Both the position numbers and the translations under genes were made by a program. DNA of 64,000 nt from Bacillota bacterium. GTDB taxonomy: Bacteria > Bacillota > UBA5301 > JAMCQP01. Positions within the stretch are counted from its first letter, which is position 1. Each line of letters opens with the position of its first letter. The notes beneath the pieces were generated by a model. That model ran no database searches, had not been told where the DNA came from, and saw nothing but the letters and a program-made list of their open reading frames with translations. Location of the stretch: the NCBI GenBank assembly GCA_023381695.1, contig JAMCQP010000034.1, positions 72,617 through 136,616 of the forward strand, given 5' to 3'. Positions 1-64,000 of the stretch are shown here, in pieces.

Positions 1-570
1 GCCTTCCGGGACGAGGAATTGGCCCGGCAGGCGGGCGGTTTTCTGGTTCCTTATGAAGGTTTTCTAACTTACGGCGGCCTGGCGGGCCGCGACCTGGAAG
101 CGCTGGCCATCGGGCTGGAGGAGGCGCTGGACCCCGATTACCTCCGGTACCGGATCGAGCAGGTGCGGTACCTGGGCGAGGGATTGCGGGAAATTGGCGT
201 CCCCATCCAGCAGCCGGTCGGGGGCCACGCGGTCTTTGTGGATGTCAAGCGCTTTTTGCCGCACATTCCCCCGCACCAGTTTCCGGCGCAGTCTTTGACC
301 GTGGAACTCTACCGGGAGGGCGGCGTGCGCGGCGTCGAGGTGGGGTCGCTCATGATGGGGCGGGACCCGGAAACCGGGGAGCAATTGGAGTCCCCCTTTG
401 AATTTCTGCGGCTGGCCATCCCACGCCGGGTCTACACCGATCGCCACCTGGACGTGGTGGTGGAGGCTTTCGGGGCGCTGGAGGGGCGCAAGGATGCGAT
501 ACGAGGGATGCGATTCACCTACGAACCGGAGATCCTGCGGCATTTCACCGCGCGGTTTGATTGGGTCTGA
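1..570 (+). CDS. Tryptophanase / tyrosine phenol-lyase family (beta-eliminating lyase), C-terminal part; 5' end lies outside the window
   Basis: The frame is open from base 1. The translation ([69 protein letters not shown]) matches my memory of the C-terminal third of TnaA/TPL. I cannot separate Trp from Tyr specificity. Confidence 0.85.
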
Positions 571-615
571 GTGAGATGTTCGGTCAAAGTTAATGATTAG
601 AGCCGGGTAAGGGGA

Positions 616-1167
616 ATGGTGATGGCGAGCATTCCAGAACTACTGAAAAGCGTTCTGCCTGAAAAGGAATATGCCCTTTTGGAGCGGCTTACCCGCGGCT
701 GGAAGGATAACCTGTTCCATTTTGACCGGAAGAGCGGGGAGTTTGAGCTCGCCGACGACTGGCTTTTGCGCTATGGGGCGGATCGCGAACAGGTGCTGGA
801 CCTTCTGCTAAGATCGTGCGAGGTCTTGAGCAGCAGGGTCGCGGAGCTGGACCAGAAGAGCCTGGGGCATGGCGGTCGGGGGCGGGGCGAGACGGAGGAG
901 TTTTCCCTGAGTTTTACCTTCGATGCGGGTGCGCGGGGATCGGCCAGAAGCGATCTTGCAGTGGCCGACAGGTTTGTCGACCTTCTGGTCCGGGACCCGG
1001 TTTACCGGCTGTCGGTGGTTGACGGGCCCAATGCAAAAATGGTCCGGGTGAGTTTTAGCTTTCGCAGCGACCATGAATTCTTCACGCGCAAGAACCAGGT
1101 CCAGTGGCTGCTGGAGACCGCGCGGCGCCTCTCGTCGGATTCCCCTTTCGGCGGGACGAAGCTGTGA
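616..1167 (+). CDS. Hypothetical protein (183 aa), no recognised domain
   Basis: Long ORF starting 46 nt after the upstream stop, with GGGG upstream of the ATG. The competing antisense ORF is shorter and low-complexity. I recognise no motif. Confidence 0.5.
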   Translation: MVMASIPELLKSVLPEKEYALLERLTRGWKDNLFHFDRKSGEFELADDWLLRYGADREQVLDLLLRSCEVLSSRVAELDQKSLGHGGRGRGETEEFSLSFTFDAGARGSARSDLAVADRFVDLLVRDPVYRLSVVDGPNAKMVRVSFSFRSDHEFFTRKNQVQWLLETARRLSSDSPFGGTKL

Positions 1168-1378
1168 GGGCGTGATCCGAACTGTAATGAAATATGGTTT
1201 GCGGTTTTATATAGGTACTATTTCGGTATTTATTCCTTTGCAAAGAAGGACTTTACCAAACTTTGCCGAACAGATCCATTGTTGTTTGTATAGAGGTTGG
1301 GGGAAGAGCGGCCTTCCTTGGGACGGGCCTATTGATCTGTCTCTTGGGAAGAAACAAAATCACAAGGAGGCAGGTAAA

Positions 1379-1768
1379 ATGGTTAAAAGAGTTTGCCTTT
1401 CTCTGGTTTTCATGCTGCTTATTGCTTCATTGTCCATGCCAGTGTTAGCCGTAGGCAATGGGCAGGTTCCTCCGGGGTTCGGAAAGAAGCTGGAAAAGAT
1501 TAATTCATTAGTTGGGGATGACATTGAACGTACAGTAACTCGTGCGGATCGGATCATGGAGGGCCGTAAGGATGGAACGGCTTTCAGAAATGCCGAAGAG
1601 CAGCTAGTGCGTCTGGCTTATGGTTTGCTAAGTCGTACTGGATATATAGTGGCGGCGATCCAGCGCGAGGCGGAAAGGTTAGGCATTCCATTGGAGGTTA
1701 CTTACATTCCGGTTCAGATCGGGAACATGATTGTGTTGGTAGATCCAATGAGGGTATGCGGGCATTGA
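1379..1768 (+). CDS. Small secreted hypothetical protein
   Basis: ATG lies 8 nt after an AGGAGG site. The N-terminus MVKRVCLSLVFMLLIASLSMPVLAVG looks like a signal peptide. The longer ORF-track start at 1073 overlaps the previous gene and lacks an SD. Confidence 0.55.
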   Translation: MVKRVCLSLVFMLLIASLSMPVLAVGNGQVPPGFGKKLEKINSLVGDDIERTVTRADRIMEGRKDGTAFRNAEEQLVRLAYGLLSRTGYIVAAIQREAERLGIPLEVTYIPVQIGNMIVLVDPMRVCGH

Positions 1769-1866
1769 AATATTTGGGTGGCTAGGGGGAGTCACAGCTG
1801 GAAGGCAAGGTAAGAGGGCGGGTTGAAGTTTTTAAAGCGGGCGAGTGTCTGGAAGTCGCTCATAAA

Positions 1867-2718
1867 GTGGCCACCCAACTTGCGCTTCTAGCGATAGGTA
1901 AGGATATTGAAATAATGGAATATACCATCGGAGCCGGTAAACGGGTTCATGTTGATCCTGGTCCCAAAGAGGGCTTTGAGTTTTTTTACATTTTGAGTGG
2001 GACCCTCTGCTGGCTCGATGGTCAAGAGGAAAAAAGACTGGGACCTGGAGATTATTTTGTTGCCCGGAGCATTTCACAAATTTCGCATTTTAAGGCTAGC
2101 ACGGAAGTTAAATTGTTATACATGTCTTCTCAGCCCGTGTTTGGCGCCTTGAGCAAGGAAATTCGCGAGTTAACTAAAATTGCCGGGCAAGTGGCGAAGA
2201 AGGATGCGTATACTTACGGCCATTCTGACAGGGTGGAAAGATATGTAACCAAGATTGGGGAAAAACTAAGGCTTTCTCAGCAAGAAATGGATCATTTGCT
2301 TGATTGCGCATTCTTCCACGACATAGGGAAAATAGAAATTCCGGACGAGATTCTTCAAAAGCCAGGAAAATTGACCGCCGAGGAATGGGAAACAATTAAA
2401 AAGCACCCCATTACCGGGCGAAATATGTTGCTCAACACGCCACTGGCGGACATTGCCGATATTGTGTCACAACACCATGAACGAATCGATGGTAAGGGGT
2501 ACCCAAAAGGGCTCAAAAGTGAGGAAATTTGCATTGAGGCCAAAGTTATCGCCGTTGTGGATGCTTTTGACGCGATGACTTCAAGACGTCCTTACCGCCC
2601 TGCCCGATCTCCCTCTGACGCCCTGATTGAATTACGTTCAAAATCAGGTACGCAATTTGATCCTGAAGTGGTGGAAGCATTTTCACAGGTTTTAGACGAA
2701 GAAGAAGCTTTGCATTAA
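1867..2718 (+). CDS. Cupin-domain / HD-GYP-domain protein (probable c-di-GMP phosphodiesterase or signalling protein)
   Basis: The N-terminal region looks like a cupin (EFFYILSGTLCWLDG, GPGDYF). The C-terminal region carries HD-GYP hallmarks (AFFHDIGK, HHERIDGKGYPKGL). Confidence 0.8.
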   Translation: MATQLALLAIGKDIEIMEYTIGAGKRVHVDPGPKEGFEFFYILSGTLCWLDGQEEKRLGPGDYFVARSISQISHFKASTEVKLLYMSSQPVFGALSKEIRELTKIAGQVAKKDAYTYGHSDRVERYVTKIGEKLRLSQQEMDHLLDCAFFHDIGKIEIPDEILQKPGKLTAEEWETIKKHPITGRNMLLNTPLADIADIVSQHHERIDGKGYPKGLKSEEICIEAKVIAVVDAFDAMTSRRPYRPARSPSDALIELRSKSGTQFDPEVVEAFSQVLDEEEALH

Positions 2719-2904
2719 AAAACAAAGCCGTTATAAACAGAAGAAAGAAGCTAAAAATTTACGATAAGGCCGAGCCCTCCCCAAAGGAGGGCTTAAAATA
2801 TCTGGTTCTTTGAATTCCTAATGCCCGCATAACGCCCTTCCGCCCCGTGCAAGCTAATCCTGTCTGATGGGGGGATGGGGGGATGAGATTCGGGGGGTGA
2901 AAAT

Positions 2905-4302
2905 TTGCTCACCAGGCGGGAATTCATCAAGCTTTGCCTGAGCGCCACCGCCTCCCTGACGTTATCCCAATCATTGGCTGTTGAAATCGCCAAAGCCTTC
3001 GCCGGGGCGAAGAAGCCGCCGGTAGTCTGGCTGGAAGCCTGCACTTGCACCGGGGACATCCTCTCCTTTGCCAACACGATTAATCCCGACCTGGGGAAAT
3101 TTATCTTCGAGACCATCGACCTCCTCTACAACAACACCTTGATGAAGGCCCAGGGCGCCCAGGCCATCGAAGTGCTGGAGAACGCCCTGGAAAAACGGCG
3201 CGGTGAATACATCCTGGTGGTGGAGGGGACCGTCCCCACCCGTGATAACGGTCGGTACAATATCATCGGGGAGCGCAACGGGCATGCCTGGACGGCACTG
3301 GAGGCCACCCGCAGGCTGAGCGAGGGAGCGCAGGCGGTGATTGCCGCGGGCACCTGCGCGGCTTTTGGGGGGATTTATGCGGCATCTCCGAATCCCTCGG
3401 ACTCCAGGCCGGTTCATAAGGTGGTCAAGCAGCCGGTGATCAACGTGCCGGGTTGCCCCGCTCATCCCGACTGGTTGATGGGGACCATTACCCATCTGCT
3501 GTTTTACGGCCGGCCGGAACTTGATGCCCACCACCGCCCGAAGCTCTTCTTCGGGGAGACCATTCACAACCTTTGCCAGCGCCGTTCCTACTTTGACAAC
3601 AGCATCTTCGCCAAATACCCCGGCGACGGGGGATGCATGTATCAGATCGGGTGCAAGGGGCCGGTTACACATGCGGATTGCCCCAAGCGGCTCTGGAGTG
3701 GGGAGCATGTCAACTGGCCGGTTCAGGCTAACACTCCTTGCATCGGCTGCTCCAGCCCGGAATTTACCGACGGGCTTGGCCCTTTCTTTGTGCCGCTTCC
3801 CGCGACCCCTTTGCCGCGGATTACCACCACCGCCAACCGGGTTGGAGGAGCGGTGGCGGTGGCGACGGCCCTGGCTATCGGCGGGCATCTTGCGGGGACG
3901 GTGCTTACCGGGCGCCTGGGCAAGGGCGCCCAAACCGACGAGGACATTGCCGGAGTGGGGGCCGGTGAAGCAACTGGCGAAGACGCAAGTGGAAAGGAAT
4001 CCAGCGATTCCAGCGGGCAAGAGGCCCGGACCATGGAAGAACAATTCACGAACATTACCTCAAACGTCAAGAAGGCTCTCAAAAAGCGTTCATCCGTATT
4101 AAACTCCGCCGAGATAGAATCTGTTCCGCAAGTACCCAAATATCCCGGTCAAAAGCGCCGCCGGCCCAAATTTATCAGGCCCAGACCACTCCATTACTGG
4201 CCCAAAGATGACGGAACGCCAGATAAAGAGCGACGGGAAGCGAGACAGCCAAACGGGTCTTCCGAGCCCTCGGACAGGGGGGATGACGATGGCTCCAGAT
4301 AA
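2905..4302 (+). CDS. [NiFe] hydrogenase small subunit with Tat signal, C-terminal TM anchor and a long charged tail
   Basis: TTG start after a GGGGGGTG SD. Twin-arginine motif LTRREFIKL. Fe-S ligand motifs GTCAAFGG, PGCPAHPDW, GCKGPVTHADCP and PCIGCSSPEF. A hydrophobic helix (VGGAVAVATALAIGGHLAGTVL) is followed by about 129 charged/disordered residues. Confidence 0.85.
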   Translation: MLTRREFIKLCLSATASLTLSQSLAVEIAKAFAGAKKPPVVWLEACTCTGDILSFANTINPDLGKFIFETIDLLYNNTLMKAQGAQAIEVLENALEKRRGEYILVVEGTVPTRDNGRYNIIGERNGHAWTALEATRRLSEGAQAVIAAGTCAAFGGIYAASPNPSDSRPVHKVVKQPVINVPGCPAHPDWLMGTITHLLFYGRPELDAHHRPKLFFGETIHNLCQRRSYFDNSIFAKYPGDGGCMYQIGCKGPVTHADCPKRLWSGEHVNWPVQANTPCIGCSSPEFTDGLGPFFVPLPATPLPRITTTANRVGGAVAVATALAIGGHLAGTVLTGRLGKGAQTDEDIAGVGAGEATGEDASGKESSDSSGQEARTMEEQFTNITSNVKKALKKRSSVLNSAEIESVPQVPKYPGQKRRRPKFIRPRPLHYWPKDDGTPDKERREARQPNGSSEPSDRGDDDGSR

Positions 4303-5707
4303 AACTCTGGTCACCATCAACCCGGTCACCCGTTCCAATGGGCTTTTAAAGGTAGAGGTGGAGGTATCCGGCGGCAAGGTGACGGATGCCCGCTGCTCCG
4401 GGATCTTCTTCCGCGGTTTCGAGTTGATCCTCCAGGGAAGGGATCCCCGGGACGCCGGGTACTACGCGGAACGGATCTGCGGCATCTGTTCCACCGCGCA
4501 TGCCACCGCGGCAGCCATGGCCCTGGAGGACGCCGCCAAGATCCAGGTCAGCGACAATGCGGTGTTGCTGCGCAACCTGATCTTTGGGGCCGACTTTCTG
4601 CAAAACCATCTCCGGCACTTCTTCTTCCTGGGGCTGCCCGACTACATCGACACCCCGGAGATCCCGCCATTTACGCCCCATGGAGCGCAGAGGGCGTCCT
4701 TGCCCAGGGCGATCAACGACCGGATGATGGAGCATTACCGGGAGTCTTTCCGGGCGAGCCAGATGGCCCATGAGATGACGGTGATCTTCGGCGGGAAGGC
4801 TCCGCATGTGCACGGGATTGTTCCCGGTGGGGCCTCGGTAAAGCCGACCATTGACAGGGTGACCCGTTTTGGTGCAGCTTTGGAGGAGGTACACCGGTTC
4901 ATAGTCGAAAAGTATCTTCCGGACGCCATGACGCTGGGTGAGTATTATCCGGAGGACTTTCAGCTTGGCACGGGTTACCGGAACCTGATCGCTTTCGGAC
5001 TCTTTCCGAAACCCGGCCACCCCGGCATCTGGACTTTCCCCCCGGGAATCGCCAAGGACGGGATGCTGGAGGAGGTTGATCAGAAGGCGATCCAGGAGGA
5101 TATCAAGCATTCCTGGTTTAGGGAGCAACCGAAACCTGAAAATCCATGGGAAGGAGTCACGGTTCCCGACCTCGAAAAAGAAGAAGGATACTCCTGGGTG
5201 AAAGCCCCCCGTTACCGGGGCATGGCCCTGGAGTGCGGGCCGCTGGCCAGGTTGTGGGTCCGGGGCGACTATCGCCGGGGGATTTCCACCCTGGACAGGG
5301 TGATGGCCCGGGCTCAGGATGCGAAGAAGATCAGCGAACACATGAAAGAATGGCTGGAGATGCTTCATCCGGATGCGCCCACCTATACCCCCTTTGAAGT
5401 GCCAAAGAATGCGGAGGGGATCGGGCTTACAGGAGCCATGCGCGGCCCGCTGGGCCACTGGGTGCGGATCGAGGGTGGACGGATCGCGCATTACCAGATC
5501 GTCACGCCCTCAGCCTGGAACTTTTCGCCCCGGGACGGCCGGGGGGTGCGCGGCCCGGTGGAGGAGGCGCTGATCGGCACGCCGGTGGCGGATCCGGCCA
5601 ACCCGGTGGAGGTGGGCAGGGTAGTCCGATCCTACGATGCCTGCCTGGCTTGCGGGACCCATGTTTTTGAACCGGGTCGCGGACTGACCGCTTTCCAGAT
5701 CTTTTGA
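4289..5707 (+). CDS. [NiFe] hydrogenase large subunit
   Basis: N-terminal Ni-binding motif RICGICSTAHA and C-terminal DACLACGTH, followed by a 14-aa extension. ATG 4289 lies 6 nt after a G6 SD and overlaps the small-subunit stop by 14 nt. The ORF-track start at 4208 is unlikely. Confidence 0.9.
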   Translation: MAPDKTLVTINPVTRSNGLLKVEVEVSGGKVTDARCSGIFFRGFELILQGRDPRDAGYYAERICGICSTAHATAAAMALEDAAKIQVSDNAVLLRNLIFGADFLQNHLRHFFFLGLPDYIDTPEIPPFTPHGAQRASLPRAINDRMMEHYRESFRASQMAHEMTVIFGGKAPHVHGIVPGGASVKPTIDRVTRFGAALEEVHRFIVEKYLPDAMTLGEYYPEDFQLGTGYRNLIAFGLFPKPGHPGIWTFPPGIAKDGMLEEVDQKAIQEDIKHSWFREQPKPENPWEGVTVPDLEKEEGYSWVKAPRYRGMALECGPLARLWVRGDYRRGISTLDRVMARAQDAKKISEHMKEWLEMLHPDAPTYTPFEVPKNAEGIGLTGAMRGPLGHWVRIEGGRIAHYQIVTPSAWNFSPRDGRGVRGPVEEALIGTPVADPANPVEVGRVVRSYDACLACGTHVFEPGRGLTAFQIF

Positions 5708-5731
5708 CGATGCCCGGATCCCTTTTTCACG

Positions 5732-6397
5732 TCAGTTTTGAGCCTTTTTGCGGGTGATGTACCCGGTGAACATGGCGGCGAGCTTATCCCAGTCCTGGGT
5801 GGTGGCCAGGTAGATGTGCGCGCTGCTGGAGGCGGCGATGGCCACCGCGGTGAGGAAATGGAGGTACCGCACATGGTTCAGGCCGCCCAGGAGCGCCGCC
5901 AGCCTTTGAAACCGGGCCGGAGCATATACGGTAAACCCTGTAATGATCTGGACGGCGATAAAGACCATCCAGCTTGAATAGAGGAGCTTTTGTAGCGCGT
6001 TATACTTTCCGCAGGGCGGCATAGTCTTGGCCAGGAAAAGGTAGTAGAGCATCATCCCGGGTATGGCGCTGATGTCCTGGATCTGGAACCAGACTTCGGA
6101 GTAGTAGCCGGTGGCCAGGATGTAGTAGAGCCGGAATAGAAAGACCGCCACCAGAAGATAGGCTGCTGTAAAGTGAACCAGCCGGGCGCTGTCCATGGTC
6201 TGAAAGCCCAGGTACGGGGTTGGGCGAAAGATATAAAAACCGCTGATGATCTCGGTAGTAAAGATCAGAAATAGGGCCAGGACCTGCAGCCTTACCCCGA
6301 GCGGCTGCCGGAGAACTTTCTCGGGAGAGGCTTTTCCTCCTGCAGGTTTCAGGCGGTTTGCCGGCGAACCCAAGTAACACCATCCTTCGGGGTACAA
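5732..6397 (-). CDS. b-type cytochrome membrane subunit (Ni/Fe-hydrogenase / formate dehydrogenase gamma, PF01292-like)
   Basis: Polytopic protein. The C-terminal half (NALQKLLY..ITGFTVY..LLGG..VRYLHF..SAHIYLA..MFTGY) resembles HyaC-type cytochrome b as I remember it. The start codon is uncertain (TTG at 6397). Confidence 0.6.
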   Translation of the reverse strand: MYPEGWCYLGSPANRLKPAGGKASPEKVLRQPLGVRLQVLALFLIFTTEIISGFYIFRPTPYLGFQTMDSARLVHFTAAYLLVAVFLFRLYYILATGYYSEVWFQIQDISAIPGMMLYYLFLAKTMPPCGKYNALQKLLYSSWMVFIAVQIITGFTVYAPARFQRLAALLGGLNHVRYLHFLTAVAIAASSSAHIYLATTQDWDKLAAMFTGYITRKKAQN

Positions 6398-6437
6398 CTT
6401 ACTGCGCCGGACATAGCCTAACCGCGGAATACCCGGG

Positions 6438-7100
6438 CTATTCTCCGCAGCCCGTTAACGCGGTTTTGCTGATATGGATAACCTTAAAGCCATGGTGCTC
6501 CAGTTCGGCCAGGATGGGTTTCTCAGCCTCGGTCTTCAACCGCAGAACAACATTGGCTTTGTTTCCTTCAGGAAGGGGGAAGACCGCCAGGCTGATAATG
6601 TTCACGCCCTTTTCCTTGATAACCTGCGTAATCTCCGCCAGAACGCCTGGCTGATCTTCGGCCTGGACGGTAAGCCGCAACCCGGCCCGCCGGATGCCCA
6701 GAAGCTCGATAAAGGAGTCGAAGATATCCGTCTCGGTGATGATGCCCACCACCTTGCCGTTTTCCACCACCGGCAAACCCCCGATGCCGCGCTCGCGCAT
6801 GAGAAGCGCCGCTTCCTCGATGGTGGCGTCCGGAGAGATGGTTGCCGGATCTTTGGTCATGGCTTCTTTGACCGTCATCCTGGAGATCAGGTAGTGAATC
6901 TCAAAGATGCTTAGGGAAGTGGCCGGTGACGGCGAGACCCGCATCAGGTCAAGCTGGGTTACGATTCCCACCAGCTTTTGCCCCTCGGTAACGGGGAGCC
7001 GCCGGATCTTTCGCTTTATCATCAGTTCCAGAGCCTCGGGAATCGGGGTGTTCGGGGTAACGCAGACTGGGTTGGCGGTCATGCGGTTTCGAACAAACAT
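6438..7100 (-). CDS. CBS-pair plus ACT domain protein (AcuB-like)
   Basis: Two CBS-like repeats (MTANPVCV..IRRLPV, MTKDPATI..IGGLPVV) precede an ACT-like C-terminus (LTVQAEDQPGVLAEITQVIKEKGVNI). Confidence 0.8.
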   Translation of the reverse strand: MFVRNRMTANPVCVTPNTPIPEALELMIKRKIRRLPVTEGQKLVGIVTQLDLMRVSPSPATSLSIFEIHYLISRMTVKEAMTKDPATISPDATIEEAALLMRERGIGGLPVVENGKVVGIITETDIFDSFIELLGIRRAGLRLTVQAEDQPGVLAEITQVIKEKGVNIISLAVFPLPEGNKANVVLRLKTEAEKPILAELEHHGFKVIHISKTALTGCGE

Positions 7101-7235
7101 GGGCTAACCTCCTCCTGTTTGGGTTCCGTTTTCTCTTTCTGTTAAAATACTACTGTTTCGGCCGTCTTCCTTTATCCTTTCTGAATATCGTTGGTTTATC
7201 GCGGCAAGTTAACAGGAGATTGGGGATGTGATAAC

Positions 7236-8150
7236 GTGCCTGAGTGGCCGGATCTGCACGTGCTGGCCGGAGCGTTCAACGAGCGGCTTCCGGGCCTGAC
7301 CATCGCGGGGGCGAAAGTATTCAATCCAATTGTGCTGAGGATACCGGTGGAAGGCGCTCTTGAAGAGCTGGTGGCGGGAAAGGTCCTTGGAAGCACGGAC
7401 CACCGTGGGAAATACCTGCTTTTCCACCTCAACGGCGGTTCCACTGGTCCCGATGATCCCGCTTGGACAGGGGCACAACTGCCCGTTTGGTCAGACACCC
7501 AACCGCCCGATCCAGCAGGAGCCCAACTGGTGGTCAACCCGATGCTGGCCGGGACATTTCAGTATTGCCCTGCCGGGGAGAAGAAGCCGCCCAGGACCTG
7601 CCTGGCCATTCACCTGGATAACGGTTATGACCTGCGTTACATTGATGAAAAGCAGATGGGCAAGGTATACTATCTTCCTGAACCAGGGTATATCAGGATC
7701 ATCCCCGGTTTTGCCGGGCTGGGCCCGGAAGCGAACCTGGCGGCGGTGAGCGCCGGGGAGTTTGTGAAAAAGGTCCGCGCCAGGCACAGCGACATCCGGA
7801 ATTTGTTGACGGACCAGGAATTTCTGGCGGGCATCGGGAATGCCTATGCCGACGAGATCCTCTTTTGCGCCAGGATCCATCCCAAGCGGCCGGCGCACAG
7901 CCTGTCCACGGAGGAAGCAGACAGGGTGTACCGGACGATCAAGGAACTCTTTGCCGAGGCCGAGGTCGAGATCAAATCCCATCTGGCGAAAGACCTCAGG
8001 GGAAAGGTGCGCCATTTCTTCAAGGTCCGCGGGCGGGAAGGAGAGTTGTGCCCGGTGTGCGGCACAAAGATTGTCCGGCGCACCCACGGCTTGAACGAGA
8101 TGAACTTTTGCCCCGGGTGCCAGCCTGCTCCCGCCGGGCACCTGTATTAA
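7236..8150 (+). CDS. Fpg/Nei-family DNA glycosylase / AP lyase
   Basis: A GTG start gives M-PEWPD, retaining the catalytic Pro2-Glu3 of the family. There is an H2TH-like region (FLAGIGNAYADEILF) and a C-terminal zinc finger (CPVCGTKI..FCPGCQ). Confidence 0.75.
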   Translation: MPEWPDLHVLAGAFNERLPGLTIAGAKVFNPIVLRIPVEGALEELVAGKVLGSTDHRGKYLLFHLNGGSTGPDDPAWTGAQLPVWSDTQPPDPAGAQLVVNPMLAGTFQYCPAGEKKPPRTCLAIHLDNGYDLRYIDEKQMGKVYYLPEPGYIRIIPGFAGLGPEANLAAVSAGEFVKKVRARHSDIRNLLTDQEFLAGIGNAYADEILFCARIHPKRPAHSLSTEEADRVYRTIKELFAEAEVEIKSHLAKDLRGKVRHFFKVRGREGELCPVCGTKIVRRTHGLNEMNFCPGCQPAPAGHLY

Positions 8151-8212
8151 CCAGGCTGGCCGTGAGACCGCATGGACTCGGTTGATGCCTGGTTGGAGCA
8201 CTGGTTTGGGGG

Positions 8213-8241
8213 TTGACAAAACCGGTGAATTCTTTTATAAC
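8213..8241 (+). promoter_or_regulatory. Sigma-A-like promoter (TTGACA N17 TATAAC)
   Basis: TTGACA at 8213-8218, a 17-nt spacer, and TATAAC at 8236-8241, about 60 nt upstream of the zinc-ribbon gene. Confidence 0.45.
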
Positions 8242-8299
8242 ATTCTTTGAAGCCTGTTTGTTGAATCTCGTTGAATCTTGAAGCCAAGGGGAGATCGTC

Positions 8300-8530
8300 A
8301 TGCCAACATATGAGTACCGGTGCGAAAAGTGTGGGCGGTTTGAGCATTTCCAGCGCATTTCTGAACAGCCGCTGCAAAAGTGCCCGCATTGCGGGGGGAA
8401 GGTCAAGCGGCTGATCAGCCAAAATAACAATGTGATCTTCAAAGGCTCGGGCTTCTACACCACCGACTACCGGAGCCAGGATTCCACAAAAGAATCCGGC
8501 GGGGATAAAGATAAGGCGGCCAGCGCCTGA
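8300..8530 (+). CDS. FmdB-family zinc-ribbon putative regulatory protein
   Basis: MPTYEYRCEKCG..CPHCGG is the typical FmdB/CxxC-CxxC N-terminus. An SD (GGGGAG) lies upstream. Confidence 0.8.
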   Translation: MPTYEYRCEKCGRFEHFQRISEQPLQKCPHCGGKVKRLISQNNNVIFKGSGFYTTDYRSQDSTKESGGDKDKAASA

Positions 8531-8561
8531 GACGGGTCCATGGAGGAAGGAGGAAGCACGG

Positions 8562-9134
8562 ATGCCGAAACTTGTCTGGAAACCGTCCACCCTCCTGTAT
8601 CCCGTGCCGGTGCTGATGGTTTCATGCCAGGGAAAGGGCGGAAAACCCAACATTATCACGGTGGCATGGGCAGGGACGGTCTGTTCAGACCCGCCCATGC
8701 TTTCTATTGCCGTGCAACCGCGGCGTTTTTCCTACCAGCTTCTCAAGGAAACGGGCGAATTTGTGGCCAACCTTCCCACGGAGCGTCTGGCCTTTGCGGT
8801 CGATTTTTGCGGCGTGCGCTCCGGCCGGGATGTGGACAAATTTGCGCATCTGAAGCTCACGCCGGAAAAAGCTTCTGTGGTGGGCGTTCCCATGATCAAG
8901 GAGTGCCCGGTAAATATCGAATGCCGGGTGCGGCAGACGCTGCCGCTGGGGTCGCACGAACTCTTTCTGGCGGAAGTGGTGGCGATCAACGTGGACGAGG
9001 GGCTCGTGCAGGAGACCGGGCGGCTGGATCTCGGCAAGGCCCGGCTCCTTGCCTATGTTCATGGCCACTACTACGGGATGGGCAAGCCCCTGGGCCACTT
9101 TGGCTTTTCCGTGAGAAAGCAAGGCAAAAAATAA
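8562..9134 (+). CDS. Flavin reductase-like FMN-binding protein (flavoredoxin family)
   Basis: LYPVPVLMVSC..NIITVAWAGTVCSDPPML..RRFSYQLLKETGEFVANL is typical of the flavin_reduct domain. Confidence 0.8.
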   Translation: MPKLVWKPSTLLYPVPVLMVSCQGKGGKPNIITVAWAGTVCSDPPMLSIAVQPRRFSYQLLKETGEFVANLPTERLAFAVDFCGVRSGRDVDKFAHLKLTPEKASVVGVPMIKECPVNIECRVRQTLPLGSHELFLAEVVAINVDEGLVQETGRLDLGKARLLAYVHGHYYGMGKPLGHFGFSVRKQGKK

Positions 9135-9156
9135 GCTCCGTAAGCACTACTCCGGT

Positions 9157-9555
9157 TTACCGTTTGGCTACAATAGTTATAAGGAAGATAAAAAAGCTGA
9201 TTATAGCTGCCATCATCATGCCAAATGGTAGATCAATGCCCGTAAATATGTGGTATGCGGAATTAACCCGTTGGTCAATGGTGTCCAACTTCTGTCCGAC
9301 GGCGTCAAACCCTCGATCCGTAGCCCGCTGAAAAGTATCGATGCTTTGATTTACAGTGTCGAGCCGCTGGCTCATGATGTCAAAGTTTTTATGTACGCTT
9401 GTAAATCGTTGATCCACATGATCGAATCGCTGCTCCAAAGTTGTAAATCTATTGTACATGAAATCCAATTGTCTGGCGATAAGGCCCTCGAGCTTTTTAC
9501 AATCGCTTTTTTCCTCACCTATTATCGGTTGATTGGTTTTCTCCAGACTATCCAT
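9157..9555 (-). CDS. Tail-anchored coiled-coil/heptad-repeat protein (paralogue A)
   Basis: ATG lies 7 nt after GAAGGAGA. It contains QRFDHVD/QRFTSVH/QRLDTVN/QKLDTID heptads and a single C-terminal TM helix (FGMMMAAIISFFIFLITIVA). Confidence 0.6.
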   Translation of the reverse strand: MDSLEKTNQPIIGEEKSDCKKLEGLIARQLDFMYNRFTTLEQRFDHVDQRFTSVHKNFDIMSQRLDTVNQSIDTFQRATDRGFDAVGQKLDTIDQRVNSAYHIFTGIDLPFGMMMAAIISFFIFLITIVAKR

Positions 9556-9572
9556 ATGCTCATCTCCTTCAA

Positions 9573-9941
9573 TCAATTTTTGAACCACATGCTTACAACC
9601 AGTGCGGTAAAGCTGGCAAGGGTGCCAATCACCAGGGCGATAATCCAGTGGTTATTGCCATCGATCTTTTGGTCGGTGGCGTCAAATCGCTTATTGATCC
9701 CATCAATGCGGTCACTGACCCCATCAATGCGGTCACTGACCCCATCAATGCGTTCATTGACCCCATCAATGCGTTCATTGACTCCATCAATGCGCTTATT
9801 GACATCCTTCAATTCTGTTTTAACCTCGCCGATCTCCTTTTCAAGCTTGCCCAGATACTTTTCCGGCCAATCCACATGATCATCTCCTTCACTGGTTGTT
9901 GCTTCTTCGTGAAAAGCGCAGGCTAGTTCAGATATGACCAT
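9573..9941 (-). CDS. Tail-anchored heptad-repeat protein (paralogue B)
   Basis: ATG lies 5 nt after GGGGGAGGGG. The heptad RIDGV(N/S)(E/D) is repeated five or more times, and there is a C-terminal TM helix (WIIALVIGTLASFTALVVSMW). Confidence 0.6.
   Translation of the reverse strand: MVISELACAFHEEATTSEGDDHVDWPEKYLGKLEKEIGEVKTELKDVNKRIDGVNERIDGVNERIDGVSDRIDGVSDRIDGINKRFDATDQKIDGNNHWIIALVIGTLASFTALVVSMWFKN
9678..9803. repeat. 21-bp in-frame tandem repeat (5 good units plus 1 degenerate)
   Basis: The unit is cccatcaatgcggtcactgac. Copies at 9699-9719 and 9720-9740 are identical. Copies at 9741-9761 and 9762-9782 are identical to each other (cccatcaatgcgttcattgac). A variant lies at 9783-9803 and a degenerate copy at 9678-9698. 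Confidence 0.9.
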
Positions 9942-10224
9942 TTTTTCCCCTCCCCCTGGTCCAAGTATATCACGATACACAAATAGTGTAAAATGCCGGG
10001 CGGGTTACAGAATGGGAGAAAAAGCCGCGAACAGGGGAGATAATCGGAAACAGCCGTGCCTTTTGGCATTCCATAGAAAATTTGTTCGCAAAGATAACAG
10101 GGCATAAAGGGCGGGAAGATCACTATTTGTGTAAATTGCCTTTGCCACGATTTTATGTTATTTTTAAGGCAGGAGTGTTTAGGGTGAGGGTGTCAGGGTT
10201 ATGAGCATTGAAGAGGGTTGAGGG

Positions 10225-11106
10225 GTGATAAGCTTGACCGAGCAAGAGATTGTCGTAACTGCTGGTATGCCGGTGGTTGGGGCAAAATGTGCTTACTGCG
10301 GCAAGGAACTACAAGCTGGAGATCTGGCGGTGGTCTGCCCCCGCTGCAAGAAGCCGCACCACAGCCGGTGCTGGAAGGAGAAGGCCGGGTGCGCCACCCT
10401 TGGTTGCCCGCAGGTGGCCGAGGCGGTTCGGACGGAGAAGACCGACCGTGCAGGAGACAGGCTGGCCCAGGCGGCCCGGGAAGGCGTACGCCGGCGGAGA
10501 ACCTGGCTGACAGTCGCGGCCGTTGTCATCGCCGCCGGGGTGATGATTGCCGGTTTCGGTCTGGGGACCTTCGGAACCCGCCGGGAAGCGGCGGACAAAA
10601 GGGCCGTCATCACGGTCCTGCTCCCGGTCTCCGCCGAATCACCCGATTTAACCCGCATTGCGGAGAAGTTCAACCGCCAGAGCAGGGACAGCCGCGTGGA
10701 GATGAGCATTGTTCCCTTTGGGGCTTATGAGCAAAAGCTGGTGGTGCTCCTGGCGGCTCAGGATGCCCCGGATGTCTTCGCCCTTCCCCCGGATCGGTTT
10801 GAACTGTTTGCTTCCAGGGGGGTCTTCTTGCGGCTTGATTCTCTGGACGGCCCAGATCAGGCGGCGCCTGGCAACCCGCCCGCGGAGTGGCTCAAATACG
10901 CCAGGGTGGGGGACATTCTGTATGGATTTCCTCATCCCCGATTCGGGCAGATTCTTGGCATCGCTGCTGCCAGCAAGCATCCGCAGGCGGCCCGGGAATT
11001 CTTGAAGTTCTACTTTGCCAATCTCCAGCCGGCAGATATGGAGGGCTCTCCGCGAAAAAGCCCGCAGAATCCCCAGAGCTTGCCATTTGGGCCGGGAATT
11101 TTTTAA
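10225..11106 (+). CDS. Prokaryotic RING-like zinc finger - TM helix - truncated solute-binding-protein-like domain fusion
   Basis: N-terminal CAYCGKEL..VVCPRCKKPHHSRCW..CATLGC looks like Prok-RING_1. A TM helix (WLTVAAVVIAAGVMIAGFGLG) follows, then an SBP family-1-like stretch (ITVLLP..IAEKFN..YEQKLVVLLAAQDAPDVF). Confidence 0.65.
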   Translation: MISLTEQEIVVTAGMPVVGAKCAYCGKELQAGDLAVVCPRCKKPHHSRCWKEKAGCATLGCPQVAEAVRTEKTDRAGDRLAQAAREGVRRRRTWLTVAAVVIAAGVMIAGFGLGTFGTRREAADKRAVITVLLPVSAESPDLTRIAEKFNRQSRDSRVEMSIVPFGAYEQKLVVLLAAQDAPDVFALPPDRFELFASRGVFLRLDSLDGPDQAAPGNPPAEWLKYARVGDILYGFPHPRFGQILGIAAASKHPQAAREFLKFYFANLQPADMEGSPRKSPQNPQSLPFGPGIF

Positions 11107-11186
11107 GAAACGGGTTTTGAACATGGCGGGGTCCGGCATATGGTAGTGTGGGGACACGTCCCTTTTAACTTGAAGGGGGTGGCAAT

Positions 11187-11933
11187 GTGGAAACCGCCGA
11201 AAACCTGGAGATTGTGGAGCTTCAAAAGGATCTGGGCCGGTTTGCCCTTTCCCAGGACGTGGATCTCTTTGGGGTGGCCGACCTGGCAAAATATGGAAAC
11301 GCTTTGATGGGCCATGGGAACAACTTCCTGGGGCGGTTCAAGCGGGGGCTCTCCGTGGGTCTTCATCTCAGCGACGCGGTGGTGGACGGCCTGGAATATC
11401 CCGACGACAGGGGGCTGGCCCTCACCTACCGTTTCCATGTCTACGAAGTGGTGAACTTGCTCCTGGACAAGATCGCGCTCGGGCTGGCAGCCCGTCTGCA
11501 GAACGCCGGGTATGTGGCGTACCCGGTGCCAGCTTCGCAAACCATTGATCAGGAACGGTTCATGGGAATTATCTCCCATAAACTGGTGGCCAACCTGGCG
11601 GGCCTGGGGTGGATCGGGAAGAATTGCCTGCTGGTTACGCCGGAATTTGGGCCGCGGGTGCGGTTTGCCACCGTGCTCACCGACGCCCCATTGCGGCCGG
11701 CGGTGTTGCAGTTGGGATCCCGGTGCGGCAGCTGCACCCTGTGCGTGGAAACATGCCCGGCCGGGGCGTTTACCGGGGCGGCCTTTGCTCCGGACGAGCC
11801 GAGGGAAGCGCGTTTCGCCCCCGGGGCCTGCTCGGAATATTGCCGGCGGCGCAAGGAAGAATGGGGAATAGAGCTGAGGGGTTCTTTTTGCGGCCGGTGC
11901 GTCTACATCTGCCCATGGGGGCGGAAGTCATAA
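11187..11933 (+). CDS. QueG-like (epoxyqueuosine reductase family) 4Fe-4S protein
   Basis: ISHKLVANLAGLGWIGKNCLLVTPEFGPRVRFATVLTDAPL, followed by CGSCTLCVETCPAGAF and CGRCVYICPWG. GTG start. Confidence 0.65.
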   Translation: METAENLEIVELQKDLGRFALSQDVDLFGVADLAKYGNALMGHGNNFLGRFKRGLSVGLHLSDAVVDGLEYPDDRGLALTYRFHVYEVVNLLLDKIALGLAARLQNAGYVAYPVPASQTIDQERFMGIISHKLVANLAGLGWIGKNCLLVTPEFGPRVRFATVLTDAPLRPAVLQLGSRCGSCTLCVETCPAGAFTGAAFAPDEPREARFAPGACSEYCRRRKEEWGIELRGSFCGRCVYICPWGRKS

Positions 11934-12373
11934 GATAGCTTCAAAAAAATCTGGGCCAGGACAATTCCGAAGAGATCCGCCGCCAGATCCGAGATACTGG
12001 CGTTTCTGCCGGGCACAAAGAACTGGTGGAATTCGTCGCTCAAAGCGTAAGCAAACCCGATGGAGACTGGAAGAGAGACGCAAACGCGAAAGGAGCTTCC
12101 GCGGGCGTTGCTCTTGATTCCTGGAGGGTTTTGCAAAGAATCCCGCATTCTCCCGGCCGATCTGATAGTGATTCCCAACAGGCCACCGAGCCCCAGATAC
12201 TCCAGGGCATGCATCACATAGTCCGGAGCGGGCAAGGAGATCCGGCTGCCGGGCAATGAAGAGAAGTGGTAGATGGCGCCCATGTATGCCAGGGTGAGGA
12301 GGCCGTAAAAGACGGTGAGTTCCCTGGCCTTTTGGTATCCGGTGGAGTCGCTTCTTCCGGGCATTTTGAACAT
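11903..12373 (-). CDS. VanZ-like family membrane protein
   Basis: AIYHFSSLPG..HALEYLGLGGL..SDEFHQFFVPGRNASISDLAADLFG matches the VanZ signature. Confidence 0.75.
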   Translation of the reverse strand: MFKMPGRSDSTGYQKARELTVFYGLLTLAYMGAIYHFSSLPGSRISLPAPDYVMHALEYLGLGGLLGITIRSAGRMRDSLQNPPGIKSNARGSSFRVCVSLPVSIGFAYALSDEFHQFFVPGRNASISDLAADLFGIVLAQIFLKLSYDFRPHGQM

Positions 12374-12508
12374 CTCCTCTGCTGGTGAAGGCGGGTAATC
12401 TGGCCGTTGCTTGCGCCCATCTTTTCAATTATAATGCGGTTAGAAGGATCAAACAAGTTTTTTAAGCGGGGAGGTTTGAGTGGAGTGGTTAAAAGGGGGG
12501 AGCACACT

Positions 12509-13024
12509 ATGGTCCCATCTTCCGGAAAGGTTTACTACATTACTTTTGCCAGTCCTTTTGGGACAGGCTATCTGGCTTCGACGAGCCTGGGAGTCTGCCG
12601 GATCGAACTCAAGAAAGATCGGCGCGACGACTTTTTCCAGTGGCTGGCGCGGATCTTCGGCCAAAATGAACTGGTAGAGGACCCTTCTCCAAGTGCACCG
12701 GCGCTTGAGGAACTGGACAGGTACTTCGCCGGGCGCCTTACCGCCTTCACCTGCCCTCTGGATCTGCGCGGTACGGACTTTCAACGGAAGGTATGGGCAG
12801 CGCTGCTCAAGATTCCTTTCGGCCGGACGGCCAGTTACCGGGAGGTGGCGGCGGCGATTGGCAAGCCGCAAGCGGCAAGAGCGGTAGGTTCCGCCAATCA
12901 TGCCAACCCGGTGCCGGTGATCGTTCCCTGCCACCGGGTGGTCGGCGCCGATGGCGGCCTGGTGGGATACGGGGGTGGGCTGGATGTGAAGCGTTATCTG
13001 CTCGGGTTGGAAGGCGCGGTATAA
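12509..13024 (+). CDS. ogt: Methylated-DNA--protein-cysteine methyltransferase
   Basis: Active-site PCHRVV, plus TASYREVAAAIG and GGLDVKRYLL. The ATG at 12509 is preferred over the ORF-track start at 12407. Confidence 0.85.
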   Translation: MVPSSGKVYYITFASPFGTGYLASTSLGVCRIELKKDRRDDFFQWLARIFGQNELVEDPSPSAPALEELDRYFAGRLTAFTCPLDLRGTDFQRKVWAALLKIPFGRTASYREVAAAIGKPQAARAVGSANHANPVPVIVPCHRVVGADGGLVGYGGGLDVKRYLLGLEGAV

Positions 13025-13063
13025 AGGGCACTTTGCAGCCGGAGGGTTGATGGGGGTTCCGGC

Positions 13064-13786
13064 TCAGCCGCCGGGGGCTTTGTACCAGAGGTGGCTTATG
13101 TCCACATGCCGGAGCGCGCCCAGAAGGATCTCCCGCACGTTTGGATTCGTGGCCTCCAGGCGGTCAATGAGCTCCTTCACCTCCTGGCGCCTTGTTTTCC
13201 CGCTGGCGGGGCACGGATTGAAGGTCACCGGGAAGTTCAGGGTTTCGGCGACCCCCCTGATGGTTTTTTCAAACACATAAACCATCGGCCGGATCAGGAT
13301 AAGCCTTTGCCGGTCGAGGTAGGTGAACGGGAGAAAGCTTCTGATTCTTCCCTCGTAAAAGAGCGAAAGAAGCAGCGTTTCAATGGCGTCGTCGGCGTGG
13401 TGGCCGAGCGCCACTTTATTGCACTCCAGGCGTTTGGCCACGTGGTGGAGCGTACCGCGCCGCATCCTGGCGCAGAGCGCGCAGGGGTTGGGTTCCCGCC
13501 GTTCTTCAAAGATCATGGGGCCGATACGGGTCTCCTCCACATGCCAGGGGACTCCGTGCTCCTCGCAAAATCGGGCCAGAGCGGCGTGGCTTTCCGGATC
13601 CCGGTCCCAGCCCAGATCCAGAGTGATTGCCGTGAGGTCGAACTTCACGGGAGCGATCTTGCGCAGTCCAGCCAGCACGTAGAGCAAGGTCAGGCTGTCT
13701 TTGCCTCCGGAAAGGCCGATGGCCACCCGATCACCTTCTTCGATCATCCGGTAGTCGGCGACAGCTTTACCGACCTTCTGCCACAA
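13064..13786 (-). CDS. ttcA: tRNA 2-thiocytidine biosynthesis protein TtcA-like PP-loop ATPase
   Basis: PP-loop GLSGGKDSLTL, the CALCARMRRG motif and a C-terminal NPCPASG. The TTG start is uncertain (see finding). Confidence 0.85.
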   Translation of the reverse strand: MWQKVGKAVADYRMIEEGDRVAIGLSGGKDSLTLLYVLAGLRKIAPVKFDLTAITLDLGWDRDPESHAALARFCEEHGVPWHVEETRIGPMIFEERREPNPCALCARMRRGTLHHVAKRLECNKVALGHHADDAIETLLLSLFYEGRIRSFLPFTYLDRQRLILIRPMVYVFEKTIRGVAETLNFPVTFNPCPASGKTRRQEVKELIDRLEATNPNVREILLGALRHVDISHLWYKAPGG

Positions 13787-14185
13787 TGCGCTTCGAACGG
13801 CCTTTCCATGTGGACCTCCCCCTGAACGGACATGTCTGTATCTATTGCATGTGTTCTATTCCATCGAGATGATTCTACCAGCCCTGTTTAATACCTTACC
13901 TTGTTCTTTAAACGCCCGATTTTTCCTGCCATACCAATTTCTCCCGCCACATCGCCCGGCGTGGTGGCCTGGAGATCCAGAGAGCATCCAAGCGCATACC
14001 CGTGACGGCCGGAGGGCTGTTTACAGGTTTTGCTTCGGCAGACGGGCGCCAGAATTAGTCATCTTTGGCAGCTGTTACCAGCCTGCGCCCCGCCTTGATC
14101 GGTTTGCCCCGGAGCAGTATGATTAATCCAGGATCTCAGGTATACCCTGAATCCACCCCCGGTAAAATACCGGGGGTTTGATCTG

Positions 14186-14461
14186 GTGATCAATGCACTT
14201 GCGGAAAAGCTGACAAGAAGGTATAATTATCAAACTGGTAATAAAAAGCGGGAGGGGAAAGCCCTGCTCTTCAACATCGTGGAGATCCACAAATGCCCTG
14301 CATGCGGCAAGGAGTTTGGTTTTACGGAGATCTACTCCCACGACCACGATAACATCCGGGAGAGGGAAGTGAGGTACAGGCCCGGGTTTTGCCCGGCATG
14401 CCGGGCAAAACCCGGCCAATCACCTTATTCCACCGGACAGCCAAAAATCACGAGTAAATGA
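14186..14461 (+). CDS. Doubtful small CPAC..CPAC zinc-ribbon ORF (may be a non-coding leader)
   Basis: This is an ORF-track ORF only. A good promoter sits inside it, no SD is well spaced from any in-frame start, and the second CPAC motif is encoded by a perfect palindrome that also yields a mirror ORF on the other strand. Confidence 0.25.
   Translation: MINALAEKLTRRYNYQTGNKKREGKALLFNIVEIHKCPACGKEFGFTEIYSHDHDNIREREVRYRPGFCPACRAKPGQSPYSTGQPKITSK
14199..14227 (+). promoter_or_regulatory. Sigma-A-like promoter (TTGCGG N17 TATAAT)
   Basis: TTGCGG at 14199-14204, a 17-nt spacer, and a perfect TATAAT at 14222-14227. It lies inside the predicted 14186 ORF. Confidence 0.4.
14383..14416. repeat. 34-bp perfect palindrome (17+17, no loop)
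   Basis: ccgggttttgcccggca|tgccgggcaaaacccgg, read directly from the sequence. It lies 55 nt upstream of the ferredoxin-like gene start. Confidence 0.95.
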
Positions 14462-14470
14462 GGGATCAGA

Positions 14471-14872
14471 ATGTCCAGAAGAAAGATCGTGCGGATTGAC
14501 GAGAAACTGTGCACTGGTTGCGGAAACTGTGTTTCACCATGCGCCGAGGGAGCCATCGAGATTGTCGATGGGAAGGCCAGGGTGATTCGGGAGGAGCTCT
14601 GCGATGGGGCGGGTTTCTGCATCGGGCTTTGTCCGACCGGCGCCCTGTCCATTGAGGAACGCGACGCGGAAGATTTCAACGAGGAAGCGGTGGAAGAGCA
14701 CAGGCGGCAGCGGGAAGCGGAAAAGGCCGCCGGCTCCCACAGGGAATCGGAGATCTTCTGCTTTCGTTGCAGGAGCAGCGAGGCGGACCTCCCATTGTTA
14801 CCCGTCCGCCGCCAGGGCAAGAGCGAATGGGTCTGTGTGAGATGCCTGCCGGCACTTATTCATGGGGAATAA
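14471..14872 (+). CDS. 4Fe-4S dicluster ferredoxin-domain protein with C-terminal zinc-ribbon
   Basis: CTGCGNCVSPCAEGAI and CDGAGFCIGLCPTGAL, with a C-terminal CFRC..CVRC. ATG lies 5 nt after GAGGGA. Confidence 0.75.
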   Translation: MSRRKIVRIDEKLCTGCGNCVSPCAEGAIEIVDGKARVIREELCDGAGFCIGLCPTGALSIEERDAEDFNEEAVEEHRRQREAEKAAGSHRESEIFCFRCRSSEADLPLLPVRRQGKSEWVCVRCLPALIHGE

Positions 14873-14874
14873 CC

Positions 14875-16236
14875 CTACCCACGCCCGAGGCTTGCTTTTT
14901 GTGAAAGGGTGCGGAGACGCAACCGGAGGCCGTACAGCCCGAACGAACCGGCGGCCGTCAGGCACAGGAGCGCGGCGGCCGCCAGGACGCCGGGCGGCGA
15001 CCAGCGGTCATACATGGCGCCCCCGCCCACCGGGCCGATCATCCGCCCGGCCGAGGTGGCCCCGCCCAAAACTCCCTGGAAGAGCCCCATCCGGCCTGCG
15101 GGAGCCAGTTCACCCACGGCCGCCGGCAGCGCGGGAAGTACCAGCATCTCACCCAGCGTCAGGATGACCATACCGGCGATAAACCACTCGTATCGGGGGT
15201 GCTGCCAGATCAGGGCAAACGCTGCCGCAAACAATAACGTCCCGGTGATCATTTCCGCCCGCAGTCCCTTCAGGAATCGCCTGACCACGGCGGCAACCAG
15301 CGGCTGGCCAACCACGATCAGGACCCCGTTGATGGTCCAGAGCAAACTGTAGGAGGCCAGACTGTAGCCCAGGCTCCGCATGTACACCGAGATGACCGCC
15401 TGCCACTGGGCGTAAGACATCCAGATAAAAACCACGCCCAGCGTGATGAGCCCCAGGTTAACAAGGGAAAACCCGCGATTCCTCGCGAAATCGTGATCCA
15501 GCGCAGAAGATGCCTTTCCGCCGCTTCCGCCATTTTCCTTGGCGGAGGTGGCTTTCGGTTCCCCGGAGGAATCTTCCTCGGGCCCCATGACGGGCTCCAT
15601 GATGTAGATGTTTTCGCCTCCTGTGGCCTGGACTCCGGGGAGTTTCCACGGGATAAACCGCAGTACCAGAATCGCATATGTCAGCGTGGCCCCGGCGTTT
15701 CCCAGAAAGGCCAGGCTAAACGAAATCCCGGCCAGCACACCGCCGACGGCTGTCCCGATGGCCACCCCGGCGTTGCGGGCCACGTAGAGGAAGTTGAACC
15801 CCCGCCGGCCGCCGGCCGGCCAGACATGCGCCACCAGGGCGTTGGTCACCGGGTCAATCAGCCCGTAACTGACTCCGAGAATGCCCATTGCCACCACATA
15901 TACCGGCCACACCCGGACCAGCCCGATAACCGTCAGCATGCTTGCCGCCAGAAAGAGCCCCGCCAGCATTACCACCTTGCCGCCAAACCTGTCAAAAAGC
16001 GCTCCTCCCACCAGCTGCCCCGCCAATGAGGCGCCGGCCTGAAGCATCAGGACAAGCCCGGCAATGGTCAGCGGCTTTCCCAGGGCAAAGTGGATGTAGA
16101 TGGTATTCAACGGCCAGACAAAGGATGCCCCGGTGCTGGAGATCAGCCCGCCGAGCGCCAGTATCCAGACCAGCCGGGGCACCTCCCCCGTGGAATCAAA
16201 CCCGAACTGCCGCAACAGCCGTTCCACCGCCACCAT
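14875..16236 (-). CDS. MFS transporter
   Basis: About 12 predicted hydrophobic helices and a central hydrophilic loop. An MFS-like motif (GGALFDRFGGK) is present. The ATG at 16236 (MVAVERLL) is preferred to the longer ORF. Confidence 0.8.
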   Translation of the reverse strand: MVAVERLLRQFGFDSTGEVPRLVWILALGGLISSTGASFVWPLNTIYIHFALGKPLTIAGLVLMLQAGASLAGQLVGGALFDRFGGKVVMLAGLFLAASMLTVIGLVRVWPVYVVAMGILGVSYGLIDPVTNALVAHVWPAGGRRGFNFLYVARNAGVAIGTAVGGVLAGISFSLAFLGNAGATLTYAILVLRFIPWKLPGVQATGGENIYIMEPVMGPEEDSSGEPKATSAKENGGSGGKASSALDHDFARNRGFSLVNLGLITLGVVFIWMSYAQWQAVISVYMRSLGYSLASYSLLWTINGVLIVVGQPLVAAVVRRFLKGLRAEMITGTLLFAAAFALIWQHPRYEWFIAGMVILTLGEMLVLPALPAAVGELAPAGRMGLFQGVLGGATSAGRMIGPVGGGAMYDRWSPPGVLAAAALLCLTAAGSFGLYGLRLRLRTLSQKASLGRG

Positions 16237-16495
16237 GATCCACTCCCATGCCGCCCGCCTGCCGCGTGCTATTTCAACAATATCACCATTATAACCCCTT
16301 TGCCGCCTGTTGTCTACGAACGCCCTTTTGCGCGCGCCCACCGCCGCGGCAAGAAAGTGTAAAAGCACTACGGCTGCGGTTTTGCCATAGCATAAAGGCG
16401 GATCTGGCGGTTGCCCTGGGAGGTGGATTCAACCAGCTTGCCGTTGACCTCAAAATAGGGCCATGCCATTTTCCAAACGGTACCATACTATCACA

Positions 16496-18136
16496 CTATT
16501 TTGACCGATGCGCCGGGGGGTGTGGCGCCCCCGGGGTCCGCGCCAGTTCCCCCAGAACCATGGCATCCGTGAGAAACTCCAGGGGAGCCCGGTTGTCGGT
16601 GAGCACCAGGGCGGGGCGGGAGGGGAAGGAAGCATCAGCGCCCGGAGAGCCGGGAAGGGTGGATGGTGCAGTGGCCGTGGGCAATGCCGTGGACGAGAGA
16701 CCAACAGGGGTGAAACTGGAAAAGTTGGCTCGAAAGAGCCGGGAAACGGCGCCAAGGGACGGGTTTTTCATGTGGGAGGCCAGGATTTCCGGGTCAACCG
16801 GGGAGTCGCTGGCCACCACCAGGTAGTTGAGGCTGCTCCAGCCCGTGGAGATCACGTAGGTAAATGGATACACGGCCCGGATGGTGGTGGCAATGCTCTG
16901 TAAAATCCGGGAGCGGCTTTCCAGCGCGTTCACATTGATGGCCAGGATCCCGCCCGGGCGCAGGTGTTTTCTGGTCAGCGCGAAGAACTCCCGCGTGGCC
17001 AGGTGAAAGGGGATGTAGATCTGGTTGGAATAAGCGTCGACAATGATGATGTCGTAGCGCTTCCTGGTTTGCGCCAGGTAGATGCGCCCGTCGGCGACAA
17101 AGACCCGGCCCTCTCGGCCGGTGATGCCGAAATATCTTCCGGCCAGGCGCGCGATCTCTGGATCGAGTTCCACCCCCTCCAGATCTATTTTGAATGCGCC
17201 GCGCAACAGGTGGTGGTACTGCCGGGCGATGGTTCCCCCGGCAAATCCCACCACTAAAACGTTCTTCTGGGGGTCCGCGGGCCGCAGGTAAGGCAGCATG
17301 AGCAGGTAGTCGGAGTACCAGCCGGTCAGAAACTGCGTGGGATGGTATGACGACTGGATGCCCCCGCCCTCGTTGGTCTCCAGGTACAGCCACTCCCCAT
17401 TCCGGAGGATGCGCACGTACTGGTACGGCGTCTCCTTTTCATAGACGGTGGCGGGCTCCGTTTTGATGCCCGTGGGGCCAAGCCAGGCCATGGCCAGGGG
17501 TATCAACGGCAAGAGGAGAAACCGGCGTTTCCCCAACCCCAGGACGCTGGCGGTCACCAGCAGGAACCCGAAGATGTAGACGGTTTGCCGGGAGCCCAGC
17601 GTTGGAATGATAAACAGGGCGGAGGCAAAGGTGCCAACCAGGCTGCCGAGAGTGGAGACGGCGTAAAGGTTGCCGGAGGTATTTCCGGTGCGGTCAAGAT
17701 TGTTGGCGAGGATCCGGATGCTGAACGGGCTGATGATTCCCAGAAGGACCACGGGCGGGAAAAAGACCAGGAGCGTGGCCAGAAAGGAACCGGCCGTGAG
17801 ATAGAAGGGGGTGCCCATGATGTCCCGGCTTACCGCCTGAAGGATCAGACGGGTGATGGAGGGAATGATGCTGAAATACAGCCCGGCTCCCGCGCCGATG
17901 CCGTAGAGGATGGAAACATCCGGGCTCCGGTCGGCCAGGCGTCCGCCCAGATAATATCCCACCGAAAGGGCCAGCATGATCAGGCCGATCAGATTGGCCC
18001 AGACAATCAAGGATGTCCCGAAGTTCGGCGCCAGAAGCCTGGAGGCGGCCATTTCCAGGGCCATGGTGCTGGCGCCGGCGATGAAGACGAAAAGGTAGAG
18101 GAATTGCTGCTGGTTTCCGCTCTTATTCTTGCGCAT
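16496..18136 (-). CDS. Fused polytopic membrane domain / spermidine synthase-like aminopropyltransferase
   Basis: The N-terminal part has about 7 TM helices. The C-terminal part has VLVVGFAGGTIARQY, GVELDPEI and YDIIIVDAYS (class I methyltransferase / spermidine synthase fold). Confidence 0.8.
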   Translation of the reverse strand: MRKNKSGNQQQFLYLFVFIAGASTMALEMAASRLLAPNFGTSLIVWANLIGLIMLALSVGYYLGGRLADRSPDVSILYGIGAGAGLYFSIIPSITRLILQAVSRDIMGTPFYLTAGSFLATLLVFFPPVVLLGIISPFSIRILANNLDRTGNTSGNLYAVSTLGSLVGTFASALFIIPTLGSRQTVYIFGFLLVTASVLGLGKRRFLLLPLIPLAMAWLGPTGIKTEPATVYEKETPYQYVRILRNGEWLYLETNEGGGIQSSYHPTQFLTGWYSDYLLMLPYLRPADPQKNVLVVGFAGGTIARQYHHLLRGAFKIDLEGVELDPEIARLAGRYFGITGREGRVFVADGRIYLAQTRKRYDIIIVDAYSNQIYIPFHLATREFFALTRKHLRPGGILAINVNALESRSRILQSIATTIRAVYPFTYVISTGWSSLNYLVVASDSPVDPEILASHMKNPSLGAVSRLFRANFSSFTPVGLSSTALPTATAPSTLPGSPGADASFPSRPALVLTDNRAPLEFLTDAMVLGELARTPGAPHPPAHRSK

Positions 18137-18299
18137 GAAAAGTCACCGTTTTTATGGCCATTATGCCCCTATCGCCGGGCGGTGATACGGTTTGCGTAAT
18201 ACGGCTTTAGAAAACCTTCCGGGAATGTTCCTGGCAAAGCAGGAACTCCGGCACAGGGGGGCGAAACATCAAAAGATAGTTATTGATGGCAGGTGACCG

Positions 18300-19169
18300 A
18301 TGGGATTCATGCTTAAACCGGAGATCAAGTTGGTGGCCCTGGATCTGGACGGGACTATTCTGGACAGCCGGGGGAAGATTGCCGCGGGGGTAAAGGAAAC
18401 TATCGGCGCCGCAAGGCAGCAGGGGGTGGTGGTGACCATCGCCACCGGCCGCCGTCTTTTGTCCACCCAACCATTTGCGGAAGAACTCGGGATTTGCCTG
18501 CCCCTGGTGGTCCATAACGGCGCGGTGGTTCTGGACCCCTGGGATGGGGCCCTTCTGGAACATCTGCCCCTGAAGACCGCCCAGGCGGAGCTTGTCGTGG
18601 AATTGGGGCGGGAGTACGGGCTTTCCGCAGTGGTGGCGGATAATTTTCTGGAGAGCGAGTACTTCTTCTATGATGACGAGTCCAAGGATGCGGAGATGAG
18701 CGCTTTTGCCAGCAAGGCCATCGGGCGGGTGGAATCGTTGCTGCCGCTGAAGATTCGGGAGCCGCTGAAGGTGATGTTTGTCGACAGCCGGGAGAAGATC
18801 CGGCGGATGCTTGAACCCCTGCAAAAGGCGTTGGCCGCGGAAACGAAGATCATCGTCTATGGCGAGGAGACGACGCCCAGGTGGGGGATCGAGGTTTTTC
18901 ACCAAAACTCTTCCAAGGCCCACGGGGTCGAGATTGTGGCCAGGCGTTACGGTTTTCGGCGGGAGGAGATCCTGGCGATGGGCGACGATTTTAACGACCT
19001 GGAAATGGTGGAATACGCCGGCATAGGGGTGGCGATGGGCAACGGGGTGGCCGCCGTGCGGGCCGCCGCCGATTTTGTAAGCGGCACCAACGATGAGGGC
19101 GGCGTGGCCAGCGCATTGGAGAAGTATGTCCTTCTGCCGGGGAACAAAAAGGCGGGCGGGATCGTTTAA
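18300..19169 (+). CDS. Cof-type HAD-IIB family hydrolase
   Basis: LVALDLDGTIL, the cap region, and GDDFNDLEMVEYAGIGVAMGNG. Confidence 0.85.
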   Translation: MGFMLKPEIKLVALDLDGTILDSRGKIAAGVKETIGAARQQGVVVTIATGRRLLSTQPFAEELGICLPLVVHNGAVVLDPWDGALLEHLPLKTAQAELVVELGREYGLSAVVADNFLESEYFFYDDESKDAEMSAFASKAIGRVESLLPLKIREPLKVMFVDSREKIRRMLEPLQKALAAETKIIVYGEETTPRWGIEVFHQNSSKAHGVEIVARRYGFRREEILAMGDDFNDLEMVEYAGIGVAMGNGVAAVRAAADFVSGTNDEGGVASALEKYVLLPGNKKAGGIV

Positions 19170-19263
19170 TCTTGCAGGAAATCGCTTTTCCGGGGAGAAT
19201 ACTTACTGGCGGTTTGCCCTTCTGCGGAAAAAGTTCGGCGATAGAGAATAAGGGGATAACGTG

Positions 19264-20460
19264 ATGATCGGCATAACAAGCCTTCTGGTTGGTTCCGACA
19301 ACTTTGGCGACTCGCTTCGCTACACGGAGCGGTCCAAAGGCCAGGTGAACGGCGCCATTGCGGGGCAGGGCCCCGTGGTGGTCTGGAACTCCACCCGGAC
19401 CTGTAATCTTAATTGCATCCACTGCTACATGGACGCCAAGAATCAAAAATATACCGGGGAACTGACCACCGTAGAGGCCAAAAAGTTTATCGACGATCTC
19501 GCGGAGTTTAATGTGCCGGTCTTGCTCTTTTCGGGCGGGGAACCGCTGATCAGGCCCGATTTCTTTGAACTGGCCGAGTATACCATGAGTCGTGGGATTC
19601 GGGTGACGATCTCCACCAACGGAACGTTGATTACCCGCGAGGTGGCCGGCCGGTTGAAGGAGATCGGCGTCGGCTACGTGGGAATCAGCCTGGACGGGCT
19701 GAAAGAGGCCAACGATAAATTCCGCGGCAAGGATGGGGCTTTTGACGCCGCGCTGCGCGGGATCGAAAACTGCGTGGCGGCGGGGCAAAAGGTGGGCCTG
19801 CGCTTCACCATCAACCGGCACAACTACGACCAGCTTGACGGCATCTTTGATCTCATTGAGGAGAAGAAGATCAACCGGGTCTGCTTCTACCACCTGGTCT
19901 ACTCCGGCCGGGGCAGCGAGATGGTCCGGGAGGATGTGACCCGCGAGGAGTCCCGCGCGGCCATGGATCTGATCATGGAGCGCACGATGGATTTTGCCCG
20001 CCGCGGCGACACCAAGGAGATTCTCACGGTGGACAACCATTGCGACGCCATTTACATGTACCTTCAGGTTCGCAAAAAAGACCCGGTCAGGGCCGAAGAG
20101 ATACTGAGGCTGGTGCGCAACACCAACGGCGGGAACCGTTCCGGAATCGCCATCGCCGAAGTGGATCCCCTGGGGGATGTGCACCCGGATCAGTTCACCC
20201 AGCATGTCACCTTCGGCAATGTTCGCGAGCGCAAGTTCGGCGAGATCTGGACCGATACCTCCAACCCGATCATGGCTGGCCTGAAGAACCGCAAACCCCT
20301 TCTCAAGGGGCGCTGCGCCAAATGCCAGTGGCTTGACGCCTGCAACGGCAATTTCCGGGCGCGGGCGGAGGCGGTTACCGGCGATTTCTGGGAGTCCGAC
20401 CCGGCTTGCTATCTTGCCGACGAGGAGATTGGCCTGGCTAAGGCGGCAGGCGTGGCCTGA
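19264..20460 (+). CDS. Radical SAM/SPASM protein of the NirJ/AhbC/AhbD (alternative haem biosynthesis) family
   Basis: CNLNCIHCY radical-SAM motif, [18 protein letters not shown], and a C-terminal Cys-rich SPASM-like region ([19 protein letters not shown]). Confidence 0.75.
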
Positions 20461-22187
20461 TCCCGTTGCGCGCTTAACTTCTGAATCTTTTCGATGACGG
20501 CTTTCGCCTGAGCGACCTGGTTCCGGGCGATCTCGGCCTGGTGCTCGATTGTCTCCAGGAGCTTTCCATTGAACTTGTTAATCTCTTCGGTCTGGGAACC
20601 AAGCTCTTCCATGGAAGCGGTGGTCTGCTCCACCTGGGCGGCGATTTGCTGGACGGCGGATTGGACCTGGTTTGCGGCGCTCTTCACCTCTTCAATGCCG
20701 CCGGCCTGTTCCCTGGCGATCGCCACACTGCCGTCGATATTTTGTTTGATGTTGATGAAGGCTTCGGAGATCTTCGCAAAGACGTTCGCCACCTCGGCGG
20801 CGTCGTGAGAGACGTTTGACACACCGCTGATGGTCTTGTTCATCGACGAGATCACTTCTCCCGTGGCATTTTGAACCCCGCCGGTGATCTTTTTGATCTC
20901 TTCGGTCGCCCGGGCGCTGGCCTCGGCCAGCTTGCGCACCTCGTCCGCCACCACGGCGAAACCCCTGCCGTGTTCCCCCGCGCGCGCGGCCTCGATGGCG
21001 GCGTTGAGCGCCAGGAGGTTGGTCTGGTCGGTAATGCCGATGATCGTTTCCAGAATCTCGCCCACCTGGCGAATCTCATCCTCAAAGCTGTTGATCTTGC
21101 CCTTTATGGAATCCGTGGCCTGAGCATACGATTCGATGGTTTGAACCGTCTGCTCGATCACCTGGTTGCCGCGGCCAATCTTCTCTTCAGTGTCGCCGAT
21201 GACCTTGAAGGCGCCCTTTGCGGCTTCAAGGGTCTGGTGCGATTGGCCGACGACCCTCTCGACCAGCGAGGAGACATTGTCCATGGCTTTGGAGATGTTT
21301 TCGACCGCCGCCGATGAACTCTCGGTTCCCTTGATGACCTCGCTTATGGCGGTAAGTACGTCCACAAAAGCGTTTTTAACCTGAGCCGCGGAGTTGATGG
21401 CCTCTTCGGTGGCCTTCGAGGACTCTTCGGCCTGTTGCGCGGAGGCTTCGGCCGCTGCTTTGACTTCCTGGTTCACCCTCTTGAGCGACCGGGTGATCAT
21501 GATAATCAGGACGACGCTCAACAATATTACAAACCCGGCCAGAATGCTGACCGATCTGGTGGTACTCTCGCTGGTGGAGACCACCTGCTTCGTCTCCTGG
21601 AAGGTCTCGTTCCACAGGGCAAGCTTGGCCGTGGTCGCGGTCTGTTCCATGGTGCTGGACAGGGTGGCGACCCTTTCCATCCCGTTGCTGCCGCCTGGCT
21701 TGCCCTGGCCTGTAGTCTGAGACATAAGTTGGCCCTGCTGCTGGAGCTCTTTCAGCGTTTTCGACAGGTCTTGCAGGGAAGGCGGGATCTTGCCCCCCAG
21801 CGATTGGAGGATCTGGGAGAGGTAGAGGCTGTCCATGGCCCCCACCTGCGAGGAGAGTTTTGTCCCCAAGCCTGCCAGGGTTTCCGGTGTCTGGTTCAAG
21901 AAGGTCGATTGCACATCGCCCTGGAGCTTGGAGGCTTCCAGGAGGACCTCGCCGACGGCCTGCGTGGCCGGAAGCAGCTTTGAATCGATATAGCCAATGC
22001 CCGAGGTTATATTCCGGGTATTGTAGATTACAATCCCGCTAAAAAGGATCATCAATAAGAGGATGGTTATAAAACCCCACTGAACGCCTTTGGCGACCGT
22101 AACCCGGTTGCCCATGTCCTGCCACCAGTTGCTGCGTTTCAGCTTCGATGTTTTCTTGGGCGCCTGGCCTGACGAGGATTTCTTCAA
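20409..22187 (-). CDS. Methyl-accepting chemotaxis protein
   Basis: Two TM helices flank a sensor region. The highly conserved signalling hairpin [35 protein letters not shown] is present. Confidence 0.9.
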
Positions 22188-22394
22188 CAGTGATCCCCTC
22201 CTGCGTATCTGCGCGTCTCGCGCGAAACATTCCGCTATTATTATCCGACATATTCGACCAATAGCTTAAGCACTTTTTGTGATCCTTTTTGATGTGTGAT
22301 GATGTCCTCGCATGGATAAACTTTTGTTGTGGCGAGAGAGGTGCATTTGGCACGGAGGCCAAGGCACCACGAAGCCCAGGGAGGGGCGAGAGAG

Positions 22395-24206
22395 GTGCAT
22401 CCATTGAAACAAGGGAAACGCCCTGAATCCGCTGTTCTCATCAGCATCATGCTGGCATCTTTTGTTTATATTTTCATGGCGATAATTGCCATGGCGCCCG
22501 CGAAAGCGCAAGAAGGCCAGGGGCTCGCCCTGTGGTTTGGCTCCGAACAGGACGAATCGGACTGGATCCAGTTCCAGTTTCCGGATGACTTTCCCAATAC
22601 CGCTCCCCTCATCCGCGATCTCCTGGCCACCCGCGGGTGGCGGCCCACCCGGCCGGAGCTCACGTTGAAAGAGGATCAAAGGCACCTGGAGGCGGAGTAT
22701 ACCTACCTTTTCGCCCGGGTGAGCAAACTTACAACGCCCAAGGGGTTGCGCAGGGAATTTTCGGTGGACGTCCGGCCTTTTCTCCAGGTCTTTGGCAAAT
22801 ATGGCGTTTTGAAACTTCCGGTCACCGTCTTCTTCCCCGCCGGCAAACTGCAGCACAATATTCCGCCCGCCTATGTGACGGAGAATATCCATCGGGGGTA
22901 TAAGCCCGGTTTTTTGGGGGTGGATTTCCTCCTCCCCACTTCCGGCGTGGTATCGACCCTGCCGGTTCTCCATGTGCAGTACGGGATCACCGTCCGGGAT
23001 CTTTTACGGCCCCTGTGGCTGGCGGGAGCGGTGATTCTGTTGCTGCTGGTCGGCGTGGGCTTAATAGCCTGGCTTGCTCCGTTGGAGATCGCCAGGGGCG
23101 GCGTTTTTGGCGGACACCAATCCGGACCCCACGCCAGAGCGCGCCTTCTGGGAATCGCGGGCACAATGGGGGTGATCGGGGTGATCTCCCTGGTCTGGCT
23201 GTACGCCCATTTTGTGCCCGGCGAGATCCTGGTTTTTGCCGTGCCCTGGCTGCATGGGCTTAACAGGGTGATTGCCGCGGATCTATCCTTGCTCTTCCTT
23301 CTCTGGCTCTTCTGGAGCGGCGTGCTGATCGGGCTCTATCGCATTGAGGGGGCCGGGGGCCGGCCCGCGTGGACGATTCTGGATTATTATGGAAGCGGCA
23401 TGAAGCAATTGGCGTTGGTCCTCTTGCCGGTGGTGGCGGTGAGAGTGCTCTTTGATTACGGGGTCGCGGCCAGGCTCGGCAGGGAGATGGTTTCCGCGCC
23501 GCTTTTGGTCTTTGCTTCCATCCTGGTCCTGTTATTGTTCTATCCGAAACTGGTGGTGTCGGCGATGCGCGCCCACCCGGTGCGCGACAAGAAGATTTTA
23601 GAGGAGATCCATGAGATAGCTCTGAAGACGGATATCGACATCGGGGATGTGCGGGTCCTTGAAGTGGTCACCGGCCGGGTGGCCAGGGCGTTGATCACCG
23701 GCTTTCTGCACAAACGAATCTTTCTCACTGGCTATCTGATCACGCACATGACTCCCCAGGAGCGGCAGGGGGTGCTTCTGCACGAGATCGGGCATATCAA
23801 GAAGGGGCATCCTCTGCGCAAATTTATCCTGCAAGTCTCCGGTATCGGCCTGGCCATCGTTTTTGCGCGGGTGCTCGGCTACTGGGATCTTTTCGGCTCC
23901 ACTGCTTTCGGGGGCTGGGTGGTGGCCCTGGCTTTCCTGTTGATCTACAACGCCCGGCTGGTGGTGGTTCTTTCGCACAGGCTTGACCGGGCGGCGGACG
24001 ATTACGTGCTGGAAAAGGGCGGCGATCCACGCGCCTGGATCCGCACGCTGAATAAACTCGGGAAATTGCATGCCGTCCGGGCGAGAACCTGGCGGGGGAA
24101 GACCGTTTTCCTGCCGCCGGCTGGTTTTCGGCAAAGGATCAGGCGGATCGCCGTAAAAGGCGGGATTGCCAGGGAAGAATTGCGGGAACTCCTGGAAGGA
24201 GGGTGA
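22395..24206 (+). CDS. Polytopic M48-family (HtpX/Ste24-like) zinc metallopeptidase
   Basis: HEXXH as LLHEIGHIKKGH, embedded between TM helices, with a long N-terminal membrane region. The start is uncertain (GTG 22395 after a purine-rich SD; the ORF track gives 22329). Confidence 0.7.
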   Translation: MHPLKQGKRPESAVLISIMLASFVYIFMAIIAMAPAKAQEGQGLALWFGSEQDESDWIQFQFPDDFPNTAPLIRDLLATRGWRPTRPELTLKEDQRHLEAEYTYLFARVSKLTTPKGLRREFSVDVRPFLQVFGKYGVLKLPVTVFFPAGKLQHNIPPAYVTENIHRGYKPGFLGVDFLLPTSGVVSTLPVLHVQYGITVRDLLRPLWLAGAVILLLLVGVGLIAWLAPLEIARGGVFGGHQSGPHARARLLGIAGTMGVIGVISLVWLYAHFVPGEILVFAVPWLHGLNRVIAADLSLLFLLWLFWSGVLIGLYRIEGAGGRPAWTILDYYGSGMKQLALVLLPVVAVRVLFDYGVAARLGREMVSAPLLVFASILVLLLFYPKLVVSAMRAHPVRDKKILEEIHEIALKTDIDIGDVRVLEVVTGRVARALITGFLHKRIFLTGYLITHMTPQERQGVLLHEIGHIKKGHPLRKFILQVSGIGLAIVFARVLGYWDLFGSTAFGGWVVALAFLLIYNARLVVVLSHRLDRAADDYVLEKGGDPRAWIRTLNKLGKLHAVRARTWRGKTVFLPPAGFRQRIRRIAVKGGIAREELRELLEGG

Positions 24207-24419
24207 CGTTAAGAAGTGGCAACACAAGTTGCTTTCGTGCAACAGAATGGATCCCCCCTGGTCATGAAGGTTCTGGCTTTCTTGAGCTTATCTCGCGGCC
24301 TTGTTGAAAGTCTCCTGGGGTCGGGGTACAATTAAGGAAGGAGGCATGGTTTTTGCTTATGATTTTTAGGGGGATCTGACGTGCGCAGTATCGCGCATGA
24401 ATATTTGGGGGACCGGGAG

Positions 24420-25679
24420 ATGCGGATTATGAGGATGCTTCTCAAGTATGGGAGATCATACCGGGAGTTGACCATCGACGAGGCCAGGGTGAGCGAGATC
24501 ATCCGCGGAAAAGAAGGACCGGGGCTTGCGGACCCGGCCACCGCCGTAAAAAGGGCTCTAAAGGACCCCATAGGCGCCGGGCGGCTTTCCGAAATTGCCC
24601 GGGGAAAGAAGAATGTGGTGGTGGTGGTGAACGACATTACCCGCCCCACCCCCTACGGTTTCATGTTGCCCCCGCTTCTGGAGGAACTGAAAGAGGCGGG
24701 AACACCCGCCGAAACTATAAAATTTGTGGTCGCCACCGGCCTTCACCGCGGGCAGGCCCCCCGGGAGATGGAGGACCTTTACGGCCAGGAGGTGGTGGGG
24801 AGGTCCCGGTTCTTGAACCACGATTGTGACGGGGATCTGGTAAGCCTCGGGAAGCTCCGGTCCGGCAATGAGCTTTTTGTGAACCGGCAGGTGGCGGAAG
24901 CGGATCTGGTGGTCACCACCGGCGTGATTGGACCCCATTATTTCGCCGGTTTTTCCGGAGGGCGGAAATCAATCCTGCCCGGGGTGGCGGGCCGCCAGAC
25001 GGTCCAGAACAACCACTCCATGTTTGTGCGCACCGGGGTGTTAACCGGCAGGCTGGAAAAGAATCCGATCCATGAAGAGATGCTGGAGGCGGCCCGGCGG
25101 GTGGGGGTGGATTTCATCCTCAACGTGGTGACCAACACCTCCAGGGAGATCGTCGAGGTGGTGGCCGGGGATCTGGAGCAGGCCTGGCTGAAAGGGGTAA
25201 AGACCTTTACGGAGATGTACCGGGTTCCCATTCGCGCACGGTCGGATGTGGCCATCGCCAGCGCCGGAGGCTATCCCAAGGATATCAACCTTTACCAGGC
25301 GCAGAAGGCTCTGGAAAACGCCGCGGTGCTGGTGAGGGACGGTGGCACGGTGGTTTTGCTCGCCGAGTGCCCGGAAGGCTCGGGCGATGCGACCTTTGAG
25401 GAGTGGATGCGAGCCGCAAAGAATCCCGACGAGATCATCAACAGGTTGAAAGAGCGCTTTGTCATGGGCGGGCACAAGGCATATGCCTTTGCCACGGTCC
25501 TGCGCAAGAAAGAGGTGGTATTGATCTCCGGGCTGGGCAAAAGGTTTGCCGAAGAGATGCTCTTTACCCATGCGGGGAGCCTGGAGGAGGCTCTGGAATA
25601 CCTTCGCAAGAAGCACGGGGATGGTTACAGGGCGGCAATCTTGCCCGAAGCGGGCGCGGTGATGCCCGTGCTGGCCTAG
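24420..25679 (+). CDS. larA: Nickel-pincer-dependent lactate racemase family protein (LarA-like)
   Basis: VVVVNDITRPTP, ATGLHRG and PHYFAGFSGGRKSILPG are typical of the LarA N-terminal/catalytic domains. Confidence 0.85.
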   Translation: MRIMRMLLKYGRSYRELTIDEARVSEIIRGKEGPGLADPATAVKRALKDPIGAGRLSEIARGKKNVVVVVNDITRPTPYGFMLPPLLEELKEAGTPAETIKFVVATGLHRGQAPREMEDLYGQEVVGRSRFLNHDCDGDLVSLGKLRSGNELFVNRQVAEADLVVTTGVIGPHYFAGFSGGRKSILPGVAGRQTVQNNHSMFVRTGVLTGRLEKNPIHEEMLEAARRVGVDFILNVVTNTSREIVEVVAGDLEQAWLKGVKTFTEMYRVPIRARSDVAIASAGGYPKDINLYQAQKALENAAVLVRDGGTVVLLAECPEGSGDATFEEWMRAAKNPDEIINRLKERFVMGGHKAYAFATVLRKKEVVLISGLGKRFAEEMLFTHAGSLEEALEYLRKKHGDGYRAAILPEAGAVMPVLA

Positions 25680-25751
25680 ATTCCGGAAGAAGTTGCCCTC
25701 TTGCCAAGAAGCAGGGGAATCCGGTGAAATCCGAATAAGCGGGCGGTAACA

Positions 25752-25786
25752 ACGGCGGGCTCTTATCAGCAGGCCGTCTTTTTTTT
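25752..25786 (+). terminator. Probable intrinsic terminator after larA-like gene
   Basis: An imperfect GC stem (acggc..gccgt) is followed by a T8 run at 25779-25786. Confidence 0.5.
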
Positions 25787-25813
25787 GGCGGATGTCCAGG
25801 CCATGCATATAAT
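25785..25813 (+). promoter_or_regulatory. Sigma-A-like promoter (TTGGCG N17 TATAAT)
   Basis: TTGGCG at 25785-25790 and TATAAT at 25808-25813, about 40 nt upstream of the GTG start at 25850. Confidence 0.4.
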
Positions 25814-25849
25814 GGTGTATACAAAAATTTAAAAGAGAGGGGCGGGTTA

Positions 25850-26434
25850 GTGGTAACCGAAAGCAGAACTATTAACAGGAGCTTTACCAGAGTCGTCACT
25901 TATATCCTCTACGCCAACGCCTTAAAAGAATGTTTTGACAATCTGGCCTGGACCAGCCAGGGATTCTGGGTTTTTCTGGCAGTGACGGTGACGGTGATCC
26001 GTTACTTCCTTACCAATATCCTTTTTGAGGAAGATCTTCCTTCAACAGCCCCCGGGGGAAAGATCGGCGAGTTCGTGGGGTTCTGGTTAAATGTGGCGTT
26101 GGCTGGCACCGCTTCGCTGGTCGCCGAGGCCCAGAGCAGCGGAAGATTGTTCCATACACTCTTCCTGTTGATCCTCATCGATTTTGCATTGGGCGTTAAA
26201 ACCTGGCTGGGGCGCCGGCGCGGCTCGAACAACTTCAAGCTCACCATCAAGATTAAATTGGCTTCGGATCTGATTTGTGGGGGCTTTTTTCTCTTGATCT
26301 CTTACTACAATCCTGTAAGGCTGACCGCAGGGATGCCGTTGACCTCTTCATTGGCTGTGGCCATAGTGACCGCGCTTTTAATCACGGCGGCGGTGGATTT
26401 CGTGCTCAACAGCAAATTTTATCTTCTGGAATAA
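25850..26434 (+). CDS. Hypothetical polytopic membrane protein
   Basis: GTG start after a GAGAGGGG SD, with about 5 hydrophobic helices. The gene looks AT-richer by eye than its neighbours. No motif recognised. Confidence 0.5.
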   Translation: MVTESRTINRSFTRVVTYILYANALKECFDNLAWTSQGFWVFLAVTVTVIRYFLTNILFEEDLPSTAPGGKIGEFVGFWLNVALAGTASLVAEAQSSGRLFHTLFLLILIDFALGVKTWLGRRRGSNNFKLTIKIKLASDLICGGFFLLISYYNPVRLTAGMPLTSSLAVAIVTALLITAAVDFVLNSKFYLLE

Positions 26435-26527
26435 AGGGCCGGGGATCATCTGCCGATATCTGTACTGCAAGGCCGGCAAGCGCCGTTGCGAGGCTGCCGG
26501 CAAAGATCGCCAGATTGGAAGGATACG

Positions 26528-27508
26528 ATGTTCATCCGCACCTACAAACCCGATGATGTGGAAGTTCTCGTGGACCTGATTAACCAGGCGGACGCTTTCG
26601 ACCACGCCGGGCGGCGTACCAATCCACAGGAGGTGAGGGCGTTTTTGGCCCAACCCGGCAATGACCCGGGAAGAAGCCTTTTTTTGGCGGAGATCGACGG
26701 AAAGCCGGTGGGATACAGCGAACTGGTGGTTCGCAGCAGCCGGAAGGAGAAGACCTTTCTCTGTTACGGCATGGTCCTGCCGGCTTTTCGGCGCCGCGGG
26801 ATTGGGAGCCGGCTGGTAAGTTGTGTAATAGACCGGGCGAAAGAGATCGGAAGCGAGGGGCCTCCCCCCGTCTTTCAGATCTCCGCGCGGCAGGGCATCT
26901 CCGGGGTAAATGCGCTGGCGGCTTCCCTGGGATTGAAGCCGTCCGAATGCAATCTTCGCCTCGAATTGGACAACCTTGGCCGGATACCGCCGGTGGGTGT
27001 GCCCGCCGGGGTGATGCTGCGGGCCTACCAGCCCGGCGGGGATGAGCAGGAGTATGTGGCGCTCTTCAATCTTGCTTTCGCTGAGCACTGGGGGAACCAG
27101 TATACGACGGTGGAAGAGATGCGATATTTCTTCGCTCAGCCGGGGCACAACCCCGAAGGGCAGATCCTGGCGTTCATCGGGGGAAAGATGGCCGGATTGT
27201 GCGGGGCGATCACCGAAGCCGGCGAGCGGCAACGCACCGGCCGGATGATGGGGGAGATCGACGCGGTCGCCGTCCATCCCGACTACCGCGGGCTTGGCCT
27301 GGGCAGGCTGATGGTCGTCGCTGGCCTGCGCTATCTGAAGCGCTGTGGGATGGAAGCGGCGTGGTTGTCGGTGATTGGCTCAAACCACCGGGCGCGGGCC
27401 ATCTATGAATCGCTGGGATTTGCGGAGAAACAGCGGACGGTGATGTGGCGCAAAATGCTGGAAGTCCCGCGAAAGGTGGCGGTGGGCTCCTGGACGACTT
27501 CTTATTAG
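26528..27508 (+). CDS. Double-GNAT N-acetyltransferase (MshD-like architecture)
   Basis: Two acetyl-CoA binding motifs are present: RRRGIGSRLV and YRGLGLGRLMV. ATG follows GGAAGGA. Confidence 0.75.
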   Translation: MFIRTYKPDDVEVLVDLINQADAFDHAGRRTNPQEVRAFLAQPGNDPGRSLFLAEIDGKPVGYSELVVRSSRKEKTFLCYGMVLPAFRRRGIGSRLVSCVIDRAKEIGSEGPPPVFQISARQGISGVNALAASLGLKPSECNLRLELDNLGRIPPVGVPAGVMLRAYQPGGDEQEYVALFNLAFAEHWGNQYTTVEEMRYFFAQPGHNPEGQILAFIGGKMAGLCGAITEAGERQRTGRMMGEIDAVAVHPDYRGLGLGRLMVVAGLRYLKRCGMEAAWLSVIGSNHRARAIYESLGFAEKQRTVMWRKMLEVPRKVAVGSWTTSY

Positions 27509-27557
27509 CACTGTCCACGCCGGCGGAAAAAAATTTGGCGGATCTGGCGGAAGCCTC

Positions 27558-27586
27558 TTGACATGGCTGACGGGATGCTTTAATAT
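27558..27586 (+). promoter_or_regulatory. Sigma-A-like promoter (TTGACA N17 TAATAT) for the S-box leader
   Basis: TTGACA at 27558-27563 and TAATAT at 27581-27586, directly upstream of the riboswitch. Confidence 0.5.
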
Positions 27587-27614
27587 AATAACCAATAAAA
27601 TTAAATACAGATGG

Positions 27615-27773
27615 TGTTTCGCTCTTATCCAGAGAGGTGGAGGGACTGGCCCGATGAAGCCCGGCAACCGGCGACCAACGTCGCAAGGTGCCAATTCCTG
27701 CAAGGCGCATGCCTTGGGAGATGAGAGAGGGAGCTTCGGGTTTACAGCCTCTTCCCTCGGAAGAGGCTTTTTA
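27615..27773 (+). promoter_or_regulatory. SAM-I (S-box) riboswitch with expression-platform terminator
   Basis: CTCTTATCCAGAGAGGTGGAGGGACTGGCCCGATGAAGCCCGGCAACC...AAGGTGCCAATTCCTGCA...GAGATGAGAG matches the S-box core. The terminator stem is 27746-27754 / 27760-27768, followed by T5. Confidence 0.9.
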
Positions 27774-27911
27774 TTCCGGCGAACCCCCTTCTCATCCCGG
27801 GAAGGGGGTTCGGCGTTACACCGGGAGGAGAAGAAAAGATGAGCAAGCAAGGATTCAGTGCGCAAGGTTTTGACACCAGGCGTTGAAAGTGGCGGTGAAG
27901 GAGGCGGTCTG

Positions 27912-29075
27912 ATGACCCGGGAAGTTTCGGCGAGGGAATTTTACACCTTTGCCCATCCCCCGGAGCGGTTTGCCCTGGAAAACGGGGAGGGACTGGGGCC
28001 GGTCACCGTGGCCTATGAAACTTACGGGAGGCTTAACAAGGCCGGTGATAACGCCATTGTGATCTGCCATGCCCTCACCGGCGATTCCCACGTGGCCAGC
28101 CACGGCGCCGGGGACACCGGTGAGGGGTGGTGGGAGAACTTTGTCGGCCCTGGCCGGCCGGTGGATACCCAGCGTTATTTCGTGGTCTGCGCCAACGTTC
28201 TGGGGGGATGCCAGGGCGCCACCGGCCCGTCCTCCACGAACCCGGCGACGGGCCTGCCCTACGCCATGACCTTCCCGACGGTGACCGTCAGGGATATGGT
28301 GCGGGTTCAGAAACGGTTGCTGGATCATCTGGGGGTAAAGCGCCTGTTGGCGGCCATCGGCGGTTCCATGGGAGGGATGCAGGTTCTGGAATGGGCCAGG
28401 AGTTACCCGGATTTTCTGGAGATGGCCATTCCAATTGCGTCGCCGGCCCGGCACTCCCCTCAGGCCATTGCGCTGGGGGAGGTGGGGCGGCAGGCGATCA
28501 TGCGGGATCCCAAATGGCGCAATGGGAATTATTACCCCGGAAAAGGCCCCACTGATGGACTGGCGGTGGCCAGGATGCTGGGGATGATCACCTATGAGAG
28601 CGAAGCGGCCATGCTCACCAAATTCGGCCGGAGGATGGATGTGGAGCCCACCGTCTTCGGGGGGAGTTTCCAGGTGGAAAGATACCTGGCCTACCAGGGC
28701 GAAAAGCTGGTGAAGCGCTTTGACGCCAACTCTTATCTGTACCTTTTGCGCGCCATGGATCTCTTCGATCTCACCGAGGGGCTCTTTTCCCTGGTGGAAG
28801 CCGTGCGAACCATCAAGGCGCGGGTGCTGGTGGTGGGCATCAGCTCCGACATCCTTTACCCCACCTGGCAGCAAAAGGAGCTGGTTGAGGCATTGCGCAA
28901 GGCCGGAGTGGTCGCTTTCTACCGGGAGGTCGATTCCATCTATGGACACGACGCTTTCCTGGTGGAACCCGAAAAGATGGCCCCCTGGATCGCCGATTTT
29001 TTGGGTGGCTACGGAAAAAATTTCCTTGCCGCAGGAATTTGGCCTGCCGCCGGTGAAAAGAAAGAGGTGATCTGA
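27912..29075 (+). CDS. metX: Homoserine O-acetyltransferase
   Basis: ICHALTGDSHVA, WW..GPG..DT.RYFVVCANVLGGCQGATGPSS and GGSMGGMQ match MetX. ATG lies 7 nt after GAAGGAGG. It sits downstream of the S-box. Confidence 0.9.
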   Translation: MTREVSAREFYTFAHPPERFALENGEGLGPVTVAYETYGRLNKAGDNAIVICHALTGDSHVASHGAGDTGEGWWENFVGPGRPVDTQRYFVVCANVLGGCQGATGPSSTNPATGLPYAMTFPTVTVRDMVRVQKRLLDHLGVKRLLAAIGGSMGGMQVLEWARSYPDFLEMAIPIASPARHSPQAIALGEVGRQAIMRDPKWRNGNYYPGKGPTDGLAVARMLGMITYESEAAMLTKFGRRMDVEPTVFGGSFQVERYLAYQGEKLVKRFDANSYLYLLRAMDLFDLTEGLFSLVEAVRTIKARVLVVGISSDILYPTWQQKELVEALRKAGVVAFYREVDSIYGHDAFLVEPEKMAPWIADFLGGYGKNFLAAGIWPAAGEKKEVI

Positions 29076-29137
29076 GAAAGGTACGGCCTTCCTTTTTAGG
29101 AAGAAGATCCGGTTTAGATGAAGATCCGGGGGATCTC

Positions 29138-30037
29138 ATGAGCATAAGATTGACTCCAGCCGGCACGCTGGATTTTGACGTCCTGGTTGACGTCTTTAAC
29201 AAAGCGTTCGCCGATTATTTCATGCCGGTATACCATGAGGCGGAAGGGCTGCGCAAGTACATATACACCCAGGATATCGATCTTGGCAGTTCTTTTGTCG
29301 CGTTCTCCGGGAAGGAGGCGTCGGGGTTTGTTCTGACCGGGATTCGCAAGGCTGAGGACGGTTTGATGGTCCGGGTGGACAGCATGGGAGTGGCTCCGAA
29401 GTACAGGAGGAAAGGCGTCGCCACCATATTGCTCACCGAGAGCCGCCGTCAAGCGGAGGCGATGGGGGCCAAAAGGATTATCCTGGAGGTGATTCAGGCC
29501 AATAGCCGGGCCATCTCCCTTTACACCAAGCAAGGGTACCAGGTGGCGCGGGAGCTGAAGAACTTTCAGTGGGGGCAGTTGCCGCTTCCCGGGGAGATCT
29601 CCCTGGGGCTCACCTTGCGGCCCATGGGCCTTGAGGAGGCAGAGGCCGCCAGCCGGCTTTGCTACACTTACCAGCTTCCGTGGCAAATAGATCGTTTGAC
29701 CATGAAGAAGCTGGGGAAGCCCTATGAATGTTTTCGCGCGGAGACGGGCGGGCAGTCCGTGGGCTTTGCGGTGCTGGTGCCCCGTGAGGATTCGGCGCAC
29801 CTTTTTCAGATGGGGGTGATCCCGGCCGCCAGGCGGAAAGGGGTGGCCGTCGCGATGCTCGGCGAACTTCAACGCGCATTCGCTCACCTGTCCCGGTGGT
29901 CGGCGTTGTATGTGCCGGCGGAAGAAAGGGCGGCGGTGGGCCTGGCGGAGAAGCTTGGCTGCCAGGAATTTTTCCCGCAGTATGAGATGCAGCTTTTTCT
30001 ACCCGGTTATGGCCGTCGGCCTCTGGAGCCGCATTGA
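29138..30037 (+). CDS. Double-domain GNAT N-acetyltransferase
   Basis: MGVAPKYRRKGVATILL and MGVIPAARRKGVAVAML acetyl-CoA motifs. Confidence 0.7.
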   Translation: MSIRLTPAGTLDFDVLVDVFNKAFADYFMPVYHEAEGLRKYIYTQDIDLGSSFVAFSGKEASGFVLTGIRKAEDGLMVRVDSMGVAPKYRRKGVATILLTESRRQAEAMGAKRIILEVIQANSRAISLYTKQGYQVARELKNFQWGQLPLPGEISLGLTLRPMGLEEAEAASRLCYTYQLPWQIDRLTMKKLGKPYECFRAETGGQSVGFAVLVPREDSAHLFQMGVIPAARRKGVAVAMLGELQRAFAHLSRWSALYVPAEERAAVGLAEKLGCQEFFPQYEMQLFLPGYGRRPLEPH

Positions 30038-30700
30038 TCGCAGCATGAAACCGTAGTAGTAGAACATGTTCAGGAGAACCGCCGGCAAAAGCGTACCCGT
30101 TCTGTACCACAGAACGCCGCAGGCGCATTCAAGCAGAAACCCGGCCAGATAATGCGCGCCGCTCGCCAAGGACCCCCTTCGAATGATGGCCGCGGCAGGT
30201 GGATTGGCCAGATAGGCCAGCGTCTGGAGGAGGGCCGAGACGGCAATTGCCTGCCAGATAGGGGCAAAGGCCATCAAATAGGTCTGAAGAATTCCCCTGA
30301 AAAATGCCTCCTCGCTTACCGCCCCCGCCAGCACACCGATGCTGGTAACCCTTAATTCCCCGGAGGATCCCTTTCGACCGCCAAGCGCCACCATCAGCAA
30401 ACTGTAACCGATCATGAGGGCGATCAACACCCATTTTGCCACCGGAGCCAGAAAACCGCCCGTCAGCCCCAGTGCCTGGAACGACGCTCCCCTGGCCAGA
30501 AGCACCACTACGGGCAAGAGGAAGAAGCCGCACCGGAGAAGCATGCCGGCCGCGGGCCGGATCTTTCCCTGGGTGAGGGATTTTCTGATCAACCACAAAG
30601 CGACGAAGATCGCGGGATAGACCACCAGAATCCAGAAGATCCTTTCCAGACTCACATCTGCCACCCCCTCTGGGAGCCGGGCTTTGCCAAGCCCTTCCAT
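29999..30700 (-). CDS. CPBP-family intramembrane glutamic endopeptidase (CAAX protease-like)
   Basis: Polytopic protein with the EEAFFRGILQ motif (EExxxR) and a later H-containing helix. Confidence 0.75.
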   Translation of the reverse strand: MEGLGKARLPEGVADVSLERIFWILVVYPAIFVALWLIRKSLTQGKIRPAAGMLLRCGFFLLPVVVLLARGASFQALGLTGGFLAPVAKWVLIALMIGYSLLMVALGGRKGSSGELRVTSIGVLAGAVSEEAFFRGILQTYLMAFAPIWQAIAVSALLQTLAYLANPPAAAIIRRGSLASGAHYLAGFLLECACGVLWYRTGTLLPAVLLNMFYYYGFMLRSMRLQRPTAITG

Positions 30701-30730
30701 TCCGATAATATAACTTGTCCGGGCCTAAAG

Positions 30731-30991
30731 TCAAGGGGTAACATGGATCTGGATCGCGCCGGCAATCTGGTTGTCGAAGGTCAACTGGGTGTAGCCCAGT
30801 TGGACGACCCAGGACGGGGAGTTTTGGACAACCTTGATGGTCATGCCGGGTAAAATGCCCATGGCCATCAATTTATGGAGGGTTCTGGAGTCCTTGCCTT
30901 CCAGGGCGGTGATCAACCCCTTTTGTCCCGGCCGGAGCCGGGAGAGTGTGAGCGCCGGGGAGGCGGGAGAAGACGAAGAAAGCCTGGGCAT
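30731..30991 (-). CDS. feoA: Ferrous iron transport protein A
   Basis: SH3-like FeoA pattern: L..L..GQKG.I..L......L.KLMAMGI.PG..I.V. Confidence 0.85.
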   Translation of the reverse strand: MPRLSSSSPASPALTLSRLRPGQKGLITALEGKDSRTLHKLMAMGILPGMTIKVVQNSPSWVVQLGYTQLTFDNQIAGAIQIHVTP

Positions 30992-31076
30992 CGCATGGAC
31001 AACCTCTCTTCTTTGTTGACGCAGTCTTGGATCGGGCCGGCGCCGGCTTGAACCAACCTTAAATCTGGCGCCGGAG

Positions 31077-33128
31077 TCAGATTTGTACGCCGAGGAAGGT
31101 CAAGGCCTGATTCAAGATGTACCCCATCAGAAAGGCGAAAGGAAAGATGAAGAAGATCGCCTGCAGGGCAAACCGCCAGCCGCGCTCCTTGACCATCATG
31201 GAAAATTGAGCAATGCAGGGGGTAAAGAGCGTGAGGGTGACGGCGGCCACCACCACGGGAATGCCCGACAGCTGTCCGGAGGTTTGCAGGTCATAAAGGC
31301 CCGCGGCCCCATAGTCCCGGCGGAAGAACCCGAAGAGAATCGCCACCGCCGTCTCCTTGGGCAGGCCGAGGGATTGGACCACGGGTTCAAGCCCGGAGAT
31401 GATGAGCTGGAAGACGCCGGAGATCCGCCCGAGCCAGATGAAGACGCTGGCCAGGATGAAGAGAGGGAAGATCTCCATGAAGTACCATTCAATCCGCATA
31501 TAGGTCTTTCGCAGGACGTTGCCGATCTGGGGGATGCGTAATGGGGGAACCTCCATGTAAAAGCTCGGGGGTGATCCAGGAGTGAGCCTGGCGCTGAGCT
31601 GCCCGGCGACGATGAAGACGGCGCCCACCACCAGACCCCAGATGAGAAGGCCGGCCGGGTGGCCGGAGAGCATGGCGAAGATCAGCCCGAGCTGGGCGGA
31701 ACAGGGGATGGACAGGGCCAGAAGGAACGTGGCGATGATCCGTTCCCTGCGGGTTTCCAGGATCCGGGTGGACATGGTGGCCATGGTGCCGCAGCCCAGT
31801 CCCAGAACCAGCGGGATGGCCGCCCGGCCGTTTAAGCCCAGCTTTTTGAAGACCCGGTCCACCAGCATGGCCAGCCGCGGGAAGTAACCGCTGTCCTCCA
31901 GGACCGAAAAGAAGAGGAAGAAGGTTCCCACAATCGGGAAGACGATGGCGATGGCGTACCGGACGCCCAGGGTGAGAATCCCGTACTCTCCGGCAAAAAG
32001 CTCCCGCCAGACGGGCCAGGGGAGAAGATAAGCCACCGCCTTCTCAAAGACGGGGTTGAGAAAGCCGCTGAAAACTCTCTGTTCCAGGAGATCCACCAGG
32101 GTTCCCGCCCCGAAGACCCCCACAAACTGGTAGAGGCCGTAGTAAAGAACCACCAGCATGATGGGAACGCCGGTCACCGGATTCATGGTGAGCCGGCTTG
32201 CCCATTCGCCCAGGGAGATCCGGCCTTCTTTTCCGGCGCGGATGACCTGGCCGGCGATGCGGCGCGCATATTCTTGGCGCCGCATGGCGATCTGCAAGTT
32301 TACCGGTTCGGGCGAGTGCTTTTGGGCCTGGGCCAGAATCTCTTCGATCCGGGCGGCCCGGAGCCCCTCTTTCTGTTTGACCAGTTCCAGGATCTCCGGA
32401 TCTTCCTGGAGGAGGAGGAGGGCGACCGCCCGCCGGGAGATGGAATACTTGCCGCGCAACTGGTTGCCCACCGCCTCGAGGGCTCTTTCCAGCTCGGGCC
32501 CGTAGTCCACCGGGCGTTCTCCGGAGGCGGGACGTCCAGCGGGAGGCAGGCGCTCCACCGGCGACACGGCCCCGGCCGGGCGGGCGGCGGTGGCGATCAG
32601 CTTCTTCAACTCGCCCAGCCCCCGTCTGGTGGTGGAGACGGTGGCCACCGCCGGTATGCCGAGCTCCGTTTTCAGGCGGACGAGATCGAATTTAAGGTTG
32701 AGTTTTTCGGCCTCGTCCATCATATTCAGATCAAGGATCACGCTGAGCCCGGCTTCCAGTAGCTGCAGGGTCATGGGCAGCGAACGTTCCAGGTTTTTGG
32801 CGTCCATGGCATGAATTACCACCGACGGCCTTTCCGCCAGCAGGATGGAGCGCGCCACCCTCTCCTCTTCCGTGATGGGCAGGAGGGAGTACATTCCCGG
32901 CGTATCCACGATCTCGCAGGCCAGGCCATTGATCGAGGCAGTGCCGCGGGTAACCTCCACGGTGGTGCCGGGATAGTTGGAGACCATGGCGTACCTGCCG
33001 GTCAGGTTGCCGAACATGGCGCTCTTCCCCACGTTGGGGGTTCCCACCAGGGCGACTCTTGGCCTGGCGCCCTGGACAGATTCATGGGGGGGCGGTTCCC
33101 GCCGCCCGGATACGGCGATGTCTGGCAT
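31077..33128 (-). CDS. feoB: Ferrous iron transport protein B
   Basis: N-terminal G-domain (VALVGTPNVGKSAMFNxLTG-like, DTPG) followed by a large polytopic permease domain. Confidence 0.9.
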   Translation of the reverse strand: MPDIAVSGRREPPPHESVQGARPRVALVGTPNVGKSAMFGNLTGRYAMVSNYPGTTVEVTRGTASINGLACEIVDTPGMYSLLPITEEERVARSILLAERPSVVIHAMDAKNLERSLPMTLQLLEAGLSVILDLNMMDEAEKLNLKFDLVRLKTELGIPAVATVSTTRRGLGELKKLIATAARPAGAVSPVERLPPAGRPASGERPVDYGPELERALEAVGNQLRGKYSISRRAVALLLLQEDPEILELVKQKEGLRAARIEEILAQAQKHSPEPVNLQIAMRRQEYARRIAGQVIRAGKEGRISLGEWASRLTMNPVTGVPIMLVVLYYGLYQFVGVFGAGTLVDLLEQRVFSGFLNPVFEKAVAYLLPWPVWRELFAGEYGILTLGVRYAIAIVFPIVGTFFLFFSVLEDSGYFPRLAMLVDRVFKKLGLNGRAAIPLVLGLGCGTMATMSTRILETRRERIIATFLLALSIPCSAQLGLIFAMLSGHPAGLLIWGLVVGAVFIVAGQLSARLTPGSPPSFYMEVPPLRIPQIGNVLRKTYMRIEWYFMEIFPLFILASVFIWLGRISGVFQLIISGLEPVVQSLGLPKETAVAILFGFFRRDYGAAGLYDLQTSGQLSGIPVVVAAVTLTLFTPCIAQFSMMVKERGWRFALQAIFFIFPFAFLMGYILNQALTFLGVQI

Positions 33129-33221
33129 CTGTTCCCCTCCCGATTCGCTCTCTGGTAATTAGATGCGGGCGGGGACAGAAAAATGTCGGTAATTTTCCGG
33201 GGCTGTTTCGGATTTTGCGGG

Positions 33222-34643
33222 CTATTTGAGGGGGTCGCGGCCCCAAAGGTGCTTCAAGGCATGGGCGAGAAAGCGTTCTGAATACCTGGACAGGCGTTCC
33301 AGGCGAAAACTCTCGGAGAGCAATTGTTTGTGGAGTTCCCCGATCTTCTCCCGGGGAGAGAAGAAGAGGTAGAGCGGCACCCCCAGGAGGACCAGCCCGG
33401 CGCCCAGGAGAAGCTCCTTGCGGCTGACCTGGGTGATGAGAAACAGGCTGGCGGCCGCGGCCAGATAAGGTATCCAGCGGGTGAAAGGGACTCGTAACCT
33501 GGCGTCGGGGTGCCGGCGCCGCAGGCGCAAGGCGGCCAGCGCGGTGACCAGGTAGGCCAGCCCCAGGCAAAAGACCGCGACCTTGATCAGACCCCCAATA
33601 TTGCCATAAATGGCGGCGAAGAGGGCGGTGGTATTCTGGAAGAGGAGGGAGACGTATGGCGTCCCGTAGCGGGGATGCAACCTGCCGAAAATCTTTGGAA
33701 GGTGGCCGTCGACAGCCATGGCGTAAGCCAGCCGGGAGGTCCCGAAGGTGCCCGACTCGTCCGAACCGGAGATGGAGATCACCGCTCCCAGAGCCATGAT
33801 GATGGCAGCGGCGCCGGAAAGGGCGGGTGCGACATCCAGGGCCATGGCCCGGAAGGCGTCGGTCAAAGGCGCGCTGGCCCTGGCCAGGATCTTCCAGGGC
33901 AGGGTCCCCAATATTACGAAATTGGTGACCAGATAAAAGATGATCACCACGCCGATACCGCGGATAATGGCCACCGGAATCGTCCGGCGGGGATCTTTCA
34001 CCTCCCCGGCGGGAATGGCCGCCAGTTCAAACCCGGCGTAAGCCCAGAAGATGGCCACCAGCGCTGGCCCGAAACCCTTCCACCCCAGGGGGGCAAAGGG
34101 GATGAAATTTTTTGCCGCAAGAAGTGGGTTCCAGGCCAGGTAGGCGATTCCCAGGAGGGAAAAGAGGAGGAGAGGCCCGAGTTTGGCCAGGGTGAGAAAG
34201 TCGTTGACCTTACCGGCGGCGCGGGTTCCGACGTAGTTCACCACGGTCAGAAACAGCACGAAGAGAACTTTTAGGGAGGTGGTTTCCCAGAAGGAGAGGT
34301 GGGGGAAGAAGACCCCCAGATAGCGGGTGAACGCGATGGGAAAGACGGCCAGCGAGGTCCATTCCGCCAGCCACAACGACCAACCCACCAAAAAACCGGG
34401 GAAGTTGCCGAATGCTTCGCGGGCATAGGCGTAGGATCCGCCCACCCGGGGCGCGACCATCGCGCACTGGGCGAACGCCAGGGCGATCAGAACCGCCAGA
34501 AAGCCCGCGACGACCCAGGCCGCCAGCGCCGCGGGGCCCAGGAGCCCCGACCCGAAGGAGGCGGCCACATAGATATCCGCTCCGATAATGGAACCCACCA
34601 CCAGGCTGGTGATGTCAAACAGGCCGAGAGCTTTTTGACTCAT
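33222..34643 (-). CDS. APC-superfamily amino acid permease
   Basis: MSQKALGLFDITSLVVGSIIGADIYV is a typical APC N-terminus, and there are about 12 TM helices. The ATG at 34643 overlaps the upstream stop (ATGA). The longer ORF-track start is unlikely. Confidence 0.8.
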   Translation of the reverse strand: MSQKALGLFDITSLVVGSIIGADIYVAASFGSGLLGPAALAAWVVAGFLAVLIALAFAQCAMVAPRVGGSYAYAREAFGNFPGFLVGWSLWLAEWTSLAVFPIAFTRYLGVFFPHLSFWETTSLKVLFVLFLTVVNYVGTRAAGKVNDFLTLAKLGPLLLFSLLGIAYLAWNPLLAAKNFIPFAPLGWKGFGPALVAIFWAYAGFELAAIPAGEVKDPRRTIPVAIIRGIGVVIIFYLVTNFVILGTLPWKILARASAPLTDAFRAMALDVAPALSGAAAIIMALGAVISISGSDESGTFGTSRLAYAMAVDGHLPKIFGRLHPRYGTPYVSLLFQNTTALFAAIYGNIGGLIKVAVFCLGLAYLVTALAALRLRRRHPDARLRVPFTRWIPYLAAAASLFLITQVSRKELLLGAGLVLLGVPLYLFFSPREKIGELHKQLLSESFRLERLSRYSERFLAHALKHLWGRDPLK

Positions 34644-34849
34644 CGCTGTTTTTGCGGTCTGGTGGAGATGCCCAGGAGCATCCACAGCGGGGAGAACCCG
34701 GTAACCGCCACCAGGGATTCCACAAACCCCAGCGCCACGGAGAAAGCCCGCCAGGGCCTCGGCACCCAGGCGAAGGTGAAGGCGCCCAGAAAAGCAAAAC
34801 CGATGAGCAGTCTGATGATCCGATCCACGGGGCCGACGTTGATTACCAT
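34640..34849 (-). CDS. DUF2892 (YgaP-like) small membrane protein
   Basis: MVINVGPVDRIIRLLIG..VTGFSPLW fits the DUF2892 pattern. ATG follows a GGAGG site. Confidence 0.7.
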   Translation of the reverse strand: MVINVGPVDRIIRLLIGFAFLGAFTFAWVPRPWRAFSVALGFVESLVAVTGFSPLWMLLGISTRPQKQR

Positions 34850-35165
34850 CCTTAATCCTCCCGGTTGAAGCTGTGGCATCTTCAGGAAAGAGCAAGATTG
34901 TCTTCCAGCATTCTTCCCCGGCCTGGGCCTTTCCATTCGGGAAGATATCCGCGAAGATAAACGGGGAAGATATCGAAATAGTTAATATTTGTCCGTCCGG
35001 GAGGAGACGCTGGTTGTGCCAAGAATAACTATACCGGGGTAAAATGAAAAGATCGAGCACCGCTTTGGTCGGCAAGGAGCTTCTGGAGCAGAGGGGCAAC
35101 TTTTTGCAGTGGAATCAAGATTTATTTCTACAAGTTTTTGCTGGAGCAGGCAAGGAGATGGAGTT

Positions 35166-35786
35166 ATGTGGCGGATTGTCCCCAGGGAGGAGAAGTTCTT
35201 CGAACTGTTTGAAGAGGGCGCCCAGAACGCCCACACTGGCGCCAGGATGCTCCACCGGCTGATCAACGATTTTGCCGATGTGGAGGAGCGGGCCAGGGAG
35301 ATCGAAGGCATTGAGCATGAGGGTGATCGGATTACCCATGAGATCATGGGAAGACTCAACAAGACCTTTTTGACGCCCATCGATCGCGAGGATATCCACG
35401 CGATAGCCAAGGAACTGGACAATATCATCGATCTGATCGAGGCCACGGCGGACAGGCTGCACCTGTACAAGATCACCGTGATCACCGAGGATGCCAGAAG
35501 CCTGGCGGATCTGGTCCTCAAATCCACTGAAGAGGTCTGCAAGGCGGTGGAGGGGCTTCGGGAGCTCAAGAAGGGGAAGAGCGTCAAGCATTGCGTGGAG
35601 ATCAACCGGCTGGAAAACGACGCCGACCGGATCTACCGGCTGGCAATCGCCAGACTCTTTGAGAATGGGACCAACGCCATCGAAGCTTTCAAGTGGAAGG
35701 AGATCTACGACCACCTGGAGACGGCGACGGACGCCTGTGAGGATGTCGCCAACCTGATCGAGGGAGTGGCCATGAAATATGCCTGA
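35166..35786 (+). CDS. DUF47 / PhoU-like Pit accessory protein
   Basis: REEKFFELFEE..IEHEGDRITHEI..TPIDREDI..ENDADRIY is typical of the DUF47 partners of PiT transporters. Confidence 0.8.
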   Translation: MWRIVPREEKFFELFEEGAQNAHTGARMLHRLINDFADVEERAREIEGIEHEGDRITHEIMGRLNKTFLTPIDREDIHAIAKELDNIIDLIEATADRLHLYKITVITEDARSLADLVLKSTEEVCKAVEGLRELKKGKSVKHCVEINRLENDADRIYRLAIARLFENGTNAIEAFKWKEIYDHLETATDACEDVANLIEGVAMKYA

Positions 35787-36762
35787 AATAAATCTTATGC
35801 TCTACGCGGTGGTCATCACGGCCTTGCTGTTTGATTTTATCAACGGCTTTCATGACACGGCCAATGCCATCGCCACCTCGGTCTCCACCCGGGTGCTTCC
35901 TCTCAGGCCGGCCATCATGATGGCGGCTGTCCTCAATTTTGTGGGGGCCTTTACCAATACCGCGGTGGCCACCACGATTGGAAAGGGGATCGTGCATCCC
36001 GGCATCGTCACCCAGAAGATCGTGCTCTCCGCCCTGTTGGCCGCTATCGCCTGGAACCTGGTCACCTGGTACTACGCGCTTCCTAGCAGTTCTTCCCACG
36101 CCCTGATCGGGGGGATTATCGGATCGGTGGTGGCGGCCAGAGGGTTTGGCGCGCTGAATCTGGGCGGATTGGGAAAGATCTTGCTGTCCTTGATTATTTC
36201 GCCGGTCTTCGGGTTTGTGGTGGGCTTCCTGTTCATGGTAGGCTTGATGAGGATTTTGGCCCACACCTCCCCAGCGAGGGTAAACCGGTACTTCTCAAAG
36301 CTGCAGATACTCTCGGCGGCTTTTATGGCCTTCAGTCACGGGTCCAATGACGCCCAGAAGTCCATGGGGATCATTACCATGGCCCTGTTCAGCGCGGGAG
36401 CCATCCCGACCTTTCACGTGCCGGTCTGGGTGATCATGGCCGCCGCGTTGTCCATGGCCCTGGGCACCTCAATCGGCGGGTGGAGGATCATCAAGACCAT
36501 GGGCGTGAATATCATCAAGCTGCTACCGGTCCATGGTTTCGCCGCGGAAACCTCTTCGACGCTGGTCATCCTGGGGGCCACGGCCCTGGGGCTTCCGGTC
36601 AGCACCACCCACGTGATCTCCTCGGCGATTATGGGGGTCGGGGCCTCCAAGCGCCTTTCCGCCGTGCGGTGGGGCATTGCCCGCAACATTGTCTGGGCCT
36701 GGGTCTTCACCATCCCGGTAACAGCCGTGGTGGCCGCCCTCATCCATTATATCGCCGGTTGA
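35779..36762 (+). CDS. Inorganic phosphate transporter, PiT family
   Basis: The motifs NGFHDTANAIATSV and GSNDAQK are present. It overlaps the DUF47 stop by 8 nt. Confidence 0.9.
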   Translation: MPEINLMLYAVVITALLFDFINGFHDTANAIATSVSTRVLPLRPAIMMAAVLNFVGAFTNTAVATTIGKGIVHPGIVTQKIVLSALLAAIAWNLVTWYYALPSSSSHALIGGIIGSVVAARGFGALNLGGLGKILLSLIISPVFGFVVGFLFMVGLMRILAHTSPARVNRYFSKLQILSAAFMAFSHGSNDAQKSMGIITMALFSAGAIPTFHVPVWVIMAAALSMALGTSIGGWRIIKTMGVNIIKLLPVHGFAAETSSTLVILGATALGLPVSTTHVISSAIMGVGASKRLSAVRWGIARNIVWAWVFTIPVTAVVAALIHYIAG

Positions 36763-36851
36763 CCTCAACCTGGCCAATGCCGTGGCGATTGTCGGATATG
36801 AAGCTCTCAGACAACAGAGGTTCCCCGTAGGACATTAGGGAGGAATAAGAA

Positions 36852-38039
36852 ATGAGCCAGGCGTACACCCCCGCGCGGGAACTGTCCGCCAGAACCCGGA
36901 AGCTGCAGGAGTTGATGTCCCAAAATGATCTGGACGGGGCGCTCATCGTCCAGAAGGCGGATCTATTCTATTTTAGCGGGACGGCGCAAAACGCTTACCT
37001 TTTTATCCCGACTCAGGGCGAACCGTTCCTGATGGTCAAGAAGAGCTTCAAGAGGGCCGGGGAGGAGAGCGCGTTGAAGAACGTGGCGCCTCTAAAGGGC
37101 CTGGAAGAAGTCGCGGGAAGCGTTTCGACGCAGGTCAAGGAGAAAGGAAGGCTGGGGCTGGAGTTTGACGTGCTGCCCGCCAGCCAGTATCTGAAGTTCA
37201 AGAGCATCTTCCCGCAGCTTGAACTGGTGGATGTCTCAAAATACATCCGCGAGATCCGGATGATCAAGTCGCCCTACGAAATAGATCGGATGAAGGAAGC
37301 GGCGGACCTGAATTTTGCGATGTTCTCCGAAGTGGACCGGATCCTCCGGGAAGGGATGACGGAAGTGGAGCTCGCCGGCGGGTTGGAGGCTGTTTACCGG
37401 CGGAAGGGTCACCAGGGCGGCGTCCGGGTGCGGGGGTTCAACCAGGAGCTCTTTTACGGGCATGTTTTATCGGGGTGGAATTCGGCTTACCCGAGCTTCT
37501 TCGACGGGCCTACCGGGGGCACGGGGTTGAACCCGTCCTATCCCCAGGGCGCCGGCTTCAAAAAGATCGGCCGGAATGAACCCATCGTGGTGGATTATGT
37601 GGGGGTATACAACGGATACATGGTGGATCAAACCCGGATCTTCGCCATCGGGACGCTTTCTGAAAAGTTGATGAAAGCGCATGAGACGGCGTTGAAGATC
37701 AAGGCGCGGATCGTTCAGGACGCCTTGCCAGGCGCCAACGGCAAGGATCTGTATGAGGCCGCCTGCGCGATCGCCAGGGATGCCGGGCTTGAGGAATATT
37801 TCATGGGCTTTGAGGACCGGCCCAGCTTTATCGGCCATGGGGTGGGCATTGAACTGGACGATCTGCCGGTCATCGCCAGGAATTTTAACTTGAAATTAAA
37901 GGCGGGGATGGTCTTCGCGCTTGAACCGAAATTCATCTTTCCTGGAGAAGGGGCGGTTGGCGTCGAAGACACGTTTGTGGTGACGGAGCGGGGGGTGGAA
38001 CAGATCACCCGGTTCGACGACGCTGTGCAAACGGTTTGA
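36852..38039 (+). CDS. M24-family Xaa-Pro aminopeptidase / creatinase-like peptidase
   Basis: N-terminal creatinase-like domain, then a pita-bread fold with metal ligand contexts (VDYVGVYNGYMVDQTR, GHGVGIELDD, ALEPK, VEDT). Confidence 0.8.
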   Translation: MSQAYTPARELSARTRKLQELMSQNDLDGALIVQKADLFYFSGTAQNAYLFIPTQGEPFLMVKKSFKRAGEESALKNVAPLKGLEEVAGSVSTQVKEKGRLGLEFDVLPASQYLKFKSIFPQLELVDVSKYIREIRMIKSPYEIDRMKEAADLNFAMFSEVDRILREGMTEVELAGGLEAVYRRKGHQGGVRVRGFNQELFYGHVLSGWNSAYPSFFDGPTGGTGLNPSYPQGAGFKKIGRNEPIVVDYVGVYNGYMVDQTRIFAIGTLSEKLMKAHETALKIKARIVQDALPGANGKDLYEAACAIARDAGLEEYFMGFEDRPSFIGHGVGIELDDLPVIARNFNLKLKAGMVFALEPKFIFPGEGAVGVEDTFVVTERGVEQITRFDDAVQTV

Positions 38040-38164
38040 CCCCGCCACGACTGATCCGGTCACTGGTGTGATCCTACCGCGTGCAATACTACCATATGTA
38101 GTATAAGAAAATAAAATTCCTTAAGTCTGGAGGATTCTTCCCGATAGTGATGAATAGTACTATT

Positions 38165-38199
38165 GGGATCTCTTGATCCAACGGGATCTCTTGATCCAA
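38165..38199. repeat. Tandem duplication of an 18-bp unit, each copy containing a GGATC-N4-GATCC inverted repeat (operator-like)
   Basis: gggatctcttgatccaa occurs at 38165-38181 and again at 38183-38199, immediately upstream of the SD at 38205. Confidence 0.9.
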
Positions 38200-38217
38200 A
38201 AAACGGAGGTGGAGGGT

Positions 38218-39027
38218 TTGGAAGAAGAGAAAAAAGGATTGTCCAGAAGGGAATTTCTTAAGGTGGGAGCGGTTGCAGCCGGGGTAATTGCCGCCGGCGA
38301 GGTCCTGGGAACTGGAAGCCTCAATTTGCTCTCACGGGGTGGCAAAGCGTCCGCGGGTGAGGCCGCCGCGCCGGCGTGGCCATGGCCGTACAAGAAACTG
38401 GATCCCGAAGCGGTGCAGAAGGCGGGCTACAACGCCTACTACGAGGGCGGCTGCATGTACGGGGCCGCCAAGGCGATCATCGTCGCATTGCAGACCCAGG
38501 CAGGGTACCCTTTTACCACCATCCCGATCGACATATTCAGGTATGGCGAAGGTGGCATGGTGGGTTGGGGGACGGTTTGCGGCGCGCTGAACGGTTCCGC
38601 GGCGGCGATCACCCTGGTCTCCGGCAAGGCGGACTACGGCAAGCTCGTTAACGAACTGATGGGCTGGTACACGCAGGAGCCCTTCCCAAGCAAGAAACAC
38701 GACCAGTACGCCAAATTTCCTGGCCAGGTGCAAAACGCCTGCGGTTCTCCCCTCTGTCATGTTTCGGTGACCGAGTGGTGCAAGAAGAGCGGCGCCAAGG
38801 TCACCGACCCGGAGAGGCTGGACCGTTGCGCCAAGCTGACCGGGGATGTGGCGGCGCGCGCGGTGGAATTGCTGAATGCTCAGGCGGACGGGAAATTTGC
38901 GGCGGGGTACAAGCCTTCCGACCTGTTCGGCGGCTGCATGGGCTGCCACGTGGGGAAGACGAGCGCCCTGAACAACGTGCAGGGCAAGATGAACTGCGTC
39001 CAGTGCCACGAGCCTCATAAACTGTAG
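38218..39027 (+). CDS. Tat-signal C_GCAxxG_C_C-family redox protein with C-terminal dihaem (2 x CXXCH) region; split-Soret cytochrome c-like
   Basis: SRREFLKVG twin-arginine signal. GGCMYGAAKAI, TVCGALNGSAAAI and CGSPLCHVSVTEWC match the C_GCAxxG_C_C pattern. The C-terminus has CMGCH and CVQCH. A TTG start 8 nt after GGAGG is preferred (the ORF track gives 38173). Confidence 0.75.
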   Translation: MEEEKKGLSRREFLKVGAVAAGVIAAGEVLGTGSLNLLSRGGKASAGEAAAPAWPWPYKKLDPEAVQKAGYNAYYEGGCMYGAAKAIIVALQTQAGYPFTTIPIDIFRYGEGGMVGWGTVCGALNGSAAAITLVSGKADYGKLVNELMGWYTQEPFPSKKHDQYAKFPGQVQNACGSPLCHVSVTEWCKKSGAKVTDPERLDRCAKLTGDVAARAVELLNAQADGKFAAGYKPSDLFGGCMGCHVGKTSALNNVQGKMNCVQCHEPHKL

Positions 39028-39078
39028 AGCGGGCCGGCATCCATACAAAAAGATCCGTTCATGCAAGATACATGATCC

Positions 39079-39110
39079 GGGGGGGCGGAATTGCCCCCCC
39101 TGTTTTTTTT
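39079..39110 (+). terminator. Rho-independent terminator
   Basis: Stem gggggggc / gccccccc, loop ggaatt, then a T8 run at 39103-39110. Confidence 0.85.
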
Positions 39111-39142
39111 GACGCAAGGAATTTTTTGTGATAGACTCACCT

Positions 39143-39160
39143 TGTAAAACAATTTTTACA
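39143..39160. promoter_or_regulatory. 7-4-7 inverted repeat (TGTAAAA caat TTTTACA), candidate XRE operator
   Basis: The palindrome was read directly from the sequence. It lies about 40 nt upstream of the XRE gene start. Confidence 0.4.
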
Positions 39161-39199
39161 TAAGAAAGTTGGAAAAGTACGGGGTTGGGAGGGGATCAC

Positions 39200-39421
39200 T
39201 TGGAGAACATTATCAGGCGGTTGCGGGAGGCCGGGGGGATGACCCAGGAAGAGCTGGCGCGCAAGCTGGGGGTAACCCGCCAGACGATCAACGCCATCGA
39301 AAACAACAAGTATAACCCGACCCTGGAACTGGCCTTCAAACTTGCGCGCCTCTTCGGCCGGCCGGTGGACGAGGTTTTTCAATACCGTCCCGTGAAGACC
39401 TTGAGAGGACAGTGGCTTTGA
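39200..39421 (+). CDS. XRE-family helix-turn-helix transcriptional regulator (small)
   Basis: MTQEELARKLGVTRQTINAIENNKYNPTLELAFKLARLF is a canonical HTH_3. TTG start after a GGGAGGGG SD. Confidence 0.8.
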   Translation: MENIIRRLREAGGMTQEELARKLGVTRQTINAIENNKYNPTLELAFKLARLFGRPVDEVFQYRPVKTLRGQWL

Positions 39422-40236
39422 TGGGAAAAAAGTTCGAACTGCTTGGAGTGAGCAAATGGAAGGACGGCCCCAAAAGGGCGGAGTTGTTGCGCGATATCAA
39501 CTTCACGGTGGATGAGGGGTTAATCTCCACCATCATGGGGCCGTCCGGCGCCGGGAAGAGCACGCTTCTTACCCTGCTCAACCGGCTGGAGGAGCCATCA
39601 GCAGGGCAAATTTTGTTGGACGGCGCACCCATCACCCAACTGGAAGTGGTCAATCTCCGGCGCCGGGTCGGGATGGTCTTTCAGACCCCGGCCCTGTTTC
39701 CCATGACCGTGGAGCAGAATATCTGTTACGGGCCGAACCTGCGGCAAAGGCGTGAATATCCGGGATTGGCCGCCCGGTATCTGGAGATGGTGGGCCTGGA
39801 CCCGGAGCTGGCCGGGCGCGACGCGGGCAACCTTTCGGTTGGGCAGCAGCAACGGGTTTCCATTGCTCGCACGCTGGCCAATGAGCCGGAGGTGTTGCTT
39901 CTGGATGAGCCCACCTCCGCCCTGGATCCCACCGCCACATCGCAGATCGAGGAACTCATCCGGGCGTTGAATCAAAAGATAGGCCTGACGATCGTCTGGG
40001 TGACCCACGATATGCAACAGGCGGCCCGGGTGGGTGACAGGACCATGCTTCTAGCGTCCGGCGAAAAAGTGGAGGAAGGAGAGACCAAAGCCATCTTCGC
40101 CAGCCCCCAGAATGAGGTGACCCGGTTGTTTATCGCCGGGCGGTTGAACGGAAACGGGAGCAAACTTAACGGGGATAAGGGCAGGTCGGACGGGGCCGGG
40201 TCGGAGAGCACAGGGCCAGAGGAGGAGCACAAATGA
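39421..40236 (+). CDS. ABC transporter ATP-binding protein (FetA/YbbL-like)
   Basis: Walker A GPSGAGKST, signature LSVGQQQR, Walker B LLLDEPTSALD. The start overlaps the XRE stop (TGATG). Confidence 0.85.
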   Translation: MGKKFELLGVSKWKDGPKRAELLRDINFTVDEGLISTIMGPSGAGKSTLLTLLNRLEEPSAGQILLDGAPITQLEVVNLRRRVGMVFQTPALFPMTVEQNICYGPNLRQRREYPGLAARYLEMVGLDPELAGRDAGNLSVGQQQRVSIARTLANEPEVLLLDEPTSALDPTATSQIEELIRALNQKIGLTIVWVTHDMQQAARVGDRTMLLASGEKVEEGETKAIFASPQNEVTRLFIAGRLNGNGSKLNGDKGRSDGAGSESTGPEEEHK

Positions 40237-40979
40237 GCATGATTGCGCTGGCAATGGCGCTCAGCCTGGTGGGCGCGTCCATCGTCATTTCCGCCCACCA
40301 GGGGTTGGGCCTGGAAAAGGATATCCTGGTCGGAACGGTCCGGGCTTTCATCCAGTTGATGGCCATCGGCTATGTGCTGAAATTCATCTTCGACCTGCGC
40401 CAGTGGCCCTTTGTGCTTTTGATGCTGGCGGTGATGATCACCGTGGCGGGGCGGAACGCCGCAAAGCGGGGGAAAGAGATCCCCCACGTGTTCTGGCTGG
40501 TGACAGGCGCCATCAGCCTGGGGGCGGCGGCCACCCTGGGCGTTTTGGCGGGCCTGCGGATCATCAAATTTGAGCCCTGGTTTGTGATTCCGATCGGCGG
40601 AATGATCATCGGGAATGCCATGGTGGCCTCGGGGCTGGTTCTGAACCGTATCCAGTCGGAGATTGCCGCAAGGAAGCAGGAGATCCGGGCGGCGCTGGCC
40701 CTGGGCGCTACGGCGCGCCAGGCCGTGGATCCGGCGTTAAAGGCGGCAATCAAGGCGGGCATGATCCCCACCATTGATTCGATGAAGGTGGTGGGGCTGG
40801 TCCAGCTTCCCGGAATGATGACCGGGCAGATCATTGCCGGCGCCAGCCCTCTTCAAGCGGTGCGATACCAGATCATGGTCGCCTACATGCTTGCGGCGGC
40901 CACGGCGGTCACCTGTGCGACCCTGGGCCTCATCGTCTACCGCGGTTTCTTCACCATGCACCATCAACTGAAAAGCTAA
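40233..40979 (+). CDS. ABC exporter permease, UPF0014 / FetB (YbbM)-like
   Basis: Polytopic protein. LGLEKDILVGTVRAFIQLMAIGYVL and the C-terminal GMMTGQIIAG..AVRYQI are typical of FetB-type permeases. ATGA overlap with the ATPase gene. Confidence 0.8.
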   Translation: MSMIALAMALSLVGASIVISAHQGLGLEKDILVGTVRAFIQLMAIGYVLKFIFDLRQWPFVLLMLAVMITVAGRNAAKRGKEIPHVFWLVTGAISLGAAATLGVLAGLRIIKFEPWFVIPIGGMIIGNAMVASGLVLNRIQSEIAARKQEIRAALALGATARQAVDPALKAAIKAGMIPTIDSMKVVGLVQLPGMMTGQIIAGASPLQAVRYQIMVAYMLAAATAVTCATLGLIVYRGFFTMHHQLKS

Positions 40980-41050
40980 ATAACTCCGATCCTGGAAACA
41001 GACTTCGGTTTAATCACCCAGGAATCCCACGGCTAAAGCCGTGCGGGGTG

Positions 41051-41542
41051 TCAAAGCGACTCGCGTTCCTTGAAGTCCTGGTAGAAACCCATCACCTTTG
41101 GCACGTAACTCTGGGTGATCCGGGGCAGATGATCGGCGATGGCTCCATAGGTTTTCCCATACCGGTTCATTAACCGTTTGACGGTGCCCGGCCCCCCGTT
41201 GTAGGCCGCCGCCACCAGTTCCATGGCCTTGAATTCGCCAGAGAGCTCTTCCAGGTATCTGGTTCCGTACTGAATGTTGGTATCGGGGTCGAAGAGGCCG
41301 TCAGCCGGGCCTTTGTACCCCAACGACGCCGCGGTGCTGTACAGGATCTGCATCAGTCCGTAGCTGGCGTCATGCAGCGCCGGTTCGTAGCGGTAAGCCT
41401 TCGGGTTGAAGTCGCTTTCGGCTTTGACGATGGATTTGATAAACGTGGGATCCACGCCAAAATGCACGGACCACTTCTTGATGATCGGATCATATGTGTC
41501 TTCGGCTCCCGTCGCCGGTTGGCGTTTGTCGTTGTCGATCAT
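41051..41542 (-). CDS. Lytic transglycosylase (SLT domain) protein
   Basis: The motif AESDFNPKAY..SYGLMQI contains the catalytic Glu. ATG lies 6 nt after GAAAGGAGG. I see no obvious signal peptide. Confidence 0.8.
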   Translation of the reverse strand: MIDNDKRQPATGAEDTYDPIIKKWSVHFGVDPTFIKSIVKAESDFNPKAYRYEPALHDASYGLMQILYSTAASLGYKGPADGLFDPDTNIQYGTRYLEELSGEFKAMELVAAAYNGGPGTVKRLMNRYGKTYGAIADHLPRITQSYVPKVMGFYQDFKERESL

Positions 41543-41712
41543 TTTGATCCTCCTTTCTACTCCAGGATATGCGGACAACCGGCCAGGGGCGACGTGGAAG
41601 ATACGTAAAGATTGGGAGAGACAATAAACTCGTCGAAAGGTGGGATGATAATGCCGAAGGTCTTTCTAAACGAAGCCGGAGAAACGAATTAAGAGCGGAA
41701 GGAGCCAGGTAG

Positions 41713-42810
41713 ATGCGTGGCAAACCCATCAAAAGGATTGGAGTGCTGACCGGCGGCGGCGACTGCCCGGGCCTGAATGCGGTGATCCGGGCGGTGGTGA
41801 AGACCGCCAACTATGAATACGGCATGGAGGTCATCGGTTTTGAGGACGGGTTCGGCGGGCTGATCAACAACCAGGCCCGCAAGCTTGCCGCCGCCGACGT
41901 CTCGGGCATTCTCCCCCGCGGGGGGACGATTCTGGGCACTTCAAACCGTGACAACCCGTTTAAATACGCGGTCGTCCGCGACGGGCAGAAGGTGTGGGCG
42001 GACGTCTCCGACCGGGCGTTCGCCAATGCCCGGGAGCACGGGATAGAGGCCCTGGTGGTGATCGGCGGCGACGGCAGCCTGAGCATCGCCAAGGAGTTTT
42101 ACGACAAAGGGTTTCCCACCGTGGGGATTCCCAAGACCATCGACAACGATCTGTCCGCCACCGATGTCACTTTTGGATTTGACACGGCCCTGACCACCGC
42201 CACCGAGGCGCTGGACAAGCTCCACACCACGGCGGAGTCGCATCACCGGGTGATGGTGTTGGAGGTCATGGGGCGTTATGCGGGCTGGATCGCCCTGGAG
42301 TCTGGAATAGCCGGCGGGGCCGATATCATCCTGATCCCGGAGATTCCCTTTTCCCTGGAGAGGGTCTGCGAAAAGATCAACAGCAGAAAGGCCGAGGGCA
42401 AGAAGTTCAATATCGTGGTGGTGGCGGAGGGGGCCAAACCTGCCGGCGGCGAGATGGTGGTGCGGAAGGTGATTGCGGACAGCCCGGATCCCTTGCGGCT
42501 CGGCGGCATTGGAAACCAGGTTGGGAATGAACTGGAAAAACTGACGGGAATGGAGACGCGCGTGACGGTCCTTGGCCACTTGCAGCGCGGTGGCAGCCCG
42601 ACCGCCTTTGACCGGATCCTGGCGACCCGGTATGGCGCGGCGGCGGTCAAATTGGTTGCGGAGGGGGAGTTCGGGCAGATGGTCTGCCTCAGAACGCCGA
42701 ATATCGAGGCGGTCCCACTGGCCAGGGCGGTCAAGGAGCTGCGCCGCGTGTCGCCGGACAGCGATCTGGTAATGGCCGCCAGGGCGGTGGGCACCAGCTT
42801 CGGGGATTGA
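41713..42810 (+). CDS. pfkA: 6-phosphofructokinase
   Basis: IGVLTGGGDCPGLNAVIRAVV, VIGGDGSL, PKTIDNDL and MGRYAGWIAL motifs. The phosphoryl donor (ATP or PPi) cannot be decided from sequence alone. Confidence 0.9.
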   Translation: MRGKPIKRIGVLTGGGDCPGLNAVIRAVVKTANYEYGMEVIGFEDGFGGLINNQARKLAAADVSGILPRGGTILGTSNRDNPFKYAVVRDGQKVWADVSDRAFANAREHGIEALVVIGGDGSLSIAKEFYDKGFPTVGIPKTIDNDLSATDVTFGFDTALTTATEALDKLHTTAESHHRVMVLEVMGRYAGWIALESGIAGGADIILIPEIPFSLERVCEKINSRKAEGKKFNIVVVAEGAKPAGGEMVVRKVIADSPDPLRLGGIGNQVGNELEKLTGMETRVTVLGHLQRGGSPTAFDRILATRYGAAAVKLVAEGEFGQMVCLRTPNIEAVPLARAVKELRRVSPDSDLVMAARAVGTSFGD

Positions 42811-42906
42811 CTTTTTGCGCGTCATGTTTTATACTGTACTCGGTAGGGTATATAGTACGGGCAGCATAGAACACGGCAGGTATCAAGCGTTTGGAAAATC
42901 GGGTGG

Positions 42907-43104
42907 GTGAACCAGATGAACATGATGCGCAGAGCGGTTATTGATCCCGAAAAATGTGACGGAGCCCAGATATGCGAGCCGATGGGAATCTGTCCGGCCC
43001 AGGCCATTGAGCGGGAAGACGGTTTTACATATGTGAACACCGAATGCAAGGGTTGCGGCAAGTGCGTGCGGATGTGCCCCAAGCAGGCGATCAAGGTGGT
43101 CTGA
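42907..43104 (+). CDS. Small ferredoxin-like 4Fe-4S protein
   Basis: One canonical CKGCGKCVRMCP motif plus an atypical CDGAQICEPMGICP. The start is uncertain (GTG 42907 or downstream ATGs). Confidence 0.6.
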   Translation: MNQMNMMRRAVIDPEKCDGAQICEPMGICPAQAIEREDGFTYVNTECKGCGKCVRMCPKQAIKVV

Positions 43105-43163
43105 TCGTCGTCGAATTCTCAATAGGCGAGAACTTCATCCTGAAGGACCACGGCTTCCTTAAA

Positions 43164-43190
43164 AAGGAGGTACCTCACGGTACCTCCTTT
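43164..43190. terminator. Bidirectional intrinsic terminator between convergent genes
   Basis: An 11-bp stem (aaggaggtacc / ggtacctcctt) with loop tcac, flanked by an A-run upstream and a T-run downstream. Confidence 0.7.
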
Positions 43191-43209
43191 CCAGATGGAA
43201 ATCCCTGAC

Positions 43210-43563
43210 TTACAAACCTTTTACGGACATCTCTCCTTCAGGAGACATGGCATGGCAGGAGAGGCAGTTGCCGCCCAGCTTCGGCCCGAAGACCTGGCTG
43301 TTGAGGTGGATCGGGTGGAGCACCTTCTTGAACGCGAACTTGCCCTCTTTGTGGCAGCCCATGCAGACCTTCACATCATTGGCCTTGATTGCCGGATGGC
43401 CCTTGATCTTCTGGATCTCGGCGCTCAGGCTGTAATCCTTGTCGCCCTCAACCTTGTGGCAGCTGGCGCAGCCCTGGGGGAACTTATCCTCGGCCAAAGC
43501 CACGGTTCCCAGCACCAGCGCGGTGCCAAAGGCCAATAGCAGAATAAACGCCACTTTCTTCAT
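43210..43563 (-). CDS. Small secreted trihaem c-type cytochrome
   Basis: Signal peptide MKKVAFILLLAFGTALVLGTVALA, and three CXXCH motifs (CASCH, CMGCH, CLSCH) in about 95 mature residues. Confidence 0.85.
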   Translation of the reverse strand: MKKVAFILLLAFGTALVLGTVALAEDKFPQGCASCHKVEGDKDYSLSAEIQKIKGHPAIKANDVKVCMGCHKEGKFAFKKVLHPIHLNSQVFGPKLGGNCLSCHAMSPEGEMSVKGL

Positions 43564-43785
43564 GTAATTTGTCACCTCCCTTCACAAATGCTGGTAATAC
43601 TTCGACGGCCAGAGAAAAATTCCTGGTGATCTGGTGGTAACTTTGAAGGATTTTGGAAAGAAGATCTCTGAAAAAGATCTCCGATGAGACGTATATCGGA
43701 ACCCCTCCGATGAACCTTAAGTGGGGAAACGCGGTGTTTTGCCCAGGCTGTCTCTTGCCAGGCTAATTCCGTTTCACGGGAAGGA

Positions 43786-43814
43786 GCTTGACGGAGGGAG
43801 GGTTTTATCGTACA
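43786..43814 (+). promoter_or_regulatory. Possible promoter (TTGACG N17 TACACT) of the cytochrome operon
   Basis: The hexamers and spacing were read directly from the sequence. The -10 element is weak. Confidence 0.3.
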
Positions 43815-43909
43815 CTTTAAGTAGTGAAATTGTGAACAATTGCGGGCGCCGAAGGGCGGCCCTTTCCGGTAAATGATGACGACCGGTTTTTGCCCTCGGA
43901 GGGAAATGA

Positions 43910-44917
43910 ATGCCAAAAAGCGCAAGATGGTTTGCTCTGGTGTTGATGTTGCTTGTGGCGTTGATCATGGAAACGCGTCCGGGAATGGGGGCGAACCCCG
44001 CTCCGGTGTGGCCATCGCCTCCCGCCAGGGCCCGAATCCAGTTTGTCAAGGTGATCTCCTCGCTGAAAGACCTCGGTGGGAAACCCTCCCTGTGGGAGCG
44101 ATTTCTAAACCTGGTGGCGGGGGAGGCTCCGGAGCGACTGGTTACGCCGCACGGCCTGGCGGTTTTTGAAAACCGGCTGTACATAGCGGATTCGGACGGA
44201 CATGCCGTCTGGGAATTTGATATGGCCAGGCCCGCGGTGCACCGGTGGGATATCGGGGAACATTTCCTGACCCCCATTGGGATTGCCGTGGATCAGAAGG
44301 GCAAGGTCTTTGTCTCGGATTCGGGCAGAGGTTCGGTCTTTGTCCTGTCCCCGGAAGGGCGGCTCTTGAAGGCCATTCGCGGGGAAAACCTCTTTGTGCG
44401 GCCGACGGGCCTGGCGGTGGACAGGGCGCGCCAGAAACTCTATGTGGTGGACACCGCCGGCAACCGGATTACCGTGCTGGACACGGAGAGCTACAAGCTG
44501 GTGACGATCTTCGGCAGGCGCGGGGACAAGCCCGGCGAATTCAACTATCCGGTCCATGCCTTTGTCCGCAATGACCGGCTTTATGTGAGCGACTCCCTCA
44601 ACTTCCGCGTGCAGGTCTTCACCCTGGATGGCCGGTTTGAAAGTTCTTTCGGCAGGATGGGGGACGGTTCCGGGGACTTTGCCCGGCCCAAGGGCGTGGC
44701 CGTGGACAGCGCGGGACACATCTACGTGGTGGATGCATTATTTGACCGGGTGCAGATCTTTGACCGGGATGGGCGGCTCTTGCTGCCGTTTGGGGAGTCC
44801 GGGCAAGGGCTGGGGGAATTCTGGCTCCCCACCGGGATCTATATTGACGAGAAGGACCGAATATTTGTGGCGGACTCTTCCAACCGGCGGGTGGAAGTAT
44901 TCCAATACCTGCAGTAG
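43910..44917 (+). CDS. Secreted NHL-repeat beta-propeller protein
   Basis: Signal peptide MPKSARWFALVLMLLVAL. Six repeats of the type P.G.AVD..G..YV.D..N.R..VF are present (e.g. NFRVQVF, FDRVQIF, NRRVEVF). Confidence 0.85.
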   Translation: MPKSARWFALVLMLLVALIMETRPGMGANPAPVWPSPPARARIQFVKVISSLKDLGGKPSLWERFLNLVAGEAPERLVTPHGLAVFENRLYIADSDGHAVWEFDMARPAVHRWDIGEHFLTPIGIAVDQKGKVFVSDSGRGSVFVLSPEGRLLKAIRGENLFVRPTGLAVDRARQKLYVVDTAGNRITVLDTESYKLVTIFGRRGDKPGEFNYPVHAFVRNDRLYVSDSLNFRVQVFTLDGRFESSFGRMGDGSGDFARPKGVAVDSAGHIYVVDALFDRVQIFDRDGRLLLPFGESGQGLGEFWLPTGIYIDEKDRIFVADSSNRRVEVFQYLQ

Positions 44918-44964
44918 GCCGGCGATCCGTAAGAAAGACGACGGTTTGAACCGAAGCCTGGAAG

Positions 44965-46821
44965 ATGGGAATTCACAGGATAAGCCAGGGACAACGGGGG
45001 GCGCGGGTTGTGGGCAGGAGGTCTTCAACAGCATTAATCGCAGGTTTAATCGGATTCAGTCTGTTCTTTGGGGCGACGGGCAGCGCGGTGGCGGGGATCT
45101 CCGCCACCAAACACAATCTTTCCGTAACGGGGCCTGGAACGGTGAAAGCGACCTCGGAAACGCAAATTTGCGTTTTTTGCCATACGCCGCATAACGCCTC
45201 GCCGGCCACGCCGCTATGGAACCATGCTCAGTCGGCGCAGACCTACACCCTGTACAACAGCACGACCATGGCGTCCACGGTGGGCCAGCCGGATGGAGTT
45301 TCGAAGCTATGCTTAAGCTGCCATGACGGCACGGTGGCCGTCGGCGCCGTTTCCACCGGCATGATCGGCATGGCCGGGGTGGATGCGCAGGGCAGGCTCC
45401 TGGCCGGCAGCCCGGCCAATTTCACCATAAACCTCGCCAACGACCATCCTATTTCATTTACGCCCGGGGTGAACCCGGAGCTTTCGACGCCGTCTTCCAC
45501 CGACGCCGTACAGTACAAGAGCGGCAAGCTCCAGTGCACTTCTTGCCACAACCCGCATGACAATACGAACGGTTACTTTCTGGTAAAACCCAACAGCGAC
45601 GGTACATACGGCTCCCAGATCTGCCTGAGTTGCCATGAGAGAAAGGTTGGCTGGCCCACCGGCATTCACCGGAACACCACCGACGCCACCAAATTGTATA
45701 ACGGCAAGACGGTGGCGCAGAACGCCTGCGCCTCATGCCACAAAGTTCACGGGGCGCCGCAGGCCGTTCGTCTGCTCAGGGGAGACGACGCCACCGGCGC
45801 TTTTACGGAAGAAGCGGTCTGCTACAACTGTCATGACGGTGCTCCCGCCTCCGACAAGAAGACGGAGTTTGCCAGGGCATACGCTCATCCGGTGGCGAGC
45901 ACGACCGGGGTGCACGACGCGGTGGAGAGCTACAAGTTCGGCGATCCGAAGAAGACCGCGCGGCATGTGGAGTGCGCCGACTGCCACGACCCCCATGCGG
46001 CGTCCAACGCCTTGCCTCCGCTGGCATCCGGCGCTCCCGGCGGGGGGCTGGAGAATGTAAACGGCGTGGGGGTGAATTACACCGGCGCGCCGGCCTGGGG
46101 CTCCCCGGCCTTTGTGCAGAAATCCCAGGTGACCAGGGAGTTTGAGCTCTGCTTCAAGTGCCATTCGTCGTACAACTACGGTTCCACGCCGCCCGCCTCC
46201 CCTTCCCTGGGCCAGGCGCAGACGGACCCGGCGGTGGAATTCAACCCGGCCAACGCCTCATACCATAATGTTGGCGTGCCGGGCGCCACGACCAGGGCCA
46301 GCGGAAAAGGCACATATCTTCTTGGCATGAATTCGAGCACCATTTTGCTCTGCTCAAGTTGCCACGGTTCCAATACCACGGTGGTCGCCAACTCGGCGGC
46401 GCCCACGGCGGTGCACGGTTCGGCCAATGCGTTCATTCTCAAGGCGCCGTTTTCAACGGCCACCGGGAGGTCAACCTCCACCGATAACGACCTCTGTTTC
46501 AAGTGCCATGACCGGTACACCTACGGGGGATCAAGCAATAGGACTACGAATTCGGGGTTCAGCAACTCCGGGGAAGGGAACCTGCACAACCTTGGCGGCA
46601 TGGTGGGATCAAAGCACCGGGTGGCCTGTGTGAGCTGTCATTCCGCGATTCCGCATGGTTACCAACGGGCGCGGCTTCTGGTTAAACACGATGAGCCGGC
46701 GCCTTATAATGGCGGCTCAAAGCTGGTGCTCTATATTTCAGATTCGCAAGCGGCAACCAGGTCGGGCAATTGGCGACAGAGCGATGCAGCCTGCTGGATA
46801 AACGGCCGGGCCGATCACTGA
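44965..46821 (+). CDS. Multihaem c-type cytochrome, 11 CXXCH motifs (doubled-CXXCH type)
   Basis: I count CVFCH, CLSCH, CTSCH, CLSCH, CASCH, CYNCH, CADCH, CFKCH, CSSCH, CFKCH and CVSCH. The N-terminus is basic then hydrophobic, as in a signal/anchor (RRSSTALIAGLIGFSLFFGATGSAVA). Confidence 0.9.
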   Translation: MGIHRISQGQRGARVVGRRSSTALIAGLIGFSLFFGATGSAVAGISATKHNLSVTGPGTVKATSETQICVFCHTPHNASPATPLWNHAQSAQTYTLYNSTTMASTVGQPDGVSKLCLSCHDGTVAVGAVSTGMIGMAGVDAQGRLLAGSPANFTINLANDHPISFTPGVNPELSTPSSTDAVQYKSGKLQCTSCHNPHDNTNGYFLVKPNSDGTYGSQICLSCHERKVGWPTGIHRNTTDATKLYNGKTVAQNACASCHKVHGAPQAVRLLRGDDATGAFTEEAVCYNCHDGAPASDKKTEFARAYAHPVASTTGVHDAVESYKFGDPKKTARHVECADCHDPHAASNALPPLASGAPGGGLENVNGVGVNYTGAPAWGSPAFVQKSQVTREFELCFKCHSSYNYGSTPPASPSLGQAQTDPAVEFNPANASYHNVGVPGATTRASGKGTYLLGMNSSTILLCSSCHGSNTTVVANSAAPTAVHGSANAFILKAPFSTATGRSTSTDNDLCFKCHDRYTYGGSSNRTTNSGFSNSGEGNLHNLGGMVGSKHRVACVSCHSAIPHGYQRARLLVKHDEPAPYNGGSKLVLYISDSQAATRSGNWRQSDAACWINGRADH

Positions 46822-46859
46822 AAGGATCCGATGGCCGCATTGGCCACCGAAAGGGTAGG

Positions 46860-48290
46860 ATGTTTAGTTTTTTGAAATCCGTCAAACTGGCCATAGTGCT
46901 TATCGCCCTTTTGACGGCCCTGATCGTGGCCGGGATGGTGATTCCCCAGGCCAACCTGAAACCGGCGCTTTATGCCCAGTGGTGGGCAAGCCACCCCGGA
47001 GTGGCCGTGGTTGTCCAACGGCTGGGCCTGGACCATACCTTTACTTCCTGGTGGTTTCTGGCGGTGGTGGGGCTGTTCTTTGTGAACACCCTGGCCTGCA
47101 CCGTGGATCAGGCGGTTAATGCCTGGCGGCTGGCGTGGTCCAGCCGGTCCGGCGGGCTGCAACCGGCAGGTGCGGGAACTTCCGCCGGTTATCCGGAGGA
47201 AATTGCAACTTCGGTGCTGCATGGCCGCCGCTATGTGGTGCGTGGTTGGGATTACCCGGCAGAGGGAACCTGGGTGTTTCTTGCCGAGAAGAACAGGGCC
47301 GGGTATTGGGGTTCGGTGATCTTTCATGCGGGGCTGCTTCTGATCATCCTGGGCGTGGTTTACGGCAGCCTGGGCAGGTTTGAGGGGGTCATGCTGCTCA
47401 CCGAGGGTGAGCGCCGCGTGGAGGGGCACGGGGAGTATATTCATCTGGAGGAGGGGCCGGCCTTTGCGGAAGCGCATCCGGGGTTTGAAGTGGGCCTCGA
47501 GCGGGTCAGACACTTTCCCCCGACCCAAAAGACTCCGGCCGGGATGACCAGCGGTCTGACCCTGGACGGAAAACCTTTTCAGCTTGGCCAGCAGGCACCG
47601 CTGGTTTACCGGGGATTCAGGATCTACCAGGACCGTTTTGGCGATGCGGTTTCTCTTGAAAGTGATCCAGGACGGGGTGCGCCGCTTCAGTTTACGGCGG
47701 GGCTTCTCGATCAAATTACGACCGATGGTAGTAAAGTCTCCAGGGGGAGCCTGGTTATTCCGGGCACGGCTGTCCGGGCGCGCCTGACCCTATATGCTGA
47801 TGCCGCCTTGAAAGATGGAAAGCTTTTTGCCAGCTCTCTGGTGCTGAAGCGTCCCTTGCTGAGGGTGATCCTTGAAGGCAGCACCGGGGCCAGGCTCTTT
47901 CAGGGCGATGTGAAAGCCGGGCAGGGAATTCACGCCGCGGGATTGAAATTAACCTTTACGGGCGCGAGCTACTGGCTGGCGCTCCGGATCAGGCGGGATC
48001 CCGGGCAGGACATGATCTTTGCCGGATTCGGCGTGGTATTGCTCGGGTTGATTCTTCTCTACTTCCTGATCCCCAGGAAGATATGGGTGGAGATAAAGCC
48101 GGGCTCCGGCCCTGATTGCCGGGATGGGTGGCAGGTGAGTGTTCGGGGGAGTGCACCCCGCCATTCCGACCTTCTGGAAGCTGAGCTGGAAGAGATTCGC
48201 CGTAAACTGGCGGAGACGCCGGGTGTTTATAGCGCAGACGTCGCAAAGGGAGAGTTGCGCTTTGCCGCCAGAGGAGGTCATTGGACTTGA
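46860..48290 (+). CDS. resB: Cytochrome c biogenesis protein ResB/CcsB (System II)
   Basis: MFSFLKSVKLAIVLIALLTALIVAGMVIPQ is a ResB-type N-terminus. The protein has a large extracytoplasmic loop and a C-terminal TM. The ATG at 46860 is preferred to the ORF-track start at 46770. Confidence 0.85.
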   Translation: MFSFLKSVKLAIVLIALLTALIVAGMVIPQANLKPALYAQWWASHPGVAVVVQRLGLDHTFTSWWFLAVVGLFFVNTLACTVDQAVNAWRLAWSSRSGGLQPAGAGTSAGYPEEIATSVLHGRRYVVRGWDYPAEGTWVFLAEKNRAGYWGSVIFHAGLLLIILGVVYGSLGRFEGVMLLTEGERRVEGHGEYIHLEEGPAFAEAHPGFEVGLERVRHFPPTQKTPAGMTSGLTLDGKPFQLGQQAPLVYRGFRIYQDRFGDAVSLESDPGRGAPLQFTAGLLDQITTDGSKVSRGSLVIPGTAVRARLTLYADAALKDGKLFASSLVLKRPLLRVILEGSTGARLFQGDVKAGQGIHAAGLKLTFTGASYWLALRIRRDPGQDMIFAGFGVVLLGLILLYFLIPRKIWVEIKPGSGPDCRDGWQVSVRGSAPRHSDLLEAELEEIRRKLAETPGVYSADVAKGELRFAARGGHWT

Positions 48291-49204
48291 AGCTGCAGAT
48301 CATTTTGCTCTGGGCCGCGGTGGGGATCTACGTGGCAAGCTCATTTCTGTATATCGCCGGGCTCGTCTTCAAGAGACCGAAATTCGTGAAAAGCGCCGGT
48401 CTGGCGGTCTGGCTTGGCCTGGTGCCGCACAGCGTCTCCATCGTTCTTCGCTGGATCCAGGCGGGTCATGGACCATATGTGGACTTTTACGAGGTGGCCG
48501 GTTCCGATACCTGGATGGCGCTGGTGCTCTTTCTGATCGCGCGCTACAAATTTCCGAAGCTGGATCCCGTCGGGGCCGTAATCCTGCCTGTTTCATTCCT
48601 CTTTCTAGGGCTTGGCGTCATGAACTCCCCGGAGATCACCCAGGTGCCGGATTCGGTCCGCACCTTCTGGCTGGTGGTCCATATCACGTTTGCCAAGCTA
48701 GCTTATGGCTCTTTTCTGATCGGGACAAGCCTGGCGGCGTTCCAACTGCTGAAGGAACGGGGACTGGCGAAACAGGAGGCGGCGCCGGGGGTAGCGGCAT
48801 CGACAATTCCGGTGGAAGGAATGGCGGGAACCGCGGTGGGAAAACGCGGCGGGTTCCTCGACAGCCTGCCGGAGCCGGAGGGGTTGGACCAGAGCAGCTA
48901 CCGCTTCCTGGCGGTGGGGTTCTTCTTCCTGAGCATCATGATCCTGGCGGGGTCCATCTGGGCCAACAACATCTGGGGAAGCTACTGGAACTGGGACCCC
49001 ATGGAGACCTGGTCGCTCATCTCCTGGCTGATTTACGGGGCTTACCTGCACCTGCGAAGCACCTTCGGATGGCGGGGAAGAAGGGCGTCCTGGTTTGCGA
49101 TCTTCGCCATGGCGGTCCTCTTGTTCGCTCTTTTCGGGGTGGAGTATGTGTACAGGACCGGGCACGTTCTGTATCTCAACCGGCCGTTCCCGTGGGACAA
49201 GTAG
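48281..49204 (+). CDS. ccsA: Cytochrome c biogenesis protein CcsA/ResC (System II haem lyase subunit)
   Basis: Trp-rich haem-handling motif WGSYWNWDPMETW plus conserved His-containing helices. The TTG start overlaps the resB stop by 10 nt. Confidence 0.9.
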   Translation: MDLKLQIILLWAAVGIYVASSFLYIAGLVFKRPKFVKSAGLAVWLGLVPHSVSIVLRWIQAGHGPYVDFYEVAGSDTWMALVLFLIARYKFPKLDPVGAVILPVSFLFLGLGVMNSPEITQVPDSVRTFWLVVHITFAKLAYGSFLIGTSLAAFQLLKERGLAKQEAAPGVAASTIPVEGMAGTAVGKRGGFLDSLPEPEGLDQSSYRFLAVGFFFLSIMILAGSIWANNIWGSYWNWDPMETWSLISWLIYGAYLHLRSTFGWRGRRASWFAIFAMAVLLFALFGVEYVYRTGHVLYLNRPFPWDK

Positions 49205-49237
49205 AGCAGTCATGGCCGTTAGGATGGAGGTACGCAC

Positions 49238-50731
49238 TTGAAGAAGGTTTTGCTGCTCACCCCTCCCTATCACGCGGGGGTGGTGGAAGCCGCCGGCCGG
49301 TGGCCGAACATCGCTTTGGTGTACATCGCCGGGCATCTCCGGCGAGCAGGCCATCTTCCGGTAATCTACGACGCCATGACCAAGGGCGATGACCTCGAGG
49401 AGATTCGCCGCCGGATCGCGGCGGAAAAGCCGGACTGCGTGGCGACCACCGCTTATACCGCGTCCATCAATGCGGCACTGGACGTGCTCAAGGCGGCCAA
49501 GGAGATCGACCCTCGCATCGTCACGGTGATCGGGGGGGTCCACGCCAATTTTTGCCATGAGGAGCTTTTGAAGGCCAACCCATGCCTGGATTTCGTGGTG
49601 CGCGGGGAGGGCGAGGAGACCTTTCCGGAGCTTCTGGCGGCACTTGAAGCCGGGGGCGACCTGCCGAGAGTGCGGGGCATCGCCTTTCGCCGGGGCCTTT
49701 TGAGCGGCTCTGGCAAAAATACACCCGAAGAAAGCGGTCCTCCTGCCGTCGTCGCTACTCCCCCCCGCCCGTTCATCCACGACCTGGACAGCCTGGTCCC
49801 CGCCTGGGATCTGGTGGAGTGGGACGACTACACCATGTTCGTCATCCCCGGCTCCAGGCTGGCGGTGGTAAATTCCACCCGGGGGTGCAACCACGATTGC
49901 AGTTTTTGCTCCCAGCAGAAGTTCTGGGAGCGGACCTACCGGGAACGCAGCCCGGAAAATTTCGTCGCGGAATTGATCCACCTCAACCGGACCTACGGCG
50001 TGGACGTGGCCATGCTCTCGGACGAATACCCCACCCGCAACCGGCGGCGCTGGGAAAAGATCCTGGATCTGATCATCACCAGCGGCCTGAAGGTGTATCT
50101 GCTCCTGGAGACGCGGGTGGAGGACATCCTGCGCGATGAGGCGATCTTGCCGAAGTACAGGCAGGCGGGAGTGTTGCACATCTATGTGGGGGTGGAGGCC
50201 ACCGACCAGGAGACCCTGGACCGCTTTAACAAACGGATCAAGTGCGAGGAATCCGCCCGGGCCATCCAGCTCATTAACGCCCATGGGATGATCTCGGAGT
50301 GCTCCTTTGTCCTTGGCCTGCCGGAAGAGACGCAGGAGTCGGTCCAGCGAACTTTGGCCCTGGCCAAGCGCTACGATCCCGACTTCGCCCATTTTCTGCA
50401 TATCGCGCCGTGGCCTTACGCCGACATGTATGGCGAACTGAAAGATTACGTCATAACCGGGGATTATTCCAAATACAACTTTGTGGAGCCGGTGGTCAAG
50501 CCTGCCGGGATGAGCGTGGAGGAGATCGGCCAGGCCCTGATCGACTGCTACCGCGAGTTTTACATGGACAAGGTCCGGCACTTCCACCGGATACTGGATC
50601 CTTTCAAGCGCGAGTACCTCTTGCTCTCCATGCAGGTGATGATGCGCAACTCCTTCCTCAAAAAACACCTGGGCGGGATGGGCAAGATTCCGGAAGAGGT
50701 CCGGCGGTATCTGAACGAGCCCGCCGTATAA
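49238..50731 (+). CDS. Cobalamin-binding-domain (class B) radical SAM enzyme
   Basis: N-terminal B12-binding-like Rossmann region (KVLLLTPP..IALVYIAGHLRRAGH..VVRGEGE) and the radical SAM motif CNHDCSFC. TTG lies 7 nt after GGATGGAGG. Confidence 0.85.
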   Translation: MKKVLLLTPPYHAGVVEAAGRWPNIALVYIAGHLRRAGHLPVIYDAMTKGDDLEEIRRRIAAEKPDCVATTAYTASINAALDVLKAAKEIDPRIVTVIGGVHANFCHEELLKANPCLDFVVRGEGEETFPELLAALEAGGDLPRVRGIAFRRGLLSGSGKNTPEESGPPAVVATPPRPFIHDLDSLVPAWDLVEWDDYTMFVIPGSRLAVVNSTRGCNHDCSFCSQQKFWERTYRERSPENFVAELIHLNRTYGVDVAMLSDEYPTRNRRRWEKILDLIITSGLKVYLLLETRVEDILRDEAILPKYRQAGVLHIYVGVEATDQETLDRFNKRIKCEESARAIQLINAHGMISECSFVLGLPEETQESVQRTLALAKRYDPDFAHFLHIAPWPYADMYGELKDYVITGDYSKYNFVEPVVKPAGMSVEEIGQALIDCYREFYMDKVRHFHRILDPFKREYLLLSMQVMMRNSFLKKHLGGMGKIPEEVRRYLNEPAV

Positions 50732-50748
50732 ATAGATCGTCACCGGCA

Positions 50749-50783
50749 AATCCTTCTTGTTTGGAAGGATTTATCTTTTTTTC
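50749..50783 (+). terminator. Rho-independent terminator closing the cytochrome operon
   Basis: Stem aaatccttc / gaaggattt, loop ttgtttg, followed by a T7 run at 50777-50783. Confidence 0.8.
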
Positions 50784-50860
50784 GTGGAAAACTAGTTTCT
50801 GTTTGCAGTAACCAGGGTTGAGAGGATTCAGGAAATGTTAGCCTGTCGAGGAGGATACCG

Positions 50861-52279
50861 ATGCTGAGCAAGGAAGAGGTCGGCCAGTTATTAAGCAGGG
50901 AATCGGTCCAGAAGGCGTTATATACCGCGTTGCGGAACGGCGGTAACTTCGCCGAGGTTTTCGTGGAGAAGAAACTCTCCAACAGCATCTCCCTGGAAGA
51001 AGGGCGGATTGAGCGGGTCAAAACGGGATTTGACCTGGGGGCCGGGATCCGGGTGGTCAACGGCGAAGGTGTCTCCTACGTCTTCACGGATGACCTGGCG
51101 GAGGAGGCACTGTTGGAAGCGGCGCGACTGGCGGGGAGCGCGGCCAGGAACGCCACCCACCGCACCGCCGTGCTGGACCTCCGGCCACACCGCAACCCTT
51201 CGCCGCACCGGATCTCGATCCGGCCGGAGACGGTGGCCAAGGCCGGGAAGGTGGAACTGGTCATGCGCGCGGATCGGGCGGCGCGGGCGGTGGATCCCCA
51301 GATCAAACAGGTGATGGTGGGCTACGCCGATTCGGTGCAGAAGGTGATCATCGCCAATTCCGAGGGGTTATGGGCGGAAGACGAGCGGGTGCACACCCGG
51401 ATGGCGGTGACCGCCGTGGCCGCCCGGGGGGAGGTGATTCAGACCGGGTATGAGGCGCCGGGCAAACACATGGGCCTGGAGCTCTTCGACCATTTTCCGC
51501 CGGAGGAGATCGGCCGGACAGCCGGCAGGCGGGCTGTTACCATGCTCAATGCCCGTCCGGCGCCGTCCGGCAAGATGGCGGTGGTGATCAGCAACGGCTT
51601 CGGCGGGGCGATGTTTCACGAGGCCAGCGGCCACGGGCTGGAGGCCGATTTTATCCAGAAGGGGTCGTCGGTCTTCGCCGGGCGCATCGGGGAGCAGGTG
51701 GCCAGCCCGCTGGTCACGGCCATTGACGACGGAACGCTGGTCAATGAATGGGGTTCCTTCGTGGTGGATGACGAGGGGGCGCCGGCGCAGAGGACGGTGC
51801 TCATCGAAAATGGTGTTCTCAAGAGCTATATGTACGACCGCAAGGCGGCGGTGAAGGACAAGCGCCCTTCCACCGGCAACGGGCGGCGGGAGTCTTACCA
51901 GGATCTCCCCCTGCCGCGCATGACCAACACCTTTATCGCACCAGGGGAGTCCACGCCCGAGGAGATCATCGCCGCGACCCCGGACGGGCTTTTTGCGAAG
52001 GTGTTGAGCGGCGGCGAGGTCAACCCGGCGACCGGAGATTTTGTCTTTGTGGTCTCCGAGGGGTACCTGATCAAGGACGGCAAGATCACGGAGCCGGTGC
52101 GCGGCGCCACGCTGATCGGCAACGGGCCGGAGTCGCTGCAGAAGATCGATATGGTGGGGAACGATCTGGTCTTTTCCGCAGGCATGTGCGGCAAAGGCGG
52201 CCAGAGCATCCCGGTGTCCGTGGGCCAGCCGACGCTGCGGATGGCCGAACTTACCGTCGGCGGCACCCAGAGAGAGTGA
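50861..52279 (+). CDS. tldD: TldD metalloprotease
   Basis: The HEASGHGLEADF (HExxxH) motif and a C-terminal GxC..GG region typical of TldD. Confidence 0.9.
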   Translation: MLSKEEVGQLLSRESVQKALYTALRNGGNFAEVFVEKKLSNSISLEEGRIERVKTGFDLGAGIRVVNGEGVSYVFTDDLAEEALLEAARLAGSAARNATHRTAVLDLRPHRNPSPHRISIRPETVAKAGKVELVMRADRAARAVDPQIKQVMVGYADSVQKVIIANSEGLWAEDERVHTRMAVTAVAARGEVIQTGYEAPGKHMGLELFDHFPPEEIGRTAGRRAVTMLNARPAPSGKMAVVISNGFGGAMFHEASGHGLEADFIQKGSSVFAGRIGEQVASPLVTAIDDGTLVNEWGSFVVDDEGAPAQRTVLIENGVLKSYMYDRKAAVKDKRPSTGNGRRESYQDLPLPRMTNTFIAPGESTPEEIIAATPDGLFAKVLSGGEVNPATGDFVFVVSEGYLIKDGKITEPVRGATLIGNGPESLQKIDMVGNDLVFSAGMCGKGGQSIPVSVGQPTLRMAELTVGGTQRE

Positions 52280-52297
52280 AATGGAGGAGAGACGTCG

Positions 52298-53650
52298 ATG
52301 AGCGCCAGGCTTGATTTGAAGGCGATGCTGGATGCTGCGCAGGAGGCCGGGGCCGAGGAGGCCGAGGTCTTCTTTCAGGACTCGGAAAACACCACCATCA
52401 AGGTTTACCACGGCCAGGTGGATTCCCTGGTCACGGCGAAGGCCAAGGGGGTGGGAATCCGCACCTTTCGCAACCACCAGGTGGGCTATGCCTATACTTC
52501 CGATTTCAGCCGGGAGTCGATCCGGGCGGTGATCCAGGCCTCCGTGGAGAACGCCGGGGTGGGGACGCCGGACGAATTTCAGGGCCTGCCGGTCACCATG
52601 GGCAATTACCCGCATCCTCCCCTTTTTAACGAAACCCTGGCGGAGACGCCGGTTGAGGAGAAGATCGAACTGGCTTTGCGCATGGAAAAGGTGGCTCTGG
52701 AGTATAGCGACAAGGTTCGTTCGGTGGATGAGGTGGAGTACGCGGACCAGATCGGCAATGTTACCCTGATGAACTCCCGTGGGCTGGAGGGGTCTTACAA
52801 ACGCGGCACCTGCTACGCGAGTGTGTTTGTACTGGCCCAGGAGGGGGATGACGTCCAGACCGGCTATTCCTTCACCTATGGGCGGAGCCTTCAGGAGCTC
52901 AAGCCGGTGGATGCCGCGCGGGACGCGGCGGCCAACGCGGTAACCTTGCTCGGGGCGCGCCAGGCCAGGGGCCAGGAGGCCCCGGTGGTCTTCCGGCCCG
53001 AGGTGGGCGCGATGCTGATGGCCATCTTCGCCGAGGCGCTCACCGCGGATGCGGTTCAGAAGGGACGGTCGCTCTTTGCCGGCAAGCTGGGCCAGATGGT
53101 GGCCTCGGATCAAGTCTCGATCATCGACGACGGGCTGATGCCCGACGGGCTGGCCACGGCGCCCTTCGATGGGGAAGGAGTGCCTTCCCGGCGGACGGAG
53201 TTGATTGAGAATGGGAAGCTCCTGTCCTTCATGTACGACAGTTACACGGCCCGCAAGGGCAAAGCCAAGTCCACCGGCAACGCCTCGCGTTCCTCGTACC
53301 GTTCCACGCCGGTCCCGGCTCCCAACAACTTCTTCATGGTGCCGGGCGGCGTCAAGGTGGAGGAGCTCATCGGCGGGGTGAAGTCCGGCTTTTATGTGAT
53401 GGAGGTCTCCGGCCTGGGCTCCGGCGGGGCCAACCCCATCTCCGGGGACTTCTCCGTGGGGGCGACCGGGCGCTGGATCCGGGACGGCCGGTTCGCCGAG
53501 CCGGTGCGCGAGGTGACCATCGCGGGCAACCTGCTCAACATGCTGGGCGATGTGGACGCGGTCGCCGACGACCTGAAATTTGTGCCCATGATGGGAGCCT
53601 TTGGCTCGCCCACCTTCCGGGTGAGGAAGATGGCCATCAGCGGGGCGTGA
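52298..53650 (+). CDS. pmbA: PmbA/TldE partner of TldD
   Basis: TldD/PmbA fold without the HExxxH motif. It has C-terminal SGDFSVGATG and GSPTFRV. It sits 18 nt after tldD. Confidence 0.85.
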   Translation: MSARLDLKAMLDAAQEAGAEEAEVFFQDSENTTIKVYHGQVDSLVTAKAKGVGIRTFRNHQVGYAYTSDFSRESIRAVIQASVENAGVGTPDEFQGLPVTMGNYPHPPLFNETLAETPVEEKIELALRMEKVALEYSDKVRSVDEVEYADQIGNVTLMNSRGLEGSYKRGTCYASVFVLAQEGDDVQTGYSFTYGRSLQELKPVDAARDAAANAVTLLGARQARGQEAPVVFRPEVGAMLMAIFAEALTADAVQKGRSLFAGKLGQMVASDQVSIIDDGLMPDGLATAPFDGEGVPSRRTELIENGKLLSFMYDSYTARKGKAKSTGNASRSSYRSTPVPAPNNFFMVPGGVKVEELIGGVKSGFYVMEVSGLGSGGANPISGDFSVGATGRWIRDGRFAEPVREVTIAGNLLNMLGDVDAVADDLKFVPMMGAFGSPTFRVRKMAISGA

Positions 53651-53837
53651 TCCTTCAAGCTTGTCCTTTAGCCCGCTCTCAGGCCGAAACAGGCTTATGA
53701 GGGACATGACGGGTTAACTTGAGAAGTAAACATTTGCTGCCGATATCAGAAGTATGACCATCACGGAGGCTGTCCCGGCCGGGCGTACATCGTCTGTACG
53801 TGAGGCCGGGAGGGCCGTGTGAGAGGAGCGGTGGCGG

Positions 53838-54242
53838 ATGTTTAAAAAGCGGGTACTGGCGAGGGAGCCCCACCAGTTGGCGGCGCCGTGCGGTTTGTAT
53901 TGCGGGAATTGCGATCTTTACCGGGCGTGGGCGGACAACAACAAGGCGGCCAAAAAGGCCCTGGCCAGAGAACTTAGCTGTTCGGTGGAGGAGACGTTCT
54001 GCGCCGGGTGCCGGGTGGAGGCCGGGGAGTGTTGGGCTGGCGATTGCCACTTCAAGCAGTGCACCAAAAAGATGGGGATCACCTTCTGCCATGAATGCGG
54101 CCAATTCCCCTGCCAGCACCTGGTGGACTTCTCGGAGGAGGAGTACCACAAACACATCCTGGAGAATCTGATGCGCATCAAGGAGCTCGGCGTTGAACGC
54201 TGGCTGGCCGAGCAGGAGGAAGTATTGCGCAAGGCGAATTAA
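53838..54242 (+). CDS. DUF3795-family cysteine-rich protein
   Basis: CGLYCGNCDLY, CAGCR and FCHECGQFPC are arranged as in DUF3795. Confidence 0.7.
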   Translation: MFKKRVLAREPHQLAAPCGLYCGNCDLYRAWADNNKAAKKALARELSCSVEETFCAGCRVEAGECWAGDCHFKQCTKKMGITFCHECGQFPCQHLVDFSEEEYHKHILENLMRIKELGVERWLAEQEEVLRKAN

Positions 54243-54456
54243 CGGGACGAAATCAACAAGGTAAGTCAGGATGGACGATTCCCTGCGAAAATCAGGCGCG
54301 CGCCGGCGGAACCGGCGCGTGTGCTCCCGGCGCCGGGCCGACGGGCCAGGCGGCCGGGAGTTTTTTTGGGTTGCGAAGGGAAACAGCCTCTGACAGCGAA
54401 GAATCATTTTGGCAAGATAAAATCCCACCAAAGAGTCATGCGGGGAGGCAGTAACG

Positions 54457-56457
54457 ATGTGGCGGGCTTTTTTCTCCAAAGTACAGAAAGAGAGCGAGGA
54501 CGCCCGGGAACTGGCCCTGCCGAGGGTCATGCCCAGGCCGAAGCGAATAGAGTTTAGAGGCGAATGGTTTCCGTTGAGCACGAACTGTACGGTGATGGCC
54601 GAGGATGCCGTGGATGTCCGGACCGCGCGCCATTTACGGGATTTTCTGATGAGCAAGGCCATCCCGGTTGTCCAGCTGGTGGACTCGGCGGCCTCCGCGG
54701 AATTGATTAAAAGCCAGGCTGGTCGGGGCAAAGACCCTGGTTCGCTGTTCATTCTGGGGAATCCGCGGACCAGTCCACGGGTGGCCGAATACTTGAGGCA
54801 ACTTCAGGTAGCCGGGGACGACCTGAACCGCTTGGGCGACGAGGGCTATCTTCTGGCGGCCGCGCAATCCAATGGGCAGGCGGTGGTGATCTGCGCCGGC
54901 GGGAGCAGCCGCGGGACCTTTTACGCGCTGCAGACTTTGAAACAGCTGGTGGCCCAGCGCGGTGGGATTCCCTGGTTGCCGTCGCTTTTGATCGTGGATG
55001 AACCGGCTCTGGGGGTCCGGGGGGTAATCGAGGGGTTTTACGGCGTGCCCTGGTCGCACCAGGAACGGCTGGCTCAGTTGCTCTTCTACGGCCAGTACAA
55101 GATGAACACCTTTATTTACGCCCCGAAGGACGATCTTTATCACCGCGAACGCTGGCGGGAGCCTTATCCGGCCGAAGAGTTGCGGCAGTTGAAGGAACTG
55201 GTGGCGGCGGCTCGGGAGCAGCATGTGAACTTCGTTTTTGCCATCAGCCCTGGAAAATCGGTGCGGTACTCCAGCGATGAGGATTTTGCCGCCCTGTGCG
55301 CCAAGGTGGAGGCGGTGCGTGCGCTGGGGGTGGATTCCTTTGCGCTGCTTCTGGACGATATTCCGGAGGAGCTTCCCGATCCCGCGGATCAGGCGAAATT
55401 TAACGGGGATTTGGCCGCCGCCCAGGTCTACCTGATGAACCGCTACGACGACTACCTGAAATCGCGGCAGCCCAGAAATCGGCTGGTCATCTGCCCGACC
55501 GAGTACTCCGAAGAGGGGTCGTCGCCTTACCGGGAGCGGCTGGCCAGGGATCTGCATCCGGATATCCTGGTCTTCTGGACCGGGATGGGCGTGGTGGCCC
55601 AGTCCATCACCTCGGCCGACGCGGAGAAGATCGCCGGGATCTTCGGCCATGATCTCTTTGTCTGGGACAACTACCCGGTGAACGATTTTGATCCCAATGC
55701 ATTGTTCATGGGCCCGTTGCGCAACCGGGACGCGGCTCTGGCCAGGGGCCCCGTCGCCGGGTGGGCCGCCAACCCCATGAACCAGGGCGAGGCTTCCAAG
55801 ATTGCCCTTCTGACGGTGGCGGACTATCTGTGGAACCCGCAGGCTTACGACCCGGTGGAGGCCTGGGATGTGGCCATCCGGCACGTGGCCGGGGATCTGG
55901 CCTACCGGCCCATGCGGCTTCTGTGTCAGAACCTGCAGAGTTCCCGCCTGTTTGAAGAGGAGTCGCCGGAGCTGGCGGCCAAGATCAATGCCTTCTGGAC
56001 GGAATACCCGGCGGGGGACTGGCAAGGGAAAGGGGAGGCGCTGGCGGCGGAGTTCCGCGAGTTGCGGCAGCTCAAGGAGGAACTGGAACGGGCGTTAGCC
56101 AACCGCCAGCTGCTCAGGGAGATCATGCCCTGGCTGGAGAAGCTGTCGCTCCAGGCCGAGCTGGCCGAGGGATACCTGGAACTGCTCATGAAACGGGGGT
56201 CGGGGGCGATGGGTTCTGGCTCTAAAAAATTGGTTGGTCCCGCAGCCAGTGCAAATGCGGAAAGCGCCGGTGGACGGGGCGGCGAAAACAGGGCCAGCCG
56301 GGACGAGATGAGAAGGTTTGCGGCTCTTGAGAAGTTGGCGGAGCGGTTGAGTAACGATCCCCACCAGGTCTGCGGCTTGGTGCTGGAGGAGTTTCTGGCA
56401 AAGGTGCGCGCCGAACTGACCTCCGCCGCGCCGGGGGCGGGAGTCACTGGTAGTTAA
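54457..56457 (+). CDS. GH84 beta-N-acetylglucosaminidase (O-GlcNAcase/NagJ-like)
   Basis: GVIEGFYGVPWSHQERL..YKMNTFIYAPKDD and the catalytic Asp pair in FALLLDDI, plus a C-terminal helical region. I see no signal peptide. The start may be internal (MPRPKRIEF). Confidence 0.85.
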   Translation: MWRAFFSKVQKESEDARELALPRVMPRPKRIEFRGEWFPLSTNCTVMAEDAVDVRTARHLRDFLMSKAIPVVQLVDSAASAELIKSQAGRGKDPGSLFILGNPRTSPRVAEYLRQLQVAGDDLNRLGDEGYLLAAAQSNGQAVVICAGGSSRGTFYALQTLKQLVAQRGGIPWLPSLLIVDEPALGVRGVIEGFYGVPWSHQERLAQLLFYGQYKMNTFIYAPKDDLYHRERWREPYPAEELRQLKELVAAAREQHVNFVFAISPGKSVRYSSDEDFAALCAKVEAVRALGVDSFALLLDDIPEELPDPADQAKFNGDLAAAQVYLMNRYDDYLKSRQPRNRLVICPTEYSEEGSSPYRERLARDLHPDILVFWTGMGVVAQSITSADAEKIAGIFGHDLFVWDNYPVNDFDPNALFMGPLRNRDAALARGPVAGWAANPMNQGEASKIALLTVADYLWNPQAYDPVEAWDVAIRHVAGDLAYRPMRLLCQNLQSSRLFEEESPELAAKINAFWTEYPAGDWQGKGEALAAEFRELRQLKEELERALANRQLLREIMPWLEKLSLQAELAEGYLELLMKRGSGAMGSGSKKLVGPAASANAESAGGRGGENRASRDEMRRFAALEKLAERLSNDPHQVCGLVLEEFLAKVRAELTSAAPGAGVTGS

Positions 56458-56513
56458 CCACAAGAACGGGATGCAGATAGCGGGAAACATTCGACGCTTT
56501 TCGAGGATTCTTG

Positions 56514-56741
56514 ATGGTTGGCCTCTGGGAAACGGTTGCACTAAGCCTCATCAGCGCTTCAACTGCTTTGTTGGCCAGGTATCCAATGGACTCGGCGGGT
56601 GGGCTTATAGGATTTGCGGCATTCCTTCACAGGCCGGCAGCATACCTCCGAAATGGCGAGATGATCTTACTCCTTGTGGGCGTGTTATTGCTTGCTTTTG
56701 CAGCGGTTGCCGAGGGATTCAATATAGTACGATCTAGCTGA
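56514..56741 (+). CDS. Possible small two-TM membrane protein
   Basis: ATG lies 6 nt after GAGGA, with two hydrophobic helices. No homologue recognised. Confidence 0.35.
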   Translation: MVGLWETVALSLISASTALLARYPMDSAGGLIGFAAFLHRPAAYLRNGEMILLLVGVLLLAFAAVAEGFNIVRSS

Positions 56742-56811
56742 GTGTGTTGAGCAATCAAAAGTGGGACTGATTAAGGCAGGCGCTGTATCCAGGCTGGTGT
56801 TATAAGAGGGG

Positions 56812-57483
56812 ATGGATAATATCTGGCAGTTTATCCCGCAAATTCGTGGCGGTTTGATCGTTTCGTGTCAGGCTCAGTCGGGAGAGCCCCTGTATGGTTC
56901 GCACTATATGGCTGCCATGGCCAGGGCTGCCCGGGAGGCGGGCGCCGTTGCCGTCCGGGCCGAATCACCCAGGGATATCCAGAGTATCAAGGCCGCTGTT
57001 GGCTTGCCGGTGATCGGCCTTTGGAAGGTCGATTACCCGGGAAGCCCGGTTTACATCACGCCGACCCTCAAAGAGGTGGCGGCGGTGGATGCCACCGCCC
57101 AGCAGCCCCGGCCGGATAGTCTTACGGCGGCAGATTTTATAAAAGCGATAAAGAAGAATTTTAGCGTGCCGGTTATGGCCGATATCTCCACCGTTGAAGA
57201 GGGGGTCAAGGCCGAGGCGGCTGGTGCGGACCTGGTCAGCACCACCCTGGCGGGTTACACGCCTTATAGCCGGCAATTAAGCGGGCCCGACTTCACCCTG
57301 GTTCAAGAACTCCACGCGGCCTTGAAGGTGCCGGTGGTGGCCGAAGGGCGCATCTGGCATCCTGCAGAGGCGGCGCAAGCTCTTAAGCTTGGCGCTCACG
57401 CGGTGGTGGTGGGGTCTGCCATCACCAGGCCCCAGGAGATTGCCAGACGATTTGTGCAGGCACTCAGGGATCCGTGCGTTTGA
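56812..57483 (+). CDS. nanE: N-acetylmannosamine-6-phosphate 2-epimerase
   Basis: GLIVSCQA..EPLY, GAVAVR, TTLAGYT and VVAEGRI are typical of NanE. Confidence 0.85.
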   Translation: MDNIWQFIPQIRGGLIVSCQAQSGEPLYGSHYMAAMARAAREAGAVAVRAESPRDIQSIKAAVGLPVIGLWKVDYPGSPVYITPTLKEVAAVDATAQQPRPDSLTAADFIKAIKKNFSVPVMADISTVEEGVKAEAAGADLVSTTLAGYTPYSRQLSGPDFTLVQELHAALKVPVVAEGRIWHPAEAAQALKLGAHAVVVGSAITRPQEIARRFVQALRDPCV

Positions 57484-57528
57484 CACCCCGCTGGTTCGCA
57501 AGAGGCAGTACAGACAGAGGGGGAGATT

Positions 57529-58161
57529 ATGGTAACTTTAATAGAAGACGATGCCGTGGTTCTTTTCCAGGGGGATAGCGTAACGGATGCCGGCCGTGGC
57601 AGGGAAGACGACGGCAATTTGGGGACTGGTTATGCGATGATGACGGCGGCCTGGTTTTCCGCGCTGTATCCGGAAAAACAGGCGAGATTTATAAACCGGG
57701 GAGTCAGCGGCGACCGGGTAAAAGACTTGCAACGGCGGTGGCGGGAAGATTGCCTGGACTTAAAACCAACATGGGTTTCCATCCTGATAGGGATCAATGA
57801 CTGCTGGAGAAGGTATGACAGCAATGATCCCACTTCCGTGGGAGACTTTGAAGCTGCTTACCGGGATATTTTAAGGCGGGTAAAAGAAACTTTAAATGCC
57901 AGGATCATCCTCTGTGAACCGTTTGTCTTGCCTGTGCCCGAAGATCGCGAGAAATGGCGGGAAGATCTAAATCCCAAAATAGATGTGGTCCGGCGGCTGG
58001 CGCGGGAATTTGGGGCGCTGTTCGTTCCTTTGGACGGGCTCTTTGCCCAGGTTTCCACTCTGCGTCATCCGGGGTTTTGGGCGCCGGACGGCGTGCATCC
58101 CTCCCCCGCGGGGCATGCCTTGATTGCGAAAGCTTGGTTGCAAACCGTGAAAGCCATGTGA
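57529..58161 (+). CDS. SGNH/GDSL-family hydrolase (esterase)
   Basis: Block I GDSVTD, block III GIND and block V DGVHP are present. Confidence 0.8.
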   Translation: MVTLIEDDAVVLFQGDSVTDAGRGREDDGNLGTGYAMMTAAWFSALYPEKQARFINRGVSGDRVKDLQRRWREDCLDLKPTWVSILIGINDCWRRYDSNDPTSVGDFEAAYRDILRRVKETLNARIILCEPFVLPVPEDREKWREDLNPKIDVVRRLAREFGALFVPLDGLFAQVSTLRHPGFWAPDGVHPSPAGHALIAKAWLQTVKAM

Positions 58162-58220
58162 CCCTCAATCCAGTGGCGAGGTGATCGAAAGATGGAGGAG
58201 CTTATGAGGATTACACGGGA

Positions 58221-58427
58221 ATGCACGCCATGTACCGCTTCCACATCGAAGATCCGGTGGTGTTTACCAGGTCGATCCGGGTTACCATCGAGCACGGCCA
58301 CGCCAACGACCGGAGCGATGATTATTCCAGCGTGGCGTACTGGTACCAGACGGAGCCGCACAAGGTCTGGGTTCCCCTGCCTCCGCCGGAGAAGAGGGTG
58401 GCCAGGCGCGACTACACCTGCAAATAG
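58221..58427 (+). pseudogene. C-terminal remnant of a DUF2961 (GH172) protein
   Basis: YRFHIEDPVVFTRSIRVTIEHGHANDRSDDYSSVAYWYQ matches the extreme C-terminus of DUF2961 proteins as I remember them. The preceding roughly 300 aa are absent. Confidence 0.6.
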
Positions 58428-58503
58428 TTCTTTTTAGCCCATCCGGCTGTCAAAGGAACATCTTGCTCACAAGCAAAGATAGCGGGGATCCTTGCGGAGC
58501 TTC

Positions 58504-60636
<2,133 letters not shown>

Positions 60637-60637
<1 letters not shown>

Positions 60638-61467
60638 CAGGGCCGCACCCCCCTTCGGCGCAATACCAGGGTGGCACACGCCAAGAGCGTCACCGCATAA
60701 ACAAAGAGTTCCGCCACGGTCCACCCGAACGCAATCGCATTGCCGTGTGCCACCGCAACCTGCCCACGATTGAAGTAGGCTACCGGCGACACCCATTGCA
60801 TAACCATATCAAGCCTGTCCAGAAAGATGCGCAAATAGATCATCGTATCGGAGAGCTGTTCGCCTGGTATGCTGATCATCCAGCCATGAACCAGCGAAAA
60901 GAGGATAAAGATGGCCGCGACAGCCAGATAGGCGACAACCGCCATCATGCCGCGGCGTACAAAGCAGGCGAAGAATTCACCCAGGGCAATCACAGCGGAG
61001 GCCAGAAAGATGGCCAGAATCCCAAACCAGAGCAGGTTCATCCCGGCCTGAAGACCCGTCAATGCGGATACGAAAAGATAATAAAGCGACGTCAAAACGG
61101 CCACCACCATAAAGGCCAGCATGGAATGCAGATATTTTCCAAGAACATAGGAGATCGAATCGACTGGTCCATAGAAGAGCACTTCCGCCGTCCCCCGTTC
61201 CCGCTCCCGCGCAAAGGACAACGCGGCACCGGAACCCAGATATATTGCCATAAGAACGGAAGTCAGGAAAAAAGGCCCGGTAACGGGATTACTGAGGACC
61301 GCCATCCCACTCTGCCCGATCTGAAAAAACGCCCCGCCGATGCCCAGGTAAGAGATGGTCACCAGAACCAGGCTGAGAGTCAGGTACAGTGAGAGCCCAT
61401 AAAGGGTCGAACGCAACTCCCGCCCTGCCACGATAGCCGCCACATAAAATCGGTCCGGCACGTTCAC
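60637..61467 (-). CDS. ABC-2 type transporter permease
   Basis: Six hydrophobic helices. The GTG start overlaps the ATPase stop (GTGA). Confidence 0.75.
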
Positions 61468-62450
61468 AGGCCTTCCCCCCTCCCAGCCTGCTGGTAAGAA
61501 ATGCCTTCGGATGCCGCAAGGCTTGCCAGGTTGCTCTCGGTGATCTCCATAAAGGCTTCCTCAAGGCTGATCTGTCTGGAGTTGAACTCCAGCGGCACCG
61601 CACCGTGCTCCGTTAGATGGCGCAAGAGGTCGGAGCGGTGGTCCTGGTCCGCCGATAAAATCACGCGAAGCTGGACCGGTGTCTCCCAGCGGGCGCTCTT
61701 CACCCATGGAAGCTGGTTGAGGGCGGCTTCCTCCAGGGGTGGCGGCATGGCAAATTCCACGTTGATGTGCATTTCCGGTGAGAGGCGCCGCCGCAGGCCC
61801 GCCATGTCACCCTGGGCGACAAGCCGCCCCTTTTGCAGGATGCCCACCCTGTAACAGGTGCGCTCGACTTCGGAAAGAATATGTGAAGACAGGAAGATTG
61901 TCTTGCCTTGCTCGTTGAGGTCCTTCAGAATCTCCCGAACCTCGCGGATTCCATACGGATCGAGAGACGAAGCCGGCTCGTCCAGCACCAGCAGATCCGG
62001 GGCATGCAGCAGGGCTCGGGCCAGCGAAAGCTTCTGGAGCATTCCTTTTGAATAGCCTCCGACCAGTTCATTTCGGCGGTCGAGAAGGCGGACGGCCGCA
62101 AGGACCTCGCCGGCCCTTTTCCGTGGTTCTTTAACGCGATAGAGCCGGGCGAAGAAGAGCAGATACTCCCAGGCGGTCATCTCTCCGTAAATGTTTTGAT
62201 ACTCACCGACCACGCCCACGCGCCTTTTAAGGGCAAAGGAGTCCTCCCGCACCGGCTCCCCGAAGAGCAGGGCGCGGCCTTGCGTGGGGCGAATCAAGCC
62301 GAGCAGCAGGGAAATGGTGGTACTTTTCCCGGCGCCATTGGGGCCGAGAAAACCGTAAATCTCACCTTGTTTCACGCTGAGGTTCAGATCATCGACGGCC
62401 AGAAGTGGCCCATAATGTTTGCTCAAATGCTCCGTCCGGATAACTTCCAA
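61464..62450 (-). CDS. ABC transporter ATP-binding protein (ABC-2/DrrA-like with C-terminal extension)
   Basis: Walker A GPNGAGKSTT, signature YSKGMLQKLSLA, Walker B LLVLDEPASSLD. TTG lies 7 nt after GGGAGGG. Confidence 0.85.
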   Translation of the reverse strand: MEVIRTEHLSKHYGPLLAVDDLNLSVKQGEIYGFLGPNGAGKSTTISLLLGLIRPTQGRALLFGEPVREDSFALKRRVGVVGEYQNIYGEMTAWEYLLFFARLYRVKEPRKRAGEVLAAVRLLDRRNELVGGYSKGMLQKLSLARALLHAPDLLVLDEPASSLDPYGIREVREILKDLNEQGKTIFLSSHILSEVERTCYRVGILQKGRLVAQGDMAGLRRRLSPEMHINVEFAMPPPLEEAALNQLPWVKSARWETPVQLRVILSADQDHRSDLLRHLTEHGAVPLEFNSRQISLEEAFMEITESNLASLAASEGISYQQAGRGEGL

Positions 62451-62527
62451 ATTGCGACCCTCCCGTAAAGGCTGACCCTTTGTCCTACCTGGTGCGCTAA
62501 CCTGGTGCAAGGGGGTACCAGGGTGTG

Positions 62528-63484
62528 CTAATCTTGGCTGAAATAAGCGCCCCTGGCTCTCAAGAACTCCTCATAGCGGCGATACAAGGCATGAGCTGAC
62601 GGCCAGATGGAATGCGGGCTGAGGAAGTGGGAGAATTCAAAGGTAATCACCTTGCTTACGTGCGGCTGCACGGCCTCCAGCTTGTAAGCCAGCTTTCGCC
62701 AGTCGATGGGCGGAAATTTGATGGGCGTGTCCCGATCGAAGGTCTCCAGATTAGACCACAGTTCGATCTGGTGTTTCCGCGCAATCTCGGCTGTCGCCCG
62801 CACAAACTCTTCAAGCTTCAAGAATTCGACGGTCCCGTCCTGAAAAGCACAATAGTTCACCAGACCTTCCAGGCGGCTGAAAATCTCCGACCACTGGCGG
62901 ACATGCTCCTCGACAGAGCGAGGAAAAGCTTTTTCTTGAAGAGCGACAACCAGCATGGGATCCAGGCGGCCGAAGAAATATGGCGAGATCAGGATGGGAA
63001 GACCGGAAAGTTTCCGAATCTCTTCCGCCAGGCTTGTCTGGATCTCAATGATCCTGAAACTCGTGTCCGGAGTTTCGTGGGGCAGGTACCAGCCGGCGAA
63101 AGCGGGCGACGAACCGTATCGATCCAGCATCTCGCGAATAAACTCTTTGTTGATGCCTACTTCCGTTTGCCAGTCGTTGCGGTACCAGAACCGGTTGGAA
63201 TCGTACAGCCCGAGGAAAAGACGCATGCCGTTTTGCGCCGCGAGCTTCAAGAAGAGGGCAATCAGGTCCTGGTAGACTGGAAGGGTTGGCACGTGCTTCG
63301 AGATTGTCCTGGCGGGGCAGGCGAGTTTTTCTCCCAGCCCCGCGCGGATGACAATGACCGTGTCGATCCCGGCCCGCTTCATGGTCCCAAATTCGGTTGT
63401 CCATTCCTCTTCGCCCCAATTCGAAGAAGGGATGTCATAAGTGATCTCATCCAGGAATGTCCCGGTGATCGCTTTGTAAGCCAA
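62528..63484 (-). CDS. DUF4434-family (glycoside-hydrolase-like TIM barrel) protein
   Basis: The N-terminus ITGTFLDEITYDIPSSNW..W...F..MK.AGIDTVI matches my memory of DUF4434. Confidence 0.65.
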   Translation of the reverse strand: MAYKAITGTFLDEITYDIPSSNWGEEEWTTEFGTMKRAGIDTVIVIRAGLGEKLACPARTISKHVPTLPVYQDLIALFLKLAAQNGMRLFLGLYDSNRFWYRNDWQTEVGINKEFIREMLDRYGSSPAFAGWYLPHETPDTSFRIIEIQTSLAEEIRKLSGLPILISPYFFGRLDPMLVVALQEKAFPRSVEEHVRQWSEIFSRLEGLVNYCAFQDGTVEFLKLEEFVRATAEIARKHQIELWSNLETFDRDTPIKFPPIDWRKLAYKLEAVQPHVSKVITFEFSHFLSPHSIWPSAHALYRRYEEFLRARGAYFSQD

Positions 63485-63563
63485 GATAACCCCTCCCGTT
63501 CAGAATTTGGTGATGTTCATCGGGTCACCTTTCCAGATATTAATAACCCAGCCGCTCATCTGG

Positions 63564-64000
63564 TTACCCTTTGATCCCCGTCAAGGCGATCCCTTCGATG
63601 AAGGTGCGCTGGGCAACCAGGAAGATCGCCACCAGCGGCAAGGTGATCAAGGTGGCGGTGGCCATGATCAACGTCCACTGCGCGTTATGCTGGCCGAAAA
63701 ACATCTGCAACCCGAGTTGCAAGGTGTACTGGCTTTCGTTTTGCAGGTAGATCAGTGGCCCCAGAAAATCCGTCCACGACGCGACAAACTGGAAGAGGCC
63801 CACCACCGCCAGCGCAGGCTTCGCGAGCGGCAAGATCACCTTGGAAAAGATCCAGATGTGGTTTGCCCCATCGATTCTGGCGGCTTCGGACAATTCCATC
63901 GGAATCGTCATGTAAAACTGGCGCAGCAGGAAGATATAGAAAGCAACCCCGAAGAAATGAGGCACAACAAGGGGCAATATGCCGCCAATCCAGCCCATGC
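63564..64000 (-). CDS. Carbohydrate ABC transporter permease (MalG/BPD type), 5' end outside the window
   Basis: EAA loop ELSEAARIDGANHIWIFSKVILPLAKPAL. The ORF runs off the window edge. Confidence 0.85.
   Translation of the reverse strand, partial: MGWIGGILPLVVPHFFGVAFYIFLLRQFYMTIPMELSEAARIDGANHIWIFSKVILPLAKPALAVVGLFQFVASWTDFLGPLIYLQNESQYTLQLGLQMFFGQHNAQWTLIMATATLITLPLVAIFLVAQRTFIEGIALTGIKG

Follow-up and report, generated by a model that had tools for sequence, protein, structure and literature searches.

A probable Tat-exported, tail-anchored [NiFe]-hydrogenase of HydDB group 1a from a Bacillota lineage without the proton-gate glutamate

Related hydrogenases

HydDB group 1a of the [NiFe]-hydrogenases includes enzymes of Desulfomicrobium baculatum (structures 1cc1 and 4kl8) and Desulfovibrio vulgaris Hildenborough (2wpn and 5jsh), Hyd-1a of Calderihabitans maritimus, which was placed in group 1a by its authors, and the Hup-type enzyme of Dehalobacter, called group 1a in a paper that may mean another of the organism's hydrogenases. 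The locus described here resembles these systems in its short large subunit (about 470-500 aa), L1 and L2 motifs, canopy Arg, Mg-site Glu45, Tat signal on the small subunit and His-ligated distal cluster, and its relatives occur in three-gene hupSLC operons. It differs from them in having Asn for the gate Glu, Leu for the following His and Asp for the second proximal Cys, and its cytochrome b gene, unlike that of the group 1a relatives, is convergent. In comparison with the [NiFeSe] enzymes, the L2 motif contains Cys instead of Sec, and the medial cluster has three Cys and Pro272 where theirs has four Cys. The soluble Desulfovibrio enzymes lack a membrane anchor, whereas the present enzyme has an anchor and a 128-aa cytoplasmic tail.

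Hyd-1 and Hyd-2 of Escherichia coli and HydABC of Wolinella are likewise Tat-exported and carry a C-terminal transmembrane anchor with C-in topology. The cytoplasmic ends of their small subunits are only about 10-20 residues long, in contrast to a median of 60 aa among the homologues considered here and 128 aa in the present protein. The anchor helix of Wolinella HydA contains a His. Regulatory (group 2b) hydrogenases have no Tat signal, no anchor and no C-terminal extension on the large subunit.

In mechanistic studies of the Desulfovibrio and E. coli enzymes, the gate Glu is held to be essential for [NiFe]-hydrogenase catalysis. Replacement of this Glu by Gln is reported to abolish activity in D. 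fructosovorans, and the E14Q variant of Thiocapsa roseopersicina Hyn (group 1e) keeps about 50% of its activity, for which an Arg-Asp-His route was proposed (PMC3325256). In the E14Q variant the Gln was introduced by design and the rest of the enzyme is canonical, whereas the replacement considered here is natural and lineage-wide, and the lineage has also fixed Y58, D102, N106, R109, H175 and M384.

The proximal cluster of the Cupriavidus necator group 1h enzyme (PDB 5AA5) is bound by three Cys and one Asp (PMC11023054). This ligand set is like that of the present enzyme, a likeness that does not imply a shared position; the C. necator enzyme is distant (small-subunit E 8e-32), cytoplasmic, O2-insensitive, of low activity and without a Tat signal. 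The O2-tolerant group 1d enzymes have supernumerary Cys19 and Cys120 (CTCC motif) around the proximal cluster, whereas Cys46 of the present small subunit precedes the first ligand by two residues, does not lie between ligands and is unconserved.

Structural genes and classification

The window, which is the whole 64,000-nt stretch of DNA analysed, contains the following features of the locus:

2905..4302, + strand: small-subunit gene, 465 aa, TTG start, ribosome-binding site GGGGGGTG upstream
2905..3003, + strand: Tat signal peptide, residues 1-33, with TRREFIK at residues 3-9, read from the sequence
3028..3057, + strand: N-terminal motif of the proximal cluster, WLEACTCTGD, residues 42-51, from alignments and homologue counts
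3832..3906, + strand: C-terminal membrane anchor helix, residues 310-334, predicted from an AF2 model and the homologue alignment
3916..4299, + strand: cytoplasmic tail, 128 aa, K+R 24, D+E 23
4289..5707, + strand: large-subunit gene, 472 aa, ATG start, PF00374 (E 9e-113)
4322..4348, + strand: PVTRSNGLL, residues 12-20, from alignment to solved structures and the clade alignment
4472..4501, + strand: L1 motif RICGICSTAH, residues 62-71, with Ni-Fe ligands Cys64 and Cys67, invariant in the clade
5636..5662, + strand: L2 motif DACLACGTH, residues 450-458, with Cys452, Cys455 and cleavage-site His458
5663..5704, + strand: 14-aa C-terminal extension VFEPGRGLTAFQIF, read from the sequence, following His458
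5732..6397, - strand: b-type cytochrome (PF01292), candidate membrane partner, convergent, 24 nt downstream

The small subunit matches PF01058 and PF14720 in a profile search and exceeds the cut-off of TIGR00391 (hydA) with 303.7 bits. Cleavage of its signal peptide is likely to follow AFA, and the mature chains of the solved structures start to align at residues 33-37. Of 79 small-subunit homologues of the WLE type, 73 have the RR motif. A cupin/HD-GYP gene (1867-2718) lies just upstream of the locus, with a gap of 186 nt containing a hairpin before the small-subunit gene.

Several features described in the original prediction were borne out: the Tat motif, the coordinates of the open reading frames, the small-subunit frame ending at 4302 and thus 14 nt inside the large-subunit gene, the large-subunit length of 472 aa and the 14-aa extension after CGTH. 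The predicted E-to-N and H-to-L substitutions also agree with alignments to solved structures, in which Asn17 of the large subunit occupies the position of the proton-gate Glu and Leu19 that of the His in the canonical P-x-TRIEGH. The L2 motif reads DAC instead of DPC (Pro to Ala), and all four Ni-Fe Cys are kept across L1 and L2. The codon of Cys452 lies in an open frame and encodes Cys, not the Sec of [NiFeSe] enzymes. The profiles NF045518 and NF033181 scored below their cut-offs.

Among solved structures, the large subunit matches 4kl8 and 1cc1 best, both of them [NiFeSe] enzymes of group 1a (E 1e-125); matches to groups 1b, 1c and 1d gave E values of about 1e-99, 1e-79 and 1e-71, respectively. 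The small subunit also has its best match to a group 1a structure (E 5e-68). These nearest structures, together with the naming of relatives by their authors, suggest a place for the enzyme in the Bacillota part of HydDB group 1a. The proposal of a deep-branching lineage outside the known groups is not supported: the enzyme nests within group 1, closest to the [NiFeSe]/group 1a structures (E 1e-125) and to the enzymes placed in group 1a by their authors.

Proximal cluster and other Fe-S ligands

Ungapped alignments to 2wpn, 1h2a, 1yrq and the canonical small subunit of the same genome place C48 at the canonical first Cys and D51 at the canonical second Cys. Position 51 is Asp in 101 and Asn in 19 of 120 small-subunit homologues, and Cys46 is not conserved, most homologues having Met, Asn or Asp there. 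The reading of this motif as a shifted CxC was therefore rejected: the proximal Cys had been misaligned in the original prediction, and the ungapped alignments give a replacement of Cys20 by Asp plus an incidental extra Cys46.

The proximal ligands found are C48, C151 and C184, with Asp51 where the fourth Cys is expected. The medial cluster has C259, C279 and C282 together with Pro272, and the distal cluster has H221, C224, C244 and C250. The usual Fe-S ligand contexts are thus present at the medial and distal clusters, and the proximal one departs from them at position 51. Asp51 and Cys46 are both candidate proximal ligands, between which the sequence does not choose; the AF2 model of the small subunit is poor in the Fe-S domain, with pLDDT below 50 at residues 49-56 and 244-311.

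Membrane anchor and cytoplasmic tail

The anchor helix contains His328, and Arg337 follows the helix; both are invariant among homologues. Beyond the helix, the frame continues without a stop for 128-131 residues and reaches 4302, as had been predicted for a charged tail of about 129 residues. Only frame 0 is open in this region, with 2 and 4 stops in frames 1 and 2, respectively. From base composition, the chance of 130 stop-free codons is about 0.01, and the codon score of the tail exceeds that of 99.3% of off-frame windows, so the open frame is more than chance. The codon signal is weak, lying at the 7th percentile of coding windows, with GC3 of 0.585 against about 0.76 and a score of 0.004 per codon in the second half of the tail. 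Disorder is predicted for most of the tail, and a single helix for residues 370-399 (nt 4012-4101).

Whether relatives share the tail, a point raised by the original prediction, has a divided answer. Tails after the anchor are common, with a median length of 60 aa among 119 homologues and lengths of up to 128 aa, the present one being the longest; two families of conserved tails occur among the homologues, whereas the sequence of this tail has no homologue. A search with the tail alone against 5.8 billion proteins returned only the query itself, and none of the frames of 3880-4330 resembles the homologues' tails. The alignment of the best relative (58% identical) stops at small-subunit residue 340, and no homologue of the locus occurs in the only genome from the same genus. 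The tail appears to be a largely disordered extension of a kind typical of the lineage, unique in sequence and weakly constrained.

The Glu-less lineage

A tree built from 237 large subunits contains a clade of 138, supported at 1.0, in which the gate Glu has given way to Asn in 109, His in 11 and Ser in 8 sequences; Glu occurs in just one member of the clade and is missing from the other 137. All 79 outgroup sequences, a set chosen for Glu at that column, retain it. The residues C64, C67, C452, C455, R385 (canopy Arg), H71, E45, D450 and H390 are kept in the clade. Residues specific to the clade are Y58, D102, N106, R109 (138/138), H175 and M384, all of which are found in the large subunit of the window. 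The branch leading to it is short, ranking 2nd of 138. Large-subunit C-terminal extensions are present throughout the clade.

The loss of Glu co-varies almost perfectly with a change of the small-subunit motif CxGC to CxG[D/N/E]. Of 21 loci with large-subunit Glu, 20 have CxGC; of 41 with Asn, Ser or His, 40 have CxG[D/N/E]. The features flagged as odd at this locus are therefore shared marks of a monophyletic Bacillota lineage and are not private to the window gene. Within its known group the enzyme is unexceptional, and its features are those of a large, biochemically unstudied Bacillota lineage. Of the earlier suggestion, a distinct lineage is supported, one with a changed gate position, a changed proximal ligand set and cytoplasmic extensions on a Tat-exported small subunit. 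No member of the Glu-less lineage with a measured activity was identified, and its function is proposed from conservation. No description of Glu-less, Asp/Asn-proximal, tailed group 1a enzymes was found in the literature outside subscription journals, and this sub-lineage appears undescribed.

Two possible characterized representatives were considered and rejected. The Dehalococcoides-type Hup is not a member, the Dehalococcoidia relatives being canonical Glu/CxGC enzymes. Dehalobacter, an obligate H2 oxidizer, does not prove that the lineage acts extracellularly, as the homologous small subunit that it encodes lacks a Tat motif; this motif is found in none of the 34 small-subunit homologues of the WLG type, to which that of Dehalobacter belongs.

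Maturation, cytochrome b and genome context

The contig of the window contains no PF01750 protease, in agreement with the predicted lack of an adjacent maturation endopeptidase gene. The genome, a 122-contig draft at 89.6% completeness, has four proteases of the HycI family (PF01750), two of them orphans and none adjacent to the window operon. When proteases beside Glu-less hydrogenases were matched to those of this genome, the C47 and C36 proteases were always the best matches, so that the comparison did not single out a cognate protease. A maturation endopeptidase would presumably remove the 14-aa extension. Bare three-gene operons with no adjacent protease were found in two of the three relatives examined or reported; because of this, and because the genome has proteases elsewhere, the missing gene is no puzzle.

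The genome also encodes HypA, HypB, HypF and, in two copies, HypD. Away from the window operon lie maturation genes, the two orphan proteases among them, beside a second hydrogenase operon, which is complete and canonical and is located on another contig. Besides a canonical exported uptake hydrogenase, the genome probably has a Glu-less one.

The cytochrome b encoded next to the large-subunit gene lacks the haem His of helix 1 (RxxH[W]). In relatives with a detectable cytochrome b, the gene is co-directional and the protein has the helix-1 His in 16 of 16 cases.

Proposed function and alternative explanations

The product of the two genes is probably a respiratory H2-uptake [NiFe]-hydrogenase, Tat-exported and tail-anchored, from the Bacillota part of group 1a. 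The large subunit would be matured in the cytoplasm by Hyp machinery and a protease encoded elsewhere and exported together with the small subunit via Tat, and the C-terminal helix of the small subunit would hold the complex on the outer face of the membrane. Electrons from H2 would cross the proximal (three Cys and Asp51), medial (three-Cys, [3Fe-4S]-type, with Pro272) and distal (His221) clusters and pass to a b-type cytochrome or to the quinone pool. Protons would leave the active site without the canonical Glu, and the likeliest route would be the Arg385/Asp450/His107 network together with Tyr58, Asp102, Asn106, Arg109 and His175, which are specific to the lineage. Tentatively, the lineage may have swapped the gate Glu and one proximal Cys together and fixed five second-sphere residues, and the tails of its Tat-exported members may serve in docking or regulation. 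If this is true, the lineage has a different proton exit route and a 3-Cys/Asp(Asn) proximal cluster.

The locus could instead be a decaying or retired one, in which a laterally acquired hupSLC operon was rearranged, its cytochrome b inverted and deprived of a haem ligand, and the stop of the small-subunit gene lost, with translation continuing through what had been a spacer; the enzyme would no longer act in respiration. The convergent cytochrome b without the His present in all 16 relatives would fit such a history, as would the tail, which is without homologues and whose codon signal is weak, above all in the second half, the same-genus genome without the locus, the complete canonical operon on another contig and the non-adjacent protease. 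Decay is nevertheless unlikely: both open reading frames are intact, all metal ligands and lineage-signature residues are kept, the large subunit is on one of the shortest branches of the clade, tail lengths of 60-130 aa are usual for this lineage, and an adjacent protease is also absent from two of three relatives' operons. An assembly or annotation artefact, with a frameshift or sequencing error hiding an earlier stop or a shorter conserved tail, is conceivable in a draft genome of this completeness and for a tail that is unique and the longest of 119. It is very improbable, as no frame of 3880-4330 resembles the homologues' tails, the two other frames are interrupted by stops, frame 0 outscores nearly all off-frame windows, and tails of up to 128 aa occur in homologues.

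A sensory enzyme had also been proposed; in this reading it would be regulatory or otherwise non-respiratory, with loss of the gate slowing turnover and the tail passing a signal inward. The absence of Glu, a long tail whose one predicted helix could dock and the cupin/HD-GYP gene just upstream are compatible with it. This reading is unsupported because the Tat signal, the anchor and the large-subunit extension, which regulatory hydrogenases of group 2b lack, are all present. The operon, moreover, has no kinase or response regulator, with no kinase found near it; the tail is unconserved, the upstream gene is set off by 186 nt with a hairpin, and the relatives are in plain hupSLC operons. A sensory role is accordingly given very little credence beside the respiratory uptake enzyme.

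Significance

Hundreds of genomes carry this natural lineage, which is without the gate Glu yet has every other catalytic residue. The tight coupling of Glu loss to the change of a proximal ligand offers a ready test of proton pathways and of proximal-cluster tuning. Such work is directly possible because cultured carriers exist in Calderihabitans, Desulfoscipio and Desulfallas. The homologues P0077/P0214, a same-contig pair at 52% identity, most likely represent the Calderihabitans enzyme that its authors assign to group 1a.

Gene organization of the hydrogenase locus

The [NiFe] hydrogenase of the window is encoded by two overlapping plus-strand genes (2905-5707).

2905-4302, plus strand: small-subunit gene, 465 aa; PF01058, PF14720; TIGR00391 above its cut-off
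4289-5707, plus strand: large-subunit gene, 472 aa; PF00374 (E 9e-113)
5732-6397, minus strand: b-type cytochrome gene; PF01292; 24 nt beyond the large-subunit gene

The small subunit starts with the twin-arginine motif TRREFIK and ends in a hydrophobic helix (residues 310-334 in the AlphaFold2 model) followed by 128 more residues, with the stop codon 14 nt within the large-subunit gene. The coordinates and literal sequence readings of the original prediction were borne out by gene calls and family matches. Among 50 aligned small subunits, His328 (window 3886-3888), located within the anchor helix, and Arg337 (3913-3915), located just beyond it, are invariant. His328 brings to mind Wolinella HydA, in which an anchor-helix His is reportedly required for quinone reactivity.

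Gate residue and proximal-cluster ligands

The large-subunit sequence INPVTRSNGLLKVEVEV aligns without gaps to IDPLTRVEGHLKIEVEV of the solved [NiFeSe] enzymes 4kl8 and 1cc1. This alignment places Asn17 at the position of the proton-gate Glu (the Glu of canonical P-x-TRIEGH) and Leu19 at that of the His, in agreement with the E-to-N and H-to-L substitutions claimed earlier. The small-subunit sequence PPVVWLEACTCTGD also aligns without gaps to PPVFWLQGQGCTGC of 2wpn and to RPSVVYLHNAECTGC of 1h2a, so that C48 occupies the position of the canonical first ligand and Asp51 replaces the canonical second Cys; the canonical small subunit of the same genome gave an identical register. The shifted proximal-cluster cysteine (CxC) proposed earlier was the product of a wrong alignment, as its source, Cys46, is an additional residue two positions upstream of C48. 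The other proximal ligands (C151 and C184), the medial ligands (C259, C279 and C282, with Pro272, forming a 3-Cys, [3Fe-4S]-type site) and the distal ligands (H221, C224, C244 and C250) are in place. Position 51 is occupied by Asp in 101 and by Asn in 19 of 120 small subunits. The homologues have Met, Asn or Asp at position 46, with Cys in just two.

The Glu-less clade

The 120 closest large subunits (49-56% identity) almost all contain TR-x-N, TR-x-H or TR-x-Q and originate from Bacillota such as Dehalobacter, Desulfoscipio, Desulfallas, Calderihabitans and Dethiobacter, and from many MAGs. In a tree of 237 large subunits, including 150 representatives added from an exhaustive search, the Glu-less proteins formed a single clade of 138 with support of 1.0 (Asn 109, His 11, Ser 8, Glu 1). 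The outgroup retained for comparison, a set chosen for Glu at that column, carried Glu in 79/79. The clade retains C64, C67, C452, C455, canopy Arg385, H71, Mg-site Glu45, D450 and H390, and this conservation of catalytic residues argues for its members being working enzymes. It also has near-invariant residues of its own (Tyr58, Asp102, Asn106, Arg109 (138/138), His175 and Met384), all six of which are present in the window large subunit, whose branch is among the shortest within the clade. The distinct lineage originally suspected was thus recovered, but not uniqueness to the window gene. The flagged traits belong to the lineage, for which the window gene is ordinary, and nothing points to the sensory role once considered.

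Clade patterns run against 185,579 species genomes matched at least 587 loci. Among the best 80 of these and three others, large-subunit Glu was paired with small-subunit CxGC at 20 of 21 loci, and large-subunit Asn, Ser or His with CxG[D/N/E] at 40 of 41. The lone exception to the latter seems to be an artefact of the pattern, the sequence probably being WLECTGCSGN. The relatives from Dehalococcoidia and Planctomycetota are canonical. Such near-perfect co-variation across genomes indicates that loss of the Glu and replacement of the second proximal Cys arose jointly and travel together. The N-terminal Cys loop of the small subunit is expected to lie near the gate region of the large subunit, which agrees with the co-variation. 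The coupling of gate loss with ligand change across a lineage is the point deserving specialist attention. A Planctomycetales locus (L081) combines Glu with CNGD and is a possible intermediate.

Classification and precedents

Among solved structures, group 1a [NiFeSe] enzymes match best (E 1e-125), and groups 1b, 1c and 1d are successively worse; the NCBIfam NiFeSe models ranked top yet fell below their cut-offs. The window enzyme differs from these nearest solved matches in that the residue of L2, the C-terminal Ni-Fe motif, is Cys, not Sec. A Calderihabitans operon, which most likely corresponds to the homologue pair P0077/P0214 (same contig, 52% identical), and a Dehalobacter Hup-type hydrogenase, not tied to one specific Dehalobacter enzyme, were assigned to group 1a by their authors. 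Given these matches and labels, the window enzyme would be filed within a known group, with the group 1a-like enzymes.

A proximal cluster with three Cys and one Asp is already known from group 1h, and a Glu-to-Gln variant of Hyn retained about half of its activity, for which an Arg-Asp-His route was proposed; the chemistry therefore has precedents. The literature searched yielded no paper on a group 1a lineage that naturally lacks the Glu and has Asp or Asn at the proximal cluster, an absence that is weak evidence as most subscription journals lay outside the search.

Sub-types within the clade

Small subunits of the window type (WLE...C-x-G-D/N) carry an anchor and a tail, and 73/79 have a Tat motif. 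The Tat motif is absent from all 34 small subunits of the Dehalobacter-like type (WLG...; large subunit ANNSC), and Dehalobacter physiology was therefore set aside as support for activity of the lineage outside the cell. The WLG type (including the homologues P0204/P0060, L019 and L033 (Dehalobacter)) retains the anchor and operon cytochrome b, and its small subunit begins about 12 residues ahead of the first Fe-S motif. As this type is Tat-less but anchored, it becomes a question whether the enzyme lies on the inner or the outer face of the membrane.

A Ser type occurs in Clostridium, Paenibacillus, Halobacillus and a gut Lachnospiraceae. These enzymes have neither Tat signal nor anchor and are thus presumably cytoplasmic. 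The type forms a large branch (L045-L088 etc.) with TRISGF and small-subunit CSGN; several members read CGCSGN, with a Cys two residues ahead of the first ligand, the same spacing as the window's CxC.

Cytoplasmic tail

Tails in 119 homologues, counted from the conserved TGR at the close of the anchor, are 10-128 residues long, with a median of 60 and an interquartile range of 29-83; at 128 residues, the window tail is the longest. Tails are therefore common, but the sequence of the window tail is not conserved: it is a singleton beside two sequence-conserved families of 28 and 24 members, and a search of it alone against 5.8 billion proteins returned no match besides itself. One family resembles TGRLGKHLVDGTRPRPEGIIRDIRKHSGD..KEVVF.P and the other contains a coiled-coil-like ELEE...ELEHKIRYLKDGRK segment; a basic cluster ends most tails of these families. 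No tail resembling that of any homologue was found in the other reading frames of the tail region (3880-4330), and frame 0 is the sole open frame there. The codon score of 0.099 per codon exceeds 99.3% of off-frame windows but ranks only at the 7th percentile among true coding windows, falling to about zero in the second half; GC3 is 0.585 in the tail vs about 0.76 in the core. The tail is predicted to be disordered except for a single helix (residues 370-399, AlphaFold2 model). In our reading, it is probably translated and lineage-typical as a feature, and in this genome probably either of recent origin or under weak constraint.

Maturation genes and second hydrogenase

No HycI-type protease gene is present on the window's contig, as had been noted for the immediate neighbourhood. 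The genome encodes four elsewhere:

Contig 47: adjoins the canonical group 1 operon
Contig 36: adjoins another large-subunit gene
Contig 91 (locus L016, 3328-3903): orphan without large-subunit neighbour; TIGR00072 above its cut-off
Contig 100 (locus L017, 3512-4147): orphan without large-subunit neighbour; TIGR00072 above its cut-off

An insertion in the contig 100 protease breaks its domain match in two. HypD is present in two copies. The operons of two relatives consist of small subunit, large subunit and cytochrome b only, without protease; at many other related loci, a protease adjoins downstream. The contig 47 operon (L014, 4913-7644 and flanks) is fully canonical group 1, with a CSGC small subunit and a PVTRIEGH large subunit, and also encodes cytochrome b, protease, hypA, hypB and hypF. 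With this second operon, the organism carries one Glu-type and one Glu-less exported hydrogenase.

Cytochrome b and status of the locus

At all 16 related loci with a detectable cytochrome b, its gene runs in the same direction as the hydrogenase genes, and its helix 1 contains RxxH[WFY]. The window cytochrome b (5732-6397, minus strand) is convergent and reads RLQVLAL at the RxxHW site, where the helix-1 haem ligand is expected. The possibility that the hydrogenase locus is no longer functional is kept alive mainly because of this unusual cytochrome, its orientation and missing His being the chief ground, to be set beside the conserved catalytic residues of the clade. The one same-genus genome compared (G001, 92% complete) contains no homologue of the window small subunit, which points to patchy distribution or lateral acquisition of the locus, or else to a gap in that assembly. 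A CBS/ACT gene (6438-7100) precedes the window cytochrome b by 40 nt, and the two may be co-transcribed.

Follow-up and report, generated by a model that had tools for sequence, protein, structure and literature searches.

Two consecutive genes on the minus strand of the window (the whole stretch of 64,000 nucleotides that was analysed, to which all positions refer) form a two-gene operon. The first, geneA, is by its profile match clearly a bona fide member of an uncurated protein family, which we call DWxEKY; the second, geneB, is a strongly diverged tandem duplicate (paralogue) of geneA; and the two make up an accessory islet of probable phage origin. The explanation that best accommodates the data joins the operon, the family, a stalk of variable length, the genomic contexts of the relatives, phage exclusion at the membrane and protein isoforms, and, taken as a whole, it has in our judgement about an even chance of being correct.

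The operon and its products

A previous, sequence-only reading of this DNA had described two consecutive minus-strand genes with Shine-Dalgarno (SD) sites, encoding proteins of about 122 and 132 aa that share an acidic N-terminus, heptads of the form x-R-(I/F/L)-D-x-(V/I)-x and a single C-terminal transmembrane (TM) helix. The open reading frames, SD sites, charge counts, heptad register and hydrophobic segments all agree with that description (Table 1). The geneB SD (GAAGGAG) occupies positions 9570-9564, and 17 nt separate the stop of geneA from the start of geneB. The soluble part is acidic in both proteins (D+E versus K+R, 25/14 in geneA and 18/14 in geneB), the heptad register is present in both, and each has one strongly hydrophobic C-terminal segment of 19 residues (100-118 in geneA, 111-129 in geneB) with just 3-4 residues behind it. 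From its N-terminus, geneA consists of a 22-aa extension, the VDWPEKY motif, the heptad stalk and the C-terminal TM helix; in its AF2 model (mean pLDDT 82), a short helix (residues 2-14) and a linker (15-24) precede one unbroken helix spanning residues 25-121. Purifying selection acts on both genes, with dN/dS of 0.13-0.42 in geneA and 0.30 in geneB; these values, together with the syntenic orthologues, rule out that the two are not genes at all. We consider the identity of the genes and the tail-anchored coiled-coil architecture of their products to be highly probable. In each protein, an acidic N-terminal part would lie in the cytoplasm, a single long alpha-helix would form the coiled-coil stalk, and the C-terminus would serve as the membrane anchor. 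Since in the family members RR or RK stands directly N-terminal of the TM helix and the C-tail is limited to 1-3 residues, an N-in, tail-anchored topology is favoured; we infer this topology, as well as an oligomeric state of the coiled coil.

Table 1. Features of the geneA-geneB locus in window coordinates
Feature	Position	Strand	Basis or remark
geneA	9573-9941 (start 9941 -> 9573)	minus	122 aa ORF, long form
geneB	9157-9555 (start 9555 -> 9157)	minus	132 aa ORF
geneA Shine-Dalgarno GGGGGAGGGG, for ATG at 9941	9947-9956	minus	read from sequence
Internal SD-like GAAGGAG (9890-9884) and GTG (9875-9873), right before DWPEKY	9873-9890	minus	sequence, family comparison
geneA heptad array, seven 21-bp units: VNKRIDG, VNERIDG x2, VSDRIDG x2, INKRFDA, TDQKIDG	9657-9803	minus	TRF, unit listing, direct-repeat family D1
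geneA W99 and TM helix (residues 99-118); WFKN alone beyond TM	9588-9647	minus	hydrophobicity; W99 nearly invariant in family
geneB start region with its SD; direct repeat, 33 nt at 82% identity, of geneA-internal 9859-9891	9539-9571	minus	repeat search (D2)
geneB TM helix (residues 111-129); AKR alone beyond TM	9169-9225	minus	hydrophobicity
Sigma-70-type promoter TTTACA-17-TATACT, extended -10 TG	9964-9992	minus	promoter scan, 10/12 matches
Proximal arm of 13-nt perfect inverted repeat, inside promoter spacer; candidate operator	9976-9988	unstranded	repeat search (I1)
Distal arm of 13-nt perfect inverted repeat	10121-10133	unstranded	repeat search, relatives

The operon would be driven by a conserved sigma-70-type promoter with a candidate operator. 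In four relatives both promoter hexamers are unchanged; one of these is L006, in which the geneB homologue comes first. The two arms of the inverted repeat lie 132 nt apart, and the motif found at the distal arm, ATTTACAC(A/G)AAT(A/T)GTGAT, is kept in three relatives and is more diverged in L006. A terminator scan at the locus found none, and an Rfam scan of positions 8900-10400 returned only chance-level matches to eukaryotic miRNAs and snoRNAs.

The DWxEKY family

The family is marked by the motif (M/V)DWxEKY..L where the helix begins, by a stalk that varies, by a Trp at the membrane interface and by a TM helix rich in small residues, the consensus being MDWQEKYLDKLDRDISEMK...RDRDNQRH...[KR]W[VI]IG followed by the TM helix; D24, W25, Y29, K41 and W99 of geneA are invariant or nearly so. 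When an HMM built from prophage-type members only was searched against all 39,941 open reading frames of the own genome, the whole of geneA was aligned, to model positions 3-100 out of 103, with an E-value of 1e-15, which is the match underlying its assignment; its C-terminal TM helix follows the Trp and has no more than four residues behind it. With the same HMM, geneB, which has the TM helix without the Trp, went undetected (E 4.7), and its homologue in L006, a 168-aa protein at the syntenic locus with 38% identity to geneB (E 1e-29), gave a marginal match (E 6.6e-4). The own genome holds four clear paralogues besides geneA, and two weaker ones; the five clear members share both the DWxEKY motif and the Trp-TM arrangement.

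In an exhaustive profile search, 750 representatives passed E<=1e-3, and of these 69 also passed E<=1e-10. Among 400 genomes of the phylum, about 7 have strong full-length matches, as does the own genus, and the family is missing from 38 of 40 related genomes. Searching phage GenBank entries by tblastn gave one weak match each in Moorella phage MTATph1 and in a Clostridioides phage, and from these weak matches it appears that DWxEKY is scarcely sampled by sequenced phage isolates. A locus search with geneA alone returned mostly unrelated coils of the RIDGVNE type from other phyla; these were rejected as convergent heptads and not homologues.

The sequence-only reading had left the pair functionally unassigned. 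No curated family claims either gene. Searches of Pfam, NCBIfam and PHROGs with geneA, geneB, the paralogues and core members gave no match above cut-off, only generic coiled-coil families; phrog_9105, of unknown function, was the sole consistent phage family match. A sequence profile search of the PDB likewise found only generic coiled coils (spike HR1, apolipoproteins, haemagglutinin), and PADLOC-DB 2.0 gave no specific match, the generic coiled coils JetC, LmuB and ZorA appearing at E>=8e-5 and the partner proteins discussed below matching nothing. The best NCBIfam match of both genes, the ssr2422 thylakoid family (NF053525), resembles them in its short coil and C-terminal TM helix but is cyanobacterial and shows no contextual similarity, and its scores of 26.8 (geneA) and 21 bits (geneB) do not reach the cut-off of 38. 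Two things that bear on this family were absent from the earlier reading, namely, that geneA belongs to a definable family with paralogues in its own genome, and that the start of geneB corresponds to an internal GTG and SD of geneA.

An internal start in geneA and the duplication that gave geneB

Immediately before the DW of the motif, all 21 of the 21 family sequences have an ATG or GTG preceded by an SD-like site, and all nine Val codons found at this position are GTG. The SD-like sites average -9.9 kcal/mol, versus -3.05 over a control set of 1,387 internal ATG/GTG codons (p 1e-13, Mann-Whitney test). Because the internal SD and the ATG/GTG are conserved, long and short isoforms made from one gene are suggested, with a putative short form of 100 aa in the case of geneA, and we infer that the internal start is used. 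Natural short forms that begin exactly at the internal position are the L019 member and geneB. The geneB start coincides with the position of the internal GTG of geneA and has its own SD: within the 33-nt repeat, MDSLEK of geneB aligns with VDWPEK of geneA, and the codons for EGDD in geneA serve as the geneB SD.

An E-G dipeptide is conserved upstream of DW in the family and could account for part of the SD-like signal.

Variation of the stalk

The 21-bp repeats of geneA are recent, and their copy number varies among relatives. By TRF, positions 9688-9803 form an array with 5.5 copies of a 21-bp unit (score 162, match 90%), in which the unit 9782-9762 is identical to 9761-9741 and the unit 9740-9720 to 9719-9699. 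The earlier reading had placed two such fully identical pairs at 9699-9782, with exact coordinates, and had taken them as a sign of recent duplication or slippage and of likely length variation. This prediction was borne out: four syntenic orthologues carry 5, 4, 3 and 2 RID heptads, and a strain with 98% DNA identity differs in the unit content of the array. A second paralogue lineage varies in an 11-residue repeat, of which there are about 7 copies in P0038 versus 3 in the own-genome copy. Slippage or unequal recombination would add or remove 21-bp units without breaking the frame and so change the length of the stalk, each heptad adding about 1 nm.

Composition and history of the islet

The impression that the segment is AT-richer than its surroundings proved right. 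GC is 0.43-0.48 over 9200-10200, as compared to 0.55-0.65 in the flanks and 0.583 genome-wide, and, since GC3 is low as well (0.51 in geneA and 0.47 in geneB, versus 0.63-0.75 in neighbouring genes and 0.71 genome-wide), the AT-richness is more than an effect of amino-acid composition. Horizontal origin, which had been proposed from the composition, fits both these values and the way in which the family is distributed, patchily and on phages. Phage, holin or endolysin genes were looked for among the neighbours and, as the earlier reading had it, none was found: one flank carries Fpg, a Zn-ribbon protein and a flavin reductase, the other a Prok-RING/SBP protein, a Fer4_16 protein, VanZ, MGMT and TtcA. 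The search for direct repeats resembling attachment sites around the islet gave just one 17-nt pair with an 88% match (D4), judged to be due to chance. At least four relatives share the locus in synteny. In L001 geneB has decayed, in L009 it is truncated, and in L006 the gene order is swapped, with a TnpB fragment between the two genes.

Relatives in lysogeny modules and a defence island

The sequence-only reading had suggested a look at the neighbours of homologues, and this proved informative. In 8 of 12 contexts besides the window locus, a small sample picked for long contigs, the family gene adjoins prophage lysogeny genes (repressor, ImmA or recombinase/integrase), and in 7 of those 8 the full module from repressor/ImmA to recombinase is present. 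The order cI-HTH, ImmA (M78), partner, family member, integrase or serine recombinase is found in L014, L015, L017, L018, L019 and L058; in L017, the cargo slot that holds the family gene also contains SNIPE and HicAB. L054 has a partner, M78, a cI/LexA-like gene and serine recombinases, and L052 a partner, with a tyrosine-integrase-like match downstream and a cI-like match upstream. In L059, partner and member directly follow pglX-like and pglZ genes, in a BREX-type defence island. Two contexts, L050/L051 (in Moorella) and L053, showed no prophage markers within about 8 kb, and neither holin nor endolysin occurs near any of the 12.

The family gene is usually coupled to a variable, overlapping upstream partner gene, and the partners belong to at least two unrelated families of about 200 aa, plus others. 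In other thermophilic Bacillota, the cargo of the prophage lysogeny operon would typically end with the family gene, followed by the integrase or recombinase; the family gene would read in the same direction as repressor and ImmA and would usually be translationally coupled to an exchangeable upstream partner. At the window locus this typical context is not found: partner, repressor, ImmA and integrase are all absent, which makes geneA-geneB a stand-alone copy. None of the integrases, serine recombinases and M78 genes of the own genome lies on a contig with a paralogue. As the own genome has no homologues of any partner gene either, the window pair may hold a different, domesticated role. Within this genus, the family genes would be horizontally acquired descendants that stand alone and have no partner.

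Possible functions

The lambda RexA/RexB, lactococcal Sie2009 and Streptococcus thermophilus Ltp genes are exclusion genes of prophage lysogeny operons: they encode small membrane proteins, sit in the slot between repressor and integrase, and are expressed in the lysogen, RexAB pairing a soluble partner with a membrane protein. The DWxEKY genes elsewhere occupy the same genomic slot, and the partner arrangement is likewise that of RexAB, whereas sequence similarity is absent and the topology, that of a tail-anchored coiled coil, differs. The DWxEKY family might serve in phage exclusion or defence at the cytoplasmic membrane (Sie/Abi-like), our leading proposal, which we make tentatively and to which we would give clearly less than an even chance. 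Phage exclusion is likelier than cell lysis because the relatives usually adjoin the integrase of a dormant phage or sit in a defence island. In the most far-reaching reading, DWxEKY could be the conserved membrane component of an undescribed modular anti-phage system that thermophilic Bacillota carry in defence islands and in the lysogeny operons of prophages; in it, the exchangeable upstream partners would be sensors, the ratio of long to short isoforms would gate activity in the manner of holin and antiholin, and partner-less pairs of the geneA-geneB type would be minimal or domesticated versions with the stalk tuned by 21-bp slippage; this fuller scheme is quite unlikely to hold in all its parts.

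The alternative that survives best is a domesticated housekeeping protein of the envelope, that is, a membrane-anchored coiled-coil scaffold or spacer of the DUF1640/CCDC90-like kind, expanded in the genus and with no phage role here; we hold it to be unlikely rather than improbable. The 5-7 paralogues at non-prophage loci, the synteny in at least four relatives under purifying selection, and the possession of a conserved promoter with a candidate operator of its own are what such a protein would lead one to expect, while the atypical GC3, the decay, truncation and rearrangement around geneB, which are the behaviour of accessory genes, and the absence of the family from 38 of 40 related genomes argue against it. 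The CCDC90-like/DUF1640 proteins (MCUR1, CCDC90B and prokaryotic homologues) are similar in having a coiled-coil stalk that ends in a C-terminal TM anchor but differ in the head region and the N-terminal motif. Also in favour of this alternative, many family members carry weak, precomputed PF07798 tags, which may reflect a remote relationship, and paralogues and relatives match PF07798 below threshold; in all scans run here, PF07798 stayed below its cut-off of 33.5 bits (paralogues 21.6 and 16.1, relatives 22-23, geneA and geneB no match).

The likeness to XhlA-type haemolysin/lysis proteins that the earlier reading had pointed out holds for the architecture and fails for the rest. XhlA, from the PBSX lysis cassette of Bacillus subtilis, is a membrane protein on which, jointly with XhlB and XlyA, lysis and the release of vesicles depend (PMC5589764). 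It is small, of phage origin, and has the same layout within about 90-130 aa, a coil with one TM helix at the C-terminus; its Pfam model (PF10779) shows weak similarity over the coil-TM junction of geneA, stopping short of the DWxEKY part, and phrog_1193 ('hemolysin') matches geneA at 5e-8. Nevertheless, every PF10779 score lies under the cut-off of 34.7 bits (geneA 24.3, geneB 12.7, the paralogues 27 for C78 g1 and 15.7, relatives at most 20, the latter in P0050). Whereas the XhlA cassette places the gene beside holin (xhlB) and endolysin (xlyA), genes that are missing near the window pair and from all 12 contexts, DWxEKY members reside in lysogeny modules, in a BREX-type island or as stand-alone chromosomal copies, and the prophage-borne ones are found at the lysogeny end, in the orientation of the repressor and outside the late/lysis cassettes. 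The variable stalk and the internal start signal are also features of DWxEKY that XhlA does not share. A lysis accessory that cooperates with a holin and permeabilises the membrane in phage or PBSX-like lysis is, accordingly, improbable.

Least probable is a length-variable surface protein of the contingency type, with an extracytoplasmic coil and repeats used for antigenic variation or the masking of phage receptors: the repeat copy number does shift in frame between close relatives and the positive-inside rule is ambiguous for geneA (K in the 4-residue C-tail, few basic residues before the TM helix), but there is no signal peptide, the N-terminal part of about 100 aa is strongly acidic, the RR/RK pair and short C-tail of the family favour an N-in tail anchor, and the comparison with Borrelia Bdr proteins made in the earlier reading found no support in any search, Bdr being absent from the best 25 of 40 Pfam matches listed for geneA and from the listed NCBIfam matches, and not emerging from searches of 5.8 billion and 1.8 billion proteins.

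Implications

For the own genome, two 'hypothetical' genes become an accessory islet of probable phage origin. The DWxEKY family, with about 750 representative clusters, is definable yet uncurated, and Pfam or NCBIfam could add it even without a function; it combines unusual features, in that in-frame repeats vary the length of the stalk, the partner genes are exchangeable and the signal for a dual start is conserved. Its hosts are thermophilic anaerobes, the phage biology of which is almost unexplored. If the tentative assignment to phage exclusion or defence is true, DWxEKY would represent a compact new class of membrane proteins borne by prophages and defence islands.

The geneA-geneB operon and its AT-rich islet

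The two minus-strand genes of the window, geneA (protein P0001) and geneB (P0002), share the heptad x-R-(I/F/L)-D-x-(V/I)-x, acidic soluble parts and, at the C-terminus, a single strongly hydrophobic segment of 19 residues that is followed by 3-4 residues; geneB starts 17 nt past the geneA stop. The layout described in the sequence-only reading (acidic N-terminus, heptads, C-terminal TM helix) was read again in both ORFs, and the AT-rich islet noticed there by eye is borne out by the numbers: GC is 0.43-0.48 vs 0.58 for the genome and, since GC3 is low as well (0.51 in geneA and 0.47 in geneB vs 0.71 genome-wide), amino-acid composition alone does not account for the difference. The neighbours are ordinary housekeeping genes. 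Syntenic loci come from three metagenome-assembled relatives (L001, L006 and L009, the last labelled Syntrophothermus sp.), and dN/dS is 0.13-0.42 for geneA and 0.30 for geneB. Thus, geneA and geneB are real genes of one operon. Their topology and oligomeric state are predictions: AlphaFold2 models geneA (mean pLDDT 82) as a short helix (2-14), a linker (15-24) and a continuous helix from W25 to residue 121.

The promoter is unchanged in 4 of 4 genomes, one of which (L006) has the geneB homologue as its first gene; a scan for terminator-like sites found none. One arm of a perfect 13-nt inverted repeat lies within the promoter spacer; the second arm is found 132 nt further upstream, in a block kept in relatives (ATTTACACRAATWGTGAT). 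Because this distal motif is conserved, the repeat is a candidate operator, possibly an operator pair or a DNA-looping site for a regulator.

Coordinates and composition of the features discussed in the text
Feature	Location	Strand	Evidence or content
geneA (P0001, 122 aa)	9941->9573	minus	ORF; SD GGGGGAGGGG upstream
geneB (P0002, 132 aa)	9555->9157	minus	ORF; SD GAAGGAG upstream
geneA-geneB promoter	9992-9964	minus	TTTACA-17-(TG)-TATACT; promoter scan
Perfect inverted repeat, 13 nt	9976-9988 + 10121-10133		arms TACACAAATAGTG / CACTATTTGTGTA
Second tandem pair of paralogues	C78:58991-59751		101 aa + ~133 aa
Full lysogeny modules	L014 Caldicoprobacter; L015 and L018 Carboxydothermus; L017 Thermanaeromonas; L019 metagenome contig; L058 Caloramator
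Context of L054			partner, M78, LexA-like repressor, serine recombinases
Context of L052			partner; downstream tyrosine-integrase-like match; upstream cI-like match
Context of L016	Anoxybacter		partner-member pair; HTH remnant only
Context of L059	Melghirimyces, 1-6570		210-aa partner + member directly 3' of pglX-like (MmeI_Mtase/Eco57I) + pglZ
SNIPE/T5orf172 protein + HicAB	L017 5220-6545		repressor-to-integrase slot
First partner family, ~200 aa	L014 6406-7008; L016 6406-7017; L018 6406-7011; L058 5415-6008		27-59% pairwise identity
Second partner family, unrelated to first	L015; L059		38% identity

A rare and patchy protein family

No curated model reached its cut-off with geneA or geneB: the XhlA model gave 24.3 and 12.7 bits (cut-off 34.7) and the ssr2422 model 26.8 and 21 bits (cut-off 38), while the PHROG matches were to function-unknown families and one 'hemolysin' phrog. 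In the same genome, tblastn revealed four more geneA paralogues, namely a tandem pair on contig C78 and single genes on C63 and C36, as well as weaker ones on C45 and C40; the paralogues share D-W-x-E-K-Y...L....K..L and a Trp that opens the TM helix, hence the name DWxEKY family. An exhaustive profile search of 1.84 billion representatives retrieved 750 proteins at E<=1e-3 and 69 at E<=1e-10, with the consensus MDWQEKYLDKLDRDISEMKxSL...RDRDNQRH...[KR]W[VI]IG followed by the TM helix and, in many proteins, a variable N-terminal extension of 60-110 aa. They are named 'hypothetical' in their sources, once 'DUF1515 family', and their source genera are Moorella, Carboxydothermus, Caldicoprobacter, Thermanaeromonas, Caloramator, Anoxybacter and Melghirimyces. 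A family HMM trained on prophage-type members alone, with the window's genus excluded, and run on the 39,941 ORFs of the genome recognized geneA over its full length (E 1e-15); geneB went undetected (E 4.7) and its L006 homologue was marginal (6.6e-4). With strong full-length matches in ~7 of 400 genomes of the phylum and the own genus, the family is rare and patchy.

Two side observations concern similar coiled coils. A protein of the window's own genome (C110:125302-126003, minus) has a signal peptide and an SLH-like domain at its N-terminus, then a long coiled coil, and a TM helix at its C-terminus; it matches the family profile weakly, in coil and TM helix only, and is possibly a cell wall-membrane tether. 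Near-identical RIDGVNE-type heptads also occur in unrelated architectures (P0006-P0012; loci L010-L013), among them N-terminally anchored and soluble proteins of Actinomycetota, Saccharibacteria and others; such heptads look like convergence on one coiled-coil motif, not homology.

Origin of geneB and an internal start signal

A 33-nt direct repeat (82% identical) joins the geneB SD and start (..GAAGGAGATGAGCAT ATG GAT AGT CTG GAG AA) with an internal stretch of geneA (..GAAGGAGATGATCAT GTG GAT TGG CCG GAA AA), so that MDSLEK of geneB matches VDWPEK of geneA and the geneB start falls at an internal GTG of geneA. As judged from these sequences, geneB is a tandem paralogue of geneA.

In all 21 distinct family sequences with DNA at hand, the codon ahead of DW is ATG or GTG; where it encodes Val, it is GTG in 9 of 9 cases (GTG share of Val codons: 41% genome-wide, 27% in family genes). 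This codon is preceded, at a distance of 6-12 nt, by an SD-like GGAG motif. The mean anti-SD duplex energy is -9.9 kcal/mol at the family site vs -3.05 (sd 2.7) at 1,387 control internal ATG/GTG codons (Mann-Whitney p 1e-13), only 4% of which reach -8 kcal/mol, although relatedness among the family sequences has to be borne in mind and a conserved E-G dipeptide adds to the SD-like signal. The residues encoded across the motif differ (EG, KE, RE, GG, ES). Natural short forms, geneB and the L019 member (just 8 upstream codons open), begin exactly at the internal start. The N-terminal extension of geneA, MV[IV]S...EEA[AT]TSEG, is kept in orthologues and in the first gene of the C78 pair, so the long form is real too. 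Given the internal start signal, the natural short forms and the conserved extension, we propose that the family would yield a long and a short isoform.

Repeat number and instability of the locus

Tandem Repeats Finder places a 21-bp array at 9688-9803 in geneA. Unit-by-unit comparison found the two identical pairs claimed earlier at exactly the coordinates given there, 9782-9762 = 9761-9741 (VNERIDG) and 9740-9720 = 9719-9699 (VSDRIDG). The forecast variation in repeat number is present among the orthologues, with 5 RID heptads in the window, 4 in L009, 3 in L001 and 2 in L006. The recent date proposed for the repeats also holds: a further relative, L008, whose DNA is 98% identical, already carries other units (VNERIDG, VNERIDK, VSDRIDG; copy number uncertain, as the contig ends inside the array), so the identical pairs of the window must be very recent. 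In another paralogue lineage, the 11-residue repeat ARFEQSENKVN occurs in ~7 copies in P0038, 3 in the own genome (second protein of the C78 pair) and 2 in P0040. Since in-frame repeats vary in both lineages, variation in stalk length is a family property.

Instability extends to geneB, whose homologue is a 168-aa protein in L006, truncated in L009, and in L001 a frameshifted remnant with start and TM only. In L006 the homologues stand in the order B-A, unlike A-B in the window, and are separated by a fragment (3152-3397) that resembles the C-terminal end of IS200/IS605 TnpB and is followed by a GC-rich hairpin. On the L009 contig (1-3300) the locus is present twice, rearranged: another geneA-like gene, longer and with KFDI[IV]DR repeats, beside flavin reductase, then an Fpg fragment, promoter, geneA, truncated geneB and full-length Fpg. 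Either the locus is truly duplicated here or two strains were assembled into a chimeric contig.

Genomic contexts and possible function

Among 12 independent contexts of core members, a small sample biased to long contigs, six are full lysogeny modules with all genes co-oriented, in the order cI-type HTH, ImmA (Peptidase_M78), cargo, partner, member, tyrosine integrase or serine recombinase. No prophage marker was found within ~8 kb in L050/L051 (Moorella) and L053. The upstream partner gene usually runs past the member's start, by 8-17 nt, and belongs to at least two unrelated ~200-aa families or to other types; the first family has no match in Pfam, NCBIfam or PADLOC, and the L019 partner is another tail-anchored heptad-repeat protein, a tandem pair resembling that of the window. 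The cargo slot in which the family member sits also holds a 441-aa SNIPE + T5orf172 nuclease and a HicAB pair in L017, an HSDR_N protein in L018 and SNase proteins in L015, and is therefore a hotspot of accessory or defence genes. In L059 the junctions from the pglX-like gene through pglZ and partner to member overlap or span 4 nt, with a DUF559/AAA_12 helicase pair opposite; the pglX-like and pglZ genes are BREX components.

Genes between repressor and integrase are expressed in lysogens, and in well-studied phages they serve exclusion or abortive infection (e.g. RexAB, Sie2009, Ltp). Because family members occupy this slot and adjoin BREX genes in L059, phage exclusion or defence may tentatively be suggested as the family function, an argument from genomic context alone. 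A domesticated envelope scaffold, for which the many paralogues in the genome, the window pair's distance from prophage genes and its own promoter with a candidate operator would speak, is a somewhat doubtful reading. The XhlA analogy drawn earlier stands for architecture only: both scores are below the cut-off, and the contexts of the family speak against a lysis role, which is thus unlikely; XhlA acts jointly with a holin, XhlB, and an endolysin, XlyA (PMC5589764). A surface contingency protein is highly improbable, given the absent signal peptide and the basic residues that family members carry just ahead of the TM helix.

Phage exclusion or defence is a tentative reading of function; the identity and architecture of the window pair are well supported. 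The pair belongs to a phage-associated family of tail-anchored coiled-coil proteins, of which it is a copy that was acquired horizontally and stands alone, without a partner.

Follow-up and report, generated by a model that had tools for sequence, protein, structure and literature searches.

A putative radical SAM relative of BchE encoded beside multihaem cytochrome and System II maturation genes in an anaerobic Bacillota genome

Organisation of the locus

The window analysed here is a 64,000 nt stretch of DNA from the MAG of an anaerobic Bacillota bacterium, which has a Syntrophothermus MAG as a close relative. Between the genes for phosphofructokinase, TldD and PmbA that flank the locus, it contains a divergent group of six genes (Table 1). 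The layout, the three and eleven CXXCH motifs of the two cytochromes and the junction lengths given in the preliminary description were all reproduced from the ORFs, their translations and a count of motifs and junctions, and searches with Pfam and TIGRFAM profiles confirmed the identities that it had proposed for the six proteins.

Table 1. Features of the cytochrome and maturation locus (positions within the window)
Feature	Position	Strand	Details
Secreted trihaem c-type cytochrome	43210..43563	-	117 aa from ATG; 121 aa from GTG at 43575
Divergent intergenic region	43576..43909	.	Read from the sequence
Secreted six-bladed NHL beta-propeller	43910..44917	+	335 aa; Pfam NHL, DUF5128
11-haem c-type cytochrome	44965..46821	+	618 aa; 11 CXXCH; Paired_CXXCH_1 103.9 bits
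OmcE-like tetrahaem unit	45043-45639 (residues 27-225)	+	phmmer match to PDB 7TFS
ResB (CcsB)	46860..48290	+	476 aa from ATG 46860; PF05140 164.5 bits
CcsA (ResC)	48281..49204	+	307 aa; TIGR03144 196.7 bits; PF01578 145.9 bits; WWD motif WGSYWNWDPMETW
Putative class B radical SAM enzyme, BchE sister family	49238..50731	+	497 aa; PF02310, PF04055, TIGR02026
Terminator-like hairpin	50748..50782	+	10-bp stem, 5-nt loop, T-rich tail including a seven-T run

The cytochrome on the minus strand has a signal-peptide-like N-terminus and three haem motifs (CASCH, CMGCH and CLSCH); it scores 29.9 bits with the Paired_CXXCH_1 profile, and its Cytochrome_C7 and NrfB-like matches are below threshold. Its counterpart in the closest relative of the locus, L001, is 83% identical and retains both position and orientation. 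The propeller protein matches the NHL family over five stretches (119.5 bits) and DUF5128, a six-bladed propeller, with 77.6 bits; on reading, the translation shows six repeats with the pattern 'P.G.A.D...YV.D..N.R..VF'. NHL homologues adjoin homologues of the 11-haem cytochrome (MHC11) in 15 of the 80 loci described below, and also in L086-L089. For the 11-haem gene itself, the start chosen by NCBI lies 15 codons downstream of that used here, giving a protein of 603 aa (P0241).

The score of CcsA passes the TIGR03144 cut-off (187.6 bits), and these profile matches identify ResB and CcsA as a predicted System II cytochrome c synthase. Histidines are found before and after the WGSYWNWDPMETW motif of CcsA, and have been given putative roles by analogy. 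No gene for the thiol-reduction proteins CcdA or ResA was found between 41.7 and 53.6 kb, although the genome may encode them at another site.

The junctions between the plus strand genes are of 47, 38, -10 and 33 nt, the third being the overlap of the start of CcsA with the end of ResB, and the radical SAM gene has a TTG start with GGAGG 8 nt upstream. Judged by this spacing, the five genes are probably co-transcribed. A consensus scan of the divergent intergenic region, in which no Rfam element was detected, placed a sigma-70-like match (TTGACG-17-TACACT) at 43788-43816 on the plus strand. The preliminary description had noted a single strong terminator after the last gene. A single terminator shape is indeed present 3' of the radical SAM gene, the hairpin proper (50748-50772) being the only non-coding hairpin with a U-run found at the locus, and none was seen in the three internal gaps between plus strand genes; 'strong' is nevertheless generous, as the stem is AU-rich with just three G-C pairs (centroid structure -11.6 kcal/mol).

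An OmcE-like unit within the 11-haem cytochrome

Alongside its 11 CXXCH motifs, the motif count of the larger cytochrome gave no CX3-4CH and no CXXCK. When compared using phmmer, its residues 27-225 aligned with residues 8-231 of the chain in PDB entry 7TFS (E = 2.8e-29), with all four haem motifs in register; this protein is OmcE, a nanowire subunit of Geobacter sulfurreducens (PMC12954529), the whole length of which is covered by the alignment. The same entry was the sole match when a predicted model of the 11-haem protein was searched against the PDB with Foldseek (E = 1.1e-5), although, because confidence in the model is low in this region, it is on the sequence match that the first four haem motifs are considered homologous to OmcE. 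Whereas OmcE is a tetrahaem protein of around 200 residues, the Bacillota protein has a further ~390 residues containing seven additional CXXCH motifs, an extension for which Foldseek found no fold match in the PDB. Hence a protein of 618 aa with 11 motifs differs from the small tetrahaem subunit of the OmcE type, which polymerises through inter-subunit His ligation. The haem in the solved OmcE structure is reportedly ordinary haem c. The relationship to OmcE was absent from the preliminary description.

At the C-terminus of the cytochrome, an alignment of 49 family members identified an invariant pair, Cys610 and His618 (nt 46792-46818). The element in which they lie is non-canonical, and is invariant yet oddly variable. 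Wolinella succinogenes has dedicated System II isoenzymes, NrfI for CXXCK and CcsA1 for CX15CH, and in that species, as in the window, a ccs set is found beside its own cytochrome; by analogy with these targets, the C-terminal element could represent a special attachment site. However, no radical SAM enzyme is involved in the W. succinogenes systems, whereas the window operon includes one.

OmcE gene clusters encode further multihaem cytochromes and beta-propeller lipoproteins, beside resB/ccsB (10.1101/2025.10.22.684050); in contrast to these clusters, there is no beta-barrel gene at the Bacillota locus. The window was also matched by gene content to the published composition of the undecahaem electron transfer (uet) cluster of Candidatus Tenderia electrophaga and Tenderiales (10.1101/2022.05.06.490989), with which it has in common an 11-CXXCH cytochrome, NHL and trihaem cytochrome genes and a ccsA/ccsB block. 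The uet cluster additionally encodes an outer-membrane beta-barrel (UetC), a prolyl isomerase (UetB) and a cupredoxin (UetF), no equivalents of which were found between 41.7 and 53.6 kb in the window, and its hosts are oxygen-respiring Gammaproteobacteria rather than an anaerobic member of the Bacillota. Relatives of the 11-haem protein are named from Sulfuricella, Sulfurimicrobium and Polarisedimenticolaceae, making orthology with UetJ plausible. Homology therefore marks the region from 43.2 to 50.8 kb as a predicted OmcE/Uet-type extracellular electron-transfer module. That the locus constitutes a self-contained extracytoplasmic module equipped with its own System II genes had been proposed at the outset, and is borne out by the recurrence of its NHL, 11-haem and ResB/CcsA core in a Sulfuricella-like contig (L086) and in the uet cluster.

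A sister family of BchE

The protein encoded by the last gene has an N-terminal B12-binding domain (PF02310, 101.8 bits; cut-off 32.1) and a radical SAM core (PF04055, 84.5 bits; cut-off 29.5), with the cluster motif CNHDCSFC at residues 217-224 (C217-x3-C221-x2-C224). By these domain and CX3CX2C criteria, it is a putative cobalamin-dependent, or class B, radical SAM enzyme. Amongst characterised proteins BchE is its best match (E = 7e-128), followed by HpnR (E = 1.6e-43). BchE is the anaerobic Mg-protoporphyrin cyclase, responsible for the closure of ring E in (bacterio)chlorophyll. Its conversion of Mg-protoporphyrin IX monomethyl ester to protochlorophyllide has been followed by enzyme assay (PMC13598231).

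The two proteins share the same two-domain build, and the window protein is 38.6% identical to two BchE sequences from photosynthesis clusters in an alignment spanning 96% of its length. At 73 of 101 positions conserved in the family, genuine BchE has the same residue; among these are GEGEE, RGCxxxCxFCSQxKFW and His102, for which a role as cobalt ligand has been considered. However, the ~60-residue C-terminal tail of BchE is missing, and sixteen positions are fixed differently between the two groups (for instance W272/F, E273/V, E291/N, Y316/S and H385/N). The BchE equivalog model, TIGR02026, gives 427.6 bits for the window protein, under the cut-off of 481.35; scores are 422-447 bits for relatives at seven further loci and 382-405 bits for cluster representatives, whilst genuine BchE proteins reach 769.5 (P0371) and 760.9 bits (P0373).

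The neighbours of the genes differ likewise, those of the family being ccs and haem genes and those of bchE being photosynthesis genes (bchL-bchM-puhABCE-bchE-hemN-bchJ and ppsR-bchE-bchJ in the genuine contexts). A scan of the ORFs of the window, including all of the flanking locus, found no bch or puh gene, and the host is non-phototrophic. The sub-threshold TIGR02026 score and the lack of a photosynthesis cluster argue against the protein being BchE itself. Rather than being a generic class B enzyme, it is a member of a family that is coherent, unnamed and sister to BchE, although 38% identity leaves the class of substrate unfixed.

Genomic neighbourhood of the family

The family is rare, with 247 matches among 185,579 species genomes. 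Eighty loci were retrieved through the radical SAM motifs alone, and neighbouring genes were counted within 10 kb. A CcsA-family gene is present in 40, in 36 of these within 3 kb, and the corresponding figure for unfused enzymes is 39 of 61; ResB (30/80), an MHC11 homologue (29/80) and c3, an unannotated three-helix membrane protein that is the usual partner of the enzyme (40/80), are also found nearby, although the loci are not phylogenetically independent and the counts therefore overstate the number of independent events. The preliminary description had suggested looking across genomes for the enzyme beside resB/ccsA, and the adjacency to CcsA extends over at least eight phyla; the record titles of the loci name Bacillota, Actinomycetota, Bacteroidota, Ignavibacteria, Lentisphaerota, Neomarinimicrobiota, Nitrospirota and Geotalea or a deltaproteobacterium. 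Gene order varies between lineages. CcsA is followed on the same strand by the radical SAM gene, with a gap of 0-93 nt, in ten loci (L001, L004, L006, L007, L008, L016, L027, L030, L036 and L050); in L033 and L046 it is again within 93 nt, but downstream and on the opposite strand.

The enzyme is the last gene of the window operon, at which its c3 and LuxE-like partners are absent, as might be expected of a chance neighbour or a gene hitch-hiking at the end of an operon. Yet CcsA is present in half of the loci, where chance alone would give an estimated 2% or so (taking 21 kb out of a 3-Mb genome that contains up to three copies of ccsA), and the association persists through rearranged gene orders in eight phyla; these comparative data make chance unlikely, and we find a meaningless adjacency scarcely credible. 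The neighbourhoods instead show that, in different phyla, the predicted enzyme is non-randomly associated with ccsA/resB and with genes for multihaem cytochromes. In a separate sampling from the c3 side, ccs and multihaem genes were present in all three contexts. The LuxE-like protein, a carboxylate-adenylating enzyme, adjoins the radical SAM gene in four genomes and is fused to it in P0363; like c3, it is found neither in the window nor in L001.

At three loci (L004, L063 and L083, the last from Carboxydocella thermautotrophica), the gene lies between ResB/CcsA pairs and a haem operon, sirC-hemA-hemC-cobA/hemD-hemB-nirJ2, with hemL, and hemL adjoins it in Actinomycetota and some Nitrospirota loci. 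Such positions would suit an oxygen-independent step in the synthesis of ordinary haem b, for example propionate-to-vinyl decarboxylation or porphyrinogen oxidation, in which case no modified cofactor would exist and adjacency to ccs would reflect co-regulation. The chemistry is also compatible, as the first step of BchE is hydrogen abstraction from the propionate beta-carbon, the position also attacked by HemN and AhbD (PMC5972617; PMC10114771). However, NirJ2 (AhbD-like, 628 bits) is already encoded in the L004 operon and NirJ1 (AhbC-like, 710 bits) in the window, so the siroheme route is already supplied with radical SAM enzymes of its own. The rarity of the family, its resemblance to an accessory gene in Geotalea, and its dedicated membrane and sometimes adenylating partners, neither of which canonical haem steps need, also argue against this explanation, which we consider unlikely.

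The family and the cytochrome module can also be found apart. LuxE-c3-radical SAM trios exist for which no gene encoding a cytochrome lies within 10 kb, and the NHL/undecahaem/ccsBA core occurs without the enzyme in a Sulfuricella-like locus (L086), in Elusimicrobia and Kiritimatiellia contigs, and in the Tenderiales uet cluster (10.1101/2022.05.06.490989); the enzyme is therefore not required for this cytochrome family as such. Of the proposed link to NHL-cytochrome pairs, then, only part stood: the pair is often found without the enzyme, and the enzyme at times without any cytochrome gene. The conserved association is with ccs genes, haem-synthesis genes and the small membrane protein, rather than with the NHL/11-haem pair.

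Possible roles of the radical SAM enzyme

To our knowledge, System II cytochrome c maturation is considered well understood, and includes no cofactor-tailoring enzyme. We would put an even chance on the BchE sister performing an accessory, oxygen-independent step in the supply of cofactor for cytochrome c, acting on a haem-type tetrapyrrole. Its substrate would be haem b or an immediate precursor, encountered either in the cytoplasm or on the inner side of the membrane, and a 5'-deoxyadenosyl radical and cobalamin would serve either to attack a propionate, in the manner of BchE, or to transfer a methyl group. ResB/CcsA, which would export haem and attach it to the trihaem and 11-haem cytochromes outside the membrane, would subsequently carry the product across and join it to the CXXCH sites. 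Against this reading stand the absence of c3 and the LuxE-like gene from the window and L001, a fused clade that is rarely near ccs genes (described below), the trios that lack nearby cytochrome genes, the NHL/undecahaem/ccsBA cores that lack the enzyme, and the ordinary haem c reported for OmcE.

The preliminary description had envisaged an undescribed modification of haem, cofactor or protein, such as C-methylation. A haem-related step remains favoured; with BchE as the nearest characterised relative, the chemistry would preferably be a BchE-like oxidation of a porphyrin side chain, and not necessarily C-methylation. The LuxE-like adenylating partner is in keeping with a substrate whose carboxylate side chain is first activated, as happens with BchM and BchE. 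It had also been stated that no class B radical SAM enzyme has a described role in cytochrome c biogenesis; a literature search agrees, having retrieved no paper linking the two. A more specific version, which we hold to be rather doubtful, is that the System II multihaem cytochromes of anaerobes from many phyla might carry a hitherto unknown haem derivative, for instance one in which a side chain is oxidised, cyclised or methylated, made by the BchE sister together with the three-helix protein and, in certain lineages, an enzyme that adenylates propionate, and that BchE might have descended from this family.

In 19 of the 80 loci the enzyme belongs to a clade fused to an SRPBCC, or polyketide-cyclase, domain (PF10604, PF03364), near which ccs genes are almost never found. 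This fold binds lipophilic ligands, quinones among them, raising the prospect that the enzyme modifies, for example by methylation, a membrane lipid or respiratory quinone of the same low-potential chain, the linkage to ccs reflecting shared respiration. The usual partner being a small membrane protein, the second-best characterised relatives being the hopanoid enzymes HpnR and HpnJ, and ORFs upstream in the Actinomycetota loci reading as menaquinone genes (UbiE/MenG, UbiA and UbiD types) are all in keeping with such a substrate. Nevertheless, the match to BchE is around 280 bits above that to any lipid enzyme, most conserved positions are common to BchE, and the recurrent neighbours are haem operons and ccs rather than isoprenoid or quinone genes; the actinobacterial mqn-hemL-ccs neighbourhood is also present in genomes without the BchE sister. 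We judge a lipid or quinone substrate decidedly unlikely.

The enzyme could alternatively be a cobalamin-dependent C-methyltransferase modifying the apocytochrome or NHL protein before export, comparable to those of RiPP and methyl-coenzyme M reductase maturation. Methylation of peptides and proteins is an established activity of some class B enzymes, to which the window protein has weak matches (ApyD, 144.6 bits; TIGR03975, 105 bits; TIGR04014, 63 bits), and the 11-haem family has the unusual C-terminal Cys/His element described above. Protein modification seems very improbable, however, as these matches are far weaker than that to BchE, profile searches detected no peptide-recognition domain in the enzyme, and enzyme and cytochrome family each occur without the other.

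What is new here is the assignment of the enzyme to a sister family of BchE, its synteny with ccs and haem genes across phyla, and the homology of the 11-haem cytochrome to OmcE. A radical SAM enzyme travelling with ccsBA and haem operons would bring to anaerobic cytochrome biogenesis either a haem derivative or an oxygen-free step that is new. This would bear on multihaem proteins, OmcE-like ones included, through which electrons reach minerals, electrodes or syntrophic partners. A concrete context is also gained for the long-ignored 'BchE homologues of non-phototrophs', so that ideas on how the chlorophyll ring-E cyclase arose can be put to the test. The family has hosts in culture, namely C. 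thermautotrophica, Thermincola ferriacetica and Geotalea toluenoxydans.

Composition of the operon

Calling and translation of open reading frames recovered the six genes with the strands and lengths of the preliminary description, and scripted counts reproduced both its haem motifs (the minus-strand protein has three CXXCH, the 618 aa protein exactly 11 and no variant haem motifs) and its junctions of 47, 38, -10 and 33 nt. Pfam and NCBIfam profiles likewise bore out the identities of the products as an NHL propeller, two c-type multihaem proteins, ResB, CcsA (above the TIGR03144 cut-off) and a B12-binding radical SAM protein; six NHL-type repeats can be read in the sequence of the 335 aa protein. 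As previously noted, the only non-coding hairpin with a U-run found by a hairpin scan lies 3' of the radical SAM gene, and the internal gaps of the operon have nothing of this shape. Given the spacing of the genes, this single 3' hairpin and the GGAGG upstream of the TTG start of the final, radical SAM gene, co-transcription of the operon is plausible.

The flanks consist of housekeeping genes unrelated to the operon, with phosphofructokinase upstream and TldD/PmbA downstream. In the nearest genome locus, from a Syntrophothermus metagenome-assembled genome (MAG), nine genes are identical in kind and order to those of the window. The TldD/PmbA pair was considered as part of the system and rejected, as it lies past the terminator and is adjacent in only two of the 80 loci compared below; it is probably unrelated to the operon. 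The pair also lies 3' of the Syntrophothermus operon, and elsewhere a PmbA/TldD-family gene is found near the radical SAM gene at a single locus (L075). An Rfam scan of the window detected no riboswitch, cobalamin-binding or otherwise, near the operon; its single match is a SAM (S-box) riboswitch directly upstream of the homoserine O-acetyltransferase gene metX. The 64 kb contain neither a second ccsBA pair nor a hem operon, only a lone nirJ1.

Features of the window and of the compared loci (L, genome locus; P, individual protein)
Feature	Location	Strand	Remarks
Fused MFS/spermidine-synthase protein	window 16496-18136	-	ordinary gene, context
NirJ1 (AhbC-like radical SAM/SPASM)	window 19261-20460	+	TIGR04054, 710 bits against a cut-off of 650
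LarA-family nickel-dependent malate racemase	window 24381-25679	+	549.8 bits; ordinary gene, context
SAM (S-box) riboswitch	window 27622-27727	+	93.3 bits
metX	window 27858-29075		
FeoB	window 31077-33128	-	ordinary gene, context
Cys610/His618 pair	window 46792-46818		C-WINGRAD-H, final residues of the 11-haem protein
TldD/PmbA peptidase pair	window 50861-53650	+	directly past the operon terminator
c3 examples	L074:7379-7771, L057:3686-4084, L083:9664-9981		also in some 40 further loci; none in the window
LuxE-like trio or fusion	P0363; L081:8312-11482; L002, L003, L005, L010		
Short radical SAM paralogue	L074:6009-7382, L059:2425-3795, L089:6708-7997, L091:6664-8004		
Larger block	L074:446-5788, L059:4200-9853, L062:231-5647, L014:4068-9721		

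A sister family of BchE

The top curated match of the window enzyme is BchE (TIGR02026; 427.6 bits, E 7e-128), although the cut-off of 481 is not reached; the runner-up family, HpnR, scores only 149 bits. Identity to genuine BchE, from photosynthesis gene clusters, is 38.6% over nearly the full length. Relatives of the enzyme from seven other loci score 422-447 on the same model and cluster representatives 382-405, whereas genuine BchE scores 760-770; hence the family is a coherent sister group of BchE, set apart by a clear score gap and lacking a model of its own. Among 82 family members, 101 positions are conserved at 95% or more; both BchE sequences carry the same residue at 73 of these, and 16 are fixed differently. 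A phylogeny of chlorophyll genes mentions BchE-related genes that are nearer to non-photosynthetic homologues, only in order to discard them (PMC3595025), and the recent BchE biochemistry that we found does not discuss these non-phototroph homologues.

Association with cytochrome c maturation genes

One genome from each of 185,579 species was scanned with two peptide motifs of the enzyme, yielding 247 relatives. The best 80 of these 247 loci were taken with 10 kb flanks, and their neighbours scored by tblastn with the window proteins and by all-against-all clustering of open reading frames. The suspected co-occurrence with ccs genes was found: 40 of the 80 loci carry a CcsA-family gene within 10 kb, 36 of them within 3 kb. 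ResB is encoded in 30 loci, an 11-haem homologue in 29 and an NHL protein in 15. At ten loci the radical SAM gene begins 0-93 nt past ccsA on the same strand. With a CcsA neighbour expected by chance at roughly 2% of loci, against half of those observed, it is scarcely credible that the adjacency is fortuitous. Related genomes are not independent, such that there are fewer independent events than these locus counts; nevertheless, the spread over phyla and the varied arrangements argue for a functional link between the enzyme and the ccs genes. By record title, the positive loci belong to Bacillota, Actinomycetota, Bacteroidota, Ignavibacteria, Lentisphaerota, Neomarinimicrobiota, Nitrospirota and Geotalea/a deltaproteobacterium, and gene order varies between these lineages.

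Enzymes of ordinary length have CcsA nearby in 39 of 61 cases. The remaining 19, mostly from Nitrospirota, form a derived clade within the family in which the enzyme is fused to an SRPBCC domain, and almost never have CcsA nearby; read by eye, representative neighbours of this clade resemble regulators, a YedF-like protein and Psr-like subunits, and offered no lead. In the open literature and bioRxiv (subscription-only papers being outside this scope), we came across no account that places a cobalamin radical SAM enzyme in System II loci, in agreement with the earlier statement that class B enzymes have no described role there, and none of the association reported here.

Relationship to haem synthesis

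We infer that the enzyme would act on a haem-type tetrapyrrole, the product of which ResB and CcsA would then export and attach. In three genomes (a Thermoanaerobacteraceae MAG, a Clostridiales MAG and the complete genome of Carboxydocella thermautotrophica; L004, L063 and L083), the enzyme is encoded between ResB/CcsA pairs and a hem operon with the order sirC-hemA-hemC-cobA/hemD-hemB-nirJ2(-hemL). The Thermoanaerobacteraceae NirJ2 passes its own model with 628 bits, and the stand-alone NirJ1 of the window suggests that this organism makes haem via the siroheme-dependent route. Its gene lies 30 kb upstream of the operon, beside those for a HAD hydrolase and a chemotaxis receptor. It is unlikely that the enzyme performs an ordinary step of anaerobic haem b synthesis, despite its position next to hem genes, as NirJ2 and NirJ1 already supply the radical SAM enzymes of the siroheme route; on these profile matches, the BchE-like enzyme would be an addition to the route rather than a replacement within it.

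Within 10 kb, the Carboxydocella locus (CP028514, 1666169-1687623) has three ResB/CcsA pairs arranged around c3 (a membrane protein described below), the radical SAM gene and the gene for an fn3/Big_5 multihaem protein. The pairs come after the gene for a cytochrome that is 2,792 residues or longer, and are directly followed by the siroheme-route hem operon. The window CcsA is 40, 38 and 36% identical to the three Carboxydocella copies, values too close to single out any one as its orthologue.

Partners of the enzyme

The commonest immediate neighbour of the enzyme, within 300 bp in 33 of the 80 loci, is c3, a protein of 110-135 residues that matches no Pfam family; a weak, precomputed CopD label (PF05425) is attached to three members. 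Only 240 relatives were found, every one annotated as hypothetical, and the open literature and bioRxiv yielded no description of the family. The predicted model is a confident three-helix bundle, for which Foldseek returned generic helical bundles and no fold match in the PDB. His13-Asp14, Gly68, Arg71, His96 and Gly106 are invariant, and Lys95 nearly so; from the charge distribution, these residues would cluster at the outer face of the membrane. When the search was begun from c3 instead, each of the three contexts examined again contained multihaem, NHL and ResB/CcsA genes, with an AdoMet synthase gene adjacent in one of them. This membrane partner and the SRPBCC fusions are what a role in modifying lipids or quinones would draw on, a reading that we consider distinctly improbable.

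Four genomes encode an adenylate-forming enzyme of LuxE-like type (PF04443) upstream of c3 and the radical SAM gene, and in one cluster representative of 975 aa this domain is fused to the radical SAM enzyme. Both c3 and the LuxE-like gene are absent from the window (tblastn and HMM searches in six frames) and from the Syntrophothermus locus. For the proposed action on a tetrapyrrole, both the similarity to BchE and the presence of an adenylating partner speak more for radical chemistry directed at a carboxylate side chain than for plain methylation.

A second, shorter B12 radical SAM paralogue (around 430-457 aa) is distant, scoring only 80 bits against the BchE model, and c3 often lies between its gene and that of the long form; at L091 it follows ccsA, where the long form would stand. 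In Nitrospirota and Geotalea, both radical SAM genes and c3 are found inside a larger block that has no cytochrome genes. Also encoded there are a pair of FtsX-like permeases, an ABC ATPase, an iron permease of fused FTR1/FtrD-like type, and divergent proteins resembling ResB and CcsA.

The 11-haem cytochrome

Residues 27-225 of the 11-haem protein align to the entire subunit of the Geobacter nanowire protein OmcE (PDB 7TFS; E 2.8e-29). The four haem motifs are all in register, as are several flanking motifs. OmcE was also the sole Foldseek match of the predicted model, which is of moderate quality and poor in the OmcE-like region itself; the C-terminal 390 or so residues have no structural relative in the PDB. 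OmcE clusters are reported to encode beta-propeller lipoproteins and further cytochromes beside resB/ccsB (10.1101/2025.10.22.684050). The 11-haem family is widespread at 550-700 residues, including in Sulfuricella, Sulfurimicrobium, Elusimicrobia, Planctomycetota, Kiritimatiellia and a Methanocella MAG, regularly with an NHL gene upstream. A Sulfuricella-like contig has the order NHL-undecahaem-ResB-CcsA without a radical SAM gene; this set forms the core of the published undecahaem electron transfer (uet) cluster of Ca. Tenderia/Tenderiales. We rate the window operon as a System II/extracellular electron-transfer module with a putative tailoring enzyme added.

The preliminary description had tied a modification to these cytochromes. 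The conserved link of the enzyme is to the ccs genes; it speaks against a strict tie to the cytochromes that the 11-haem family occurs without the enzyme and the enzyme without cytochrome neighbours. At L081/L082, for instance, neither cytochrome nor ccs genes are present within 10 kb of the LuxE-like-c3-radical SAM trio. That the enzyme modifies a protein, as that description had also allowed, is very unlikely.

In an alignment of 49 members of the 11-haem family, drawn from many phyla, the invariant positions comprise the 11 motifs, a dozen or so additional histidines, and a Cys and a His right at the C-terminus. The spacing of these last two differs between members (CH, CX2CH, CX3CH, CX4CH or C-x(1-7)-H). 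Speculatively, such a pair could bind a twelfth haem at a non-canonical site or act as a ligand between subunits, and could likewise explain why a ccs pair accompanies the cytochrome gene. The homologues examined that are linked to the radical SAM gene are mostly spaced C-x(1-4)-H, with exceptions including L033 and one copy each in L046 and L051; in contexts lacking the enzyme, the residues are adjacent in the Sulfuricella-like homologue and spaced CX4CH in Elusimicrobia and CX3CH in Kiritimatiellia. This pattern may follow phylogeny only.
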